Part shown: positions 1 to 42,844 of the stretch, piece after piece
Layout: each line of letters starts with the position of its first letter
Numbering within the stretch: the stretch's first letter is position 1
Origin: a virus
UHGV virus genome: UHGV-0158128
Length of the DNA: 42,844 nucleotides
Direction: 5' to 3' (one strand)
Notes under the pieces: generated by a model
Database searches by the model: none
Told to the model about the DNA's origin: nothing
What the model saw: only the letters and a program-made list of their open reading frames with translations
Made by a program: the position numbers and the translations under genes

Positions 1-17
1 TGAGGAGGACAAGGAAA

Positions 18-527
18 ATGACTAACATCCTACAAGTAAAGCTATTATCAGAAAACGCTAGAATGCCAGAACGAAATCATAAGACGGATGCAGGTTATGA
101 CATATTCTCAGCTGAAACTGTCGTACTCGAGCCACAAGAAAAGGCAGTGATTAAAACAGATGTAGCTGTGAGCATACCAGAGGGCTATGTCGGACTATTA
201 ACTAGCCGTAGTGGTGTAAGCAGTAAAACGCATTTAGTGATTGAAACAGGCAAGATAGACGCGGGATATCATGGTAATTTAGGGATTAACATCAAGAATG
301 ACGCTATTGCATCAAATGGTTATATTACACCAGGTGTTTTTGATATTAAAGGAGAAATCGATTTGAGTGACGCCATAAGACAATATGGAACTTATCAAAT
401 CAACGAAGGCGACAAACTAGCTCAATTGGTTATCGTGCCTATATGGACACCTGAACTAAAGCAAGTGGAGGAATTCGAAAGTGTTTCAGAACGTGGAGAA
501 AAAGGCTTCGGAAGTAGCGGAGTGTAA
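18..527 (+). CDS. dut: Trimeric dUTPase (phage Dut with extra motif-VI insertion; SaPI derepressor class)
   Basis: 169 aa with the conserved dUTPase motifs (AGYDI, RSG, GxIDxGYxG, FGSSG C-term). Size and sequence match staphylococcal phage Dut. RBS GAGGAGG upstream. Confidence 0.9.
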   Translation: MTNILQVKLLSENARMPERNHKTDAGYDIFSAETVVLEPQEKAVIKTDVAVSIPEGYVGLLTSRSGVSSKTHLVIETGKIDAGYHGNLGINIKNDAIASNGYITPGVFDIKGEIDLSDAIRQYGTYQINEGDKLAQLVIVPIWTPELKQVEEFESVSERGEKGFGSSGV

Positions 528-563
528 AGACATCTTAGATCGAGTCAAGGAGGTTTTGGGGAA

Positions 564-809
564 GTGAGTTACATCATTACATTAGTTCTAATACTTGTAT
601 TCATAGTAATATTTAACAATTTACTCAACAGATATATGGTTTTGTACAAAGAATTAGATTTATTTACATGCAGAATTGGAATGTTATTAGTCTTAATCGT
701 TATAGTAGATTTTGCAAAACAACAAAATATGTTAGCTACATTGAGTGTTTTACTAATACTTTTATTCGTAGAAAAACTTAGAATCATTCAAAGGAGTGAT
801 AAGAAGTGA
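564..809 (+). CDS. Small hydrophobic membrane protein (GTG start)
   Basis: 81 aa, almost entirely hydrophobic. AAGGAGG RBS 10 nt upstream of GTG. The antisense ORF 569..787 is judged a shadow. Confidence 0.4.
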   Translation: MSYIITLVLILVFIVIFNNLLNRYMVLYKELDLFTCRIGMLLVLIVIVDFAKQQNMLATLSVLLILLFVEKLRIIQRSDKK

Positions 810-1042
810 CGCAATACTTAGTCACAACATTCAAAGATTCAACAGGACGTAAACATACACACATAACTCGAGCTAAAAGCAATCAAAGGTTTACAGTTGT
901 TGAGGCAGAGAGTAAAGAAGAAGCGAAAGAGAAATATGAGTCACAAAATACACCTATTGTTTACTACACTAATAATTCTAAAGTGACCTTATTCGAAAGA
1001 CCTAGTGAAGAAGTATTAGGTTCTTTGTTCGAAAAGAAATAA
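806..1042 (+). CDS. Hypothetical small protein
   Basis: 78 aa ORF with a GTG start overlapping the previous stop. AAAGGAGTG RBS. Confidence 0.4.
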   Translation: MTQYLVTTFKDSTGRKHTHITRAKSNQRFTVVEAESKEEAKEKYESQNTPIVYYTNNSKVTLFERPSEEVLGSLFEKK

Positions 1043-1066
1043 AATCATTAAAGAGGGGAGATAATA

Positions 1067-1303
1067 ATGTTTAATACACCTAAAATGAAATTACCAGAAA
1101 AGCACACCGAGGTATTTAAGACGTATAAAAATGGAACGCCAGAAGAAAAAGCTGAGATTGAAGGCTGTTTTATTAAAACTGTTAAAGATGAAGATAGTGA
1201 ATTTTACAGCCCTATGTTAGCCAGTCTAAATGAACAACAGTTAAAGAGTATGTTGAGACAGGTACTTTTTTTGATTGATACAGGAGATGACAATGATGAT
1301 TAA
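1067..1303 (+). CDS. Hypothetical small protein
   Basis: 78 aa with a strong RBS (AGAGGGGAG). Confidence 0.5.
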   Translation: MFNTPKMKLPEKHTEVFKTYKNGTPEEKAEIEGCFIKTVKDEDSEFYSPMLASLNEQQLKSMLRQVLFLIDTGDDNDD

Positions 1304-1679
1304 AAAACTTAAAAATATGGATTGGTTCGATATCTTTATTGTTGGAATACTGCGATTATTCGGCGTAATCGCACTGATGCTTGTTGTCATATCGCCTATC
1401 TATACAGTGGCTAGTTACCAAAACAAAGAAGTACATCAAGGGACAATTACAGATAAATATAACAAGAGACAAGATAAAGAAGACAAGTTCTATATTGTGT
1501 TAGACAACAAGCAAGTCATCGAAAACTCTGACTTACTATTCAAAAAGAAATTTGATAGCGCAGACATACAAGCTAGGTTAAAAGTAGGCGACAAAGTAGA
1601 AGTTAAAACGATTGGTTATAGAATACACTTTTTAAATTTATATCCGGTCTTATACGAAGTAAAGAAGGTAGATAAATAA
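1293..1679 (+). CDS. Hypothetical membrane-anchored protein
   Basis: The ORF track runs from 1275. CAGGAG RBS favours ATG 1293/1296. N-terminal TM helix. Confidence 0.45.
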   Translation: MMIKKLKNMDWFDIFIVGILRLFGVIALMLVVISPIYTVASYQNKEVHQGTITDKYNKRQDKEDKFYIVLDNKQVIENSDLLFKKKFDSADIQARLKVGDKVEVKTIGYRIHFLNLYPVLYEVKKVDK

Positions 1680-1852
1680 TGATTAAACAAATATTAAGAC
1701 TATTATTCTTACTAGCGATGTATGAGCTAGGTAAGTATGTAACTGAGAAAGTATATATTATGACGACGGCTAATGATGATGTAGAGGCGCCGAGTGACTT
1801 CGCAAAGTTGAGCGATCAGTCTGATTTGATGAGGGCGGAGGTGTCAGAGTAG
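1679..1852 (+). CDS. Small protein immediately upstream of rinA, possible RinB-like
   Basis: 57 aa ORF (MIKQILRLLFLL...) read directly from the sequence; below the ORF-track cutoff. Its position upstream of rinA matches the rinB location in phi11-like phages. The RinB identity is from memory only. Confidence 0.35.
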   Translation: MIKQILRLLFLLAMYELGKYVTEKVYIMTTANDDVEAPSDFAKLSDQSDLMRAEVSE

Positions 1853-1999
1853 ATGATGTGGTTAGTCATAGCAATTATATTACTAGTCATCTTATTGTTT
1901 GGTGTGATGTTGCAAGCTGAACAGTTAAAAGGCGATGTGAAAGTTAAAGAGCGGGAGATAGAGATATTAAGAAGTAGATTGAGACATTTTGAAGATTAA
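1853..1999 (+). CDS. Small TM/coiled-coil peptide (48 aa)
   Basis: ATG overlaps the previous stop (tagATGATG). Hydrophobic N-terminus. Confidence 0.3.
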   Translation: MMWLVIAIILLVILLFGVMLQAEQLKGDVKVKEREIEILRSRLRHFED

Positions 2000-2022
2000 A
2001 AATATTTGTATGGAGGGTATTC

Positions 2023-2445
2023 ATGACTAAAAAGAAATATGGATTAAAATTATCAACAGTTCGAAAGTTAGAAGATGAGTTGTGTGATTATCCTAATTAT
2101 CATAAGCAACTCGAAGATTTAAGAAGTGAAATAATGACACCATGGATTCCAACAGATACAAATATAGGCGGGGAGTTTGTACCGTCTAATACATCGAAAA
2201 CAGAAATGGCAGTAACTAATTATCTTTGTAGTATACGAAGAGGTAAAATCCTTGAGTTTAAGAGCGCTATTGAACGTATAATCAACACATCAAGCAGGAA
2301 AGAACGCGAATTCATTCAAGAGTATTATTTTAATAAAAAGGAATTAGTGAAAGTTTGTGTTGACATACACATTTCTGATAGAACTGCTCATAGAATCAAA
2401 AGAAAAATCATATCTAGATTGGCGGAAGAGTTAGGGGAAGACTGA
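2023..2445 (+). CDS. rinA: RinA late-gene transcriptional activator
   Basis: 140 aa. Sits immediately upstream of terS, as in phi11/80alpha. Sequence recognised as RinA family. Confidence 0.85.
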   Translation: MTKKKYGLKLSTVRKLEDELCDYPNYHKQLEDLRSEIMTPWIPTDTNIGGEFVPSNTSKTEMAVTNYLCSIRRGKILEFKSAIERIINTSSRKEREFIQEYYFNKKELVKVCVDIHISDRTAHRIKRKIISRLAEELGED

Positions 2446-2631
2446 AATTGGCAGTAAAGTGGCAGTTTTTGATACCTTAAATGAGATATTATGATAGTGT
2501 AGGATATTGACTATCGTACTGCGTTTCCCTTATCGCAATTAGGAATAAAGGGTCTATGTGGGTTGGCTGATTATAGCCAATCCTTTTTTAATTTTAAAAA
2601 GCGTATAGCGCGAGAGTTGGTGGTAAATGAA
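2446..2631 (+). promoter_or_regulatory. Late-operon (RinA-dependent) promoter region with inverted repeat GATAGT-N11-ACTATC
   Basis: A 186-bp non-coding gap between rinA and terS. TTGATA at 2469-2474 with a weak -10. Inverted repeat at 2493-2515. Confidence 0.45.
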
Positions 2632-3072
2632 ATGAACGAAAAACAAAAGAGATTCGCAGATGAATATATAATGAATGGATGTAATGGTAAAAAAGCAGCA
2701 ATTACAGCAGGTTATAGTAAGAAAACAGCAGAGTCTTTAGCAAGTCGATTGTTAAGAAATGTTAATGTTTCGGAATATATTAAAGAACGATTAGAACAGA
2801 TACAAGAAGAGCGTTTAATGAGTATTACAGAAGCTTTAGCGTTATCTGCTTCTATTGCTAGAGGAGAACCTCAAGAGGCTTACAGTAAGAAATATGACCA
2901 TTTAAACGATGAAGTGGAAAAAGAGGTTACTTACACAATCACACCAACTTTTGAAGAGCGTCAGAGATCTATTGACCACATACTAAAAGTACATGGTGCG
3001 TATATCGATAAAAAAGAAATTACTCAGAAGAATATTGAGATTAATATTGGTGAGTACGATGACGAAAGTTAA
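2632..3072 (+). CDS. terS: Terminase small subunit
   Basis: The ORF track starts at 2563, but internal ATG 2632 with a GGTGG RBS gives the 146 aa typical of 80alpha/phi11 TerS. HTH-like N-terminus. Confidence 0.85.
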   Translation: MNEKQKRFADEYIMNGCNGKKAAITAGYSKKTAESLASRLLRNVNVSEYIKERLEQIQEERLMSITEALALSASIARGEPQEAYSKKYDHLNDEVEKEVTYTITPTFEERQRSIDHILKVHGAYIDKKEITQKNIEINIGEYDDES

Positions 3073-4336
3073 ATTAAACTTTAACAAACCGTCTAATGTT
3101 TTCAATAGAAACATATTCGAAATACTAACCAATTACGATAACTTCACTGAAGTACATTACGGTGGAGGTTCGAGCGGTAAGTCTCACGGCGTTATACAAA
3201 AAGTTGTACTCAAAGCATTGCAAGATTGGAAATATCCTAGGCGTATACTGTGGCTTAGAAAAGTACAATCAACAATTAAAGATAGTTTGTTCGAAGATGT
3301 TAAAGATTGTTTGATAAACTTTGGTATTTGGGACATGTGCCTTTGGAATAAGACTGATAACAAAGTTGAATTGCCAAACGGCGCAGTTTTTTTGTTTAAA
3401 GGATTAGATAACCCAGAGAAAATAAAGTCGATAAAAGGCATATCAGACATAGTCATGGAAGAAGCGTCTGAATTCACACTAAATGATTACACGCAATTAA
3501 CGTTGCGTTTGAGGGAGCGTAAACACGTGAATAAGCAAATATTTTTGATGTTTAACCCAGTATCTAAACTGAATTGGGTTTATAAGTATTTCTTTGAACA
3601 TGGTGAACCAATGGAAAATGTCATGATTAGACAATCTAGTTATCGAGATAATAAGTTTCTTGATGAAATGACACGACAAAACTTAGAGTTGTTAGCAAAT
3701 CGTAATCCAGCATATTACAAAATTTATGCGTTAGGTGAATTTGCTACACTAGACAAATTGGTTTTCCCTAAGTATGAAAAACGTTTAATAAATAAAGATG
3801 AGTTAAGACATTTACCTTCTTATTTTGGATTGGACTTTGGCTACGTTAATGATCCTAGTGCTTTTATACATTCTAAAATAGATGTAAAGAAAAAGAAGTT
3901 ATACATCATTGAAGAGTATGTTAAACAAGGTATGCTGAATGATGAAATAGCTAATGTCATAAAGCAACTTGGTTATGCTAAAGAAGAAATTACAGCAGAT
4001 AGTGCAGAACAAAAAAGTATAGCTGAATTAAGGAATCTAGGGCTTAAAAGGATTTTACCAACCAAAAAAGGGAAGGGCTCGGTTGTACAAGGGTTACAAT
4101 TCTTAATGCAATTTGAAATCATTGTTGATGAACGTTGTTTCAAGACTATTGAAGAGTTTGACAACTACACATGGCAAAAGGACAAAGATACAGGTGAATA
4201 TACCAATGAACCAGTAGATACATACAATCATTGTATCGATTCGTTGCGTTATTCAGTGGAACGATTCTACAGACCGGTTAGAAAACGCACAAATCTCAGT
4301 TCGAAAGTTGACACAATAAAATCTCTAGGATTATAG
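3059..4336 (+). CDS. terL: Terminase large subunit (PBSX/Terminase_3-like)
   Basis: Start MTKVKLNF overlaps the terS end. Walker A-like GGGSSGKSHG and nuclease C-terminal acidic residues. Confidence 0.85.
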   Translation: MTKVKLNFNKPSNVFNRNIFEILTNYDNFTEVHYGGGSSGKSHGVIQKVVLKALQDWKYPRRILWLRKVQSTIKDSLFEDVKDCLINFGIWDMCLWNKTDNKVELPNGAVFLFKGLDNPEKIKSIKGISDIVMEEASEFTLNDYTQLTLRLRERKHVNKQIFLMFNPVSKLNWVYKYFFEHGEPMENVMIRQSSYRDNKFLDEMTRQNLELLANRNPAYYKIYALGEFATLDKLVFPKYEKRLINKDELRHLPSYFGLDFGYVNDPSAFIHSKIDVKKKKLYIIEEYVKQGMLNDEIANVIKQLGYAKEEITADSAEQKSIAELRNLGLKRILPTKKGKGSVVQGLQFLMQFEIIVDERCFKTIEEFDNYTWQKDKDTGEYTNEPVDTYNHCIDSLRYSVERFYRPVRKRTNLSSKVDTIKSLGL

Positions 4337-4346
4337 GAGGGAACAA

Positions 4347-5882
4347 ATGTTAAAAGTAAACGAATTTGAAACAGATACAGATCTACGGGGAAACATAAAT
4401 TACTTATTTAATGATGAAGCCAATGTTGTTTACACATATGACGGGACGGAATCCGATTTATTACAAAACGTTAATGAAGTAAGTAAATACATTGAACATC
4501 ACATGGATTACCAACGACCTAGATTGAAAGTGTTAAGTGATTATTACGAAGGTAAAACTAAGAACTTAGTTGAGTTAACACGACGCAAAGAAGAGTACAT
4601 GGCAGATAACCGTGTAGCGCATGATTACGCATCTTATATTAGCGATTTTATCAACGGCTATTTCTTGGGTAATCCAATTCAATATCAAGATGATGACAAA
4701 GATGTATTAGAAGCTATTGAGGCGTTCAATGATTTAAATGATGTTGAGTCACACAATAGATCTTTAGGATTAGATTTGTCAATTTATGGCAAAGCTTATG
4801 AGTTAATGATTAGAAACCAAGATGATGAAACGCGTTTATACAAGAGTGATGCAATGAGTACTTTTGTCATATACGACAATACAATTGAACGTAATAGTAT
4901 CGCGGGCGTTAGATATTTAAGAACTAAACCAATAGACAAGACTGACGAAGATGGAGTGTTTACAGTTGATTTATTCACTTCACACGGTGTTTATAGATAT
5001 CTTACCAGTAGAACAAATGGATTGAAGCTCACACCACGTGAAAACGGTTTTGAATCACACTCTTTCGAACGTATGCCTATTACAGAATTTAGCAACAACG
5101 AAAGAAGAAAAGGGGATTATGAGAAAGTAATCACTTTAATTGATTTGTATGATAATGCTGAATCAGATACTGCTAACTATATGAGTGATTTAAATGACGC
5201 TATGTTACTTATTAAAGGTAATTTAAATTTAGATCCTGTAGAAGTTAGAAAACAAAAGGAAGCTAACGTGTTGTTTTTAGAACCGACTGTTTATGCTGAT
5301 AGCGAAGGTAGAGAAACAGAAGGCTCTGTTGATGGTGGTTATATTTATAAGCAATACGATGTACAAGGTACCGAAGCTTATAAAGACCGTTTAAACAGTG
5401 ATATACACATGTTTACCAACACGCCTAACATGAAAGATGATAACTTTAGCGGCACTCAATCGGGCGAGGCAATGAAATACAAATTATTTGGATTGGAACA
5501 ACGTACTAAAACTAAAGAAGGATTGTTTACTAAAGGGTTAAGACGTCGTGCTAAGTTGTTAGAGACAATACTTAAAAATACATGGTCGATTGACGCTAAC
5601 AAAGATTTCAATACTGTTAGATACGTATACAACAGAAACTTACCTAAATCATTGATTGAAGAATTAAAAGCTTATATTGATTCTGGTGGGAAGATTAGCC
5701 AAACAACTTTAATGTCTCTATTCTCGTTCTTCCAAGACCCTGAATTAGAAGTTAAGAAAATCGAAGAAGATGAGAAAGAATCTATTAAAAAAGCTCAAAA
5801 AGGTATTTATAAAGACCCTAGAGACATCAATGATGACGAACAAGATGATGATACAAAAGATACTGTTGATAAAAAGGAATGA
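4347..5882 (+). CDS. Portal protein
   Basis: 511 aa, immediately after terL. SPP1-type portal size. Acidic C-terminus. Confidence 0.8.
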   Translation: MLKVNEFETDTDLRGNINYLFNDEANVVYTYDGTESDLLQNVNEVSKYIEHHMDYQRPRLKVLSDYYEGKTKNLVELTRRKEEYMADNRVAHDYASYISDFINGYFLGNPIQYQDDDKDVLEAIEAFNDLNDVESHNRSLGLDLSIYGKAYELMIRNQDDETRLYKSDAMSTFVIYDNTIERNSIAGVRYLRTKPIDKTDEDGVFTVDLFTSHGVYRYLTSRTNGLKLTPRENGFESHSFERMPITEFSNNERRKGDYEKVITLIDLYDNAESDTANYMSDLNDAMLLIKGNLNLDPVEVRKQKEANVLFLEPTVYADSEGRETEGSVDGGYIYKQYDVQGTEAYKDRLNSDIHMFTNTPNMKDDNFSGTQSGEAMKYKLFGLEQRTKTKEGLFTKGLRRRAKLLETILKNTWSIDANKDFNTVRYVYNRNLPKSLIEELKAYIDSGGKISQTTLMSLFSFFQDPELEVKKIEEDEKESIKKAQKGIYKDPRDINDDEQDDDTKDTVDKKE

Positions 5883-5888
5883 TTGTAA

Positions 5889-6884
5889 TTGCCTAACAAA
5901 AACACTCAAGAATATTGGGAAGAACGCGGACGCAAAGCAATCGAGAATGAGTTGAAGCGTGATAAAACTAAAGCTGAAGAAATAGAACGTATATTGAATA
6001 TGATGATTAAGCGCATTGAAAAAGAGATCAATGCGTTTATTGTCAAGTACGGAGATTTTGCAGGCGTTACATTACAAGAAGCACAAAAGATTATTGATGA
6101 GTTCGATGTAAAAGCGTTTCAAGAAGAAGCAAAAAGATTGGTCGAAAACAAGGAGTTTAGCGATAGAGCAAATGAAGAATTAAAGAAGTATAACACGAAA
6201 ATGTATGTATCTAGAGAACAGATGTTAAAGATTCAAATAGAATTCTTAATTGCTTATGCAACAGCTCAAACAGAATTATCGATGAGGGAATATTTCGAAT
6301 CAACAGCTTATCGTGTGTTCAGTGATCAAGCGGGTATTTTAGGTGAAGGTGTACAAGTAGCTAAAGAAGTTATAGATACAATCGTTGATACACAATTTCA
6401 TGGTGTCGTTTGGTCAGAGCGATTATGGACTAATACCGAAGCAATGAAACAAGAAGTAGAAGAAATAATTGCTAATGTAGTTATTAGAGGTCGACATCCT
6501 AATGAATATGTTAAAGATATGCGCAAGCACTTAAATAAATTCGAAGGCACAGCACGACAAAAGACCGCAGCAATTAAATCATTGCTTTATACGGAATCGG
6601 CACGTGTTCACGCACAATCAAGCATTGACAGCATGAAAGAAATTTCACCGGAAGGATATTATATGTATATTGCAAAAATCGATAATAGAACAACTAAAGT
6701 ATGCAAAGGGCTTAATGGAGAAATATTCAAAGTTAAAGACGCTAAAATTGGTGTTAATTTCTATCCTATGCATATCAATTGTCGTTCAGATTGCGCTTTA
6801 CTACCTAAATCTATGTGGCCGAAAAAACCAAGCAAGAAACGAAAAACAAAATACTTCGGAGGGAAAGTGAAAAGCGGTGATTGA
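5889..6884 (+). CDS. Minor head / head morphogenesis protein (SPP1 gp7 family)
   Basis: 331 aa in the conserved position after the portal. Confidence 0.65.
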   Translation: MPNKNTQEYWEERGRKAIENELKRDKTKAEEIERILNMMIKRIEKEINAFIVKYGDFAGVTLQEAQKIIDEFDVKAFQEEAKRLVENKEFSDRANEELKKYNTKMYVSREQMLKIQIEFLIAYATAQTELSMREYFESTAYRVFSDQAGILGEGVQVAKEVIDTIVDTQFHGVVWSERLWTNTEAMKQEVEEIIANVVIRGRHPNEYVKDMRKHLNKFEGTARQKTAAIKSLLYTESARVHAQSSIDSMKEISPEGYYMYIAKIDNRTTKVCKGLNGEIFKVKDAKIGVNFYPMHINCRSDCALLPKSMWPKKPSKKRKTKYFGGKVKSGD

Positions 6885-6956
6885 TTTAAAAGTGAAGTTT
6901 TTTAAAGGCAAGTTAGTTTTGTATGACAGTAAATTAAATGTTTGGAGGATACTAAT

Positions 6957-7127
6957 ATGAGTAATACTGACAAATACCTTAGAGACATAGCAAGAGAATT
7001 AAAAGGTATACGTAAAGAGTTACAAAAGCGAAACGAAACAGTTATTATTGATGCAAACTTAGACAGTTTAAGGTCGGCAGTATTAGCCGATAAAGAAAAA
7101 TCGAAATATAATGAACCTCTCTTTTAA
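6957..7127 (+). CDS. Small hypothetical protein (57 aa)
   Basis: GGAGG RBS 8 nt before ATG 6957. The track ORF begins at 6942. Confidence 0.4.
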   Translation: MSNTDKYLRDIARELKGIRKELQKRNETVIIDANLDSLRSAVLADKEKSKYNEPLF

Positions 7128-7160
7128 TAGCTAGCACTTAATTGTGTTGGCTATTTTTTA
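7128..7160 (+). terminator. Intrinsic terminator (10-bp stem with G-U pairs + T6)
   Basis: tagctagcac-ttaatt-gtgttggcta followed by tttttt. Confidence 0.4.
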
Positions 7161-7235
7161 TGTCCAAAACGTGCTGATGACATAAAAAGCACGCATGGAA
7201 AAACAGTCGACAGACTATAAATGGAGGTATATCTC

Positions 7236-7856
7236 ATGGAAGAAAATAAACTTAAGTTTAATTTGCAATTTTTTGCAGACCAATCAGATGATCCGGACGA
7301 ACCAGGCGGAGATGGTAAAAAAGGAAATCCTGATAAGAAAGAAAATGACGAAGGTACTGAAATAACTTTCACGCCAGAGCAACAAAAGAAAGTTGATGAA
7401 ATACTTGAACGTCGTGTAGCCCACGAAAAGAAAAAAGCTGATGAGTATGCAAAAGAAAAAGCAGCAGAAGCTGCTAAAGAAGCTGCTAAATTAGCGAAAA
7501 TGAACAAGGATCAAAAAGATGAATATGAACGCGAACAAATGGAAAAAGAACTGGAACAATTACGTTCAGAAAAACAATTAAACGAAATGCGTTCAGAAGC
7601 ACGAAAAATGTTGAGTGAAGCGGAAGTTGATTCATCAGATGAGGTTGTCAATTTAGTTGTAACAGATACTGCTGAACAAACTAAATTGAATGTTGAAGCT
7701 TTTTCTAATGCAGTAAAAAAAGCGGTTAATGAAGCGGTTAAGGTTAACGCTAGACAATCGCCATTGACTGGTGGAGATTCATTTAATCACTCGACTAAAA
7801 ATAAACCGCAAAACTTAGCTGAAATAGCTAGACAAAAAAGAATTATTAAAAATTAA
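7236..7856 (+). CDS. Scaffolding protein
   Basis: 206 aa from ATG 7236 (GGAGG RBS). N-terminal KLKFNLQFFAD processing motif shared with the capsid protein. Highly charged coiled-coil. Confidence 0.8.
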   Translation: MEENKLKFNLQFFADQSDDPDEPGGDGKKGNPDKKENDEGTEITFTPEQQKKVDEILERRVAHEKKKADEYAKEKAAEAAKEAAKLAKMNKDQKDEYEREQMEKELEQLRSEKQLNEMRSEARKMLSEAEVDSSDEVVNLVVTDTAEQTKLNVEAFSNAVKKAVNEAVKVNARQSPLTGGDSFNHSTKNKPQNLAEIARQKRIIKN

Positions 7857-7869
7857 CGGAGGCATTTAA

Positions 7870-8844
7870 ATGGAACAAACACAAAAATTAAAATTAAATT
7901 TGCAACATTTTGCAAGTAACAATGTTAAACCACAAGTATTTAACCCTGACAATGTAATGATGCATGAAAAGAAAGATGGCACGTTGTTAAACGACTTTAC
8001 AACACCTATCTTACAAGAGGTTATGGAAAACTCTAAAATCATGCAATTAGGTAAGTACGAACCAATGGAAGGTACTGAGAAGAAGTTTACTTTTTGGGCT
8101 GATAAACCAGGTGCTTACTGGGTAGGTGAAGGTCAAAAAATCGAAACGTCTAAGGCTACTTGGGTTAATGCTACAATGAGAGCGTTTAAATTAGGGGTTA
8201 TCTTACCAGTAACAAAAGAATTCTTGAATTACACTTATTCACAATTCTTTGAAGAAATGAAACCTATGATTGCTGAAGCTTTCTATAAAAAGTTTGACGA
8301 GGCAGGTATTTTGAATCAAGGTAACAATCCGTTCGGTAAATCAATTGCACAATCAATTGAAAAAACTAATAAGGTTATTAAAGGTGACTTCACACAAGAT
8401 AACATTATTGATTTAGAGGCATTGCTTGAAGATGACGAATTAGAAGCAAATGCATTTATCTCAAAAACACAAAACAGAAGCTTGTTACGTAAAATTGTAG
8501 ATCCTGAAACGAAAGAACGTATTTATGACCGTAACAGTGATTCGTTAGACGGTCTACCTGTGGTTAACCTTAAATCAAGCAACTTAAAACGTGGTGAATT
8601 AATCACTGGTGACTTCGACAAATTGATTTATGGTATCCCTCAATTAATCGAATACAAAATCGATGAAACTGCACAATTATCTACAGTTAAAAACGAAGAT
8701 GGCACACCTGTAAACTTGTTTGAACAAGACATGGTGGCATTACGTGCAACTATGCATGTAGCATTGCATATTGCTGATGATAAAGCGTTTGCTAAGTTAG
8801 TTCCTGCTGACAAAAGAACAGATTCAGTTCCAGGAGAAGTTTAA
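7870..8844 (+). CDS. Major capsid protein (HK97 fold)
   Basis: 324 aa. N-terminal [11 protein letters not shown] motif. Sits in the canonical position. Confidence 0.85.
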
Positions 8845-8865
8845 TAAATAATTAGGAGTGGTAAC

Positions 8866-9153
8866 ATGCCCGAAATCATTGGAATTGTTAAAGTAGATTT
8901 TACAGATTTAGAAGATAACAGACATGTCTATATGAAAGGGCATGTCTACCCTCGTAAAGGTTATAATCCTACAGATGAACGTATCAAAGCTTTAGCTAGT
9001 GTTGAAAATAAACGCAACAAACAAATGATTTACATTGTAAATGACAAATTAACCAAAAAAGAACTTGTCGAAATAGCAAGTGTTGCTGGCTTACAAGTTG
9101 ATGAAAAACAAACAAAAGCTGAAATTATCAATGCTTTTGAGTCACTAGAGTAG
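8866..9153 (+). CDS. Hypothetical head-associated protein
   Basis: 95 aa ORF with RBS AGGAGTGG. Confidence 0.5.
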   Translation: MPEIIGIVKVDFTDLEDNRHVYMKGHVYPRKGYNPTDERIKALASVENKRNKQMIYIVNDKLTKKELVEIASVAGLQVDEKQTKAEIINAFESLE

Positions 9154-9161
9154 GTGGTTAT

Positions 9162-9494
9162 ATGACTACGCTAGCTGATGTAAAAAAACGTATTGGTCTT
9201 AAAGATGAAAAGCAAGATGAACAATTAGAAGAAATCATAAAAAGTTGTGAAAGCCAGTTGTTATCAATGTTACCTATTGAAGTTGAACAAATACCGGAAA
9301 GGTTTAGTTACATGATTAAAGAAGTTGCAGTTAAACGCTACAACAGGATTGGTGCTGAAGGTATGACATCAGAAGCGGTTGACGGACGTAGCAATGCGTA
9401 TGAATTGAACGATTTCAAGGAGTATGAAGCTATTATTGATAATTACTTTAATGCTAGAACGAGAACTAAAAAAGGAAGGGCTGTGTTCTTTTGA
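9162..9494 (+). CDS. Head-tail connector (gp6-like)
   Basis: 110 aa, synteny. Confidence 0.55.
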   Translation: MTTLADVKKRIGLKDEKQDEQLEEIIKSCESQLLSMLPIEVEQIPERFSYMIKEVAVKRYNRIGAEGMTSEAVDGRSNAYELNDFKEYEAIIDNYFNARTRTKKGRAVFF

Positions 9495-9793
9495 GATATG
9501 AAGATAGAGTTATTTTTCAATTAGAACAAGTAGCAACTTACAATCCTAAAACTAGCAAAAAAGAAAACACACTAATCACTTATGATGCGATACCATGCAA
9601 TATTAACCCCATTTCTAGAGCAAGAAAGCAACTTGAATTTGGTGATGTAAAAAACGATGTAAGTGTTCTGAGGATAAAAGAATCAATATCTTACCCTGTT
9701 AGCCACGTGTTGGTTAATGGCATTCGCTACAAGATAGTTGATACAAGGATATACAGACACGAAACGTCATATTATATCGAAGAGGTCAATTGA
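9491..9793 (+). CDS. Head closure / head-tail adaptor
   Basis: 100 aa, overlapping stop-start, synteny. Confidence 0.5.
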
Positions 9794-10140
9794 TGAATAT
9801 AGATGGATTAGACGCACTGTTAAACCAATTTCACGATATGAAAACCAACATTGATGATGATGTAGATGATATTTTACAGGAAAACGCCAAAGAATATGTA
9901 GTACGAGCTAAATTGAAAGCTAGAGAAGTAATGAATAAGGGTTATTGGACTGGTAATTTATCACGCAATATCAGATATAAAAAAACTGGCGATTTGCAAT
10001 ACACTATCACATCGCATGCAGCTTATAGTGGTTTCTTAGAATTTGGTACTCGATACATGGAGGCTGAACCTTTTATGTGGCCGGTATACGAAGTGATTAG
10101 GAAATCAACTGTAGAAGAATTGAAAGCGTTGTTTGAATAG
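9790..10140 (+). CDS. Tail-component protein (HK97 gp10-like)
   Basis: 116 aa, overlapping start, synteny. Confidence 0.5.
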
Positions 10141-10151
10141 GAGATAAAAGC

Positions 10152-10535
10152 ATGACACCGAACTTACAACTTTATAATAAAGCGTATGAAACGCTACAAG
10201 GATATGGATTCCCTGTTATTTCTCGTAAAGAGATGCAACAAGAGATTCCGTATCCTTTTTTTGTAATAAAAATGCCGGAGTCAAATAGAAGTAAGTACAC
10301 GTTTGATAGTTATTCTGGCGATACGAATTTAGTTATTGATATTTGGAGTGTAAGCGATGATTTAGGACATCATGACGGACTTGTTAAAAGGTGTATCGAT
10401 GATTTAACACCTAGCGTTAAAACAAACGATTATGACTTTGAAGAAGATGATACTAACATCGCACAGTTAGTCGATGATACTACTAATCAAGAATTGCTAC
10501 ACACATCAATAACGATATCTTACAAAACATTTTAA
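10152..10535 (+). CDS. Tail completion protein
   Basis: 127 aa, synteny. Confidence 0.5.
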   Translation: MTPNLQLYNKAYETLQGYGFPVISRKEMQQEIPYPFFVIKMPESNRSKYTFDSYSGDTNLVIDIWSVSDDLGHHDGLVKRCIDDLTPSVKTNDYDFEEDDTNIAQLVDDTTNQELLHTSITISYKTF

Positions 10536-10553
10536 AAAACGGAGGAATATTGA

Positions 10554-11135
10554 ATGGCGAATATGAAAAATAGTAATGACCGTATTATTTTGTTTAGAAA
10601 AGCTGGCGAAAAAGTAGATGCTACTAAAATGCTTTTTTTAACTGAATACGGCTTATCACATGAAGCTGATACAGATACAGAGGATACGATGGATGGGTCT
10701 TATAACACTGGTGGTTCAGTTGAATCAACAATGTCTGGTACTGCTAAAATGTTTTATGGTGACGATTTTGCAGATGAAATTGAAGATGCAGTTGTAGATC
10801 GCGTATTGTATGAGGCTTGGGAAGTTGAAAGTAGAATACCAGGCAAAAATGGAGATGCTACTAAATTTAAAGCGAAATATTTCCAAGGTTTCCACAATAA
10901 ATTTGAATTAAAAGCAGAAGCTAACGGTATTGATGAATATGAATATGAATATGGAGTGAATGGTCGTTTCCAACGTGGATTTGCAACACTACCTGAGGCT
11001 GTAACAAAGAAACTTAAGGCGACTGGATACAGATTCCATGACACTACAAAAGCAGATGCGTTAACTGGCGAAGATTTAACAGCAATTCCACAACCTAAGG
11101 TAGATTCATCAACGGTTACACCAGGAGAGGTATAA
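10554..11135 (+). CDS. Major tail protein
   Basis: 193 aa. RBS ACGGAGGAA. Followed by a strong terminator/attenuator. Confidence 0.7.
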   Translation: MANMKNSNDRIILFRKAGEKVDATKMLFLTEYGLSHEADTDTEDTMDGSYNTGGSVESTMSGTAKMFYGDDFADEIEDAVVDRVLYEAWEVESRIPGKNGDATKFKAKYFQGFHNKFELKAEANGIDEYEYEYGVNGRFQRGFATLPEAVTKKLKATGYRFHDTTKADALTGEDLTAIPQPKVDSSTVTPGEV

Positions 11136-11136
11136 A

Positions 11137-11167
11137 AATAGGGCGTTAAGCCCTATTTATTTTGTTT
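11137..11167 (+). terminator. Intrinsic terminator after the major tail gene
   Basis: aatagggc-gttaa-gccctatt followed by tatttattttgttt. Confidence 0.7.
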
Positions 11168-11196
11168 AAATTAATCATGAATGGAGATTTTAAGTT

Positions 11197-11562
11197 ATGA
11201 ATGTAGAAATTAACGGAAAGTCATTAGAATTAAGTTTTGGTTTTAAATTTTTAAGAGAAATCGATAACCGATTAGGTTTAAAAGTTGAGCAAGCTTCTAT
11301 CGGTCAAGGTGTATCAATGTTGCCTGTAGGTTTAGAGAGTGGAAATCCTGTTGTGATTGGCGAAGTTTTAATTGCAGCTACATCTCACTTGAAAAAACAA
11401 GCAATTACTATTAATAACATTGATGAAGCACTAGATGAAATCGCAGAAAATATTGGACTAGAAGAATTTGGTTCGGATATTTTAACGGAGTTGGGAAAGC
11501 GACCTATGACCCGAAACCTAGTCGAAGTAGTGGAAACGGAAGAGAAACCAGCGGAAGCCTAA
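11197..11562 (+). CDS. Tail assembly chaperone G
   Basis: 121 aa, located between the major tail and tape measure genes. Confidence 0.6.
   Translation: MNVEINGKSLELSFGFKFLREIDNRLGLKVEQASIGQGVSMLPVGLESGNPVVIGEVLIAATSHLKKQAITINNIDEALDEIAENIGLEEFGSDILTELGKRPMTRNLVEVVETEEKPAEA
11493..11499 (+). other. Candidate -1 programmed ribosomal frameshift site G_GGA_AAG (G to GT fusion)
   Basis: The heptamer is in register with the G frame. The -1 frame is open from 11439 through ORF 11592..11936, which has no RBS of its own. Confidence 0.55.
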
Positions 11563-11591
11563 TAACTTACGACAGAATCGTTATAACTTGT

Positions 11592-11936
11592 ATGTCAACA
11601 CTTGGTATTACAGATTTGAACGTTATTGAGCAAATGACATTAACAGAATATAACTATCGAATGTATGCGAAAGAGTATGAAATGCTAACCCAAGAATTCG
11701 AACGTTACAAACTTGCGTTTGCTATTCGTGATGCTGCAGCTACTAAAAATGTTGGGACAGAAAATAAACCTAAAGAGGAATATGTTTTTAACAACGCAAA
11801 CGACGTATTGCCTTATGAAGAAAATATCCAACGGCTTAACGAAGGTAAAGATATAAGATTTAGTAGCGAACGTGATGAATACGAACCACAAAATAATGAA
11901 TTCTTTAAAGTTATAGCAGAATTTAACAAGCAATAG
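11592..11936 (+). CDS. T portion of tail chaperone GT (probably expressed by frameshift from G)
   Basis: 114 aa ORF in the -1 frame relative to G. No Shine-Dalgarno upstream. Confidence 0.5.
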   Translation: MSTLGITDLNVIEQMTLTEYNYRMYAKEYEMLTQEFERYKLAFAIRDAAATKNVGTENKPKEEYVFNNANDVLPYEENIQRLNEGKDIRFSSERDEYEPQNNEFFKVIAEFNKQ

Positions 11937-11952
11937 AAAGAGAGGTGTTAAT

Positions 11953-14900
11953 GTGACGGAATATAAAATTAAAGCGACTATTGAAGCTAGTGTAGCCAAA
12001 TTCAAAAGGCAAATCGATAGTGCGGTTAAGTCTGTGCAAAGATTTAAACGAGTAGCAGATCAAACTAAAGATGTCGAATTAAATGCTGATGATAAAAAAT
12101 TACAAAAAACTATCAAAGTTGCTAAAAAGTCTTTAGATGCCTTTAGTAACAAAAAAGTAAAAGCTAAATTAGATGCTAGTATACAAGACTTGCAACAAAA
12201 GGTACTAGAATCGAATTTTGAACTAGACAAACTAAACTCTAAAGAAGTTACTCCAGAGATTAAATTACAAAAACAAAAATTGACTAAAGATATCGCTGAA
12301 GCAGAAGCTAAGTTATCCGAACTAGAAAAGAAGCGTGTCAATATTGACATCAATGCAGATAACAGTAAATTCAATCGAGTGTTAAAAGTATCTAAAGCTA
12401 GTCTTGAAGCATTAAATAGGTCTAAAGCCAAAGCTATTATAGACGTGGACAACGGTGTTGCTAACTCTAAAATCAAACGCACTAAAGAAGAGCTTAAAAG
12501 TATTCCAAACAAAACTAGATCTCGACTAGATGTAGATACAGGGCTTTCTATACCAACTATTTATGCGTTTAAAAAATCATTAGACGCATTGCCGAACAAA
12601 AAAACAACAAAGGTAGATGTCGATACTAATGGTTTAAAGAAAGCTTATGCCTACATAATAAAAGCAAATGACAATTTTCAAAGACAGATGGGGAATTTAG
12701 CTAATATGTTCCGTGTGTTCGGTACTGTAGGTTCTAATATGGTTGGTGGATTACTTACATCATCTTTTAGTATCTTAATACCTGTAATAGCGAGCGTAGT
12801 ACCTGTAGTATTTGCGCTATTAAACGCTATCAAAGTGTTAACTGGTGGTGTACTTGCTTTAGGTGGTGCCGTAGCAATAGCGGGAGCAGGATTTGTAGCG
12901 TTTGGCGCAATGGCTATCAGCGCTATAAAGATGCTTAATGATGGCACTTTACAAGCTAGCTCAGCAACAAACGAATACAAAAAAGCGTTAGATGGCGTAA
13001 AGTCAGCATGGACTGATATTATAAAGCAAAATCAATCCGCTATCTTCACAACTCTTGCAAATGGTTTAAATACTGTTAAAACTGCAATGCAGAGCTTACA
13101 ACCGTTTTTTAGTGGTATTTCAAGAGGAATGGAAGAAGCGTCTCAAAGCGTGCTTAAATGGGCTGAAAATAGCAGTGTAGCTTCAAGATTCTTTAATATG
13201 ATGAATACAACGGGTGTTTCGGTATTTAACAAGCTATTAAGTGCTGCAGGTGATTTTGGTGACGGATTAGTCAATGTATTCACGCAATTAGCACCACTGT
13301 TTCAATGGTCGGCTGATTGGTTGGATAGATTAGGTCAATCTTTCTCTAACTGGGCTAATAGTGCAGCTGGAGAAAATTCGATAACTCGTTTTATTGAATA
13401 CACAAAAACAAACTTACCTATCATTGGTAATATTTTCAAAAATGTTTTCGTTGGAATTAACAATTTGATGAATGCATTCAGCGGATCATCAACTGGCATA
13501 TTCCAATCTCTTGAACAAATGACAGCTAAGTTTAGGGAATGGTCTGAACAAGTAGGACAATCTCAAGGGTTTAAAGACTTTGTCAGTTATATACAAACAA
13601 ATGGACCACTAATAATGCAATTGATTGGAAACATCGCAAGAGGATTAGTTGCATTCGCAACAGCAATGGCTCCTATAGCTAGTGCAGTATTACGCGTTGC
13701 AGTTGCAATAACTGGTTGGATAGCTAACTTGTTTGAGGCGCATCCAGCTACAGCACAATTAGTTGGTGTCATTATAACTTTAGTTGGTGCATTTAGATTT
13801 TTAATACCGATTATTCTTGCTGTATCTAACTTTATGGGTGGCGGATTAATAGGTAGAATCATTGCATTAGTAAGTAAGTTCGGTTTATTAAGAGCGGGAT
13901 TAACAATTTTAAAAGGTGCGTTCATGTTATTAAAAGGACCATTAAAAATTATATCAGTTATATTCCAATTGTTATTCGGTAAGATTGGATTAATTAGAAA
14001 TGCTATCACAGGACTAGTAACTGTGTTTGGTATTTTAGGTGGTCCAATAACAATAGTAATTGGTGTAATCGCTGCATTAATAGCTATATTTGTTTTATTG
14101 TGGAATAAAAATGAAGGATTCAGAAACTTTATTATAAATGCTTGGAATGCGATAAAAACATTTATGGTTACAGTTTGGAATGTGTTGAAAACTGTAGCTT
14201 CGGTTGTATGGAATGCTATTTTAAAAGCTATCACTACAGCAGTATCAAATGTATACAATTTTATAATGATTATTTGGAATCAAATAGTTGCTTATTTGCA
14301 AGGGCTATGGAATGGAATTATCGCTATTGCAACAACAGTATGGAACCTTTTAGTTACAATCATCACAACTGTTTTCACGACGATAATGACAATAGTTATG
14401 ACGATATGGACAGCTATTTGGACATTCTTAAGTACAATCTGGAACACGATAATTACAATCGCTACTACGATTTGGAATTTGTTAGTCACTGTAATAACTA
14501 CAGTATTTACCACAATTATGACTATCGCAATGACAATTTGGAACGCTATTTGGACGTTCTTACAAACGTTGTGGAACACTATAGTTACTGTGGCAACTAA
14601 GGTTTGGAACGCTATCACTACAACTATATCTACTGCGTTACAAGCGGCATGGAGTTTTATTTCTAATATATGGAATACGATTTGGAGTTTCTTATCTGGT
14701 ATATTAACGACAATTTGGAATAAAGTTGTAAGCATATTCACACAAGTTGTATCAACTATATCAGACAAAATGTCTCAAGCTTGGAACTTCATTGTCACTA
14801 AAGGTATGCAATGGGTATCTACTATAACAAGTACGCTAATTAACTTTGTTAATAGAGTTGTTCAAGGATTCGTTAATGTTGTAAACAAAGTTAGTCAAGG

Positions 14901-15420
14901 TATGACAAATGCAGTAAATAAAGTTAAAAGCTTTGTGGATGACTTTGTATCAGCAGGTGCTGATATGATCCGTGGTTTGATGAGAGGTATTGGTAATATG
15001 GCTAGAGACTTAGCTGAAAAAGCAGCTAGTGTAGCAAAAGGTGCTTTAAATGCAGCCAAAAGAGCGCTAGGTATTCACTCACCTTCACGTGAATTCATGG
15101 ATGTTGGTATGTATTCAATGTTAGGTTTCGTTAAAGGTATAGATAATCATTCAAGTAAAGTTATCCGTAATGTTTCTAATGTTGCAGATAAAGTAGTTGA
15201 TGCATTTCAACCTACATTAAACGCACCTGACATTTCTAGTATTACAGGAAACTTAAGTAATTTAGGTGGAAATATAAATGCGCAAGTACAACACACACAT
15301 TCTATTGAAACATCACCGAACATGAAAACTGTTAAAATTGAATTCGATGTCAATAACGATGCGCTTACTAGTATTGTTAACGGCAGAAATGCTAAACGCA
15401 ATTCTGAGTATTACTTATAA
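11953..15420 (+). CDS. Tape measure protein
   Basis: 1155 aa. GTG start with a GAGAGGTG RBS. Coiled-coil N-terminus. Central hydrophobic region with 11-residue Trp periodicity and tandem 40-aa repeats. Confidence 0.9.
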   Translation: MTEYKIKATIEASVAKFKRQIDSAVKSVQRFKRVADQTKDVELNADDKKLQKTIKVAKKSLDAFSNKKVKAKLDASIQDLQQKVLESNFELDKLNSKEVTPEIKLQKQKLTKDIAEAEAKLSELEKKRVNIDINADNSKFNRVLKVSKASLEALNRSKAKAIIDVDNGVANSKIKRTKEELKSIPNKTRSRLDVDTGLSIPTIYAFKKSLDALPNKKTTKVDVDTNGLKKAYAYIIKANDNFQRQMGNLANMFRVFGTVGSNMVGGLLTSSFSILIPVIASVVPVVFALLNAIKVLTGGVLALGGAVAIAGAGFVAFGAMAISAIKMLNDGTLQASSATNEYKKALDGVKSAWTDIIKQNQSAIFTTLANGLNTVKTAMQSLQPFFSGISRGMEEASQSVLKWAENSSVASRFFNMMNTTGVSVFNKLLSAAGDFGDGLVNVFTQLAPLFQWSADWLDRLGQSFSNWANSAAGENSITRFIEYTKTNLPIIGNIFKNVFVGINNLMNAFSGSSTGIFQSLEQMTAKFREWSEQVGQSQGFKDFVSYIQTNGPLIMQLIGNIARGLVAFATAMAPIASAVLRVAVAITGWIANLFEAHPATAQLVGVIITLVGAFRFLIPIILAVSNFMGGGLIGRIIALVSKFGLLRAGLTILKGAFMLLKGPLKIISVIFQLLFGKIGLIRNAITGLVTVFGILGGPITIVIGVIAALIAIFVLLWNKNEGFRNFIINAWNAIKTFMVTVWNVLKTVASVVWNAILKAITTAVSNVYNFIMIIWNQIVAYLQGLWNGIIAIATTVWNLLVTIITTVFTTIMTIVMTIWTAIWTFLSTIWNTIITIATTIWNLLVTVITTVFTTIMTIAMTIWNAIWTFLQTLWNTIVTVATKVWNAITTTISTALQAAWSFISNIWNTIWSFLSGILTTIWNKVVSIFTQVVSTISDKMSQAWNFIVTKGMQWVSTITSTLINFVNRVVQGFVNVVNKVSQGMTNAVNKVKSFVDDFVSAGADMIRGLMRGIGNMARDLAEKAASVAKGALNAAKRALGIHSPSREFMDVGMYSMLGFVKGIDNHSSKVIRNVSNVADKVVDAFQPTLNAPDISSITGNLSNLGGNINAQVQHTHSIETSPNMKTVKIEFDVNNDALTSIVNGRNAKRNSEYYL
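14341..14580 (+). repeat. Tandem 120-nt (40-aa) in-frame repeats within the tape measure gene
   Basis: WNLLVTIITTVFTTIMTI(V/A)MTIW(T/N)AIWTFL... is repeated. More degenerate WN-x9 copies flank it. Confidence 0.7.
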
Positions 15421-15432
15421 AGGAGGTTACAA

Positions 15433-16380
15433 ATGGACATAGAATTAACAAAAAAAGATGGTACTGTAATCAAATTAAGTGAATACGGGTTTATCGTTAA
15501 CGATATAGTAATTGATAGCATGCAAATCAACACAAAGTATCAAGACAAAGAAAATATGAACGGTCGCATATTAATGGGGAGCAATTATATCAGTAGAGAT
15601 ATAGTTGTTCCTTGTTTTTGTAAAGTAAAAAATCGTTCAGACATTGCTTATATGCGAGATATGTTGTATTCGTTAACTACTGATATAGAACCAATGTATT
15701 TACGTGAAATCAGAAGAAAAGAAGAGTTGAATTACAGGTTTACTCAACCAACTTCTGATGATTACGTGAAATTAGATAAAAACAACTTCCCGGATTATGA
15801 ATATTCAAGACACGATCAACAAATTTATGTAAACGGTAAACAGTATAAAGTTATTTTTAGCGGAGTTATAAATCCTAAACAAAAAGGTAACAAAGTTGCT
15901 TTCGAATTGAAGTTTGAAACTACAGAATTACCATACGGCGAAAGTATTGGAACAAGCCTAGAGTTAGAAGAAAACAAAAAGGTTGGATTGTGGTCGTTTG
16001 ATTTTAATATTGATTGGCATGCAGGTGGGGATAAGCGCCAGTATACATTTGAAAATGTTAGCAAAGATACAGTTTACTATCATGGTAGTGCTCCTAACGA
16101 CCAATTCAACATGTATAAAAAGATAACAATTATTTTGGGCGAAGATACAGAATCGTTTGTATGGAATTTAACGCATGCTGAAATAATGAAAATCGAAGGT
16201 ATCAAACTAAAAGCTGGAGACAAAATTGTTTATGATAGCTTCCGAGTTTATAAAAACGGTGTTGAAATAAGTACCGAAACGAACATAGCCCAACCAAAAT
16301 TTAAATACGGAGCTAATAAATTCGAATTTAACCAAACAGTTCAAAAGGTTCAGTTCGATTTGAAATTTTATTATAAGTAG
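15433..16380 (+). CDS. Distal tail protein (Dit)
   Basis: 315 aa, directly after the TMP. Confidence 0.7.
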   Translation: MDIELTKKDGTVIKLSEYGFIVNDIVIDSMQINTKYQDKENMNGRILMGSNYISRDIVVPCFCKVKNRSDIAYMRDMLYSLTTDIEPMYLREIRRKEELNYRFTQPTSDDYVKLDKNNFPDYEYSRHDQQIYVNGKQYKVIFSGVINPKQKGNKVAFELKFETTELPYGESIGTSLELEENKKVGLWSFDFNIDWHAGGDKRQYTFENVSKDTVYYHGSAPNDQFNMYKKITIILGEDTESFVWNLTHAEIMKIEGIKLKAGDKIVYDSFRVYKNGVEISTETNIAQPKFKYGANKFEFNQTVQKVQFDLKFYYK

Positions 16381-16388
16381 GTGTCAGA

Positions 16389-18290
16389 ATGACGATAACT
16401 GTTAAACCACCTAAAGGCAATGGCGCACCCATACCAGTAGAAACAACTTTAGTGAAAAAAGTTAATGCTGACGGTGTATTAACTTTTGATATTCTCGAAA
16501 ACAAATACACTTATGAAGTTATTAACGCTATAGGGAAAAGATGGATTGTTAGTCATGTCGAAGGTGAAAATGACAAGAAAGAATATGTAATAACTGTCAT
16601 TGATAGGAAATCAGAAGGCGACAGACAACTGGTTGAATGTACTGCTAGAGAGATTCCTATAGACAAGTTAATGATTGATAGGATTTATGTTAATGTAACA
16701 GGATCTTTTACAGTAGAAAGATATTTTAACATTGTGTTTCAAGGTACTGGAATGCTTTTTGAAGTCGAAGGTAAGGTTAAGTCTTCGAAGTTTGAAAATG
16801 GTGGTGAAGGCGACACAAGGTTAGAAATGTTTAAAAAGGGGTTAGAACATTTCGGTTTAGAATATAAAATAACGTATGACAAAAAGAAAGACAGATATAA
16901 GTTTGTATTGACGCCTTTTGCAAATCAAAAAGCGTCTTATTTTATTTCTGATGAAGTCAACGCCAACGCTATAAAACTCGAGGAAGATGCAAGTGATTTC
17001 GCCACCTTCATTAGAGGATATGGTAATTATTCAGGAGAAGAAACATTCGAACACGCTGGGCTCGTAATGGAAGCTAGAAGTGCATTAGCTGAAATATACG
17101 GCGACATCCACGCAGAACCATTTAAAGATGGTAAAGTGACTGACCAAGAAACTATGGATAAAGAATTACAATCGAGATTGAAAAAGTCGTTAAAACAATC
17201 TTTGTCTTTGGACTTTTTGGTGTTAAGAGAATCATATCCAGAAGCAGACCCACAACCCGGAGACATAGTACAAATAAAATCTACCAAACTAGGTTTGAAT
17301 GATTTAGTCCGTATAGTACAAGTTAAAACGATTAGGGGTATAAACAATGTAATTGTTAAGCAAGATGTAACGCTTGGTGAGTTTAATCGAGAACAACGAT
17401 ATATGAAAAAAGTTAATACTGCAGCTAACTATGTTTCTGGATTAAATGATGTTAACCTTTCTAATCCTAGTAAAGCGGCAGAAAACTTGAAGTCTAAAGT
17501 AGCGTCAATAGCTAAATCAACACTCGATTTGATGAGTAGAACTGATCTAATTGAAGACAAACAACAGAAAGTGAGTTCTAAGACTGTAACTACATCAGAT
17601 GGCACTATCGTTCATGATTTTATAGATAAATCAAACATTAAAGATGTAAAAACAATTGGAACGATTGGCGATTCTGTAGCTAGAGGATCACATGCGAAAA
17701 CTAATTTCACAGAAATGTTAGGCAAGAAGTTAAAAGCTAAAACGACCAACCTTGCAAGAGGTGGCGCAACAATGGCAACAGTTCCAATAGGTAAAGAAGC
17801 GGTAGAAAACAGCATTTATAGACAAGCAGAGCAAATAAGAGGAGACCTAATCATATTACAAGGTACAGATGATGACTGGTTACATGGTTATTGGGCAGGC
17901 GTACCGATAGGCACTGATAAAACCGACACTAAAACGTTTTACGGCGCCTTTTGTTCTGCAATTGAAGTTATCAGGAAAAATAATCCAGCTTCAAAAATAC
18001 TTGTAATGACAGCTACTAGGCAATGCCCTATGAGTGGTACAACGATACGCCGTAAAGATACGGACAAAAACAAACTAGGGTTAACTTTAGAGGATTATGT
18101 CAATGCTCAGATATTGGCTTGTAGTGAATTGGATGTACCAGTATATGATGCCTATCATACAGATTATTTTAAGCCATATAATCCAGCGTTCAGAAAATCA
18201 AGTATGCCAGACGGATTGCATCCGAACGAGAGGGGTCATGAAGTTATTATGTACGAACTTATTAAAAATTATTACCAGTTTTACGGATAG
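16389..18290 (+). CDS. Tail-associated lysin / Tal with C-terminal SGNH (GDSL) hydrolase domain
   Basis: 633 aa. GDSVARGSH motif near residue 420 and downstream DGLHPN motif are typical of SGNH esterases. Confidence 0.75.
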   Translation: MTITVKPPKGNGAPIPVETTLVKKVNADGVLTFDILENKYTYEVINAIGKRWIVSHVEGENDKKEYVITVIDRKSEGDRQLVECTAREIPIDKLMIDRIYVNVTGSFTVERYFNIVFQGTGMLFEVEGKVKSSKFENGGEGDTRLEMFKKGLEHFGLEYKITYDKKKDRYKFVLTPFANQKASYFISDEVNANAIKLEEDASDFATFIRGYGNYSGEETFEHAGLVMEARSALAEIYGDIHAEPFKDGKVTDQETMDKELQSRLKKSLKQSLSLDFLVLRESYPEADPQPGDIVQIKSTKLGLNDLVRIVQVKTIRGINNVIVKQDVTLGEFNREQRYMKKVNTAANYVSGLNDVNLSNPSKAAENLKSKVASIAKSTLDLMSRTDLIEDKQQKVSSKTVTTSDGTIVHDFIDKSNIKDVKTIGTIGDSVARGSHAKTNFTEMLGKKLKAKTTNLARGGATMATVPIGKEAVENSIYRQAEQIRGDLIILQGTDDDWLHGYWAGVPIGTDKTDTKTFYGAFCSAIEVIRKNNPASKILVMTATRQCPMSGTTIRRKDTDKNKLGLTLEDYVNAQILACSELDVPVYDAYHTDYFKPYNPAFRKSSMPDGLHPNERGHEVIMYELIKNYYQFYG

Positions 18291-18304
18291 AAAAGGAGGA
18301 AGAC

Positions 18305-20215
18305 ATGGATAACAAATTAATTACAGACTTAAGTAGAGTCTTTGACTACAGATATGTAGATGAAAATGAGTATAACTTTAAACTTATTTCAGACATGCTG
18401 ACGGATTTTAATTTCTCTCTTGAATACCATAGAAATAAAGAGGTATTTGCACATAATGGAGAGCAAATAAAGTATGAGCATTTAAATGTCACAAGTAGCG
18501 TCTCTGATTTTTTAACGTATCTAAACGGCCGTTTCAGCAATATGGTACTAGGTCATAACGGCGACGGTATCAACGAAGTAAAAGACGCGCGTGTTGATAA
18601 TACTGGTTATGATCATAAGACATTGCAAGATCGTTTGTATCATGATTATTCAACACTAGATACTTTCACTAAAAAGGTTGAGAAAGCTGTAGATGAACAC
18701 TATAAAGAATATCAAGCGACAGAATACCGATTTGAACCAAAAGAGCAAGAACCGGAATTCATCACAGATTTATCGCCATATACTAACGCAGTAATGCAAT
18801 CATTTTGGATAGACCCTAGAACGAAAATTATTTATATGACACAAGCGCGTCCGGGCAATCATTACATGTTATCTAGATTGAAGCCTAATGGACAATTTAT
18901 TGATAGATTGCTTGTTAAAAACGGCGGTCACGGTACACACAATGCGTATAGATACATTGATGGAGAATTATGGATTTATTCAGCTGTATTGGACAGTAAC
19001 AAAAACAACAAGTTTGTACGTTTCCAATATAGAACTGGAGAAATAACTTATGGTAATGAAATGCAAGACGTCATGCCGAATATATTTAACGACAGATATA
19101 CGTCAGCGATTTATAATCCTATAGAAAATTTAATGATTTTCAGACGTGAATATAAAGCTTCTGAAAGACAAGCTAAGAATTCATTGAATTTCATTGAAGT
19201 AAGAAGTGCTGACGATATTGATAAAGGTATAGACAAAGTATTGTATCAAATGGATATACCTATGGAATACACTTCAGATACACAACCTATGCAAGGTATC
19301 ACTTATGATGCAGGTATCTTATATTGGTATACAGGTGATTCGAATACAGCCAACCCTAATTACTTACAAGGCTTCGATGTCAAAACAAAAGAGTTATTAT
19401 TTAAACGTCGTATCGATATAGGCGGTGTGAATAACAACTTTAAAGGAGATTTCCAAGAGGCTGAGGGTCTAGATATGTATTACGATCTAGAAACAGGACG
19501 TAAAGCACTTTTAATTGGGGTAACTATTGGACCAGGTAACAACAGACATCACTCAATTTATTCTATCGGTCAAAGAGGTGTAAACCAATTCTTAAAAAAC
19601 ATTGCACCTCAAGTATCAATGACTGATTCAGGCGGACGTGTTAAACCGTTACCGATACAGAACCCAGCATATCTAAGTGATATTACGGAAGTTGGTCATT
19701 ACTATATCTATACGCAAGACACACAAAATGCGTTAGATTTCCCGTTACCGAAAGCGTTTAGAGATGCAGGTTGGTTCTTTGATGTACTGCCTGGTCATTA
19801 TAATGGTGCGTTAAGACAAGTACTAACTAGAAACAGCACAGGTAGAAATATGCTCAAATTTGAACGTGTTATCGACATCTTTAACAAGAAAAACAACGGT
19901 TCATGGAATTTTAACCCACAAAGTGCTGGTTATTGGGAACATATCCCTAAGAGCATCACGAAATTGTCTGATTTAAAAATTGTTGGTTTAGACTTCTATA
20001 TCACCACTGAAGAATCAAAACGTTTTTCTGACTTCCCTAAAGATTACAAAGGTATTGCAGGCTGGGTGTTAGAAGTAAAATCAAATACACCGGGTAACAC
20101 AACACAAGTGCTAAGACGTAATAACTTTGCTTCTGCTCACCAGTTTTTCGTTAGAAACTTTGGTACTGGTGGTAATAGTGGTTGGAGCATAATAGAAGGT
20201 AAGGAGGTTGAATAA
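18305..20215 (+). CDS. Receptor-binding protein (phi11 Gp45-like baseplate RBP)
   Basis: 636 aa, matching the size of phi11 RBP, in syntenic position after Tal. Confidence 0.6.
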   Translation: MDNKLITDLSRVFDYRYVDENEYNFKLISDMLTDFNFSLEYHRNKEVFAHNGEQIKYEHLNVTSSVSDFLTYLNGRFSNMVLGHNGDGINEVKDARVDNTGYDHKTLQDRLYHDYSTLDTFTKKVEKAVDEHYKEYQATEYRFEPKEQEPEFITDLSPYTNAVMQSFWIDPRTKIIYMTQARPGNHYMLSRLKPNGQFIDRLLVKNGGHGTHNAYRYIDGELWIYSAVLDSNKNNKFVRFQYRTGEITYGNEMQDVMPNIFNDRYTSAIYNPIENLMIFRREYKASERQAKNSLNFIEVRSADDIDKGIDKVLYQMDIPMEYTSDTQPMQGITYDAGILYWYTGDSNTANPNYLQGFDVKTKELLFKRRIDIGGVNNNFKGDFQEAEGLDMYYDLETGRKALLIGVTIGPGNNRHHSIYSIGQRGVNQFLKNIAPQVSMTDSGGRVKPLPIQNPAYLSDITEVGHYYIYTQDTQNALDFPLPKAFRDAGWFFDVLPGHYNGALRQVLTRNSTGRNMLKFERVIDIFNKKNNGSWNFNPQSAGYWEHIPKSITKLSDLKIVGLDFYITTEESKRFSDFPKDYKGIAGWVLEVKSNTPGNTTQVLRRNNFASAHQFFVRNFGTGGNSGWSIIEGKEVE

Positions 20216-22038
20216 TGGTAGTAGATAATTTTTCAAAAGATGATAACTTAATCGAGTTAAAAACAACATCACAATATAATCCAGTTATTGACACAAACAT
20301 CAGTTTCTATGAATCAGATAGAGGAACTGGTGTTTTAAATTTTGCAGTAACTAAGAATAACAGACCGTTATCTATAAGTTCTGAACATGTTAAAACTTCC
20401 ATCGTGTTAAAAACCGATGATTATAACGTAGATAGAGGCGCTTATATTTCAGACGAATTAACGGTAGTAGACGCAATTAATGGGCGCTTGCAATATGTGA
20501 TTCCAAATGAATTTTTAAAACATTCAGGTAAGGTACATGCTCAGGCATTCTTCACGCAACACGGGAGTAACAACGTAGTTGTTGAACGTCAATTTAGTTT
20601 CAATATTGAAAATGATTTAGTCAGTGGGTTTGATGGCATAACAAAGCTTGTTTATATCAAATCTATTCAAGATACTATCGAAGCTGTCGGTAAAGACTTT
20701 AACCAATTAAAGCAAAATATGGCTGATACACAAACGTTAATAGCAAAAGTGAATGATAGTGCGACAAAAGGCATTCAACAAATCGAAATCAAGCAAAACG
20801 AAGCTATACAAGCTATTACTGCGACTCAAACTAGTGCAACACAAGCTGTTACAGCTGAATTCAATAAAATAGTTGAAAAGGAGCAAACGATATTTGCGCG
20901 TGTCAATGAAGTTGAGCAACAAATCAATGGTGCTGACCTTGTCAAAGGCAACTCGACAGTCAATTGGCAAAAGTCTAAGATTACTGATGATTATGGCAAA
21001 GCGATTGAATCGTCTGAGCAGTCCATAGATAGCGTTTTAAGCACAGTTAACACATCTAGGATTATTCATATTACTAACGCAACAGATGCGCCAGAAAAGA
21101 CGGATATAGGCACGTTAGAGAAGCCTGGACAAGATGGTGTTGATGACGGTTCTTCGTTCGATGAATCAACTTATACATCAAGCAAATCTGGTGTGTTAGT
21201 TGTTTATGTTGTTGATAATAATACTGCTCGTGCAACATGGTACCCAGATGATTCAAACGATGAGTACACAAAATACAAAATCTACGGCACGTGGTACCCG
21301 TTTTATAAAAAGAATGATGGAAACTTAACTAAGCAATTTGTTGAAGAAATATCTAACAACGCTTTAAATCAAGCTAAACAGTATGTAGATGGTAAGTTTC
21401 AAAGTACAAGTTGGCAACAACATAAATTAACAGAACATAACGGTCAATCAATCCAAAAGAACTTATATAACGCCAAAGGTAATTTAGAAGCATTGGGCGC
21501 TGGGAATTATTACGTAACAAGTGTACCTGATTTACCAGGTATTGTTGAAAGTTACGAAGGCTACTTATCAGTATTTGTTAAAGATGATGCAAATAAGTTA
21601 TTCAACTTCACACCTTCAAACTCTAAAAAAGTTTATACACGATCAATCACCAATGGTCGATTAGATTCACAATGGGCTGCACCTAACGAACATAAAACAG
21701 CCGTGTTATTCGACGGTGCTGCAAACGGTGTAGGAACAAGGATTAATTTAACCGAAGCTTATACAAATTATGCAATTCTATTCATAAGCGGTACTTATCC
21801 AGGTGGTGTTATTGAAGCATTCAGTTTAACCTCTATACCAAATGCGATTCAATTAAGTAAAACAAATGTAGTTGACTCAGACGGTAACGGTGGTGGTAGT
21901 TATGAATGCTTAATAACTAAAGAAAGTGGTACGACGTTAAAAATCGATAACGATGTGTACCTTGATTTAGGCAGTAAAACAGGTTCTGGTGCTAATGCAA
22001 ACAGAGTTACGATAAATAAAATTGTGGGGTGGAAATAA
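20215..22038 (+). CDS. Baseplate/tail fibre protein (FibL-like)
   Basis: 607 aa. ATG overlaps the upstream stop. Gly-rich C-terminus. Confidence 0.55.
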   Translation: MVVDNFSKDDNLIELKTTSQYNPVIDTNISFYESDRGTGVLNFAVTKNNRPLSISSEHVKTSIVLKTDDYNVDRGAYISDELTVVDAINGRLQYVIPNEFLKHSGKVHAQAFFTQHGSNNVVVERQFSFNIENDLVSGFDGITKLVYIKSIQDTIEAVGKDFNQLKQNMADTQTLIAKVNDSATKGIQQIEIKQNEAIQAITATQTSATQAVTAEFNKIVEKEQTIFARVNEVEQQINGADLVKGNSTVNWQKSKITDDYGKAIESSEQSIDSVLSTVNTSRIIHITNATDAPEKTDIGTLEKPGQDGVDDGSSFDESTYTSSKSGVLVVYVVDNNTARATWYPDDSNDEYTKYKIYGTWYPFYKKNDGNLTKQFVEEISNNALNQAKQYVDGKFQSTSWQQHKLTEHNGQSIQKNLYNAKGNLEALGAGNYYVTSVPDLPGIVESYEGYLSVFVKDDANKLFNFTPSNSKKVYTRSITNGRLDSQWAAPNEHKTAVLFDGAANGVGTRINLTEAYTNYAILFISGTYPGGVIEAFSLTSIPNAIQLSKTNVVDSDGNGGGSYECLITKESGTTLKIDNDVYLDLGSKTGSGANANRVTINKIVGWK

Positions 22039-22415
22039 TGAAAATCACAGTAAACGATAAAAACGAAGTTATCGGATACGTTAATACTGGCGGATTACGC
22101 AATAGTTTAGATGTAGATGATAACAATGTGCCTATTAAATTTAAAGAAGAGTTCGAACCTAGAAAGTTTGTTTTCACTAACGGCGAAATTAAATACAATA
22201 GCAATTTCGAAAAAGAAGACGTACCGAATGCATCAAAACAACAAAGTGAATCAGATTTGAGTGATGAAGAACTTCGCGGAATGGTTGCAAGTATGCAAAT
22301 GCAGATGACGCAAGTGAACATGTTGACAATGCAATTGACGCAACAAAACGCTATGTTAACACAACAGTTGACCGAACTGAAAACTAACAAAACAAATACT
22401 GAGGGGGACGTTTAA
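22029..22415 (+). CDS. Hypothetical tail-associated protein
   Basis: 128 aa with a Q-rich coiled-coil C-terminus. Confidence 0.45.
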   Translation: MEIMKITVNDKNEVIGYVNTGGLRNSLDVDDNNVPIKFKEEFEPRKFVFTNGEIKYNSNFEKEDVPNASKQQSESDLSDEELRGMVASMQMQMTQVNMLTMQLTQQNAMLTQQLTELKTNKTNTEGDV

Positions 22416-22592
22416 ATGATGAAGATGATTTATCCAACTTTTAAAGACATTAAAACTTTTTATGTGTGGGGTTGCTATAAAAATGAGCAAATTAAGTGGT
22501 ACGTAGACATGGGTGTAATTGACAAAGAAGAATATGCATTGATCACTGGAGAAAAATATCCAGAAACAAAAGATGAAAAGTCACAGGTGTAA
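22416..22592 (+). CDS. Small conserved phage protein (58 aa)
   Basis: ATG abuts the previous stop (gtttaaATG). Read manually; below the ORF-track cutoff. Confidence 0.4.
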   Translation: MMKMIYPTFKDIKTFYVWGCYKNEQIKWYVDMGVIDKEEYALITGEKYPETKDEKSQV

Positions 22593-22632
22593 TGCTTGTG
22601 GCTTTTTAATTTAACAAAAAGTAGGTGGCGTA

Positions 22633-22932
22633 ATGTTTGGTTTTACCAAACGACATGAACAAGATTGGCGTTTAACGCGATTAGAAGAAAATGATAAGAC
22701 TATGTTTGAAAAATTCGACAGAATAGAAGATAGTCTTAGAGCGCAAGAAAAGATTTATGACAAATTAGATAGAAATTTTGAAGAATTAAAGCGCGACAAG
22801 GTAGAAGATGAAAAGAATAAAGAAAAGAATGCCAAGAATATTAGAGACATAAAAATGTGGATTCTCGGTTTGGTAGGGACTATCTTCAGTACGATCGTCA
22901 TAGCTTTACTAAGAACTATTTTTGGTATTTAA
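22633..22932 (+). CDS. Membrane-anchored coiled-coil protein (DUF2951-like)
   Basis: 99 aa with a C-terminal TM helix. Confidence 0.5.
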   Translation: MFGFTKRHEQDWRLTRLEENDKTMFEKFDRIEDSLRAQEKIYDKLDRNFEELKRDKVEDEKNKEKNAKNIRDIKMWILGLVGTIFSTIVIALLRTIFGI

Positions 22933-22946
22933 AGGAGGTGATTACC

Positions 22947-23009
22947 ATGCTTAAAGGGATTTTAGGATATAGCTTCTGGGCGTGCTTCTGGTTTGGTAAA
23001 TGTAAATAA
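22947..23009 (+). CDS. Tiny Trp/Cys-rich peptide (20 aa: MLKGILGYSFWACFWFGKCK)
   Basis: Perfect AAAGGAGGTG RBS 7 nt upstream. Followed by a UUCG-loop terminator. Confidence 0.3.
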   Translation: MLKGILGYSFWACFWFGKCK

Positions 23010-23016
23010 CAGTTAA

Positions 23017-23052
23017 GAGTCAGTGCTTCGGCACTGGCTTTTTATTTTGATT
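23017..23052 (+). terminator. Intrinsic terminator with UUCG tetraloop
   Basis: gagtcagtgc-ttcg-gcactggct followed by ttttattttg. Confidence 0.7.
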
Positions 23053-23068
23053 GAAATGAGGTGCATAC

Positions 23069-24967
23069 ATGGGATTACCTAATCCAAAGACTAGAAAGCC
23101 TACAGCTAGTGAAGTGGTTGAATGGGCGTTATATATCGCTAAAAACAAAATAGCTATTGATGTACCTGGTTCTGGAATGGGAGCACAATGCTGGGATTTA
23201 CCTAATTATTTACTCGATAAATATTGGGGGTTTAGAACATGGGGAAATGCTGATGCTATGGCTCAAAAATCCAATTATAGAGGTAGAGATTTCAAGATAA
23301 TTAGAAATACAAAAGATTTTGTACCACAACCAGGCGACTGGGGTGTTTGGACTGGTGGTTGGGCAGGACATGTAAACATTGTAGTGGGACCATGCACAAA
23401 AGACTATTGGTATGGCGTAGATCAAAACTGGTATACAAATAACGCAACAGGAAGTCCGCCATATAAAATTAAGCACTCTTATCATGATGGACCAGGTGGA
23501 GGGGTTAAATATTTTGTTAGACCACCATATCATCCGGAGAAATCTACGCCGGCACCTAAACCCGAAGATGATAGTGATGATAACGAAAAAAATAATAAAA
23601 AAGTTCCAATTTGGAAAGATGTAACAACTATAAAGTACACAATTTCTAGCCAAGAAGTTAATTATCCGGAATATATTTATCACTTTATAGTAGAGGGTAA
23701 TCGACGACTCGAAAAACCTAAAGGGATAATGATTAGAAATGCTCAAACAATGAGTTCAGTAGAAAATTTATATAACAGTAGGAAGAAATACAAACAAGAT
23801 GTGGAATATCCCCACTTTTATGTTGATAGACATAATATTTGGGCACCTAGAAGAGCTGTATTTGAAGTTCCTAATGAACCTGATTATATAGTTATAGACG
23901 TATGTGAAGATTATAGTGCGAGTAAAAATGAATTTATTTTTAATGAGATTCACGCAATGGTTGTAGCTGTAGATATGATGGCCAAATATGAGATACCTCT
24001 AAGTATTGAAAATTTAAAAGTAGACGACAGCATTTGGCGTTCTATGTTGGAACATGTTAATTGGAATATGATTGACAACGGTGTTGCCCCTAAAGATAAA
24101 TACGAAGCATTAGAAAAGGCATTACTTAATATATTTAAAAACAGAGAAAAATTATTAAATTCTATAACTAAACCAACAGTAACAAAATCTAGAATAAAAG
24201 TTATGGTAGATAATAAAAACGCTGATATAGCGAATGTAAGAGACTCATCACCAACAGCTAACAATGGCTCGGCATCTAAACAACCGCAGATTATAACTGA
24301 AACGAGCCCTTATACATTCAAACAAGCACTGGATAAACAAATGGCAAGAGGTAACCCGAAAAAATCTAATGCTTGGGGCTGGGCTAACGCTACACGAGCT
24401 CAAACGGGCTCGGCAATGAATGTTAAACGAATATGGGAAAGTAACACGCAGTGCTACCAAATGCTTAATTTAGGCAAGTATCAAGGCGTTTCAGTTAGTT
24501 CGCTTAATAAGATACTTAAAGGTAAGGGGACATTGAATAATCAAGGTAAAGCGTTCGCAGAAGCTTGTAAAAAGCACAACATTAATGAAATTTATTTAAT
24601 CGCGCATGCTTTCTTAGAAAGTGGATATGGAACAAGTAACTTCGCTAACGGAAAAGATGGAGTATACAACTACTTCGGCATTGGCGCTTACGACAACAAT
24701 CCTAACTACGCAATGACGTTTGCTAGGAATAAAGGTTGGACATCTCCAGCAAAAGCAATCATGGGCGGTGCTAGCTTCGTAAGAAAGGATTACATCAACA
24801 AAGGGCAAAACACATTGTACCGAATTAGATGGAATCCTAAAAATCCAGCTACACATCAATATGCTACTGCTATAGAGTGGTGCCAACATCAAGCAAGTAC
24901 AATCGCTAAGCTATATAAAAAAATCGGCTTAAAAGGTATCTACTTTATAAGAGATAAATATAAATAA
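23069..24967 (+). CDS. Virion-associated peptidoglycan hydrolase (N-terminal CHAP + C-terminal glucosaminidase/LYZ2)
   Basis: 632 aa. CHAP Cys (GAQCWDL) and His (GHVNIVVG). C-terminal AHAFLESGYGTS glucosaminidase motif. Resembles HydH5/phi11 gp49. Confidence 0.8.
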   Translation: MGLPNPKTRKPTASEVVEWALYIAKNKIAIDVPGSGMGAQCWDLPNYLLDKYWGFRTWGNADAMAQKSNYRGRDFKIIRNTKDFVPQPGDWGVWTGGWAGHVNIVVGPCTKDYWYGVDQNWYTNNATGSPPYKIKHSYHDGPGGGVKYFVRPPYHPEKSTPAPKPEDDSDDNEKNNKKVPIWKDVTTIKYTISSQEVNYPEYIYHFIVEGNRRLEKPKGIMIRNAQTMSSVENLYNSRKKYKQDVEYPHFYVDRHNIWAPRRAVFEVPNEPDYIVIDVCEDYSASKNEFIFNEIHAMVVAVDMMAKYEIPLSIENLKVDDSIWRSMLEHVNWNMIDNGVAPKDKYEALEKALLNIFKNREKLLNSITKPTVTKSRIKVMVDNKNADIANVRDSSPTANNGSASKQPQIITETSPYTFKQALDKQMARGNPKKSNAWGWANATRAQTGSAMNVKRIWESNTQCYQMLNLGKYQGVSVSSLNKILKGKGTLNNQGKAFAEACKKHNINEIYLIAHAFLESGYGTSNFANGKDGVYNYFGIGAYDNNPNYAMTFARNKGWTSPAKAIMGGASFVRKDYINKGQNTLYRIRWNPKNPATHQYATAIEWCQHQASTIAKLYKKIGLKGIYFIRDKYK

Positions 24968-24979
24968 AGAGGTGTATAA

Positions 24980-26152
24980 ATGTACAAAATAAAAGATGTT
25001 GAAACGAGAATAAAAAATGATGGTGTTGACTTAGGTGACATTGGCTGTCGATTTTACACTGAAGATGAAAATACAGCATCTATAAGAATAGGTATCAATG
25101 ACAAACAAGGTCGTATCGATCTAAAAGCACACGGCTTAACACCTAGATTACATTTGTTTATGGAAGATGGCTCTATATTCAAAAATGAGCCCCTTATTAT
25201 CGATGATGTTGTAAAAGGATTCATTACCTACAAGATACCTAAAAAGGTTATCAAACACGCTGGTTATGTTCGCTGTAAGCTGTTTTTAGAGAAAGAAGAA
25301 GAAAAAATACATGTCGCGAACTTTTCTTTCAATATCGTTGATAGTGGTATTGAATCTGCTGTAGCAAAAGAAATCGATGTTAAATTGGTAGATGATGCTA
25401 TTACGAGAATCTTAAAAGATAACGCGACAGATTTATTGAACAAAGACTTTAAAGAGAAAATAGATAAAGATGTCATTTCTTACATCGAAAAGAATGAAAG
25501 TAGATTTAAAGGTGCGAAAGGTGATAAAGGCGAACCGGGACAACCTGGTGCAAAAGGTGAAGCAGGTAAAAAAGGAGAACAAGGCGCACCCGGTAAAAAC
25601 GGTACTGTAGTATCAATCAATCCTGACACTAAAATGTGGCAAATTGACGGTAAAGATACAGATATCAAAGCAGAACCTGAGTTATTGGATAAAATCAATA
25701 TCGCAAATGTTGAAGGGTTAGAAGATAAATTGCAAGAAGTTAAAAAAATCCAAGATACAACTCTCAACGACTCTAAAACGTATACGGATTCAAAAATTGC
25801 TGAACTAGTTGATAGCGCGCCTGAATCTATGAACACATTAAGAGAATTAGCAGAAGCAATACAAAACAACTCTATTTCAGAAAGTGTATTGCAACAGATT
25901 GGCTCAAAAGTTAGTGCAGAAGATTTTGAGGAATTCAAACAAACACTAAATGATTTATACGCTCCAAAAAATCATAATCATGACGAGCGGTATGTTTTGT
26001 CATCTCAAGCTTTTACTAAACAACAAGCGGATAATTTATATCAACTAAAAAGCGCATCTCAACCGACGGTTAAAATTTGGACAGGAACAGAAAATGAATA
26101 TAACTATATATATCAAAAAGACCCTAATACACTTTACTTAATTAAGGGGTGA
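24980..26152 (+). CDS. Tail fibre with collagen-like G-X-Y repeat (FibU-like)
   Basis: 390 aa with 10 consecutive Gly-X-Y triplets (GAKGDKGEPGQPGAKGEAGKKGEQGAPGKNG). Confidence 0.65.
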   Translation: MYKIKDVETRIKNDGVDLGDIGCRFYTEDENTASIRIGINDKQGRIDLKAHGLTPRLHLFMEDGSIFKNEPLIIDDVVKGFITYKIPKKVIKHAGYVRCKLFLEKEEEKIHVANFSFNIVDSGIESAVAKEIDVKLVDDAITRILKDNATDLLNKDFKEKIDKDVISYIEKNESRFKGAKGDKGEPGQPGAKGEAGKKGEQGAPGKNGTVVSINPDTKMWQIDGKDTDIKAEPELLDKINIANVEGLEDKLQEVKKIQDTTLNDSKTYTDSKIAELVDSAPESMNTLRELAEAIQNNSISESVLQQIGSKVSAEDFEEFKQTLNDLYAPKNHNHDERYVLSSQAFTKQQADNLYQLKSASQPTVKIWTGTENEYNYIYQKDPNTLYLIKG

Positions 26153-26553
26153 TTTTTATGGAAGGTAATTTTAAAAATGTAAAGAAACTTATTTACGAAG
26201 GCGAAGAATATACAAAAGTATATGCTGGAAATATCCAAGTATGGAAAAAGCCTTCATATTTTGTAATAAAACCCTTACCTAAAAATAAATATCCGGATAG
26301 CATAGAAGAATCAACAGCAAAATGGACAATAAATGGAGTTGAACCTAATAAAAGTTATCAGGTGACAATAGAAAATGTACGTAGCGGTATAATGAGGATT
26401 TCGCAAACTAATTTAGGTTCAAGTGAATTAGGAATATCAGGAGTCAATAGCGGAGTTGCAAGTAAAAATATCAACTTTAGTAATCCTTCGGGGACGTTGT
26501 ATGTCACTATAAGTGATGTTTATTCAGGATCTCCGACATTGACCATTGAATAA
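26149..26553 (+). CDS. Hypothetical protein
   Basis: 134 aa with an overlapping start. Confidence 0.45.
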   Translation: MIFMEGNFKNVKKLIYEGEEYTKVYAGNIQVWKKPSYFVIKPLPKNKYPDSIEESTAKWTINGVEPNKSYQVTIENVRSGIMRISQTNLGSSELGISGVNSGVASKNINFSNPSGTLYVTISDVYSGSPTLTIE

Positions 26554-26608
26554 TTTTAAACGACTAATTTTTAGTCGTTTTTTTATTTTGGATAAAAGGA
26601 GCAAACAA

Positions 26609-27046
26609 ATGGATATTAACTGGAAATTGAGATTCAAAAACAAAGCAGTACTAACTAGTTTAGTTGGAGCATTGTTGCTATTTATCAAGCAAGTCACGGA
26701 TTTATTCGGATTAGATTTATCTACTCAATTAAATCAAGCTAGCGCAATTATAGGCGCTATCCTCACGTTACTTACAGGTATTGGCGTTATTACTGACCCA
26801 ACGTCAAAAGGCGTCTCAGATTCATCTATAGCACAGACATATCAAGCGCCTAGAGATAGCGATAAAGAAGAACAACAAGTTACGTGGAAATCATCACAAG
26901 ACAGCAGTTTAACGCCGGAATTAAGCACGAAAGCACCAAAAGAATATGATACATCACAACCTTTCACAGACGCCTCTAACGATGTTGGCTTTGATGTGAA
27001 TGAGTATCATCATGGAGGTGGCGACAATGCAAGCAAAACTAACTAA
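26609..27046 (+). CDS. Holin
   Basis: 145 aa from ATG 26609 (AAAGGAG RBS). Two TM helices and a charged C-terminus. Overlaps the endolysin start. Confidence 0.8.
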
Positions 27047-28472
27047 AAAAGAGTTTATAGAGTGGTTGAAAACATCTGAGGGAAAACAATATAATGCGGA
27101 CGGATGGTATGGATTTCAATGCTTTGACTATGCCAATGCAGGTTGGCAAGTCTTATTTGGCTACAACTTAAAAGGTGTAGGTGCCAAAGACATCCCAAGT
27201 GCTAATGATTTTAACGGACTAGCTACTGTATACCAAAATACACCAGACTTCTTAGCGCAACCTGGCGACATGGTTGTATTCGGTAGTAATTATGGTGCAG
27301 GATACGGTCATGTTGCATGGGTAATTGAAGCAACTTTAGATTATATCATTGTATATGAGCAGAATTGGCTCGGCGGTGGCTGGACAGACGGTGTACAACA
27401 ACCTGGCTCTGGTTGGGAAAAAGTTACAAGACGCCAACACGCTTACGACTTCCCTATGTGGTTTATCCGTCCTAACTTCAAAAGCGAAACAGCTCCACGA
27501 TCAGTACAATCTCCTACGCAAGCATCTAAAAAGGAAACGGCTAAGCCACAACCTAAAGCGGTAGAACTTAAAATCATCAAAGATGTGGTTAAAGGTTATG
27601 ACCTACCTAAGCGTGGTAGTAACCCTAAGTTTATAGTTATTCACAACGACGCAGGAAGCAAAGGAGCAACAGCAGAAGCATATCGTAATGGATTAGTTAA
27701 CGCGCCATTATCGAGACTAGAGGCAGGTATTGCGCATAGTTACGTATCAGGTAACACAGTTTGGCAAGCCTTAGATGAATCTCAAGTAGGTTGGCATACA
27801 GCGAATCAAATAGGTAATAAATATGGTTACGGTATTGAAGTGTGTCAATCAATGGGAGCAGATAATGCGACGTTTTTAAAAAATGAACAGGCGACTTTCC
27901 AAGAATGTGCTAGATTGTTGAAAAAATGGGGATTACCAGCAAACCGTAACACAATCCGATTACACAACGAATTCACTTCAACATCATGCCCACACAGAAG
28001 CTCAGTATTGCACACTGGTTTTGATCCAGTAACTCGCGGTCTATTGCCAGAAGACAAGCGGTTGCAACTTAAAGACTACTTTATCAAGCAGATTAGGGCG
28101 TACATGGATGGTAAAATACCGGTTGCCACTGTCTCTAATGAGTCAAGCGCTTCAAGTAATACAGTTAAACCAGTTGCAAGTGCATGGAAACGTAATAAAT
28201 ATGGTACTTACTACATGGAAGAAAGTGCTAGATTCACAAACGGCAATCAACCAATCACAGTAAGAAAAGTGGGGCCATTCTTATCTTGTCCAGTGGGTTA
28301 TCAGTTCCAACCTGGTGGATATTGTGATTATACAGAAGTGATGTTACAAGATGGTCATGTTTGGGTAGGATATACATGGGAGGGGCAACGTTATTACTTG
28401 CCTATTAGAACATGGAATGGTTCTGCCCCACCTAATCAGATATTGGGTGACTTATGGGGAGAAATCAGTTAG
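27027..28472 (+). CDS. lytA: Endolysin (CHAP + amidase_2 + SH3b)
   Basis: 481 aa from ATG 27027, the size of phi11 LytA. CHAP Cys/His, [10 protein letters not shown] amidase motif and an SH3b-like C-terminus. Confidence 0.9.
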
Positions 28473-28495
28473 AATGACATAGTCATGTCTATTTG

Positions 28496-28526
28496 AGCAG
28501 GTGCGTTACATACCTGCTTTCTATTT
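28496..28526 (+). terminator. Intrinsic terminator after the endolysin
   Basis: agcaggt-gcgttacat-acctgct followed by ttctattt. Confidence 0.55.
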
Positions 28527-28601
28527 ACATTTAAAGATAAAATGTGCTATTATTTTACTAGAACTTTTTAACATTTCTCTCAAGATTTAAATGTAGATAA
28601 C

Positions 28602-28632
28602 AGGCAGGTACTACGGTACTTGCCTATTTTTT
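28602..28632 (+). terminator. Second, stronger intrinsic terminator
   Basis: aggcaggtac-tacg-gtacttgcct followed by attttttat. Confidence 0.65.
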
Positions 28633-28652
28633 ATGCAAATTTAAAAAAACAC

Positions 28653-28681
28653 TTGCTTAATAAACAATTGTTTAGTATAAT
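28653..28681 (+). promoter_or_regulatory. Sigma-A promoter TTGCTT-17-TATAAT with perfect 14-bp palindrome TAAACAATTGTTTA in the spacer
   Basis: -35 at 28653-28658, -10 at 28676-28681. Palindrome at 28661-28674. Confidence 0.55.
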
Positions 28682-28738
28682 TATATTTGTAGGTTAGTTG
28701 ATGACTTACAAATTATGTGTAAGGAGGTGAAAAGCCTC

Positions 28739-28867
28739 ATGCTAGACATAATAAAAACACTTCTAGAACATCAAGTATTGGCAGTACTGATAATTCCAGA
28801 AGTGTTAAAACAACTTAGAGAATGGCATCTCGGCTACCTAGACCGAAAGCCAAACAACAAAGATTAA
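28739..28867 (+). CDS. Small ORF (42 aa), amphipathic/hydrophobic
   Basis: AAGGAGGTGA RBS 8 nt upstream. MLDIIKTLLEHQVLAVLIIPEVLKQLREWHLGYLDRKPNNKD. Confidence 0.3.
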   Translation: MLDIIKTLLEHQVLAVLIIPEVLKQLREWHLGYLDRKPNNKD

Positions 28868-28937
28868 CATTATGCTTGGAGCCTGATGGCTCCTCCTTAC
28901 ACTTATATAATATAATATTATTTGGAGGTTTTCAATT

Positions 28938-29048
28938 ATGACAGAACAAATGTATTTAATATTGTTTTTATTAAGCCTACCATTGTTATTATTTATCGGG
29001 AGAAAAACACATTTTTATTGTTTAGATAAAAAGAATGGACGTAGATAA
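28938..29048 (+). CDS. Tiny TM peptide (36 aa), type-I-toxin-like architecture
   Basis: GGAGG RBS 9 nt upstream. MTEQMYLILFLLSLPLLLFIGRKTHFYCLDKKNGRR has a hydrophobic helix plus a basic tail. Its stop is 1 nt before the next ATG. Confidence 0.3.
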   Translation: MTEQMYLILFLLSLPLLLFIGRKTHFYCLDKKNGRR

Positions 29049-29049
29049 T

Positions 29050-29235
29050 ATGAGTGATTATAAATTAAAAATAATTGAATTGATCAAAAGTGATATAACA
29101 GGTTACCAAATTCACAAACAAACTGGCGTAGCGCAATATGTAATTTCACAATTAAGGCAAGGAAAGCGCGAAGTAGATAACTTAACTTTAAATACAACTG
29201 AAAAACTATACAGTTACGCACGACAAGTGTTATAA
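29050..29235 (+). CDS. Small HTH (XRE-like) DNA-binding protein, translationally coupled to the upstream peptide
   Basis: 61 aa from ATG 29050. HTH segment ITGYQIHKQTGVAQYVISQLRQGK. No independent RBS. Confidence 0.5.
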   Translation: MSDYKLKIIELIKSDITGYQIHKQTGVAQYVISQLRQGKREVDNLTLNTTEKLYSYARQVL

Positions 29236-29388
29236 TATAAATGTGAAATGGTCATTCTTGAAATGACTCGGTCGCTACTGGCACAGACCGTTTAAAGTGT
29301 CACCACAACATGAACTGAGAATTCATATGACGTTGCTGACGAGCGACAAAGCTCTGTGTTCCTGAATGGGAGTAGGTTTGTGTGGTGG

Positions 29389-29507
29389 TATAATTTAGTA
29401 ACAGCATAGACTGTCTATAGCAAAGTTGCCGAAGAGATTCTAAACGTATTTATAAATACGTGGCCCTTGCTAGATAACCGCATCTTAACTGATGCGGTTA
29501 TTTTTAT
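29389..29507 (+). ncRNA. Candidate small RNA: extended -10 promoter (TGgTATAAT) to intrinsic terminator, about 105 nt
   Basis: TATAAT at 29389-29394 preceded by TG. No ORF. Internal palindrome GCATAGAC-T-GTCTATAGC. Terminator ataaccgcatc-ttaact-gatgcggttat followed by ttttat at 29474-29507. Confidence 0.25.
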
Positions 29508-29585
29508 CCCCACACAACCAACAAAACCACACCACCTATTAATTTAGGAGTGTGGTTGTTTTAATATGTGAAGCTAAAATAACTA

Positions 29586-29803
29586 CAAATGATACCATTT
29601 TTGATACCATTTTGTTGTAAAACAGAAAAAATAAGGAAAATAAAAAAGGCAAAAAAACGCATTAAATCAACGTTTATTGTCTCATGAAATTTAAATGTAT
29701 ATAAATTTCACTTCCCATGGGTCGTTTTGAATACTTATTTTAGGCTTGTTATTACGCATTTTATAAACTCCTTAATTGTTATTTGATACCAATTTGATAC
29801 CGT
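29586..29803. mobile_element. attP region: four arm-type direct repeats TTGATACC(A/G)TTT plus an 8-bp inverted repeat (GAAATTTA-N8-TAAATTTC) as candidate core
   Basis: Repeats at 29590-29602, 29603-29615, 29781-29791 and 29792-29803. Inverted repeat at 29686-29709. Located between the lysin and the int 3' end. Confidence 0.5.
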
Positions 29804-30850
29804 TTAATCAAATATGCTCATAGCTTGATGTTTTTTATCAGTATATAAATGAGAGTACGTTTGAATTGTTTCTGTAATGTTAGAGTGCCTCATTAATTCC
29901 ATTAATAAATACATATCTACACCATTATTAATTAAATAGCTTGCGTACGAGTGTCTTAAATGGTGTATTTTTAGATTCGGGAATACAGATTTAAAATGAT
30001 ACGAATAGGTAACGTATCTAATAGGTTCTAACCCCCCGAATATAAAATAGTTTTCGTCAAAATATTTATATCTTTTAGAAGATTCATTATACATGTTTTT
30101 AAGCATCTCTCTAATTAATTTTGGTACAGGTATTATCCCTTTAGAACTTTCTTTTTTTAGATTATATTCAATTTCTCTATTACTTAAATTGATTTTCTTA
30201 TTTACGTCAATTTCGCCTTTTATTTTATCGTAATCTTTCCACTGCAAAGCTAAAGCTTCTCCTATTCTAAGACCAGAATAAAATAACAGTCTAGTTAGCT
30301 GACGAGAAGTATCATTTGTGATTTGTTCTACTTTTTCATCAAATTCTTCACGAGTGATAAATTTAGCTTGTGGTTTTGTTCTGGGAATAGGAGTTACCGA
30401 TAATGTGGGGTCGTATAAGAGCTTGTAATGCTTTTTGGCGTAATTGATAACTGCTTTAAAACCTGCCCACACAGATCGTGCATAGTCAACAGAAAGACCT
30501 GCATCGTTTAACAAATAATTCCTGAAAGCAGTACATTGCGTAGTAGTGATTTTGCCAATAGGGATATTTCCGAACCTTTCTTTTATGTGAGTATTATATT
30601 CTGTAGTTCGCTTTTCTATTGAGCGTGCAGAAAGATTTTCATTTTTTAAACGATCAAAAAATATATATTCAAAGGGTTGATTGTCCGAGTATCCATATTT
30701 AACATTTTGTATAAATTCGCTTTCAGCTAGTTTGGCATCTTTCTTACGTTCAAACCCACGCTTCATTTTTCGTTTGTTATTACCGTATACATCTTTATAT
30801 CTAATGGAAAAATACCATTTACCTGTATTATCATCCTTATATACTGGCAT
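29804..30850 (-). CDS. int: Tyrosine integrase (phi11/80alpha type)
   Basis: 348 aa. Catalytic R...HxxR...Y motifs (HHLRHSYAS, TYSHLY). RBS GAGGAGGG. Confidence 0.9.
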   Translation of the reverse strand: MPVYKDDNTGKWYFSIRYKDVYGNNKRKMKRGFERKKDAKLAESEFIQNVKYGYSDNQPFEYIFFDRLKNENLSARSIEKRTTEYNTHIKERFGNIPIGKITTTQCTAFRNYLLNDAGLSVDYARSVWAGFKAVINYAKKHYKLLYDPTLSVTPIPRTKPQAKFITREEFDEKVEQITNDTSRQLTRLLFYSGLRIGEALALQWKDYDKIKGEIDVNKKINLSNREIEYNLKKESSKGIIPVPKLIREMLKNMYNESSKRYKYFDENYFIFGGLEPIRYVTYSYHFKSVFPNLKIHHLRHSYASYLINNGVDMYLLMELMRHSNITETIQTYSHLYTDKKHQAMSIFD

Positions 30851-30911
30851 TTTGCTTTTCCCTCCTCAAAATTGGCAAAAAATAATAAGGGTAGGCGGGC
30901 TACCCGTGATT

Positions 30912-30940
30912 TTAGTACTAGGTACTAAATGTGATATAAT
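30912..30940 (+). promoter_or_regulatory. xis promoter with operator palindrome TTAGTAC-TAG-GTACTAA and extended -10 TGaTATAAT
   Basis: Palindrome at 30912-30928 overlaps the -35 position. -10 at 30935-30940. Confidence 0.45.
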
Positions 30941-30962
30941 AAAATAAAAAGTAGGTGATGAA

Positions 30963-31142
30963 ATGTGTGTAAAATTTACTGACGCAGAAATAGCTTATAT
31001 AAAAGAATCAGTTGAAAATTATAGTAGTGAATTTGATATTTATGACGATGAACAAGAACTTAAATTAAAAATTTATGAACAAATTATGTTAAAAATCAAA
31101 TCTGAATACAAGGATACCTATTTATTCCGTCTTATTAATTGA
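30963..31142 (+). CDS. xis: Excisionase-like small protein, divergent from int
   Basis: 59 aa acidic ORF, read manually (below track cutoff). RBS GTAGGTGATG. Position divergent from int as in phi11. The Xis identity rests on synteny and memory only. Confidence 0.45.
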   Translation: MCVKFTDAEIAYIKESVENYSSEFDIYDDEQELKLKIYEQIMLKIKSEYKDTYLFRLIN

Positions 31143-32054
31143 TTTGGTATATTCTCTTAATATTTTTTCGTTTTCATCAACAATGTCTTTTAGTGTGTTT
31201 AAAAGAAAGTCACAATCACCTTTGGCTACTGCACCAGCTTGTGAATGGTTGATTATGTTTCTCATACTATACGCAATTTCTACCCGTTTTTTGGTTCTAT
31301 AATTTACTTTACCTTCTTTAGTTAATTCTCCTAATAATTTTGTGTACATAGTTGAATCGGTGTCTTTATGTTTGATTTTATTAACTTTTTTTAATTTGAT
31401 TAAAAACGTTTCTATAGCAACAGCAAAGGTTGCTGCAGCTGGCAAATACAATTCCCTTTTATAAGCTTGTAATCCTTGTTCTATTTGATAAGAAAAAGTT
31501 ATATCATCAACAATCTCTTTCATACTATTTAAATCTAAGTGGTTGAACGGTTGTATTTCATCATGTGCTTTGTTTATCAATCTTTCTTTCGACTTCGATA
31601 TCAATGTATTGTAATGATCGTTAGCTAATCTTTTGCCATAATTAAAAAATAAATCTAAATTGTTTTGTAATATTACGGTCCCGATATATTTTCCGTAGTA
31701 AATAGATGTGTAATAAATGTAATTATTAAAATCTAATAATCCGGATTGTTCTTCTACATACTTTTTAGAATCATATATGTATGAAGTAAAGTGTTTAGAC
31801 AAATATTTGATATCAATATTACGAAAATTATATATTTCTTTTAATTTACTGTCATTTGAGATAACGACGATGCAAGGTTCTTCAAAAAAAGATTGATTTA
31901 GATAAAATATCGAAATCTTGTAATCGTCTTTTCTCATGAATGGGAAAGCTTCTGGATTGCTACTAAACTGATAATTGTATCTGTTTTCAACTACATATTT
32001 GTAGCCTTCTAAAAATTTACGCAAGTATTCTTTTAAAGTTTTATTCTCTTCCAT
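31122..32054 (-). CDS. Accessory (moron) protein of unknown function on the cI strand; candidate superinfection-exclusion/defence gene
   Basis: 310 aa. Strong RBS GAGGAGGATGAGGG. Lies between xis and cI. No recognisable catalytic motif. Confidence 0.6.
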   Translation of the reverse strand: MEENKTLKEYLRKFLEGYKYVVENRYNYQFSSNPEAFPFMRKDDYKISIFYLNQSFFEEPCIVVISNDSKLKEIYNFRNIDIKYLSKHFTSYIYDSKKYVEEQSGLLDFNNYIYYTSIYYGKYIGTVILQNNLDLFFNYGKRLANDHYNTLISKSKERLINKAHDEIQPFNHLDLNSMKEIVDDITFSYQIEQGLQAYKRELYLPAAATFAVAIETFLIKLKKVNKIKHKDTDSTMYTKLLGELTKEGKVNYRTKKRVEIAYSMRNIINHSQAGAVAKGDCDFLLNTLKDIVDENEKILREYTKSINKTE

Positions 32055-32193
32055 CCCTCATCCTCCTCACGCCATATAGGCGTTTATTTCTTATATTCTT
32101 CTTCAACATACTTTTTTACTAAATATTCAAGAATAAGTTCGGTCATTAGATCGTTTTCTTCGTACTCTTTATGAAGTTACTTTATTCTTTGAA

Positions 32194-32361
32194 TTAATTT
32201 AACTTATCGCCATCTAATTTTTGTGAAATAAATTCCAAGTATTTACGCGCATTATGTGACGATAAATCTTTAGGTAACTCATAAGTGAATGGTTGATTAC
32301 CACTAGTTAAAACTTCATATACTATAGTTTCTTTTTTTATTTTGCAATTAGTTATTTTCAT
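32194..32361 (-). CDS. Small protein (55 aa) between cI and the 310-aa gene
   Basis: AAAAGGAG RBS 6 nt upstream of ATG. MKITNCKIKKETIVYEVLTSGNQPFTYELPKDLSSHNARKYLEFISQKLDGDKLN. Read manually. Confidence 0.35.
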   Translation of the reverse strand: MKITNCKIKKETIVYEVLTSGNQPFTYELPKDLSSHNARKYLEFISQKLDGDKLN

Positions 32362-32430
32362 TATAAACTCCTTTTAAACACTGATGAAATAGACGTCTTT
32401 TATATTAAAGTGCCATATAGGCGCTATTAA

Positions 32431-33150
32431 TCACAATACAACTTTGCCCATTACTTTAATATTACTAAACGAAGCGACTTTGATATCATCATACTTCGGA
32501 TTTAGAGATACCAAATTAATATAGTCTTCGCATATATCTACACGCTTGATAAGACTTACTCCATCTAATACAACGAGTGCAATTGTACCATCTTTAATAG
32601 AATCTTCTTTCTTAATAAAAGCGTATGTTCCTTGTTTTAACATAGGTTCCATTGAATCACCATTAACTAAAATACAAAAATCAGCATTTGATGGCGTTTC
32701 GTCTTCTTTAAAAAATACTTCTTCATGCAATATGTCATCATATAATTCTTCTCCTATGCCAGCACCAGTTGCACCACATGCAATATACGATACTAGTTTA
32801 GACTCTTTATATTCATCTATAGAAGTGACTTTATTCTGTTCATCTAATTGCTCATTTGCGTAGTTAAGTACGTTTTTTTGTCTTGGAGGCGTGAGTTTAC
32901 TGTATATGGAAGTGATGTCGTTTTTTTTATTATTTCTTGTAGGAAACAAATCATCGATACTGATATTTAAAATATGAGCAATTTCAAACAAATCATCTTG
33001 TTTAGGAGTTCTGTACCCTGTCTCATAATTTGAAATAGTAGCCTTTTTAGTGTTGAGTTTTTCTCCAAGTTGATCTTGAGTTAAGTTCAATTTGGTTCTA
33101 TAGTATCTGATTTTATTGCCTATAAATTTCGCTAATTCTTTTTTATCCAT
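32431..33150 (-). CDS. cI: CI repressor (HTH_XRE + S24 LexA-like peptidase)
   Basis: 239 aa. N-terminal HTH (LTQDQLGEKLNTKKATISNYETG). C-terminal GDSMEP Ser and K of the S24 autocleavage dyad. Confidence 0.9.
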   Translation of the reverse strand: MDKKELAKFIGNKIRYYRTKLNLTQDQLGEKLNTKKATISNYETGYRTPKQDDLFEIAHILNISIDDLFPTRNNKKNDITSIYSKLTPPRQKNVLNYANEQLDEQNKVTSIDEYKESKLVSYIACGATGAGIGEELYDDILHEEVFFKEDETPSNADFCILVNGDSMEPMLKQGTYAFIKKEDSIKDGTIALVVLDGVSLIKRVDICEDYINLVSLNPKYDDIKVASFSNIKVMGKVVL

Positions 33151-33175
33151 TTTCTTACCTCCTTAAATTTACCTA

Positions 33176-33265
33176 TAGTATAACCCAATTATTTTTGGTA
33201 TTCAACAAAAAAATACACGAAAAGCAAACTTTTATGTTGACTCAAGTACACGTATCGTGTATAGT
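33176..33265. promoter_or_regulatory. Divergent cI/cro promoter-operator region
   Basis: Minus strand: TTGAAT-17-TATACT (PRM-like). Plus strand: TTGACT-17-TATAGT at 33237-33265 (PR-like). Operator palindrome TACACGTATCGTGTA at 33247-33261 and a TACACG half-site at 33213. Confidence 0.7.
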
Positions 33266-33291
33266 TAGTTTTGTAAGCGGGAGGTGACAAC

Positions 33292-33510
33292 ATGCAATGG
33301 AATTTAATAAAGTTGAGAAAAGAAAGAAAGTGTACTCAAGAAGATTTAGCAAACCTCTTGAATATATCAACTGAAGGTTATCGTTTAAAGGAATTAGGAA
33401 AGCATCAATTTAAGAATGATGAGATGTTTATTATCGCTGATTTTTTTGACGAAAATATTGGAGATATTTTTTTACCCACAAAGTACACGAAACGCAAACA
33501 AACATCTTAA
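33292..33510 (+). CDS. cro: Cro-like repressor
   Basis: 72 aa HTH protein divergent from cI. RBS GGGAGGTGA. Confidence 0.8.
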   Translation: MQWNLIKLRKERKCTQEDLANLLNISTEGYRLKELGKHQFKNDEMFIIADFFDENIGDIFLPTKYTKRKQTS

Positions 33511-33525
33511 AAGGAGGAACGAACA

Positions 33526-34314
33526 ATGCAAGCATTACAAACATTTAATTTTAAAGAGCTACCAGTAAGAACAGTGGAAATTGAAAACGAACCTTATTTT
33601 GTAGGAAAAGATATTGCTGAAATTTTAGGATATGCAAGGGCAGACAATGCCATCAGAAATCATGTTGATAGCGAGGACAAGCTGACGCACCAATTTAGTG
33701 CATCAGGTCAAAACAGAAATATGATCATTATCAATGAATCAGGATTATACAGTTTAATCTTTGACGCTTCTAAACAAAGTAAAAACGAAAAAATCAGAGA
33801 AACCGCTCGAAAATTCAAACGATGGGTAACATCAGACGTCCTACCAGCCATTCGCAAACACGGTATCTACGCAACAGACAATGTAATTGAACAAACATTA
33901 AAAGATCCAGACTACATTATTACAGTGTTGACTGAGTATAAGAAAGAAAAAGAGCAAAACTTACTTTTACAACAAGAAATCGGAGAACTAAAACCCAAAG
34001 CAGACTATGTAGATGAAATCTTAAAGTCAACTGGCACATTAGCCACAACTCAAATCGCGGCAGACTACGGTATATCAGCACAAAAGTTAAACAAACTACT
34101 ACACGAAGCTAGACTACAACGAAAAGTAAATAAACAGTGGGTGCTTTACTCAGAACACATGGGCAAGAGTTACACAGATTCAGACACTATAACAATTGTG
34201 CGTTCTGATGGCAGAGAAGACACAGTTTTACAAACTAGATGGACGCAAAAAGGCAGATTGAAAATACATGAAATCATGACTGAATTCGGTTATGAAGCTA
34301 ACGTAACTGCTTAA
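33526..34314 (+). CDS. Antirepressor (Bro-N / KilA-C type)
   Basis: 262 aa. N-terminal Bro-N-like (FVGKDIAEILGY). Position after cro. Confidence 0.75.
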   Translation: MQALQTFNFKELPVRTVEIENEPYFVGKDIAEILGYARADNAIRNHVDSEDKLTHQFSASGQNRNMIIINESGLYSLIFDASKQSKNEKIRETARKFKRWVTSDVLPAIRKHGIYATDNVIEQTLKDPDYIITVLTEYKKEKEQNLLLQQEIGELKPKADYVDEILKSTGTLATTQIAADYGISAQKLNKLLHEARLQRKVNKQWVLYSEHMGKSYTDSDTITIVRSDGREDTVLQTRWTQKGRLKIHEIMTEFGYEANVTA

Positions 34315-34330
34315 CAGGAGGGCACAGCAA

Positions 34331-34525
34331 ATGCAAGCTCAAAACAAAAAAGTCATCTATTACTACTATGACGAAGAAGGTAATAGACGACTATTATCAA
34401 TTGGTAATTTAGATACCTATTTATTAGCAGATATCAAATCAAGATTTGGTTTATATAAAAAGGCAATCCCTGATTTAGATAATCTATACATTCAAATAGA
34501 TGGTATCGAATTTAAATTATATTAA
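34331..34525 (+). CDS. Hypothetical small protein
   Basis: 64 aa. RBS CAGGAGGG. Confidence 0.45.
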   Translation: MQAQNKKVIYYYYDEEGNRRLLSIGNLDTYLLADIKSRFGLYKKAIPDLDNLYIQIDGIEFKLY

Positions 34526-34555
34526 ATTTTTGGAAATGCAAAGGAGCATAAACAA

Positions 34556-34771
34556 ATGAACACGTTATACAAAACAACCCTCCTCATCACAATGGCAGTT
34601 GTGACTTGGAAGGTTTGGAAGATTGAACGAAATACGAGAAAGCCTGTAATCAATAGAAATGATTTTAGTAAAGAGTCTACAGCAGAAACGATTGAGCGAC
34701 ACAGTGATCCTGATTCAGGAATAAAACTACTTAAGGCATTTTCCGACTTCACTAAAGAGAACCTTACCTAA
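34556..34771 (+). CDS. Small membrane-anchored protein
   Basis: 71 aa. RBS AAAGGAG. N-terminal TM helix. Confidence 0.45.
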   Translation: MNTLYKTTLLITMAVVTWKVWKIERNTRKPVINRNDFSKESTAETIERHSDPDSGIKLLKAFSDFTKENLT

Positions 34772-34981
34772 TTCTAAGAAGATGAAGTTTCGTTGGTACT
34801 CAAGTGATTCATGTAAAGCAGTAGAGTAAATCTTTTCACTGGAAACACCTTCATCAGCATTCTCTGTAAGTTTTTGAAGGTTCTTTTTGAAGTGTTCACT
34901 TTGACCACCGTATAGTTCATCAGCTTCATTAACAATTTTATAGTAAAGCTGTTCATATTCACTATATGACATATTATCCAC
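34727..34981 (-). CDS. Minus-strand small acidic protein within the early region
   Basis: 84 aa. Very strong RBS AAAGGAGGTGG. Extended -10 (TGTGTATAAT) upstream on the minus strand. Convergently overlaps the 34556..34771 gene by 45 nt. Confidence 0.5.
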   Translation of the reverse strand: MDNMSYSEYEQLYYKIVNEADELYGGQSEHFKKNLQKLTENADEGVSSEKIYSTALHESLEYQRNFIFLELGKVLFSEVGKCLK

Positions 34982-35042
34982 CTCCTTTCACTAGGAGATA
35001 ACTAAATTATACACAACACAAAAATAAAAAGGAGGAATAGAT

Positions 35043-35264
35043 ATGATAAAAAATAGTTTGCAAGCTAAAGAACTTGCGGTAATTTTATCTGTTTCTAAAT
35101 CCAAAGCAGGACAAATAATAAGAGAACTGAATAAAGAGCTTGAAGATGAAGGATACATTGCGATACGAGGCAGAATACCAGTCCAATTAGCTAGAAAAAA
35201 ATTCCCTTATCACGACTTATCAGACGAGAGAATAATGGAGGAGTTGAAAAAAGAAAATGAGTAA
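35043..35264 (+). CDS. HTH DNA-binding protein (excisionase/MerR-like fold)
   Basis: 73 aa. RBS AAAAGGAGGAA. HTH segment LAVILSVSKSKAGQIIREL. Confidence 0.55.
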   Translation: MIKNSLQAKELAVILSVSKSKAGQIIRELNKELEDEGYIAIRGRIPVQLARKKFPYHDLSDERIMEELKKENE

Positions 35265-35418
35265 CATTTATAAAAGCTACCTATTAGCAGTACTGTGCTT
35301 CACGGTCTTAGCGATTGTACTCATGCCGTTTCTATACTTCACTACAGCATGGTCAATTGCGGGATTCGCAAGTATCGCAACATTCATATTCTATAAGGAA
35401 TACTTTTATGAAGAATAA
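35257..35418 (+). CDS. Small membrane peptide (53 aa)
   Basis: Overlapping start (aaaATGAgtaa). Two hydrophobic segments. Read manually. Confidence 0.3.
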   Translation: MSNIYKSYLLAVLCFTVLAIVLMPFLYFTTAWSIAGFASIATFIFYKEYFYEE

Positions 35419-35510
35419 AAAAACTGCTACTTGCGCCAACAAGTAACAGTGACAAACGATTAACAAAATTAATTCGTGTTCAATATAAAACGAAAAACGG
35501 AGGAAGTCAA

Positions 35511-35772
35511 GATGTATTACGAAATAGGCGAAATCATACGCAAAAATATTCATGTTAACGGATTCAATTTTAATCTATTCATTTTAAAAGGTCATATGGG
35601 CATATCAATACAAGTTAAAGATATGAACAACGTACCAATTAAACATGCTTATGTCGTAGATGAGAATGACTTAGATATGGCATCAGACTTATTTAACCAA
35701 GCAATAGATGAATGGATTGAAGAGAACACAGACGAACAGGACAGACTAATTAACTTAGTCATGAAATGGTAG
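35511..35772 (+). CDS. Hypothetical early protein
   Basis: RBS AACGGAGGAAG before ATG 35511. The track ORF starts at 35476. Confidence 0.45.
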
Positions 35773-35781
35773 GAGGTTGCT

Positions 35782-36003
35782 ATGAAGCAGACTGTAACTT
35801 ATATCATTCGTCATAGGGATATGCCAATTTATATAACTAACAAACCAACTGATAACAATTCAGATATTAGTTACTCCACAAATAGAAATAGAGCTAGGGA
35901 GTTTAACGGTATGGAAGAAGCGAGTATCAATATGGATTATCACAAAGCAATCAAGAAAACAGTGACAGAAACAATTGAGTACGAGGAGGTAGAACATGAC
36001 TGA
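35782..36003 (+). CDS. Hypothetical early protein
   Basis: 73 aa. RBS TAGGAGGTT. Confidence 0.45.
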   Translation: MKQTVTYIIRHRDMPIYITNKPTDNNSDISYSTNRNRAREFNGMEEASINMDYHKAIKKTVTETIEYEEVEHD

Positions 36004-36775
36004 ACAAACTAATCAAGATGTCGATATTTTAACGCAACTAGGTGTAAAAGACATCAGCAAACAAAATGCAAACAAGTTTTATAAATTTGCGATATACGGC
36101 AAGTTCGGTACTGGTAAAACTACGTTTTTAACAAAAGATAACAATGCCTTAGTACTAGATATAAATGAGGACGGAACAACGGTAACAGAAGATGGGGCAG
36201 TTGTGCAGATTAAGAATTATAAGCATTTTAGTGCAGTGATTAAAATGCTGCCTAAAATTATTGAACAACTAAGAGAAAACGGAAAACAAATTGATGTTGT
36301 AGTGATTGAAACAATCCAAAAGTTACGTGATATCACTATGGACGACATCATGGACGGTAAATCAAAGAAACCGACATTTAATGATTGGGGCGAGTGTGCT
36401 ACACGCATTGTAAGTATTTATCGTTATATTTCTAAATTACAAGAACATTATCAATTTCATCTTGCTATAAGCGGACACGAGGGCATTAACAAAGACAAAG
36501 ATGATGAGGGAAGTACTATCAATCCAACAATCACGATAGAGGCACAAGACCAAATAAAAAAAGCAGTCATCAGTCAATCTGACGTGTTAGCAAGAATGAC
36601 AATAGAAGAACATGAGCAAGACGGCGAAAAAACTTATCAATATGTACTTAACGCTGAACCATCAAACTTATTCGAGACAAAGATAAGACACTCAAGCAAC
36701 ATCAAAATTAACAACAAACGTTTCATTAATCCAAGTATTAACGATGTTGTACAAGCAATTAGAAATGGTAATTAA
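35996..36775 (+). CDS. Sak4-like RecA-fold ATPase (AAA_24)
   Basis: 259 aa. Walker A GKFGTGKTTF. Immediately precedes the SSB-like gene, as in Sak4-SSB modules. Confidence 0.6.
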   Translation: MTEQTNQDVDILTQLGVKDISKQNANKFYKFAIYGKFGTGKTTFLTKDNNALVLDINEDGTTVTEDGAVVQIKNYKHFSAVIKMLPKIIEQLRENGKQIDVVVIETIQKLRDITMDDIMDGKSKKPTFNDWGECATRIVSIYRYISKLQEHYQFHLAISGHEGINKDKDDEGSTINPTITIEAQDQIKKAVISQSDVLARMTIEEHEQDGEKTYQYVLNAEPSNLFETKIRHSSNIKINNKRFINPSINDVVQAIRNGN

Positions 36776-36804
36776 AAACTAATTAAAAGGACGGTATAAA
36801 AATT

Positions 36805-37359
36805 ATGAAAATCACTGGTAGAACACAATACATTCAAGAAACTAATCAAGAGGCATTCATGAAAGGTGGGGACTTTTTAGGAGCTGGAGAATTTACAGTA
36901 AAAGTTGCAAATGTCGAGTTTAACGACAGAGAAAACAGATACTTCACGATTGTTTTTGAAAACAACGAAGGTAAACAATACAAACACAACCAATTCGTCC
37001 CACCATTCCAACAAGATTATCAAGAAAAACAATATATCGAGTTACTTAGTAGATTAGGAATTAAATTGAACTTACCAGATTTAACTTTTGACACAGATCA
37101 ATTAATTAACAAAATCGGAACTATTGTACTTAAAAATAAATTTAACGAGGAACAAGGCAAGTATTTTGTAAGACTCTCATATGTAAAAGTTTGGAATAAA
37201 GACGATGAAGTAGTTAATAAACCAGAACCTAAAACTGATGAGATGAAACAAAAAGAACAGCAAGCAAATGGGAAACAGACGCCAATGAGTCAACAATCAA
37301 ACCCATTCGCTAATGCTAATGGTCCAATAGAAATTAATGATGATGATTTACCGTTCTAG
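36805..37359 (+). CDS. SSB-like protein with acidic C-terminal tail (DDDLPF)
   Basis: 184 aa. C-terminal NDDDLPF resembles the SSB protein-interaction tail. Confidence 0.5.
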   Translation: MKITGRTQYIQETNQEAFMKGGDFLGAGEFTVKVANVEFNDRENRYFTIVFENNEGKQYKHNQFVPPFQQDYQEKQYIELLSRLGIKLNLPDLTFDTDQLINKIGTIVLKNKFNEEQGKYFVRLSYVKVWNKDDEVVNKPEPKTDEMKQKEQQANGKQTPMSQQSNPFANANGPIEINDDDLPF

Positions 37360-37371
37360 GACGTGGTTTAA

Positions 37372-38037
37372 ATGCAATACATTACAAGATACCAGAAAGA
37401 CAATGACGGCACTTATTCCGTCGTTGCTACTGGTGTTGAACTTGAACAAAGTCACATTGACTTGCTAGAAAACGGATATCCACTAAAAGCAGAAGTAGAG
37501 GTTCCGGACAATAAAAAGTTATCTATAGAACAACGTAAAAAAATATTCGCAATGTGTAGAGATATAGAACTTCACTGGGGCGAACCAGTGGAATCAACTA
37601 GAAAATTATTACAAACAGAATTGGAAATTGAAAAAGGTTATGAGGAAATCAGTCTGCGTGACTGTTCAATGAAAGTCGCAAGGGAGTTAATAGAACTGAT
37701 TATAGCGTTTATGTTTCATCATCAAATACCTATGAGTGTAGAAACGAGTAAGTTGTTAAGTGAAGATAAAGCGTTATTATATTGGGCTACAATCAACCGC
37801 AATTGTGTAATATGCGGAAAGCCTCACGCTGACCTAGCACATTACGAAGCAGTAGGTAGAGGCATGAACAGAAACAAGATGAATCACTATGACAAACATG
37901 TATTAGCGTTATGTCGCGAACATCACAACGAGCAACATGCGATTGGCGTTAAGTCGTTTGATGATAAATATCACTTGCATGACTCGTGGATAAAAGTTGA
38001 TGAGAGGCTCAATAAAATGTTGAAAGGAGGAGAATAA
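37372..38037 (+). CDS. Conserved phage protein with CxxC...H/N-rich Zn-finger/HNH-like motif (DUF968-type)
   Basis: 221 aa. CVICGKPH...HYEAV...NHYDKHVLALCREHHNEQH. Confidence 0.4.
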   Translation: MQYITRYQKDNDGTYSVVATGVELEQSHIDLLENGYPLKAEVEVPDNKKLSIEQRKKIFAMCRDIELHWGEPVESTRKLLQTELEIEKGYEEISLRDCSMKVARELIELIIAFMFHHQIPMSVETSKLLSEDKALLYWATINRNCVICGKPHADLAHYEAVGRGMNRNKMNHYDKHVLALCREHHNEQHAIGVKSFDDKYHLHDSWIKVDERLNKMLKGGE

Positions 38038-38816
38038 TGGTTAAATCGATATTTTTACAAGATGGAGAAGAAATTTTAGTTGATGATGAAGATTACGAGA
38101 GAGTTAATCAGCATACTTGGCATAAAGCTTTTAAAGATAATTACAGAATGATTGTGAATAGTGATAAAAAGCATTTACCTGATTTTATTCTAAAAAAAAG
38201 TTTCCAAAAAATAAAAAACAATGATTTCACAAGAAAAAATCTAACAACTGAAGGTAATAAAACAAGATGGAGCAAAGCGAAGTGTAACAATTCATCTAAA
38301 TATAAAGGCGTTTCATGGGATAAAAAAAATAATAATTGGTATGCATGTATAGCTGTTGATAAAAAAACCAAAAACTTAGGTCACTTTGTAAATGAAGATG
38401 AAGCAGCAAAAGCTTACAACAATGCAGTTAATGAATATTGGGGTGGTGTTGGTTACCTTAATATAATTGGAGAAGATAATAGGCTGAAAAAAAGAAACTA
38501 TAAAACAAACATAAAGCAATTGAAGAGGGGAACTGATAAAAACAATTTAAGAGGAATAAACAAAATAAAACATAGATATTATTCAAAAATATTTTATTCT
38601 GGCAACTATATAGCGTTAGGCGGATATGACGATTTAAACAAAGCGAGATTAGTTTACAACAAATGTTCGTCATACCTGCATGGATCTGACGCGATCCTTA
38701 ACGACGTACCTATGACAGATGAACTTAAAGAATTCATATCTAACTGGGAAGTACCGGACAAAATAAAAGCGCTGAAAGGAGAAGACAATGGGAGAAGTAT
38801 CGTGGATAAAACTTAA
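38037..38816 (+). CDS. Free-standing HNH_3 / AP2-domain homing-endonuclease-like protein
   Basis: 259 aa. N-terminal LVDDEDYERVNQHTWH (HNH_3-type). Two AP2-like segments (YKGVSWDKKNNNWYACI; LRGINKIKHRYYSKIFY). Extremely A-rich with A7-A8 runs. Confidence 0.6.
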   Translation: MVKSIFLQDGEEILVDDEDYERVNQHTWHKAFKDNYRMIVNSDKKHLPDFILKKSFQKIKNNDFTRKNLTTEGNKTRWSKAKCNNSSKYKGVSWDKKNNNWYACIAVDKKTKNLGHFVNEDEAAKAYNNAVNEYWGGVGYLNIIGEDNRLKKRNYKTNIKQLKRGTDKNNLRGINKIKHRYYSKIFYSGNYIALGGYDDLNKARLVYNKCSSYLHGSDAILNDVPMTDELKEFISNWEVPDKIKALKGEDNGRSIVDKT

Positions 38817-39591
38817 AGTTGGCATGTTTGATGACAGCAAAATCAAATATATCGAAGCTTTACCCGAAAGAGATACGATCATAACCATTTGGGTTAAGTT
38901 GCTAACTTTATCAGGAAAGTACAACGAACAAGGTTACATTATGTTATCTGAAAACTTGCCGTATAACGAAGAAATGTTAGCAAATGAGTTTAGCCGACCT
39001 ATTAACTCAATAAGGTTAGCAATACAAACTTTTGAGACGTTGGGCATGATTGAAAAAGTTAATGGTGTCATAAAAGTGACAAACTGGGAAAAACACCAAA
39101 ACATTGAAGGACTCGAGAAAATCAGGGCTCAGAACAGGTTGAGGAAACAAAAGCAACGAGAAAACAACAGAAAATTGCTAAATGGTCACGTGACGTCACG
39201 TGACAGTCACGCAACAGAAGAAGATAAAGAATTAGATAAAGAATTAGAAAGAGATAAAGAAAAAGATATAGATAAGAACTTAAGTTCAAATAATAGCGCA
39301 ACTGACGTTACGCATGAGCAATTTGAGGAATGGTGGAAACTTTACAACAAGAAAAAAGATAAGAAGATGTCTTTCACTAAATTCAAATCATGCGTAAAGA
39401 AACATACTTTTGAGCAAATCATGCAAGGTACTCGAGAGTATTTAAAAACTATTACAGACAAACAATATCAAAAGTACCCTAAAACGTTTTTAACTAACGA
39501 AAGCTATATGAATGATTATAGCGAAGAGATTAAAGAAACTGGTATAGATCAATTGGAACGTATGAAGTACGACGAAAGTTATTGGGACTAG
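38788..39591 (+). CDS. Replisome organizer (phage_rep_org_N-type initiator)
   Basis: 267 aa. Conserved N-terminus WIKLKVGMFDDSKIKYIEALPE. RBS AAAGGAGAAG. Confidence 0.7.
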   Translation: MGEVSWIKLKVGMFDDSKIKYIEALPERDTIITIWVKLLTLSGKYNEQGYIMLSENLPYNEEMLANEFSRPINSIRLAIQTFETLGMIEKVNGVIKVTNWEKHQNIEGLEKIRAQNRLRKQKQRENNRKLLNGHVTSRDSHATEEDKELDKELERDKEKDIDKNLSSNNSATDVTHEQFEEWWKLYNKKKDKKMSFTKFKSCVKKHTFEQIMQGTREYLKTITDKQYQKYPKTFLTNESYMNDYSEEIKETGIDQLERMKYDESYWD

Positions 39592-39600
39592 GAGGATGTT

Positions 39601-40374
39601 ATGAAACCGTTATTCAACGAAAAAATAAACGAAAGTTTAAAAAAATATCAACCAATCGAAGTAATACTAAGACAGAATTGCGATAAATGCGGGCATCAAT
39701 ATGACTTATATAAGTTTGAAAATGGATATGAATACAAAGACGGTTGCGAATGTGAAATTCAAAGATTGGCTTACGAAGAATACAAAAGGAATAAACAAAA
39801 GAAACTTGATTATATTTTCAATCAATCAAATGTTAATCCGTCATTAAGAGATGCAACGGTTAACAACTATAAGCCACAAAATGAAAAACAAGTAAAAGCT
39901 AAACAAACAGCAATAGAGTATGTACAGGGTTTCTCTACAAAAGAACCAAAATCATTAATATTGCAAGGTTCATATGGAACTGGTAAAAGCCACCTAGCAT
40001 ACGCTATCGCAAAAGCAGTCAAATCTAAAGGGCATACAGTTGCTTTTATGCACATACCAATGTTGATGGATCGTATCAAAGCGACATACAACAAAAATGC
40101 AGTTGAAACTACAGACGAGCTAGTCAGATTGCTAAGTGATATTGATTTACTTGTACTAGATGATATGGGTGTAGAAAACACAGAGCACACTTTAAATAAA
40201 CTTTTCAGCATTGTTGATAACAGAGTAGGTAAAAACAACATCTTTACAACTAACTTTAGTGATAAAGAACTAAATCAAAATATGAACTGGCAACGTATCA
40301 ATTCAAGAATGAAACACAATGCGAGAAAAGTAAGAGTAATCGGAGACGATTTCAGGGAGCGAGATGCATGGTAA
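39601..40374 (+). CDS. DnaC/IstB-like helicase loader ATPase
   Basis: 257 aa. Walker A GSYGTGKSHLA, Walker B LLVLDDMG. Confidence 0.8.
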   Translation: MKPLFNEKINESLKKYQPIEVILRQNCDKCGHQYDLYKFENGYEYKDGCECEIQRLAYEEYKRNKQKKLDYIFNQSNVNPSLRDATVNNYKPQNEKQVKAKQTAIEYVQGFSTKEPKSLILQGSYGTGKSHLAYAIAKAVKSKGHTVAFMHIPMLMDRIKATYNKNAVETTDELVRLLSDIDLLVLDDMGVENTEHTLNKLFSIVDNRVGKNNIFTTNFSDKELNQNMNWQRINSRMKHNARKVRVIGDDFRERDAW

Positions 40375-40526
40375 CCAAAGAATTTTTAAAAACTAAACTT
40401 GAGTGTTCAGATATTTATGCTCAGAAACTCATAGACGAGGCACAGGGCGATGAAAATAGGTTGTACGACCTATTTATCCAAAAACTTGCAGAACGTCACA
40501 CACGCCCCGCTGTCGTCGAATATTAA
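40368..40526 (+). CDS. 52-aa peptide, Sri-like (candidate DnaI-binding replication inhibitor / SaPI1 derepressor)
   Basis: ATG overlaps the loader stop (gcATGGTAA). 52 aa MVTKEFLKTKLECSDIYAQKLIDEAQGDENRLYDLFIQKLAERHTRPAVVEY. Size and position match Sri. Identity is from memory. Confidence 0.4.
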   Translation: MVTKEFLKTKLECSDIYAQKLIDEAQGDENRLYDLFIQKLAERHTRPAVVEY

Positions 40527-40538
40527 GGAGTGTTAAAA

Positions 40539-40760
40539 ATGCCGAAAGAAAAATATTACTTATACCGAGAAGATGGCACGGAAGATATTAAGGTCATCAA
40601 ACATGAAGATAACGAGAATGAAGTTTATTCGCTCACAGGAGCCCATTTCAGCGACGAAAAGAAAATTATGACTGATAGTGACCTAAAACGATTCAAAGGC
40701 GCTCACGGGCTTCTATATGAGCAAGAACTAGGATTACAAGCAACGATATTTGATATTTAG
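40539..40760 (+). CDS. Hypothetical protein
   Basis: RBS TAAGGAGTG before ATG 40539. Confidence 0.45.
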   Translation: MPKEKYYLYREDGTEDIKVIKHEDNENEVYSLTGAHFSDEKKIMTDSDLKRFKGAHGLLYEQELGLQATIFDI

Positions 40761-40769
40761 AGGTGCACG

Positions 40770-41174
40770 ATGAGTAAATACAACGCTAAGAAAGTTGAGT
40801 ATAAAGGGATTGTATTTGACAGCAAAGTAGAATGTGAATATTACCAATATTTAGAAAGTAATATGAATGGCACTAACTATGATCGTATCGAACTACAACC
40901 GAAATTTGAATTATTACCAAAACTAGATAAACAACGAAAGATTGAATATATTGCAGACTTCGCGTTATATCTCGATGACAAACTGATTGAAGTTATCGAC
41001 ATTAAAGGTATGCCAACCGAAGTAGCAAAACTTAAAGCTAAGATGTTCAGACACAAATACAGAAACATAAAACTCAATTGGATATGTAAAGCGCCTAAGT
41101 ATACAGGTAAAACATGGATTACGTACGAGGAATTAATTAAAGCAAGACGAGAACGCAAAAGAGAAATGAAGTGA
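40770..41174 (+). CDS. DUF1064-like (PD-(D/E)xK-fold) phage protein
   Basis: 134 aa. IADF...EVIDIKG resembles a D-x(n)-E-x-K nuclease motif. Confidence 0.45.
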   Translation: MSKYNAKKVEYKGIVFDSKVECEYYQYLESNMNGTNYDRIELQPKFELLPKLDKQRKIEYIADFALYLDDKLIEVIDIKGMPTEVAKLKAKMFRHKYRNIKLNWICKAPKYTGKTWITYEELIKARRERKREMK

Positions 41175-41178
41175 TCTA

Positions 41179-41364
41179 ATGCAACAACAAGCATATATAA
41201 ACGCAACGATTGATATAAGAATACCTACCGAAGTTGAATATCAGCATTTTGATGATGTGGATAAAGAAAAAGAAACGCTGGCAGATTACTTATATAACAA
41301 TCCTGACGAAATACTAGAGTATGACAATTTAAAAATTAGAAATGTAAATGTAGAGGTGGAATAA
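41179..41364 (+). CDS. Hypothetical small acidic protein
   Basis: 61 aa. Confidence 0.4.
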   Translation: MQQQAYINATIDIRIPTEVEYQHFDDVDKEKETLADYLYNNPDEILEYDNLKIRNVNVEVE

Positions 41365-41727
41365 ATGGGCAGTGTTGTAATCATTAATAATAAACCATAT
41401 AAATTTAACAATTTTGAAAAAGAACTAATGGCAAAGCGCGGGATAAACGCTGGAATTGTTTCTAAACGTGTTAGAGGTTGTTGGGAGTTTTCAGAAGCTT
41501 TAGACGCGCCTTATGGCATGCACCTAAAAGAATATAGAGAAATGAAACAAATGGAAAAGATTAAACAAGCGAGACTCGAACGTGAATTGGAAAGAGAGCG
41601 AAAGAAAGAGGCTGAGCTACGTAAGAAGAAGCCACATTTGTTTAATGTACCTCGGAAACATTCACGTGATCCGTACTGGTTCGATGTCACTTATAACCAA
41701 ATGTTCAAGAAATGGAGTGAAGCATAA
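41365..41727 (+). CDS. Hypothetical protein with basic coiled-coil
   Basis: 120 aa. Confidence 0.45.
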   Translation: MGSVVIINNKPYKFNNFEKELMAKRGINAGIVSKRVRGCWEFSEALDAPYGMHLKEYREMKQMEKIKQARLERELERERKKEAELRKKKPHLFNVPRKHSRDPYWFDVTYNQMFKKWSEA

Positions 41728-41981
41728 TGAGCGTAATAAGTAACAGAAAAGTAGATATGAACAAAACGCAAGACAATGTTAAGCAACCTGCACATTACAC
41801 ATACGGCGACATTGAAATTATAGATTTTATCGAACAAGTTACGGCACAGTACCCACCACAATTAGCATTCGCAATAGGTAATGCAATCAAATACCTGTCT
41901 AGAGCACCGTTAAAGAACGGTCATGAGGATTTAGCAAAGGCGAAGTTTTACGTCCAAAGAGCCTTTGACTTGTGGGATTGA
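41727..41981 (+). CDS. Hypothetical protein (DUF3310-like)
   Basis: 84 aa. ATG overlaps the previous stop. Confidence 0.45.
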   Translation: MSVISNRKVDMNKTQDNVKQPAHYTYGDIEIIDFIEQVTAQYPPQLAFAIGNAIKYLSRAPLKNGHEDLAKAKFYVQRAFDLWD

Positions 41982-42229
41982 TGACCATGATAGATAACGC
42001 ACGCAAAGAATACTTAAACCAATTTTTCGGATCTAAGAGATATCTGTATCAGGATAACGAGCGAGTGGCACATATCCATGTAGTAAACGGCACTTATTAC
42101 TTTCATGGGCATATCGTGCCAGGTTGGCAAGGTGTGAAAAAGATATTTGATACAGCGGAAGAGCTTGAAACATATATAAAGCAACATGGTTTGGAATACG
42201 AGGAGCAGAAGCAACTAACTTTATTTTAG
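41972..42229 (+). CDS. Hypothetical protein
   Basis: 85 aa. Confidence 0.4.
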   Translation: MGLMTMIDNARKEYLNQFFGSKRYLYQDNERVAHIHVVNGTYYFHGHIVPGWQGVKKIFDTAEELETYIKQHGLEYEEQKQLTLF

Positions 42230-42234
42230 AGGAG

Positions 42235-42408
42235 ATGGAAATGATGAATGCTGAAAAGCATATGCAAATGATGCAAATGTTACAAAATTGTGTGATTGAT
42301 AAGTATGTATCACACGACGAATACGAAGAGTTAATTGCCATAGATAAGCATGGTAATAAAATGTTTATTAAATTTTATCCGAATACGGAGGATGACACAA
42401 ATGGATAA
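42235..42408 (+). CDS. Small Met/Gln-rich protein (57 aa)
   Basis: RBS TAGAGGAG. Read manually. Confidence 0.3.
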   Translation: MEMMNAEKHMQMMQMLQNCVIDKYVSHDEYEELIAIDKHGNKMFIKFYPNTEDDTNG

Positions 42409-42637
42409 CCGTGAACAAATAGAACAATCCGTTATAAGTGCTAGTGCGTATAACGGCAATGACACAGAGGGATTGCTAAAAGAGATTGAAGACGTGTATA
42501 AGAAAGCGCAAGCGTTTGATGAAATTCGCGAAGCTATTAATGCGCAATGGGTTGAGTATCCAGAAGACTGGGCGTCAGAGGTTTTGAGAGAAGTAAGAGA
42601 GCTTGAATATGAGGAGGAACAGGAAAATGAAAATTAA
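42401..42637 (+). CDS. Hypothetical acidic protein
   Basis: RBS ACGGAGGATG before ATG 42401. The track ORF begins at 42350. Confidence 0.45.
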   Translation: MDNREQIEQSVISASAYNGNDTEGLLKEIEDVYKKAQAFDEIREAINAQWVEYPEDWASEVLREVRELEYEEEQENEN

Positions 42638-42844
42638 TGAATCTTTGAAGAAATTAAAAGAAAAAGGATACAAAGAAAATGAAGATAAAGCTATTTTTAA
42701 TTTAGCTGATGGTACGCTAGAAATTTACATCGACCATGACGAAAAAACAATAATTACAGAATTCCATGATTTAAAGGTATTCGTGTCAGAAGATTTAAAA
42801 GATAAAAGTATGGAGAGCGTTATGTATGAATTGGCTGGAATTGA
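42627..42844 (+). CDS. Hypothetical protein, 3' end truncated by the window edge
   Basis: RBS GAGGAGGAACAGG. ATG 42627 overlaps the previous stop. Open to the end of the window. Confidence 0.4.
   Translation, partial: MKINESLKKLKEKGYKENEDKAIFNLADGTLEIYIDHDEKTIITEFHDLKVFVSEDLKDKSMESVMYELAGI

Follow-up and report, generated by a model that had tools for sequence, protein, structure and literature searches.

A small operon located between lysin gene and attachment site in a phi11-like Staphylococcus phage is probably an Aca-type, negatively autoregulated accessory operon, with the staphylococcal acr-aca architecture but without a recognisable Acr. It was analysed in a phage sequence of 42,844 nt (the window) and consists of two micro-ORFs followed by a gene for a 61-aa HTH protein. 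By homology, this protein is a member of the Aca11/AcrIIA13-15 N-terminal-domain family and is predicted to be a dimeric autorepressor. Homology thus places it in the Aca family, which does not in itself make the operon an acr operon. What is new relative to published work is this assignment, together with that of the 3′ half of the downstream sRNA S808 to the DUF3800-I RNA class. Should none of the readings set out below hold, the locus is an ordinary moron region that has already been mapped.

phi11 and 80alpha are the standard temperate phages of S. aureus genetics, yet annotation of this genomic stretch goes no further than 'hypothetical proteins plus an XRE regulator' and 'sRNAs of unknown function'. 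In prophage phi11 of NCTC8325/HG001, a sigma-A promoter, the genes SAOUHSC_02018/17/16, the antisense RNA S809, and the sRNA S808/Srn_9345 have been published (Mäder 2016). The same locus was covered by Bronsard 2017, where the cassette is termed a 'three-CDS insertion'. Publications on the locus describe the three genes as 'two hypothetical proteins and one XRE' and treat S808 as one sRNA. No text linking anti-CRISPR-associated proteins with S. aureus phi11 was found in the searchable literature.

Layout of the locus

The initial annotation of this DNA proposed an independently promoted, moron-like accessory cassette between lysin and attP. This description was borne out, and expression in a prophage is documented by the up-shift U1019 (Mäder 2016). 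All of the sequence features that had been noted are present in the window, with two ORF starts moved by 1 nt (Table 1). The cassette is also variable among relatives, as had been anticipated, with Newman phiNM2 carrying srn_9343/9344 in its place (Bronsard 2017).

Two terminators had been placed upstream of the cassette as the end of the late operon. A terminator scan found both as hairpins at 28495–28519 and 28602–28625, but closing the late operon is not their only role, as they are also alternative 3′ ends of Srn_9342/S810. The cassette is bounded upstream by this sRNA, which is of the 3′-UTR type and belongs to the lysin gene. The sRNA has two isoforms derived from the two terminators (Bronsard 2017; 2024 preprint), and its transcription is recorded as up-shift U1020, the printed sequence of which matches the window (Mäder 2016).

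Table 1. Features of the lysin-to-attachment-site region, in window coordinates.
Feature	Position	Strand	Basis or remark
sRNA S810 / Srn_9342	28472..28632	+	terminator scan; Mäder S5 Table coordinates converted; Liu 2018; Bronsard 2017
sigma-A promoter TTGCTT-17-TATAAT of the three-gene operon	28653..28681	+	sequence; Mäder 2016 U1019
inverted repeat ATAAACA-AT-TGTTTA, predicted operator of the Aca11-like HTH dimer	28660..28674	.	promoter spacer
micro-ORF1 (ORF42), 42 aa, SAOUHSC_02018 homologue, phrog_4761	28739..28867	+	hydrophobic N-terminal half, charged tail
cis-antisense sRNA S809, ~113–150 nt	28750..28900	-	Mäder 2016 U1017/U1018, segment new_1924231_1924343
GC-rich hairpin GGAGCC-tgat-GGCTCC between micro-ORF1 and micro-ORF2	28878..28893	+	sequence
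S809 promoter TTGAAA-17-TATTAT	28907..28935	-	over micro-ORF2 SD and start; printed for U1017/U1018 (Mäder 2016)
micro-ORF2 (ORF36), 36 aa, SAOUHSC_02017 homologue, phrog_35522	28938..29048	+	SD GGAGG at 28923–28927
Aca11 / AcrIIA13-15-NTD-family HTH protein, 61 aa, SAOUHSC_02016 homologue	29050..29235	+	profile, BLASTP, model
S808 promoter TATACA-18-TGtTATAAT, extended -10	29207..29236	+	overlaps last codons and stop of HTH gene
sRNA S808 / Srn_9345	29240..29506	+	Mäder 2016; Bronsard 2017; Liu 2018
orphan DUF3800-I RNA (RF02969) with Rho-independent terminator	29394..29509	+	cmscan; 3′ half of S808

The HTH protein

A profile of the HTH protein matched the AcrIIA15 N-terminal domain (E 2.9e-16) and Aca11 (E 2.1e-10) in the PDB, and BLASTP aligned it with Aca11 at 46% identity (E 2e-14). 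The top Foldseek matches of its AF2 model (pLDDT 96) are 8jfr (TM 0.86, rmsd 0.7 Å) and 9lx2 (TM 0.77–0.83), with generic XRE proteins next at TM ~0.6 and E > 0.1. The earlier 'XRE-type' label is too generic, as HTH_26, the best Pfam match, reaches 13.6 bits (E 0.082) where the cut-off is 22. Resemblance to Cro/C1-type proteins (Pfam HTH_3 clan) is at the level of the fold only, as judged by Foldseek.

Residues Y19, K23, Q29, S33, K39, and R40 are invariant in 20 homologues and are the equivalents of Y18, K22, Q28, S32, K38, and R39 of Aca11, for which DNA contact was shown by mutagenesis (PMC12658196). The base-contact residue K31 of AcrIIA15, in contrast, is Gln in the window protein, and the specificity of AcrIIA15 is therefore not transferable to it. 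The ATG of the HTH gene had been described as lying one nt past the stop of micro-ORF2, which is exact, with the start at 29050 and the stop ending at 29048. However, translation from an in-frame ATG at 29035 would yield 66 aa, and this may be the real start, because the M1 position is Leu in some homologues. Searches with the cassette ORFs against Pfam, NCBIfam, PHROGs, PADLOC, and the PDB found no Acr domain or Acr homologue in the window.

Promoter and predicted operator

The near-consensus promoter of the initial annotation can be read directly from the sequence, with the -35 TTGCTT at 28653–28658, a 17-nt spacer, the -10 TATAAT at 28676–28681, and an expected start site near 28688. The SigA up-shift U1019 lies on the phi11 version of the same sequence, where the transcription unit is SAOUHSC_02018-02017-02016-S808 (Mäder 2016). 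Of 54 distinct alleles, 52 have the same -10, and the 3′ half of the -35 is variable.

The spacer contains the perfect 14-bp palindrome TAAACAATTGTTTA at 28661–28674, as previously noted. By itself the palindrome is statistically unremarkable (8 perfect 14-bp palindromes in the window vs. 4.2 ± 2.1 expected from Markov simulations), and it is its placement that counts. Across the 54 distinct alleles the half-sites ATAAACA and TGT are invariant, with variation at the centre (39% non-consensus) and at position 28672. The palindrome is perfect in only ~35 of 81 loci, and changes that have accumulated in the right half-site (TGTGTA, TGTGCG) are not compensated on the left side. Conservation of the spacer is also not specific, because the entire 5′ UTR of the operon is highly conserved.

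That the inverted repeat is the predicted operator of the HTH protein, and the protein an autoregulator, is strongly supported by homology, as the Aca11 and AcrIIA15 N-terminal-domain autorepressors have operators in the same promoter position. The Aca11 operator, AGTATATAACA-AA-TGTTATATACT, lies between the -35 and -10 and has the core AACA-AA-TGTT (PMC12658196); the window repeat occupies the same position and has a common AACA-NN-TGTT core. [quoted passage not shown] It differs from the window cassette in this respect, as only one clear inverted repeat is present in the window. An imperfect repeat over the -35, AAAAACA-CT-TGCTTA, was rejected as a counterpart of IR1 because the -35 hexamers of other alleles alter its right half, leaving it in the window allele only. 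For a second S. aureus HTH subfamily (P0109, locus L085), the same kind of inverted repeat was looked for nearby and not found.

Alternatively, the HTH protein could be a regulator in lysogenic conversion whose main targets are genes of the host or other genes of the phage, with the palindrome in its own promoter being incidental. The operon is expressed in the lysogen (Mäder 2016), the neighbouring phage sRNAs Srn_9342, SprY, and SprX act on host targets, and Aca11 controls a second promoter (PMC12658196). A weak ACA-AG-TGTT element in the S808 promoter spacer could likewise be a second operator, and it was kept as a lead only. This alternative is nonetheless very unlikely, as the full motif AAACANNTGTTT occurs once in the window, and the core ACANNTGTT is not enriched, with 19 matches in the window vs. 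12.5 ± 3.7 expected. Furthermore, every characterised relative of the HTH protein autorepresses its own operon, and inverted repeats of differing sequence in the same promoter position at homologous loci argue for local autoregulation.

The micro-ORFs

The 42-aa ORF had been credited with a perfect RBS, and the strong RBS AGGAGGTG is present at 28722–28729, although the ORF start given earlier was 1 nt off. The proposed build of the 36-aa peptide, an N-terminal transmembrane-type helix and a basic tail, was confirmed. Substitution patterns were obtained by comparing the window ORFs with relatives of 74–86% identity. In frame, pS was 0.28–0.40 vs. a pN of 0.06–0.09 for ORF36, 0.48–0.70 vs. 0.06–0.10 for the HTH gene, and 0.14–0.18 vs. 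0.03–0.04 for ORF42, where few sites were available. The unusually low synonymous divergence of ORF42 fits its overlap with the antisense RNA S809. The in-frame signal is absent from the off-frames of the three ORFs, and the ORF36 off-frames show the opposite pattern. Judged by these patterns, all three ORFs are under purifying selection and both micro-peptides are real coding genes.

This has a bearing on the reading in which the small ORFs are untranslated and the transcript has no role other than as RNA. The analogy is with the phi12 sRNA SprY, originally taken for the 5′ UTR of a 60-aa ORF. The ORF42 region is very highly conserved at the nucleotide level and overlapped by S809, and the ORFs are unannotated in the phi11 GenBank/RefSeq records, as such a reading would have it. 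However, an RNA-only function is highly improbable given the in-frame excess of synonymous change in all three ORFs, which is also seen in the analogous micro-ORFs of other lineages. The SD sequences are moreover strong and properly spaced, and the ORFs stay open in nearly all of 81 loci.

Searches with ORF42, ORF36, and the HTH protein against Pfam, NCBIfam, PHROGs, and PADLOC returned only PHROGs without an assigned function and the sub-threshold HTH_26, and sequence searches with ORF42 and ORF36 against the PDB found nothing. In none of these searches did either cargo peptide match an Acr, toxin, or defence family. The best guess is that they are small membrane effectors, with a role in exclusion or anti-defence or of a toxin-like kind, whose dose is tightly limited.

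Antisense RNA and proposed regulation

S809 is predicted to form one hairpin at its 5′ end, another in the middle, and a 3′ stem-loop followed by a U-run inside the ORF42 coding region. Its fold has an energy of -48.9 kcal/mol vs. -32.6 ± 3.8 for shuffled sequences (z = -4.3), with 0/200 shuffles as stable. S809 overlaps ORF42 and not ORF36, the peptide singled out by the initial annotation. Antisense promoters are found in the same relative position at the distant loci L087 (11/12), L090 (11/12), L091 (10/12), and L086 (9/12), and an equivalent of the inter-ORF hairpin follows micro-ORF1 in all seven loci compared. A CUCC-rich stretch 3′ of this hairpin could pair with the micro-ORF2 SD; however, the SD-masking fold of the micro-ORF2 leader is no more stable than shuffles (z = -0.9).

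In phi11 the operon promoter fires in the lysogen and transcribes micro-ORF1, the hairpin, micro-ORF2, and the HTH gene (Mäder 2016). By homology, the HTH protein would dimerise and bind ATAAACA-NN-TGTTTA between the -35 and -10, blocking RNA polymerase, so that the strong promoter would give an initial burst and then be held at a low set-point. HTH synthesis would be coupled to the translation of micro-ORF2, given that stop and start either overlap or are separated by 1 nt. The published transcript S809 starts over the micro-ORF2 start region and extends back across the hairpin into micro-ORF1, and we infer that it controls the operon as a second layer. The micro-peptides, with one hydrophobic helix each, would be the cargo, and S808 is a separate downstream gene transcribed from its own promoter.

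A rival reading is a type I TA-like module, in which ORF42 or ORF36 is a membrane toxin, its mRNA is neutralised by S809, and the HTH protein adds transcriptional control. Both micro-peptides are built like Fst/PepA1-type toxins, with one hydrophobic helix and a charged tail, and the toxin/antitoxin idea is one of composition. Type I TA systems of Gram-positive prophages (SprA1/SprA1AS, SprG/SprF, TxpA/RatA, BsrG/SR4) likewise combine small hydrophobic peptides with a cis-antisense sRNA, are located in prophages, and may involve SD masking. S809 is a published and stably folding antisense RNA, its promoter has counterparts at distant loci, a CCUCC stretch is able to mask the micro-ORF2 SD, and the srn_9343/9344 that phiNM2 carries instead of the cassette are a proposed type I TA pair (Bronsard 2017). 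Despite these parallels a TA-like module is rather unlikely. None of the named systems is related in sequence to the window cassette, the peptides have no toxin family match in Pfam, NCBIfam, PADLOC, or the PDB, and they share an operon with a protein repressor. S809 overlaps micro-ORF1 only, and the masking fold is no better than shuffles. Natural alleles with a stop codon in the HTH gene (L084) or in ORF42 (L019) also occur, indicating that loss of either gene is tolerated. A TA-like function would in any case be compatible with Aca-type regulation and bears on the cargo only.

Related loci and known systems

The arrangement of a promoter with an inverted repeat, a micro-ORF, a hairpin, a hydrophobic micro-ORF, and an Aca-like HTH gene recurs post-lysin in six distant staphylococcal phages. 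A micro-ORF pair precedes the Aca-like HTH gene in 6/7 distant phage loci, L088 having an 80-aa ORF instead, and the hydrophobic micro-ORF and the HTH gene are closely coupled in distant relatives as well. At L086, TTGACT and TATAAT accompany the inverted repeat TACGTTAG-AAAA-CTAACGTA, whereas L088 has two repeats (IR1 and IR2) of the form TTGCCA-NN-TGGCAA around TTGACT-TATAAT, and in L090 a perfect palindrome of 24 bp covers the spacer and the -10. PMBT9 encodes the HTH as a fusion with an AcrIIA13 domain (7eni, E 2e-29). The window micro-ORFs are not sequence-homologous to those at AcrIIA13-type loci, and their order of hydrophobic helix first and charged tail last is reversed there, so the module is conserved in layout only.

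It may be, as a tentative extension, that the micro-peptides, hairpin, antisense RNA, and Aca-family repressor constitute a conserved post-lysin module to which AcrIIA13-15-type Acrs are later add-ons fused to its repressor, the peptides being real, dose-limited effectors that act on the membrane in exclusion, in anti-defence, or like toxins, and the Aca regulating non-Acr cargo. Similarly speculative is the presence of such a module in many staphylococcal temperate phages; no description of the module was found in the literature searched.

Aca11 from a Streptococcus prophage (PDB 9lx2; PMC12658196, PMC12282945) resembles the HTH protein in being a stand-alone protein of ~61–63 aa with a four-helix fold, 46% identical in sequence, and in being encoded at the 3′ end of a short operon with a near-consensus promoter and an inverted repeat in the 17-nt spacer. 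The two loci differ in host genus, in the arms of the repeat, which are 11 bp for Aca11 and 6–7 bp in the window, and in the upstream gene, which is the validated Acr AcrIIA25.1 for Aca11 and two hydrophobic micro-ORFs in the window. An antisense RNA (S809) has been described for the window locus but none for the Aca11 locus. Among solved structures, the relative nearest to the window protein is the N-terminal HTH domain of the staphylococcal AcrIIA13/14/15 (Watters 2020, PMC7104187), with E 3e-16 and TM 0.86. However, these proteins carry a C-terminal Cas9-inhibiting domain, while the window protein ends after the HTH domain.

This kinship could suggest a genuine anti-CRISPR or anti-defence operon, with ORF42 and/or ORF36 as inhibitors and the HTH protein as their Aca. 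The family of the HTH protein and the promoter and repeat layout are as in acr-aca operons, the AcrIIA13 homologue of PMBT9 sits post-lysin behind the same micro-ORF pair layout, and relatives of the HTH protein are also present in Streptococcus thermophilus phages such as D4276. Such an operon is distinctly unlikely, as the peptides, at 36–42 aa, are far smaller and more hydrophobic than the known, soluble Acrs, and the Acr activity of validated relatives lies in a C-terminal domain fused to the HTH, which is absent in the window. In addition, CRISPR-Cas is missing from most S. aureus strains, and engineered CRISPR systems readily target phages of the phi11 type, both of which count against this function.

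For the Aca-type autoregulated operon preferred here, placement with Aca11/AcrIIA13-15 provides a testable mechanism, in which a dimer would bind ATAAACA-NN-TGTTTA and residues Q29 and R40 would be critical. Two membrane-type micro-peptides seem to form a conserved front end common to staphylococcal anti-CRISPR loci, one that searches by guilt by association may have overlooked. If the peptides act in exclusion, anti-defence, or toxicity, the range of Aca-type circuit control would widen.

The sRNA S808 and the DUF3800-I RNA

The initial annotation described a structured 3′ region ending in a terminator. Structure and terminator are both present, but the region is more than a 3′ UTR, being the separate sRNA S808/Srn_9345 with its own promoter. 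S808 is 254 nt on a northern blot in HG001 and is included in the bona fide sRNA list (Mäder 2016; Liu 2018). The published segment of 254–255 nt ends at the terminator and follows SAOUHSC_02016, as at the window locus, and the 101-nt sequence printed for the SigA up-shift U1016 is that of window 29180–29280 (Mäder 2016). The fold of S808 has a z of -2.8, with the terminal hairpin and T-run at ~29474–29506. Identification of the region as SprX or SprY was rejected; published coordinates and sequences identify S808, and the phages that carry SprX and SprY are phi12 and phi13. RF02897, the Rfam model that bears the name S808, does not match the S808 region. It corresponds to 28037–28291, within the lysin gene, and appears to represent a stretch other than Mäder's S808.

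On sequence comparison, S808 of this phage is a chimera, as its 5′ domain, 150 nt long and conserved, runs straight into an orphan DUF3800-I RNA and its terminator. The 5′ domain (29240–29390) is found behind the HTH gene in all S. aureus loci that have sufficient flanking sequence. The DUF3800-I match scores 54.2 bits in cmscan vs. a gathering score of 44.2 (E 1e-6), with 53.5 and 52.1 bits at L012 and L070, respectively. On 20 related loci the Rfam gathering setting missed the RNA entirely because of Rfam's fast filters, and a permissive setting recovered the match. The terminator is AACCGCATC-ttaact-GATGCGGTT followed by a T-run. The RNA thereby resembles the family as defined (Weinberg 2017, RF02969), being above the curated threshold and having a multi-stem core followed by a Rho-independent terminator. 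In the literature searchable as text, DUF3800-I is present only in Weinberg 2017 and two versions of the Rfam 15 paper.

Through the S808 result, an S. aureus sRNA verified by experiment is connected with the orphan DUF3800-I RNA class, and if true, phi11 S808 would be a natural, expressed, protein-free DUF3800-I RNA in a tractable host. To our knowledge, the class has no known function. The partner protein of the class, the RNase H-like DUF3800, turns up in retron and CRISPR-associated contexts.

The related prophage L070 has ~0.9 kb more at the S808 junction, including a DUF3800 gene (Pfam PF12686, E 4e-15) that ends 14 nt upstream of the DUF3800-I RNA, an adjacency that the family definition expects. 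GTGGT is found at both edges of the stretch missing from the window. No PF12686 match was found among the early ORFs at 29804–41174 (lysogeny, replication, other), the three cassette ORFs, and the dUTPase at 18–527, the window ORFs that were scanned. A 310-aa ORF adjoining xis has no Pfam or PADLOC match. In contrast to the family definition, the window RNA is an orphan and serves as the 3′ end of S808. The same is seen more widely, as the DUF3800-I RNA is an orphan, with no adjoining DUF3800 gene of the L070 type, in all 29 sequenced phage records carrying it. It forms the 3′ end of other transcripts, namely S808 in the window and the lysin 3′ region in StauST398-3.

Position of the cassette and published transcripts

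The 42.8 kb window comprises the complete genome of a phi11-like S. aureus (Staphylococcus aureus) Dubowvirus. Its cassette region shares 99–100% identity with phages 8490, vB_SauS_I73 and phi11, and 98.6% with 80alpha. In window coordinates, the GenBank record of phi11 stops at ~29710, placing the cassette downstream of the lysin gene within the lysin-to-attP accessory region, as the initial annotation had proposed. All sequence features named there were found in the window. The cassette is genuine, and the greater part of it has been reported before in the form of transcripts and hypothetical genes. For the phi11 prophage of NCTC8325/HG001, Mäder et al. (2016) tabulated promoter sequences that match the window, and the predicted sigma-A promoter coincides with their SigA up-shift U1019, which leads into SAOUHSC_02018-02017-02016-S808. 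The suspected variability between phages is also documented, as Bronsard et al. (2017), working on phiNM2 of strain Newman, described a 'three-CDS insertion' in NCTC8325 at the place of Newman's srn_9343/9344. Elsewhere in the window, a 310-aa ORF (31122-32054, minus strand; phrog_2039, no assigned function) is flanked by the genes for the excisionase and a cI-like repressor, in the position of phi11_03; it has no match in Pfam or PADLOC.

Features of the cassette and its surroundings
Feature	Position	Strand	Remarks
Lysin gene	end at 28472		
Upstream terminators (two)	5' of promoter		terminator scan
Promoter of three-gene operon	TTGCTT 28653-28658, TATAAT 28676-28681	+	17-nt spacer; window sequence
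Perfect palindrome TAAACAATTGTTTA	28661-28674		within promoter spacer; window sequence
ORF42 (micro-ORF1, 42 aa)	28739-28867	+	preceded by AGGAGGTG
ORF36 (micro-ORF2, 36 aa, hydrophobic)	28938-29048	+	preceded by GGAGG
HTH ORF (61 aa)	29050-29235	+	ATG 1 nt past ORF36 stop
S809 promoter	over micro-ORF2 start region (-10 at 28907-28912)	-	TTGAAA-17-TATTAT
S808 promoter	29207-29236	+	TATACA-18-TGtTATAAT; inside last HTH codons; U1016
Terminal hairpin, strong	~29474-29506	+	
Integrase gene	29804-30850	-	

The HTH protein and its operator

The 61-aa HTH protein matches Pfam HTH_26 below threshold and falls in a PHROG with no assigned function. A profile built from 20 homologues and run against PDB sequences finds the N-terminal domain (NTD) of AcrIIA15 (E 2.9e-16) and the anti-CRISPR-associated repressor Aca11 (E 2.1e-10), with 46% pairwise identity to Aca11. 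Its AlphaFold model (pLDDT 96) superimposes on the AcrIIA15 NTD bound to palindromic DNA (8jfr; PMC10901769) with a TM of 0.86 and 0.7 Å, and on Aca11 (9lx2) with a TM of 0.77–0.83, while ordinary XRE proteins score far lower. In Aca11, the DNA-contacting residues established by mutagenesis are Y18, K22, Q28, S32, K38, and R39, of which Q28 and R39 are essential (PMC12658196). All six equivalents (Y19, K23, Q29, S33, K39, and R40) are present and are invariant among homologues. No placement of this regulator with Aca11/AcrIIA13-15 was found in the literature searched. Given this family placement, there is good support for the earlier proposal that the cassette is self-regulated and carries an operator, and Aca-type autorepression at the palindrome is probable.

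Perfect 14-bp palindromes are not unusual by themselves in the window (8 vs. 4.2 ± 2.1 simulated). [quoted passage not shown] The window's ATAAACA-AT-TGTTTA occupies the same promoter position as the Aca11 operator and has the AACA-NN-TGTT core in common with it. None of the 54 distinct alleles alters the half-sites ATAAACA and TGT, and variation is greatest in two stretches, the repeat centre and the -35 hexamer's 3' half. Invariant half-sites with a variable centre would be expected of a dimer site; however, the neighbouring 5' UTR is as conserved as the spacer half-sites, and the right arm drifts without compensatory change. Independent support for the operator comes from homologous loci, as these carry sequence-unrelated repeats in the same position. 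phiSP38-1 has TACGTTAG-AAAA-CTAACGTA and PhiSepi-HH1 a 24-bp perfect palindrome at the equivalent promoter position, and vB_G30_01 has two TTGCCA-NN-TGGCAA repeats, either side of the -35.

Three further observations concern this regulatory region. The first ~30 nt of the operon mRNA (28682-28712, plus strand) can form a 10-bp stem, AUUUGUAGGU ... ACUUACAAAU, which hardly varies among the 54 alleles; this hairpin might stabilise the 5' end. The S808 promoter spacer contains a partial copy of the operator core, gACA-AG-TGTTa (29222-29233, plus strand). Aca11 controls a second promoter (PMC12658196), and by this parallel the HTH protein might act at the S808 promoter too, although the core motif is not enriched in the window (19 matches vs. 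12.5 expected). Finally, a second S. aureus HTH subfamily (77% identical, 280 member sequences) occurs in a different gene context. In locus L085 the HTH gene of this subfamily lies at 3001-3186 with a micro-ORF2-like peptide, MKMTIKVRKTNKKEKIEF..., ~430 nt upstream (2463-2573), and the AAACA-NN-TGTTT repeat is absent.

Coding evidence for the small ORFs

Coding was assessed in 80 related loci from IMG/VR, which include 8 distinct alleles with only 74–86% DNA identity. Against these, synonymous divergence (pS) exceeds nonsynonymous divergence (pN) in the HTH ORF (pS 0.48–0.70, pN 0.06–0.10), ORF36 (pS 0.28–0.40, pN 0.06–0.09), and ORF42 (pS 0.14–0.18, pN 0.03–0.04), with no synonymous excess in the off-frames in the same comparison. 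All three ORFs are therefore under purifying selection as proteins. An alternative in-frame ATG at 29035 would give a 66-aa HTH protein. Some homologues have Leu at the position of the window's Met1, so this longer form may be the real one. Natural variants include stop codons in ORF42 (L019) and in the HTH gene (L084), and a fusion of ORF36 to the HTH through a 1-nt frameshift (P0028), indicating that loss of a single component is tolerated in some prophages.

A layout shared with distant staphylococcal phages

The same post-lysin gene order of promoter, micro-ORF1, GC-rich hairpin, micro-ORF2, and Aca-like HTH gene is found in six distant phages (StauST398-3, phiSP38-1, PMBT9, PhiSepi-HH1, IME1318_01, and vB_SauS_phi2). 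In these, micro-ORF1 encodes 30–46 aa and micro-ORF2, directly abutted by the HTH gene, 29–44 aa with one hydrophobic helix. An exception is vB_G30_01, where an 80-aa ORF is followed by a 140-aa HTH fusion. The HTH of PMBT9 carries a fused domain matching AcrIIA13 (7eni, E 2e-29), identifying these as genuine anti-CRISPR loci. The micro-ORFs of the distant lineages also show pS > pN and have no family match in NCBIfam or PHROGs. However, the window peptides bear no sequence relation to them and have the hydrophobic helix first and the charged tail last, the reverse of the order in the distant lineages. The module is conserved in layout only. Any specific cargo function for the two micro-peptides can be proposed with far less confidence than autorepression.

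Antisense RNA S809

Mäder et al. (2016) also mapped up-shifts U1017/U1018 on the opposite strand, leading to the antisense segment S809. The fold of S809 comprises three stem-loops, with a U-run within ORF42 after the final one (-48.9 kcal/mol, z = -4.3), and near-consensus antisense promoters occur at the equivalent relative place in four of six other loci. The low synonymous rate of ORF42 fits a second constraint imposed by the antisense RNA. S809, its stable fold and the recurrent promoters speak most strongly for a possible type I toxin-antitoxin-like layer, in which S809 would exert antisense control over a micro-peptide. However, the peptides match no toxin family and S809 does not overlap ORF36, the peptide singled out as toxin-like in the initial annotation.

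The flanking sRNAs

Upstream, U1020 (SigB) lies inside the lysin 3' end and leads to S810 (Mäder et al. 2016). The two terminators thought to close the late operon are present, and the published transcripts show that they also serve as alternative ends of Srn_9342/S810. This sRNA (28472-28632, plus strand) has reported RNAIII binding and action on heme metabolism, and its two terminator hairpins score 23 bits with the SprD model, a weak hit below the gathering score of 100. Downstream, U1016 (SigA) leads to the northern-confirmed 254-nt sRNA S808 (Mäder et al. 2016), and both S808 (= srn_9345) and S810 are listed among bona fide sRNAs by Liu et al. (2018). The structured 3' region and strong terminator described earlier as the operon's end thus stand as features, but correspond to S808/Srn_9345, a separate sRNA with its own promoter. 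Rfam RF02897, named 'S808', matches inside the lysin gene (28037-28291, plus strand, 314 bits), whereas the promoter sequence printed by Mäder et al. (2016) places their S808 ~1.2 kb downstream (~29240-29506). An incorrect stretch seems to underlie the Rfam model. One related prophage (L010) carries a copy of the Staphylococcus sRNA sau-5971 (3671-3814, Rfam RF02397, 117 bits) ~1 kb downstream of the cassette.

S808 and the cargo junction

The Rfam motif DUF3800-I (RF02969) matches 29394-29509 with 54.2 bits (curated threshold 44.2), and two diverged copies are likewise hit by the model. In S808, the initial 150 nt always lie 3' of the HTH gene; only some phages have the DUF3800-I part. In the window an orphan DUF3800-I RNA directly adjoins this conserved 5' domain, while prophage locus L070 has ~0.9 kb more there, which may reflect a deletion in the window or an insertion in L070. 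The extra stretch of L070 includes a DUF3800-domain gene (Pfam E 4e-15) between the S808 halves, whose end lies 14 nt upstream of the RNA. Both edges of the segment absent from the window carry GTGGT. With both parts directly joined and GTGGT at the edges of the missing segment, the phi11-type S808 is a chimera. The L070 DUF3800 gene has no match among 50,697 phage records, of which 29 carry the DUF3800-I RNA without it. According to the literature, DUF3800 resembles RNase H and is associated with retrons and CRISPR loci. In StauST398-3 a DUF3800-I RNA and terminator (L087, 1297-1401) directly follow the lysin gene, upstream of the Aca-like operon, a placement which indicates a movable terminator-bearing unit. 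At the junction between the two S808 parts (~29390), other relatives carry different cargo: DUF3467 with a membrane protein (in phage 55), a PBECR4-type nuclease of 185 aa, and a gene trio (349/121/227 aa), the last with an Mrr-type nuclease domain. In related prophages (L035, L037, L039, and L070 from 2841), this point just 3' of the S808 5' domain is a hot-spot for cargo.

Follow-up and report, generated by a model that had tools for sequence, protein, structure and literature searches.

The idea of modular evolution in phages reportedly goes back to Susskind and Botstein. In lambdoid phages short conserved junctions between modules have been noted, and phage recombinases carry out relaxed homologous recombination. 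Conserved linkers at the borders of gene modules in phages are also described (PMC2327257), and defense hotspots are known from P2/P4 prophages and satellites (Rousset et al. 2022, cited in PMC11087260). For Staphylococcus aureus prophages, the closest described systems are the Tha/Ith systems (Rostøl, Quiles-Puchalt et al., Nat Microbiol 2024; PMC11087260). Tha-2 of ΦNM2 was tested experimentally in that work and conferred immunity when cloned alone, and ORF54 of φ11 was reported as its trigger. Tha-1, the version found in 80α and φ11, has only ~21% identity to Tha-2 (PMC11087260). Tha-2 protein has been detected in ΦNM1 lysogens.

We have analyzed a stretch of 42,844 nucleotides (virus genome UHGV-0158128, called the window throughout) and compared its lysogeny region with these systems. 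Our analysis indicates that this region is the operon transcribed from the cI promoter in an S. aureus Dubowvirus of the phage 53 type, assembled from exchangeable cassettes. Two ORFs are found on the repressor strand between the gene labeled 'xis' and a cI-like gene, one of 310 aa (31122..32054, minus strand) and one of 55 aa (32194..32361, minus strand, here called p55). Both have strong Shine-Dalgarno (SD) sequences, GAGGAGGA and AAAGGAG, read off the sequence. The AT-rich composition that had been pointed out before is also there, the 310-aa gene having 27.5% GC versus 34.4% window-wide, which places it in the lowest 1.1% among segments of equal size.

The product of the 310-aa gene is identical to ΦNM2 Tha-2 at 300 of 310 positions (97%), without gaps and over the full length. 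It also matches phrog_2039 end to end (E=9e-160), the PHROG matches being families of unknown function. Judged by this identity, the gene is the already characterized prophage anti-phage RNase Tha-2, a tail-activated HEPN-domain protein, and not the undescribed defense module that the original prediction had made of it. The C-terminal HEPN domain carries the Rx4H catalytic motif R265-N-I-I-N-H270, in which R265 and H270 are invariant in the alignment of 30 homologues, and it is preceded by an N-terminal α/β domain of ~120 aa in a confident structure model. HEPN was among the folds proposed for this protein, and it was indeed the one found. The HMM and defense-database searches proposed along with it were unproductive: Pfam, PADLOC and NCBIfam gave zero matches for the 310-aa and the 55-aa proteins alike, and a profile made from the 30 Tha-2 homologues retrieved nothing from the PDB sequences up to E<=10. 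The HEPN relationship is thus detectable by fold only and not by sequence. Clear homology to a structural or regulatory protein, which would have spoken against a defense gene, did not appear; the gene is known as part of a defense system.

The neighboring 'xis' gene has a similar story. It codes for 59 aa (30963..31142, plus strand), overlaps the 3' end of tha-2 by 21 nt in antisense orientation, and was once annotated as an excisionase, in line with its PHROG match, the 'excisionase' family phrog_2033. The 'xis' of 80α and φ11 is however no excisionase (PMC11087260). The protein of the window is 97% identical to Ith-2 of ΦNM2, the inhibitor of Tha-2, and by homology the gene is ith-2. It is this gene, not the 55-aa one, that the 310-aa gene has as its functional partner, and the excisionase label has to be dropped. 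An antisense ith partner of tha is also kept in loci from S. xylosus, S. epidermidis, Mammaliicoccus and Macrococcoides. Upstream of ith-2 we read from the sequence a candidate extended -10 (TGATATAAT, 30932..30940, plus strand), not called by a consensus promoter scan, which we infer to be a putative element of a constitutive ith-2 promoter by analogy with Pith-1 of 80α.

The cI-like repressor (32431..33150, minus strand; HTH_3 and Peptidase_S24 domains, annotated cI-like in φ11 and ΦNM2) is the first gene of the lysogenic operon, followed by p55 and tha-2, all on one strand. A promoter-like site that matches the consensus, TTGAAT-17-TATACT (33177..33205, minus strand), is the candidate lysogenic promoter for the three genes. 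The operon is assigned by analogy with 80α, in which tha transcription starts at the cI promoter (PMC11087260). A terminator-like hairpin appears only beyond tha and ith, where the terminator scan called GGGTAGGCGGGCTACCC on both strands between ith-2 and int (30889..30905). This bidirectional hairpin is probably the 3' end of the cI-p55-tha-2 transcript; the text of PMC11087260 reports no transcript 3' ends. The window also has a lower tail fiber or minor tail protein gene (20215..22035, plus strand) with 90% tblastn identity over 607/607 aa to an ORF located in an unannotated gap of NC_004615. The position and length of that 607-aa ORF, together with the reported ΔT248-G396 deletion, point to its being ORF54 of φ11. 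That this phage has its own homologue of the trigger would explain its need for Ith-2.

From the published mechanism and expression of Tha/Ith, the following course of events would be expected. In the lysogen the cI promoter would transcribe cI, p55 and tha-2, and Tha-2 would stay a latent HEPN RNase. When another phage superinfects, its minor tail protein, a homologue of φ11 ORF54, would activate Tha-2, leading to non-specific RNA degradation and arrest of the cell. Upon induction the cI promoter would be off and the constitutive antisense promoter would provide Ith-2, which would block Tha-2 so that the phage's own ORF54 homologue triggers no self-killing. In this scheme p55 would be a separate, highly expressed lysogeny gene outside Tha.

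Both accessory genes are preceded by the same 12-mer, GCCATATAGGCG. The window has two exact copies of it, 32071-32082 and 32412-32423, at the positions given before and with a period of 341 nt, and no third copy was found in the window allowing one mismatch. From the copy to the ATG downstream of it the distance is 16 nt for the 310-aa gene (first copy) and 50 nt for the 55-aa gene (second copy). Both belong to longer junctions on the minus strand. Junction 1 (32044..32082) has, on the mRNA strand, the core CGCCTATATGGC followed by a 'T-leader', GTGAGGAGGATGAGGGATGGAAGAG, that comprises the SD, the ATG and the first ~3 codons and is common to at least seven gene families. In Junction 2 (32400..32433) the cI stop within TGATTAATAG is followed by the same core and by an 'A-leader', ACTTTAATATAA. 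The phage has no other copies of the junction motif or of the T-leader. A chance of roughly 1% had been given for the repeat, a figure that does not stand: there are ~13 distinct 12-mer repeats within 400 nt in the window (null mean 3.5, first-order Markov), and 91% of the null sequences hold at least one. The significance of the 12-mer comes instead from its conservation at gene junctions of related loci.

When staphylococcal phages were compared, the core CGCCTATRTGGC was invariant at the gene junctions of at least 152 loci, a census in which the loci were pulled by the motif itself and are motif-positive by design; they come from two collection scans, and IMG/VR is rich in near-identical S. 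aureus prophages. The whole junction covers ~35–50 nt, with the upstream stop within TGATTAATAR, then CGCCTATRTGGC, then either of the two common leaders. Among the matches listed, one core was surrounded by 31 different combinations of left and right flanks. At least 14 gene families sit behind the motif, including Tha-1, Tha-2, PemK-like, TarS/TarP-like, Abi_2, R-M and REase-like cassettes, and the repressor-side genes upstream are also many and different. The commonest occupant among the listed loci is an unstudied PemK-like protein of 226 aa. The expectation that the int-cI interval would be a hotspot for accessory and defense genes expressed in the lysogen was well founded. The suggestion of a shared regulatory element or an insertion scar was right in that the 12-mer is not random, and the scar came near the truth, but the sequence is a general junction between cassettes and not a feature of these two genes. 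In the searchable literature no hotspot or junction is described for the lysogeny modules of S. aureus, and a search with the motif string returned unrelated primer sequences only.

ΦNM2 and ΦNM1 have a single copy of the junction and lack exactly the 341-bp inter-repeat segment with p55, φ11 and 80α have three copies each, and the megablast matches of many phages stop at ~32080-32088 of the window, i.e. at the first 12-mer. Unrelated flanks in many combinations and an indel bounded by direct copies are what characterizes module-boundary linkers, and we consider a short recombination linker for cassette exchange the most likely nature of the junction. Phage recombination would use this short patch of homology to exchange, add or remove cassettes, and the p55 cassette would have been gained in the phage of the window, or lost in ΦNM2, by such recombination. 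As the stop codon and the SD and start codon are inside the patch, an incoming gene would arrive in the operon already equipped with functional signals for translation. Upstream of distant tha homologues (50-60% identity, other species) the motif is missing, as it is from the species-representative genomes, save one S. rostri prophage with near-identical cassettes, a restriction to the S. aureus phage pool that would be explained by the spread of a linker by recombination within one gene pool. An integron attC-like site was also considered. The core has 12-15 nt and a stem of 4-5 bp, versus a long imperfect palindrome of tens of nt in attC, and the junction adjoins at least four unrelated integrase types, a serine recombinase included, which argues that there is no cognate recombinase, so this candidate was rejected.

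We can go one step further and imagine a dedicated 'plug-in' linker, made of the TGATTAATAR stop, a GC-clamp hairpin (CGCCTATRTGGC) and, for one class of junction, the SD, the ATG and the first three codons. Any cassette with this patch could be inserted, stacked, deleted or exchanged within the cI operon by homologous recombination, and would inherit its expression signals ready-made. The chances of this more specific version are in our view below even. If true, it would represent a recombinase-independent, integron-like logic for the shuffling of prophage defense and conversion genes (Tha-1, Tha-2, PemK-like, TarP-like, Abi_2, R-M), and the hairpin may additionally insulate the cassettes from antisense transcription.

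The flank combinations show that exchange takes place at the junction, but they do not give the reason for its conservation. A functional RNA or DNA element would be conserved too and would likewise turn into a crossover point. The main alternative, compatible with the linker, is that the junction hairpin is primarily a transcription or RNA element and its use for crossovers is secondary. It could be a terminator or insulator, weak and perhaps active in both directions, that keeps Pith antisense transcription out of p55 and cI, an attenuator grading expression down the operon, or an RNase-processing or 5'-stabilizing stem-loop in front of every cassette. A hairpin does exist. The predicted 5-bp stem ACGCC/GGCGT at site 1 folds on the plus strand (-7.2 kcal/mol) and also on the mRNA strand, and site 2 forms a bulged hairpin; over all junctions the values were -7 kcal/mol for the T-type, while the A-type, with 11 bp and a bulge, reached -13 kcal/mol. 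At most junctions these hairpins beat shuffles, with z -2.5 to -5 at several, but on the mRNA strand site 2 and the ΦNM2-type junction did not stand out from shuffles (z -0.9 and 0.0). The terminator scan called site 1 on the plus strand, a 5-bp GC stem followed by TTTATTTCTT that is weak and passes a loose definition, and left site 2 uncalled on either strand; most junction variants have no U-tract. The stems are moreover very short, their outer pair is G-C, A-T, G·T or A·C, all four similarly frequent, and the middle copy in φ11 and 80α has a G·A mismatch inside the stem. The wobble pairs have no consistent strand preference, and there is no strand-specific covariation signal because the recombined left and right halves explain the outer-pair variants equally well.

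The expression data for 80α can be read both ways. In lysogens RPKM values drop ~2-fold from gp05 to gp04, in favor of such an element, but expression is equal across two of the three junctions (cI = gp05 and gp04 = gp03) (PMC6107660), and tha is transcribed from the cI promoter across the junctions (PMC11087260). The distant tha homologues that have no motif (L238 and L240) show ordinary terminator-like hairpins at the equivalent position, read from their sequences, which favors a transcriptional role; the end of motif conservation at the S. aureus phage pool speaks against it. An Rfam scan of 30700-33400 at E<=1 gave nothing relevant and no family for the hairpin, and a snoRNA match that it returned was judged spurious. 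The core was also considered as a promoter; as read from the sequence, A-type junctions agree with the consensus at only 8/12 positions and T-type ones at none, and the core is therefore not itself a promoter. Taken together, a primary RNA role is possible but doubtful, and the recombination linker remains our preferred reading.

As for p55, it is 98% identical to gp05 of 80α (phrog_1176, function unknown), and its homologues are found in S. aureus only, every one annotated as 'hypothetical'. Its predicted structure has three β-strands and one helix. The AF2 model had no significant fold match in the PDB (best E=0.5); resemblances to the small β folds of SH3, Sso7d and CsrA were weak and uninterpretable. 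The gene is followed by a 111-bp cassette tail (32083..32193, minus strand), nearly invariant between loci and unannotated in all phage records. Within it a 30-codon stop-to-stop frame (ending in …MTELILEYLVKKYVEEEYKK before the stop) resembles a gene remnant; tblastn with this frame found identical unannotated copies only and no longer parent gene.

Could p55 be an undescribed lysogen factor independent of Tha, acting in superinfection exclusion, defense or host modulation? Together with cI, gp05 is the most highly expressed prophage gene in 80α lysogens, its deletion leaves induction unaffected, and Δgp05 produces less staphyloxanthin (PMC6107660). The slot that p55 occupies is elsewhere filled by defense and conversion genes, the small fold was modeled confidently (pLDDT 77), and the few substitutions are conservative, suggesting purifying selection, but the sequences vary too little for an evolutionary test. 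The same pigment phenotype is moreover found in Δgp04 and in a cI point mutant (PMC6107660), and may therefore be polar or indirect, and neither sequence homology nor a fold match links p55 to a known family. We regard such a role as unlikely.

A good deal less probable is a single two-gene defense or exclusion module of p55 and the 310-aa gene, co-regulated by the motif, with p55 as e.g. a sensor, antitoxin or regulator. A module of the two genes was the original prediction, and here the genes are certainly adjacent and co-oriented, with strong RBSs and the motif before each. Their distribution largely refutes it: among the loci listed they are adjacent in only 10/31 of those with tha-2 and 10/70 of those with p55, p55 stands before at least 13 other gene families, and in one locus (L084) the order is reversed. 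ΦNM2 Tha-2 protects alone, ΦNM2 and ΦNM1 have tha-2 without p55, the known partner of Tha-2 is Ith-2 (PMC11087260), and the motif stands before many unrelated genes. p55 is an independent cassette and not a Tha-2 partner. A chance coincidence of the repeated 12-mer deserves practically no weight and is already refuted by the comparative data, since, however common local repeats are, this GC-rich 12-mer is expected about 8e-6 times per 400 nt at 34% GC and 0.04 times in the whole window (2 observed), and the same core recurs at cassette junctions with up to three copies per phage.

We thus consider it highly probable that this lysogenic operon consists of a Tha-2/Ith-2 system, a separate p55 cassette and a junction that serves as a linker for cassette exchange. 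The Tha-2/Ith-2 system is already known, and what is gained there is a correction of annotation: in prophages of the phage 53 type the "hypothetical protein" beside cI is Tha-2, an RNase of abortive infection, and the neighboring "excisionase", still so named in PHROG 2033 and Pfam PF26912, is Ith-2. PADLOC v2, Pfam-A and NCBIfam all miss Tha-2, so automated surveys of S. aureus defense will overlook it. The by-product may outweigh the annotation. The junction would mark the borders of interchangeable defense and lysogenic-conversion cassettes in the S. aureus cI operon and could serve as a sequence handle to mine prophages for uncharacterized cargo expressed in lysogeny. It could also help to trace how cargo of clinical relevance, the TarP-like glycosyltransferase gene for example, moves between phages.

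Among the known systems, the nearest is Tha-2/Ith-2 of ΦNM2. The 310-aa and 59-aa proteins are each 97% identical, the R265/H270 HEPN motif is the same, and in both phages, Dubowviruses, tha-2 lies downstream of cI with an antisense overlap with ith. The differences are ten substitutions in Tha-2, at which its specificity could differ from that of ΦNM2, and two in Ith-2, the 341-bp p55 cassette between cI and tha-2 (tha-2 comes directly after cI in ΦNM2), and a tyrosine-type integrase versus the serine recombinase of ΦNM2. Tha-1/Ith-1 of 80α and φ11 shares the architecture, the class of mechanism, the 5' leader, the start and first codons and the upstream junction motif, and these phages also carry p55 (gp05). 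Their trigger is however ORF61 instead of ORF54, and Ith inhibition is cognate-specific. Other HEPN effectors, namely the HEPN-MNT toxin 5yep, LsoA/RnlA and Csm6, have no sequence-detectable relationship to Tha-2 (Pfam, PADLOC, NCBIfam, PDB profile), and they differ from it by its distinct ~120-aa N-terminal α/β domain and by their control, exerted through MNT, Dmd or cyclic oligoadenylate and not by a small antisense-encoded protein.

The junction compares best with the linkers described between modules of other phages. In both cases a short conserved sequence is located at gene boundaries, unrelated modules are found around it in varied combinations, and duplicate copies flank an insertion or deletion. 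The S. aureus patch differs in including the upstream stop and, in one leader class, the SD, the ATG and ~3 codons, and so brings signals for translation along as well; it occurs in a single operon slot and is known here from sequence. The P2/P4 hotspots show the same fixed position in temperate phages, alternative defense genes and conserved flanking sequence. The S. aureus junction belongs to another phage group and another host, and what is conserved around its cassettes is not a set of core genes but an intergenic patch of ~35-50 nt that can be repeated between one cassette and the next.

The window comes from a Staphylococcus aureus Dubowvirus resembling phage 53; over 30850-33300, megablast gave 99.9% identity with phage 53 and vB_SauS_832. 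In transcription order, the minus strand holds a cI-like repressor with HTH_3 and Peptidase_S24 domains (32431..33150), a 55-aa ORF here called p55 (32194..32361), the non-coding 111-bp tail of the p55 cassette (32083-32193) and, last, a 310-aa ORF (31122..32054). The 3' end of the latter overlaps by 21 nt a 59-aa ORF on the plus strand (30963..31142), beyond which lies a tyrosine integrase (29804..30850, minus strand). Between these two, a terminator scan placed a bidirectional terminator-like hairpin, GGGTAGGCGGGCTACCC (30889-30905), with T-runs on either side, that would close the transcript of cI, p55 and the 310-aa gene before int and block transcription from the int side. Sequence reading and folding bore out the strong Shine-Dalgarno sequences, the AT-richness and the 5-bp stem at the first 12-mer site (the copy at 32071-32082) described in the original prediction.

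The 310-aa protein was recognised by no family of Pfam, PADLOC or NCBIfam, and the comparison with defence databases proposed earlier gave nothing in PADLOC; in PHROGs it belongs to phrog_2039, of unknown function. Its sequence holds R-N-I-I-N-H, an Rx4H HEPN motif, and the leading Foldseek matches are almost all HEPN proteins, one of the folds that had been suggested for the search. The sequence profile had no match in the PDB, and annotation pipelines miss the protein because the HEPN relation escapes such profiles. It is 97% identical (300/310, gapless) to Tha-2 of ΦNM2 with the predicted catalytic R265 and H270 retained and, judged by sequence, the gene is tha-2. R265, N266 and H270 are invariant in 30 homologues from Staphylococcus, Mammaliicoccus and Macrococcoides. 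What is said here on the function of Tha, Ith and gp05 is taken from published work on proteins of other phages that are 97-98% identical. ΦNM2 Tha-2 was cloned and shown to be protective; tha is transcribed in lysogeny from the cI promoter, and the trigger of Tha is a minor tail protein of the incoming phage, homologues of φ11 ORF54 in the case of Tha-2; activated Tha-1 degrades RNA non-specifically and arrests growth, Tha-2 being reported with a similar HEPN domain (Rostøl, Quiles-Puchalt et al., 2024, PMC11087260). Tha-2 has also been detected in ΦNM1 lysogens (proteomics preprint). Modelled from the alignment of 30 sequences, the Tha-2 N-terminal domain (residues ~10-120) is α/β with 4 strands and pLDDT mostly above 90, and it presumably senses the tail protein; for the Tha-1 N-terminus values below 50 were reported (PMC11087260).

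A full-length homologue (20215-22035, 90% identity) of a 607-aa ORF that we take to be φ11 ORF54 is encoded in the window. The phage would therefore carry its own trigger and need Ith-2; Ith, made from a constitutive promoter on the antisense strand, Pith, neutralises Tha when the prophage itself is induced (PMC11087260). The 59-aa ORF, which had been labelled xis, is by its 97% identity to ΦNM2 Ith-2 this partner of Tha-2. We rejected the excisionase assignment on that match and on the report that the 80α and φ11 ith gene is not an excisionase (Rostøl et al., PMC11087260). The name is still attached to Ith homologues in PHROG 2033 and in Pfam PF26912 'Phage_L54a_excisionase' (precomputed matches at tha/ith loci of other species); the window protein had no match in Pfam-A. 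An antisense ith is kept beside the tha homologues of S. xylosus, S. epidermidis, Mammaliicoccus sciuri and Macrococcoides.

The gene p55 is a separate cassette, an unrelated neighbour of Tha-2, and the two-gene island proposed originally does not hold: ΦNM2 and ΦNM1 have tha-2 without p55. Among the matches listed, p55 directly precedes tha-2 in 10 of the 31 tha-2 loci; of the 70 p55 loci, 10 have tha-2 as the downstream neighbour, and at least 13 other neighbours occur there. The product (phrog_1176) is 98% identical to 80α gp05; the homologue search found it in S. aureus only, always as "hypothetical". Its model (pLDDT 77) has three β-strands followed by a C-terminal helix and gave no significant match in a structure search. 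In 80α lysogens gp05 and cI are the top-expressed prophage genes (~500-600k RPKM, against ~300k for gp04 and gp03), Δgp05 releases phage normally upon induction, and both Δgp04 and Δgp05 produce less staphyloxanthin (Fernández et al., 2018, PMC6107660). The ~2-fold drop in RPKM within gp03-gp06 spans the p55 tail and a degenerate middle copy of the junction described below, GCCGTATAGGAG, and not the other two. The p55 C-termini alternate (…DGDKLN* and …DGDKLTKEDSL*; 32194-32215 in the window, and related loci), each tied to different downstream DNA, which places a second mosaic breakpoint within the last p55 codons. The tail is nearly invariant over 40 loci. It holds a terminator-like hairpin (32140-32153, plus strand, terminator scan) and a 30-codon stop-to-stop frame (LHKEYEENDLMTELILEYLVKKYVEEEYKK*) whose ATG would give a 20-aa peptide; the frame is unannotated everywhere, and tblastn found no longer parent gene.

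The 12-mer GCCATATAGGCG occurs exactly twice in the window, 341 nt apart, at 32071-32082 and 32412-32423; the start codons of tha-2 and p55 lie 16 nt and 50 nt beyond the first and the second copy. Taken alone this repeat is no more than chance. The figure of about 1% first given for it is not valid for a repeat chosen post hoc, since ~13 distinct 12-mers recur within 400 nt in the window and 91% of Markov-null sequences have at least one. The 12-mer itself is GC-rich in a genome of 34% GC, with 8e-6 expected per 400 nt. Other exact local repeats (12-15 nt within 400 nt) are at 7466-7479, 10616-10854, 14227-14709, 27814-28194 and 39222-39237; those at 7466 and 39222 are tandem with a 12-nt period and, like the 14227-14709 cluster, fall in coding regions. 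What settles the question, and upholds the claim that the repeat is meaningful, is that the 12-mer is kept at like positions in many other phages.

The 12-mer is the core of a junction between cassettes, a conserved patch of ~35-50 nt. Aligned with the window and φ11, ΦNM2 and ΦNM1 have one copy, placed after the repressor stop and before the tha-2 leader, and lack exactly the 341 bp that separate the two copies here; φ11 and 80α have three, which separate cI, p55, an orf4-like gene and tha-1 in this order. The megablast matches of many phages end at ~32080-32088, the first copy. Scans of IMG/VR, a database redundant for S. aureus, were seeded with the motif itself, so that the counts describe motif-bearing loci; they yielded at least 234 loci, at least 152 of them staphylococcal, the remainder being chance matches with GC-rich flanks. 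After dereplication there were at least 31 distinct combinations of left and right flanks around an invariant core, and at least four integrase types adjoined these copies of the junction. Its mRNA-strand sequence is TGATTAATAR, holding the upstream gene's stop codon, then CGCCTATRTGGC, then one of two leaders: a T-leader, GYGAGGAGGATGAGGGATGGAAGAG, comprising the Shine-Dalgarno sequence, ATG and first ~3 codons, shared by seven or more gene families that are otherwise unrelated, tha-1 and tha-2 included, or an A-leader, RCTTTAATATA…AAAGGAG, preceding p55 and others. In the matches listed the junction follows, among others, repressors of two types, p55, the orf4-like gene and a bPH/SHOCT protein. 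On its downstream side were Tha-2, Tha-1, a PemK-like 226-aa protein (the commonest among the matches listed), a TarS/TarP-like glycosyltransferase, Abi_2, a DUF3644 plus REase-like protein and a DpnII methyltransferase-endonuclease fusion.

The combinatorial flanks, the indel between direct copies and a patch spanning the stop codon (and, in the T-type, the translation start) all indicate a short stretch of homology where cassettes are swapped, stacked or lost. The incoming gene would inherit working expression signals from the patch. We consider this probably sufficient by itself, and it is compatible with a further role as an RNA or transcription element, which we regard as possible but doubtful. 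The core folds into a hairpin of -7 kcal/mol in T-type junctions; in the A-type the hairpin is bulged, has 11 bp and reaches as far as -13 kcal/mol. On the plus strand the copy at 32071-32082 meets a loose terminator definition and could in principle limit antisense transcription from Pith, and at the equivalent position distant tha loci carry terminator-like hairpins of the ordinary kind. Several points speak against a strong structural role: the outer base pair of the stem is found in all four combinations, wobbles prefer no strand, an internal mismatch occurs in one of the natural copies, the U-tract is missing from most, Rfam gave no match, and read-through of the operon across these sites is known (PMC11087260, PMC6107660). 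The motif is absent upstream of the other-species tha homologues (50-60% identity) and, save for one S. rostri prophage, from 185,579 species-representative genomes, so a linker spread in one phage gene pool fits better than a deeply conserved RNA. In the exception (Staphylococcus rostri DSM 21968, L244:4470-4520) a variant, TGATTAACAG…, lies between a bPH_3/SHOCT protein and the PemK-like gene; both are near-identical to their counterparts in S. aureus phages, suggesting that phage modules have recently passed between species.

The PemK-like protein is behind at least 46 junctions (such as loci L134, L086, L006 and L244:4512-5192), with a T-leader as well and the N-terminus 'MEEN'. It has a PemK/MazF-like toxin domain (Pfam E=2e-9), a 57-aa ORF follows, and we regard the gene as a candidate for a defence or toxin function expressed in lysogeny. 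Loci L131, L183, L139 and L176 (cluster c31) have directly behind the junction a GT2 glycosyltransferase of 329 aa that contains a TarS linker domain, presumably resembling the prophage-encoded wall-teichoic-acid glycosyltransferase TarP. If this resemblance holds, the junction may bear on the transfer of that clinically important gene between phages. In locus L084 cI is followed by tha-2/ith-2, p55 and a TarP-like gene, each of the three behind a junction of its own; with tha-2 upstream of p55, cassettes can thus be permuted and stacked.

Literature searches with the motif string and for S. aureus lysogeny-module hotspots found no description of the junction, the only element here for which this is so, and it offers a modest, potentially useful view of how S. 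aureus prophages shuffle lysogeny-expressed cargo. As to the undescribed defence module originally predicted, a defence gene in a defence hotspot is indeed present, but the novelty is not: the defence system at this locus is already known, as the published Tha-2/Ith-2 pair.

What the first reader, a model, noticed from the sequence alone, without database searches (positions are those of the whole stretch)
40368..40526. 52-aa ORF overlapping the helicase-loader stop: Sri-like candidate; together with Dut this phage may encode two SaPI derepressors
A 52-aa acidic/helical peptide begins at the ATGG overlapping the DnaC-like gene stop. This is the genomic position and size of Sri, a Staphylococcus aureus phage peptide that binds host DnaI and derepresses SaPI1 via Stl. 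The dUTPase at 18..527 carries the non-conserved insertion (about residues 95-130, DAIASNGYITPGVFDIKGEIDLSDAIRQY...), which in Staphylococcus phage Duts mediates SaPIbov1 Stl binding. Both calls predict helper-phage capacity for pathogenicity-island mobilisation.
Basis: partly seen in the sequence, partly recalled or inferred. Interest (0 to 1): 0.45.

Follow-up and report, generated by a model that had tools for sequence, protein, structure and literature searches.

The report
Sri, a known SaPI1 derepressor gene

Summary
The ORF at 40368..40526 (+) is real. Its ATG overlaps the stop of the DnaC-like loader gene by 7 nt, exactly as in phage 80alpha. Its product is 50/52 identical to phage 77 ORF104 (PDB 5HE9, in complex with DnaI) and 48/52 identical to 80alpha Sri (PDB 7P4A/7ZVI, named Sri; the 2022 paper describes the Sri-Stl(SaPI1) complex). 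Of 16 published Stl contact residues, 15 are identical; the exception is M16I. Phage 55-2 has Val at position 16 and is still blocked by SaPI1, so an aliphatic change there seems tolerated. The DnaI determinants Y17 and K39 are kept, and the C-terminal tail carries only I49V.

The dUTPase at 18..527 is 167/169 identical to phi11 Dut, a proven SaPIbov1 inducer, and the Stl contact residues named in the main text of the complex paper are all kept. One correction: in the phi11 Dut-Stl crystal structure the repressor sits mainly in the active centre. The motif VI insertion adds only a minor contact.

"Two derepressors" is an undercount. The window also carries a Sak4 that is 258/259 identical to the proven SaPI2 inducer, a DUF3113 protein and a DUF2483 (80alpha ORF15-like) protein. 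Phage 80alpha carries an equivalent five-family set. Verdict: already known, low interest. No induction was tested here.

The parts
40354..40359 (+). Ribosome-binding site AGGGAG of sri, inside the 3' end of the loader gene
   Evidence: It is identical to 80alpha, where the G10983A change in this hexamer is listed as a ribosome-binding-site mutation; an evolved 80alpha phage carrying it together with dut and ORF15 mutations no longer induced SaPI1 (PMC4619825 S2/S3 Tables).
40368..40526 (+). sri: 52-aa inhibitor of host helicase loader DnaI and antirepressor of SaPI1 Stl
   Evidence: ORF; 50/52 identical to 5HE9_E and 48/52 to 7P4A_E. PHROG 809; the exact sequence occurs in S. aureus prophages.
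39601..40374 (+). Phage DnaC/DnaI-type helicase loader, partner gene of sri (homologue of 77ORF013 and 80alpha gp21)
   Evidence: IstB_IS21, Bac_DnaA; 88% identical to 80alpha gp21; 87% identical to 77ORF013, with the AAA+ region nearly identical. PMC4887207: ORF013 binds the host DnaC helicase and is not bound by ORF104.
38788..39591 (+). Replisome organiser, first gene of the replication block organiser-loader-sri
   Evidence: Phage_rep_org_N, E = 2.6e-52. Same gene order as 80alpha gp20-gp22.
18..527 (+). Trimeric dUTPase of the phi11 type with the motif VI insertion; predicted SaPIbov1 Stl antirepressor
   Evidence: 167/169 identical to 4GV8 and 6H4C; only T4I and R8K differ from phi11, and H21, D24, R64, D81, Y84, I110 and K133 are identical.
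35996..36775 (+). Sak4 single-strand annealing protein; predicted SaPI2 Stl antirepressor
   Evidence: AAA_24. (PHROG 124, Sak4-like); 258/259 identical to phi52A ORF16, shown to induce SaPI2 (PMC5779228).
35782..36003 (+). DUF2483 protein, homologue of 80alpha ORF15 (the SaPIbov2 inducer); candidate only
   Evidence: 63% identical to 80alpha gp15, at the same position just upstream of the recombinase gene. DUF2483, E = 1e-37.
41179..41364 (+). DUF3113 protein; candidate SaPImw2 Stl antirepressor
   Evidence: DUF3113; 93% identical to 80alpha gp25, which induces SaPImw2; 77% identical to phi11 ORF19, which does not (PMC6233219).
40539..40760 (+). DUF3269 gene immediately downstream of sri (context). 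The likely true start is the ATG at 40539, and its AAGGAG site overlaps the sri stop.
   Evidence: 73 aa, as for 80alpha gp23.

Best explanation
The ORF is the sri gene of a temperate S. aureus siphovirus. It is co-transcribed and translationally coupled with the phage's own DnaC-like helicase loader. By homology, the 52-aa product is a three-helix bundle with an extended C-terminal tail. Its primary job for the phage is to bind the AAA+ domain of the host loader DnaI through Tyr17, Lys39 and the C-terminal beta-strand. This blocks DnaI self-assembly and host replication while the phage loader takes over the host DnaC helicase. SaPI1 exploits the same protein: Sri wedges into the tetrameric Stl(SaPI1) repressor and locks its DNA-binding domains in a geometry that cannot bind the stl-str operators, which switches on island excision, replication and packaging. 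Shown here: the gene, its layout, and its near-identity to the crystallised proteins, including 15 of 16 Stl contacts and the DnaI determinants. Inferred: that this allele (I16, V49) binds both partners, and that the phage therefore induces SaPI1.
For:: full-length matches to 5HE9_E (phage inhibitor protein, 50/52 identical) and to 7P4A_E/7ZVI_E (Sri, 48/52 identical), with E between 4e-30 and 9e-29; same length, same 7-nt overlap with the loader stop and same AGGGAG site as 80alpha gp22. (PMC9638917 Table S9): the Stl contacts are E12, C13, M16, Y17, K20, L21, E24, N30, Y33, L35, I37, K39, L40, A41, E42 and H44, and all are identical here except M16I; phage 55-2 Sri has V16, and 55-2 is blocked by SaPI1, which requires induction. 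(PMC4887207): Y17 and residues 47-52 are essential for DnaI binding and K39 is peripheral. Here Y17 and K39 are kept and the tail is PAVVEY rather than PAIVEY; the partner loader is 87-88% identical to 80alpha gp21 and 77ORF013; no + strand promoter-like or terminator-like site between the loader and sri. (PMC4619825): sri alleles are under purifying selection; the packaging and head genes are 95-97% identical in DNA to 80alpha and phi11, the classical SaPI helpers.
Against: No experiment was done on this allele. M16, the one altered interface residue, contacts Stl Y76 and I80, and Stl Y76A abolishes Sri binding. Laboratory escape mutations in 80alpha Sri cluster next to it: C13Y/F, Y17H and A18D. 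None of 183 phage records carries the exact I16+V49 allele. Divergent Sri homologues of the 52A/55-3 type (48-50% identical) escape SaPI1 interference, so family membership alone does not guarantee induction.
Confidence: 0.86

Rival explanations
1. This is a Sri allele tuned to escape SaPI1. It still inhibits DnaI, but M16I (with I49V) weakens Stl(SaPI1) binding enough that the phage does not induce SaPI1 or suffer its interference.
For: M16 contacts Stl Y76 and I80, and Stl Y76A abolishes binding. Escape mutations arise at neighbouring residues 13, 17 and 18. Phages are known to evolve inducer alleles with lower Stl affinity. The allele is very common in S. aureus genomes.
Against: Met to Ile is conservative. 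Phage 55-2 Sri carries Val at this position and the phage is still blocked by SaPI1. No M16 change appears among the escape mutants held in the supplement text. All other 15 contacts are identical. I49 is not in the Stl contact list.
Confidence: 0.1
2. The protein is a DNA-binding transcriptional regulator, as RefSeq and PHROG 809 label it.
For: Annotation only: 'transcriptional regulator' in RefSeq records of 80alpha, 77 and 52A and in PHROG 809.
Against: The two structural studies describe the near-identical protein bound to proteins (the DnaI AAA+ domain; the Stl tetramer), and the papers read report no DNA binding by it. No Pfam or NCBIfam DNA-binding domain is matched. The label most likely derives from its derepressor activity.
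Confidence: 0.02
3. This is a chance ORF in AT-rich DNA, not a gene.
For: Many spurious 30-60 aa ORFs occur in the same region on both strands.
Against: Full-length 92-96% identity to crystallised, functionally tested proteins. A conserved ribosome-binding site and overlap architecture. Published purifying selection.
Confidence: 0.01

Closest known systems
Phage 77 ORF104 (PDB 5HE9; Hood and Berger 2016, PMC4887207)
   Same: 52 aa and 50/52 identical. It lies directly after, and overlaps, a DnaC-like loader gene (77ORF013, 87% identical to the window's loader). Y17, K39 and the C-terminal strand are present.
   Different: M16I and I49V. I49V lies inside the C-terminal residues 47-52 that are required for DnaI binding, and it is a conservative change.
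80alpha Sri (gp22; PDB 7P4A/7ZVI; Miguel-Romero 2022, PMC9638917)
   Same: 48/52 identical, with the same 7-nt overlap with the loader stop and the same AGGGAG ribosome-binding site. 15 of 16 Stl(SaPI1) contact residues are identical.
   Different: I9T, M16I, K31R and I49V. Only M16 is an Stl contact.
phi11 trimeric dUTPase (PDB 4GV8; complex with SaPIbov1 Stl, 6H4C)
   Same: 167/169 identical, including an identical motif VI and the motif IV triplet D132-K133-L134 that gives phi11 Dut its higher Stl affinity.
   Different: T4I and R8K at the N-terminus, neither of which is among the contact residues named in the main text of PMC6695447 (its Supplementary Table 3 was not read). phi11 itself lacks sri, so this phage combines a phi11-type Dut with a 77/80alpha-type Sri.
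Phage 80alpha as a multi-SaPI helper (Dut, Sri, ORF15, Sak, DUF3113)
   Same: The window carries one member of each of the same five derepressor families, in the same gene order. Its packaging module is 95% identical in DNA.
   Different: The recombinase is Sak4 (phi52A type) rather than Sak. The Dut is the phi11 type rather than the 80alpha type. The ORF15 homologue is only 63% identical.
phi52A / phi55-3 Sri variant
   Same: Same locus and the same C13, Y17, K39 and AIVEY-type tail.
   Different: Only 48-50% identical to the window protein. Phage 55-3, which carries it, escapes SaPI1 interference (PMC4619825). The window protein belongs to the other, inducing type.

Membership tests
Sri / 77ORF104 family | Full-length sequence similarity to 80alpha Sri and phage 77 ORF104 | tested here: met
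   48/52 and 50/52 identical, E = 7e-29 and 4e-30, no gaps.
Sri / 77ORF104 family | About 52 aa, encoded immediately after and overlapping the phage DnaC-like loader gene in the replication operon | tested here: met
   52 aa and a 7-nt overlap, as in 80alpha (10992 vs 10998) and phage 77 (34393 vs 34399).
Sri / 77ORF104 family | DnaI-binding determinants: Tyr17, Lys39 and the C-terminal strand (residues 47-52) | tested here: met
   Y17 and K39 are present. The tail is PAVVEY versus PAIVEY, 5/6 identical.
Sri / 77ORF104 family | Stl(SaPI1) contact residues as listed in Table S9 of PMC9638917 | tested here: met
   15 of 16 are identical and M16I is the exception. V16 occurs in the SaPI1-sensitive phage 55-2.
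Sri / 77ORF104 family | Three-helix bundle with an extended C-terminal tail | not tested
   No model was built. The fold is inferred from 92-96% identity to solved chains and their published description.
Sri / 77ORF104 family | Physical binding to DnaI and to Stl(SaPI1), and SaPI1 induction in vivo | not testable with these tools
   This needs pull-down or biolayer interferometry, a reporter assay and a transfer assay.
Staphylococcal phage trimeric Dut that induces SaPIbov1 | Trimeric dUTPase core motifs plus the phage-specific motif VI insertion | tested here: met
   dUTPase Pfam and TIGR00576 matches split around the insertion; 167/169 identical to phi11 Dut.
Staphylococcal phage trimeric Dut that induces SaPIbov1 | Stl(SaPIbov1) contact residues of the 6H4C complex: H21, D24, R64, D81, Y84, I110 and K133 | tested here: met
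   all identical to phi11. The residue list comes from PMC6695447.
Staphylococcal phage trimeric Dut that induces SaPIbov1 | SaPIbov1 induction in vivo | not testable with these tools
   A natural phi11-Dut variant (B2) with 5 changes is non-inducing and insoluble, so near-identity is strong but not absolute. Here there are only 2 N-terminal changes.
Sak4 recombinases that induce SaPI2 | Identity to phi52A ORF16 / phi80 ORF13 | tested here: met
   258/259 identical; phi52A Sak4 is sufficient to induce SaPI2 and binds its Stl in a two-hybrid assay.
DUF3113 inducers of SaPImw2 | DUF3113 domain, and an allele of an inducing type | tested here: inconclusive
   The domain is met. The protein is 93% identical to the inducing 80alpha gp25 and 77% identical to the non-inducing phi11 ORF19. 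Alleles differ in activity, so the outcome is uncertain.
80alpha ORF15-type inducers of SaPIbov2 | DUF2483 protein upstream of the recombinase gene with an inducing allele | tested here: inconclusive
   Family and position are met, but identity to 80alpha ORF15 is only 63%, and single substitutions abolish induction in 80alpha.

The most novel reading that the evidence does not exclude
The I16/V49 Sri allele is abundant in S. aureus prophages but absent from all 183 sequenced phage records that carry a Sri homologue. It could be a naturally selected compromise variant that keeps DnaI inhibition while lowering affinity for Stl(SaPI1). That would reduce SaPI1 interference and give a natural example of separation of function at the single interface residue M16.
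Probability: 0.1. Interest if true: 0.3.

Novelty: already known. Interest (0 to 1): 0.1.

Why it matters
Practically, it allows correct annotation. Databases call this gene 'hypothetical protein' or 'transcriptional regulator', and there is no Pfam or NCBIfam model for it. It also predicts that this phage, a prophage common in S. aureus genomes, can mobilise toxin-carrying islands that share the SaPI1, SaPIbov1 and SaPI2 repressor types, and possibly the SaPImw2 and SaPIbov2 types. Scientifically it adds nothing new. The mechanism, the structures, the gene layout and the presence of several inducers in one helper phage are all published.

Tried and rejected
Pfam and NCBIfam scans of the 52-aa protein found nothing. 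This reflects a missing family model, not a lack of homology. I looked for M16 among the published 80alpha Sri escape mutations and found none in the supplement text that is held. I tried to learn whether this exact allele had been tested. Strain 21252 (EHO92899) is one of the Sri variants listed in PMC4619825, but its sequence is only in an image, so this could not be settled. I searched the phage collection for the exact allele and found none at 100% identity among 183 records. It does occur in prophages of complete chromosomes. A phage record of exactly the same length (CP062462.1, 42,844 bp) turned out to be only 93.7% identical over 70% of the second half of the window (25001..42844; the only part in which it was listed), so it is not the source. 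I did not build a structure model, because 92-96% identity to crystal structures makes it redundant, and the tools cannot model complexes. The promoter and terminator scan gave counts at or below the shuffled expectation and is used only to note that no + strand signal lies between the loader and sri.

Full report
**Observation.**
- The upstream gene (39601..40374) is a DnaC/IstB-type AAA+ protein ending ...GAT GCA TGG TAA. The ORF's ATG lies inside GCATGG, so the two genes overlap by 7 nt.
- An AGGGAG ribosome-binding site lies at 40354..40359.
- The peptide has pI 5.2, with 10 acidic and 8 basic residues, so it is mildly acidic.
- The region is full of chance ORFs of similar length on both strands, so the ORF alone is weak evidence. 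The evidence below makes it a gene.

**Identity.** A sequence search of all PDB chains gave three full-length, ungapped matches.
- 5HE9 chain E, 'Phage inhibitor protein' (phage 77 ORF104): 50/52 identical, E = 4e-30.
- 7P4A and 7ZVI chain E, 'Sri' (80alpha): 48/52 identical.
- In 80alpha, gp22 (10992..11150, 52 aa) overlaps the stop of the DnaC-like loader gp21 (ends 10998) by the same 7 nt. It is preceded by the same AGGGAG. Phage 77 has the same layout.
- The G10983A mutation listed as a ribosome-binding-site change in 80alpha evolved on SaPI1 falls in that hexamer (PMC4619825 S2/S3 Tables; position worked out).
- The loader is 88% identical to 80alpha gp21 and 87% identical to 77ORF013, with a nearly invariant AAA+ region.
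- No + strand promoter-like or terminator-like site separates the loader from the ORF.

The ORF is therefore sri, not merely 'Sri-like'.

**Mechanism, from the literature on the near-identical proteins.**
- Hood and Berger (PMC4887207) showed that ORF104 binds the AAA+ domain of S. aureus DnaI. Tyr17 and the last residues (47-52, a beta-strand added to the DnaI sheet) are essential, and Lys39 reaches the nucleotide site but is peripheral.
- Binding remodels the initiator-specific motif, occludes the subunit interface and represses the ATPase.
- The neighbouring ORF013 is a phage loader that binds the host DnaC helicase and is not bound by ORF104. Together this suggests a two-pronged takeover of host replication.
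- Miguel-Romero et al. (PMC9638917) showed that 80alpha Sri is a three-helix bundle with an extended tail. It inserts into the tetrameric Stl(SaPI1), contacts three subunits and fixes the DNA-binding domains more than 60 Å apart, when about 30 Å is needed. The repressor then cannot bind its operators. Stl Y76A abolishes Sri binding and SaPI1 transfer.

**How this allele compares.**
- Against ORF104 it differs at M16I and I49V. Against 80alpha Sri it also differs at I9T and K31R.
- Table S9 of PMC9638917 lists 16 Sri residues that contact Stl: E12, C13, M16, Y17, K20, L21, E24, N30, Y33, L35, I37, K39, L40, A41, E42 and H44. Fifteen are identical here, and M16, which touches Stl Y76 and I80, is Ile.
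- Laboratory escape mutations in 80alpha Sri are L7S, C13Y/F, Y17H, A18D, nonsense or frameshift changes and the ribosome-binding-site change. No M16 change appears in the text held.
- Phage 55-2 Sri has Val at position 16, and 55-2 is the variant blocked by SaPI1. Its sibling 55-3 escapes and carries the divergent 52A-type allele, which is 48-50% identical to the window protein.
- An aliphatic beta-branched residue at position 16 is therefore compatible with SaPI1 sensitivity. I treat M16I as probably tolerated and keep an 'escape allele' rival at about 10%.
- I49V lies in the DnaI-binding tail and is conservative. V49 also occurs in phage vB_SauS_277g.

**Distribution.**
- The gene index lists it in 1691 blocks, including prophages in complete S. 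aureus chromosomes with the same gene order as the window, for example CP030377.1.
- None of 183 phage records with a Sri homologue has the exact allele. The best are 96.2% identical.
- Sources name it 'hypothetical protein'. RefSeq phage records and PHROG 809 call it 'transcriptional regulator'. Pfam and NCBIfam have no model for it.

**The dUTPase.**
- The 169-aa product of 18..527 is 167/169 identical to phi11 Dut (PDB 4GV8, and 6H4C in complex with the N-terminal part of SaPIbov1 Stl). It differs only at T4I and R8K.
- The residues that PMC6695447 names as Stl contacts (H21, D24, R64, D81, Y84, I110 and K133) are unchanged. So is the motif IV triplet D132-K133-L134, which gives phi11 Dut its higher affinity.
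In the complex, Stl helix alpha8 and the following loop occupy the active centre and mimic dUTP, touching motifs I-IV. Motif VI contributes I110.
- Deleting motif VI abolishes binding in 80alpha Dut. The 80alpha and phi11 deletion mutants differ significantly in their capacity to induce SaPIbov1, a difference traced to motif IV (PMC4914113).
- A natural phi11-Dut variant with five changes (B2) is insoluble and non-inducing, so near-identity is strong evidence but not proof.

**More than two derepressors.** Following the neighbourhood turned up three further members of published derepressor families.
- The AAA_24 protein at 35996..36775 is a Sak4 recombinase, 258/259 identical to phi52A ORF16. 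That protein alone induces SaPI2 and binds its Stl (PMC5779228).
- The 61-aa DUF3113 protein at 41179..41364 is 93% identical to 80alpha gp25, which induces SaPImw2, and 77% identical to phi11 ORF19, which does not (PMC6233219).
- The 73-aa DUF2483 protein at 35782..36003 is 63% identical to 80alpha ORF15, the SaPIbov2 inducer, and sits at the same place just upstream of the recombinase gene.
- 80alpha itself carries Dut, Sri, ORF15, Sak and DUF3113, so a multi-inducer helper phage is the known norm for this group.
- phi11 lacks sri (PMC4619825; the phi11 replication module has a DnaB-like helicase instead). This phage is thus a mosaic: a phi11-like late region and Dut joined to a 77/80alpha-type loader-sri pair and a 52A-type Sak4.

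**Helper capacity.** Derepression is necessary but not sufficient, because the island must also be packaged. Window 1..25000, which holds the terminase, portal, head and tail genes, is 95.3% identical to 80alpha and 97.1% identical to phi11 over 97-98% of its length. These two are the classical SaPI helpers. Compatibility is therefore likely, but it is inferred.

**Verdict.** The feature is already known in every respect: gene, structure, mechanism, layout and co-occurrence with other inducers. Interest is low. The only open point is whether the common I16/V49 allele binds Stl(SaPI1) as well as the crystallised alleles do, and a simple reporter assay would settle that.

Noticed in passing
window 35996..36775 (+): Sak4 recombinase (AAA_24), 258/259 identical to phi52A ORF16, an experimentally proven SaPI2 Stl antirepressor.
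   Followed up: yes
window 41179..41364 (+): DUF3113 protein, 93% identical to 80alpha gp25 (induces SaPImw2) and 77% identical to phi11 ORF19 (does not). A candidate fourth derepressor.
   Followed up: partly
window 35782..36003 (+): DUF2483 protein, 63% identical to 80alpha ORF15 (the SaPIbov2 inducer), overlapping the start of the Sak4 gene just as gp15 overlaps gp16 in 80alpha. A candidate fifth derepressor whose allele activity is unknown.
   Followed up: partly
window 42627..42844 joined to 1..25: An 80-aa ORF runs off the window's end and continues at its start, stopping 8 nt into dut. The window therefore looks like a complete, circularly permuted phage genome of 42,844 bp. The ORF sits where phi11 has gene 24 (phi ETA orf 33-like protein).
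   Followed up: partly
window 38037..38816 (+): A 259-aa ORF with a sub-threshold AP2 DNA-binding domain (29.8 bits against a cut-off of 33.3) lies between the HNHc_6 nuclease gene and the replisome organiser. phi52A has no gene at that junction and 80alpha has a reverse-strand DUF4393 gene there. It may be a homing-endonuclease-like insertion. It is present in the matching prophages (L009, L011, L013).
   Followed up: no
L001 (80alpha), L002 (52A), L003 (phi11) annotation tables: RefSeq product names are misleading in these records. The trimeric dUTPase is labelled 'Na/K ATPase', Sri is labelled 'transcriptional regulator', and PVL ORF50-like proteins are labelled 'Panton-Valentine leukocicin'.
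   Followed up: no
window 40530..40760 (+): The DUF3269 ORF is listed from a GTG at 40530, but the ATG at 40539 gives the 73-aa length of 80alpha gp23 and lies 8 nt after an AAGGAG that overlaps the sri stop codon. 40539 is the likely true start.
   Followed up: partly
whole window compared with the phage collection: The genome is a mosaic. Bases 1..25000 are 99.3% identical to 'mosaic phi11' PP554657.1 and 97% identical to phi11. For bases 25001..42844 no record covers more than 70%. A record of identical length (CP062462.1, 42,844 bp) is only 93.7% identical over 70% of that second part and is not the source.
   Followed up: partly
L009-L013 (prophages carrying the exact Sri allele): The same sri allele is found next to three different Dut types: a trimeric 169-aa form, a trimeric 177-aa form and a dimeric dUTPase_2 form. 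The inducer genes therefore reassort independently between prophages.
   Followed up: no
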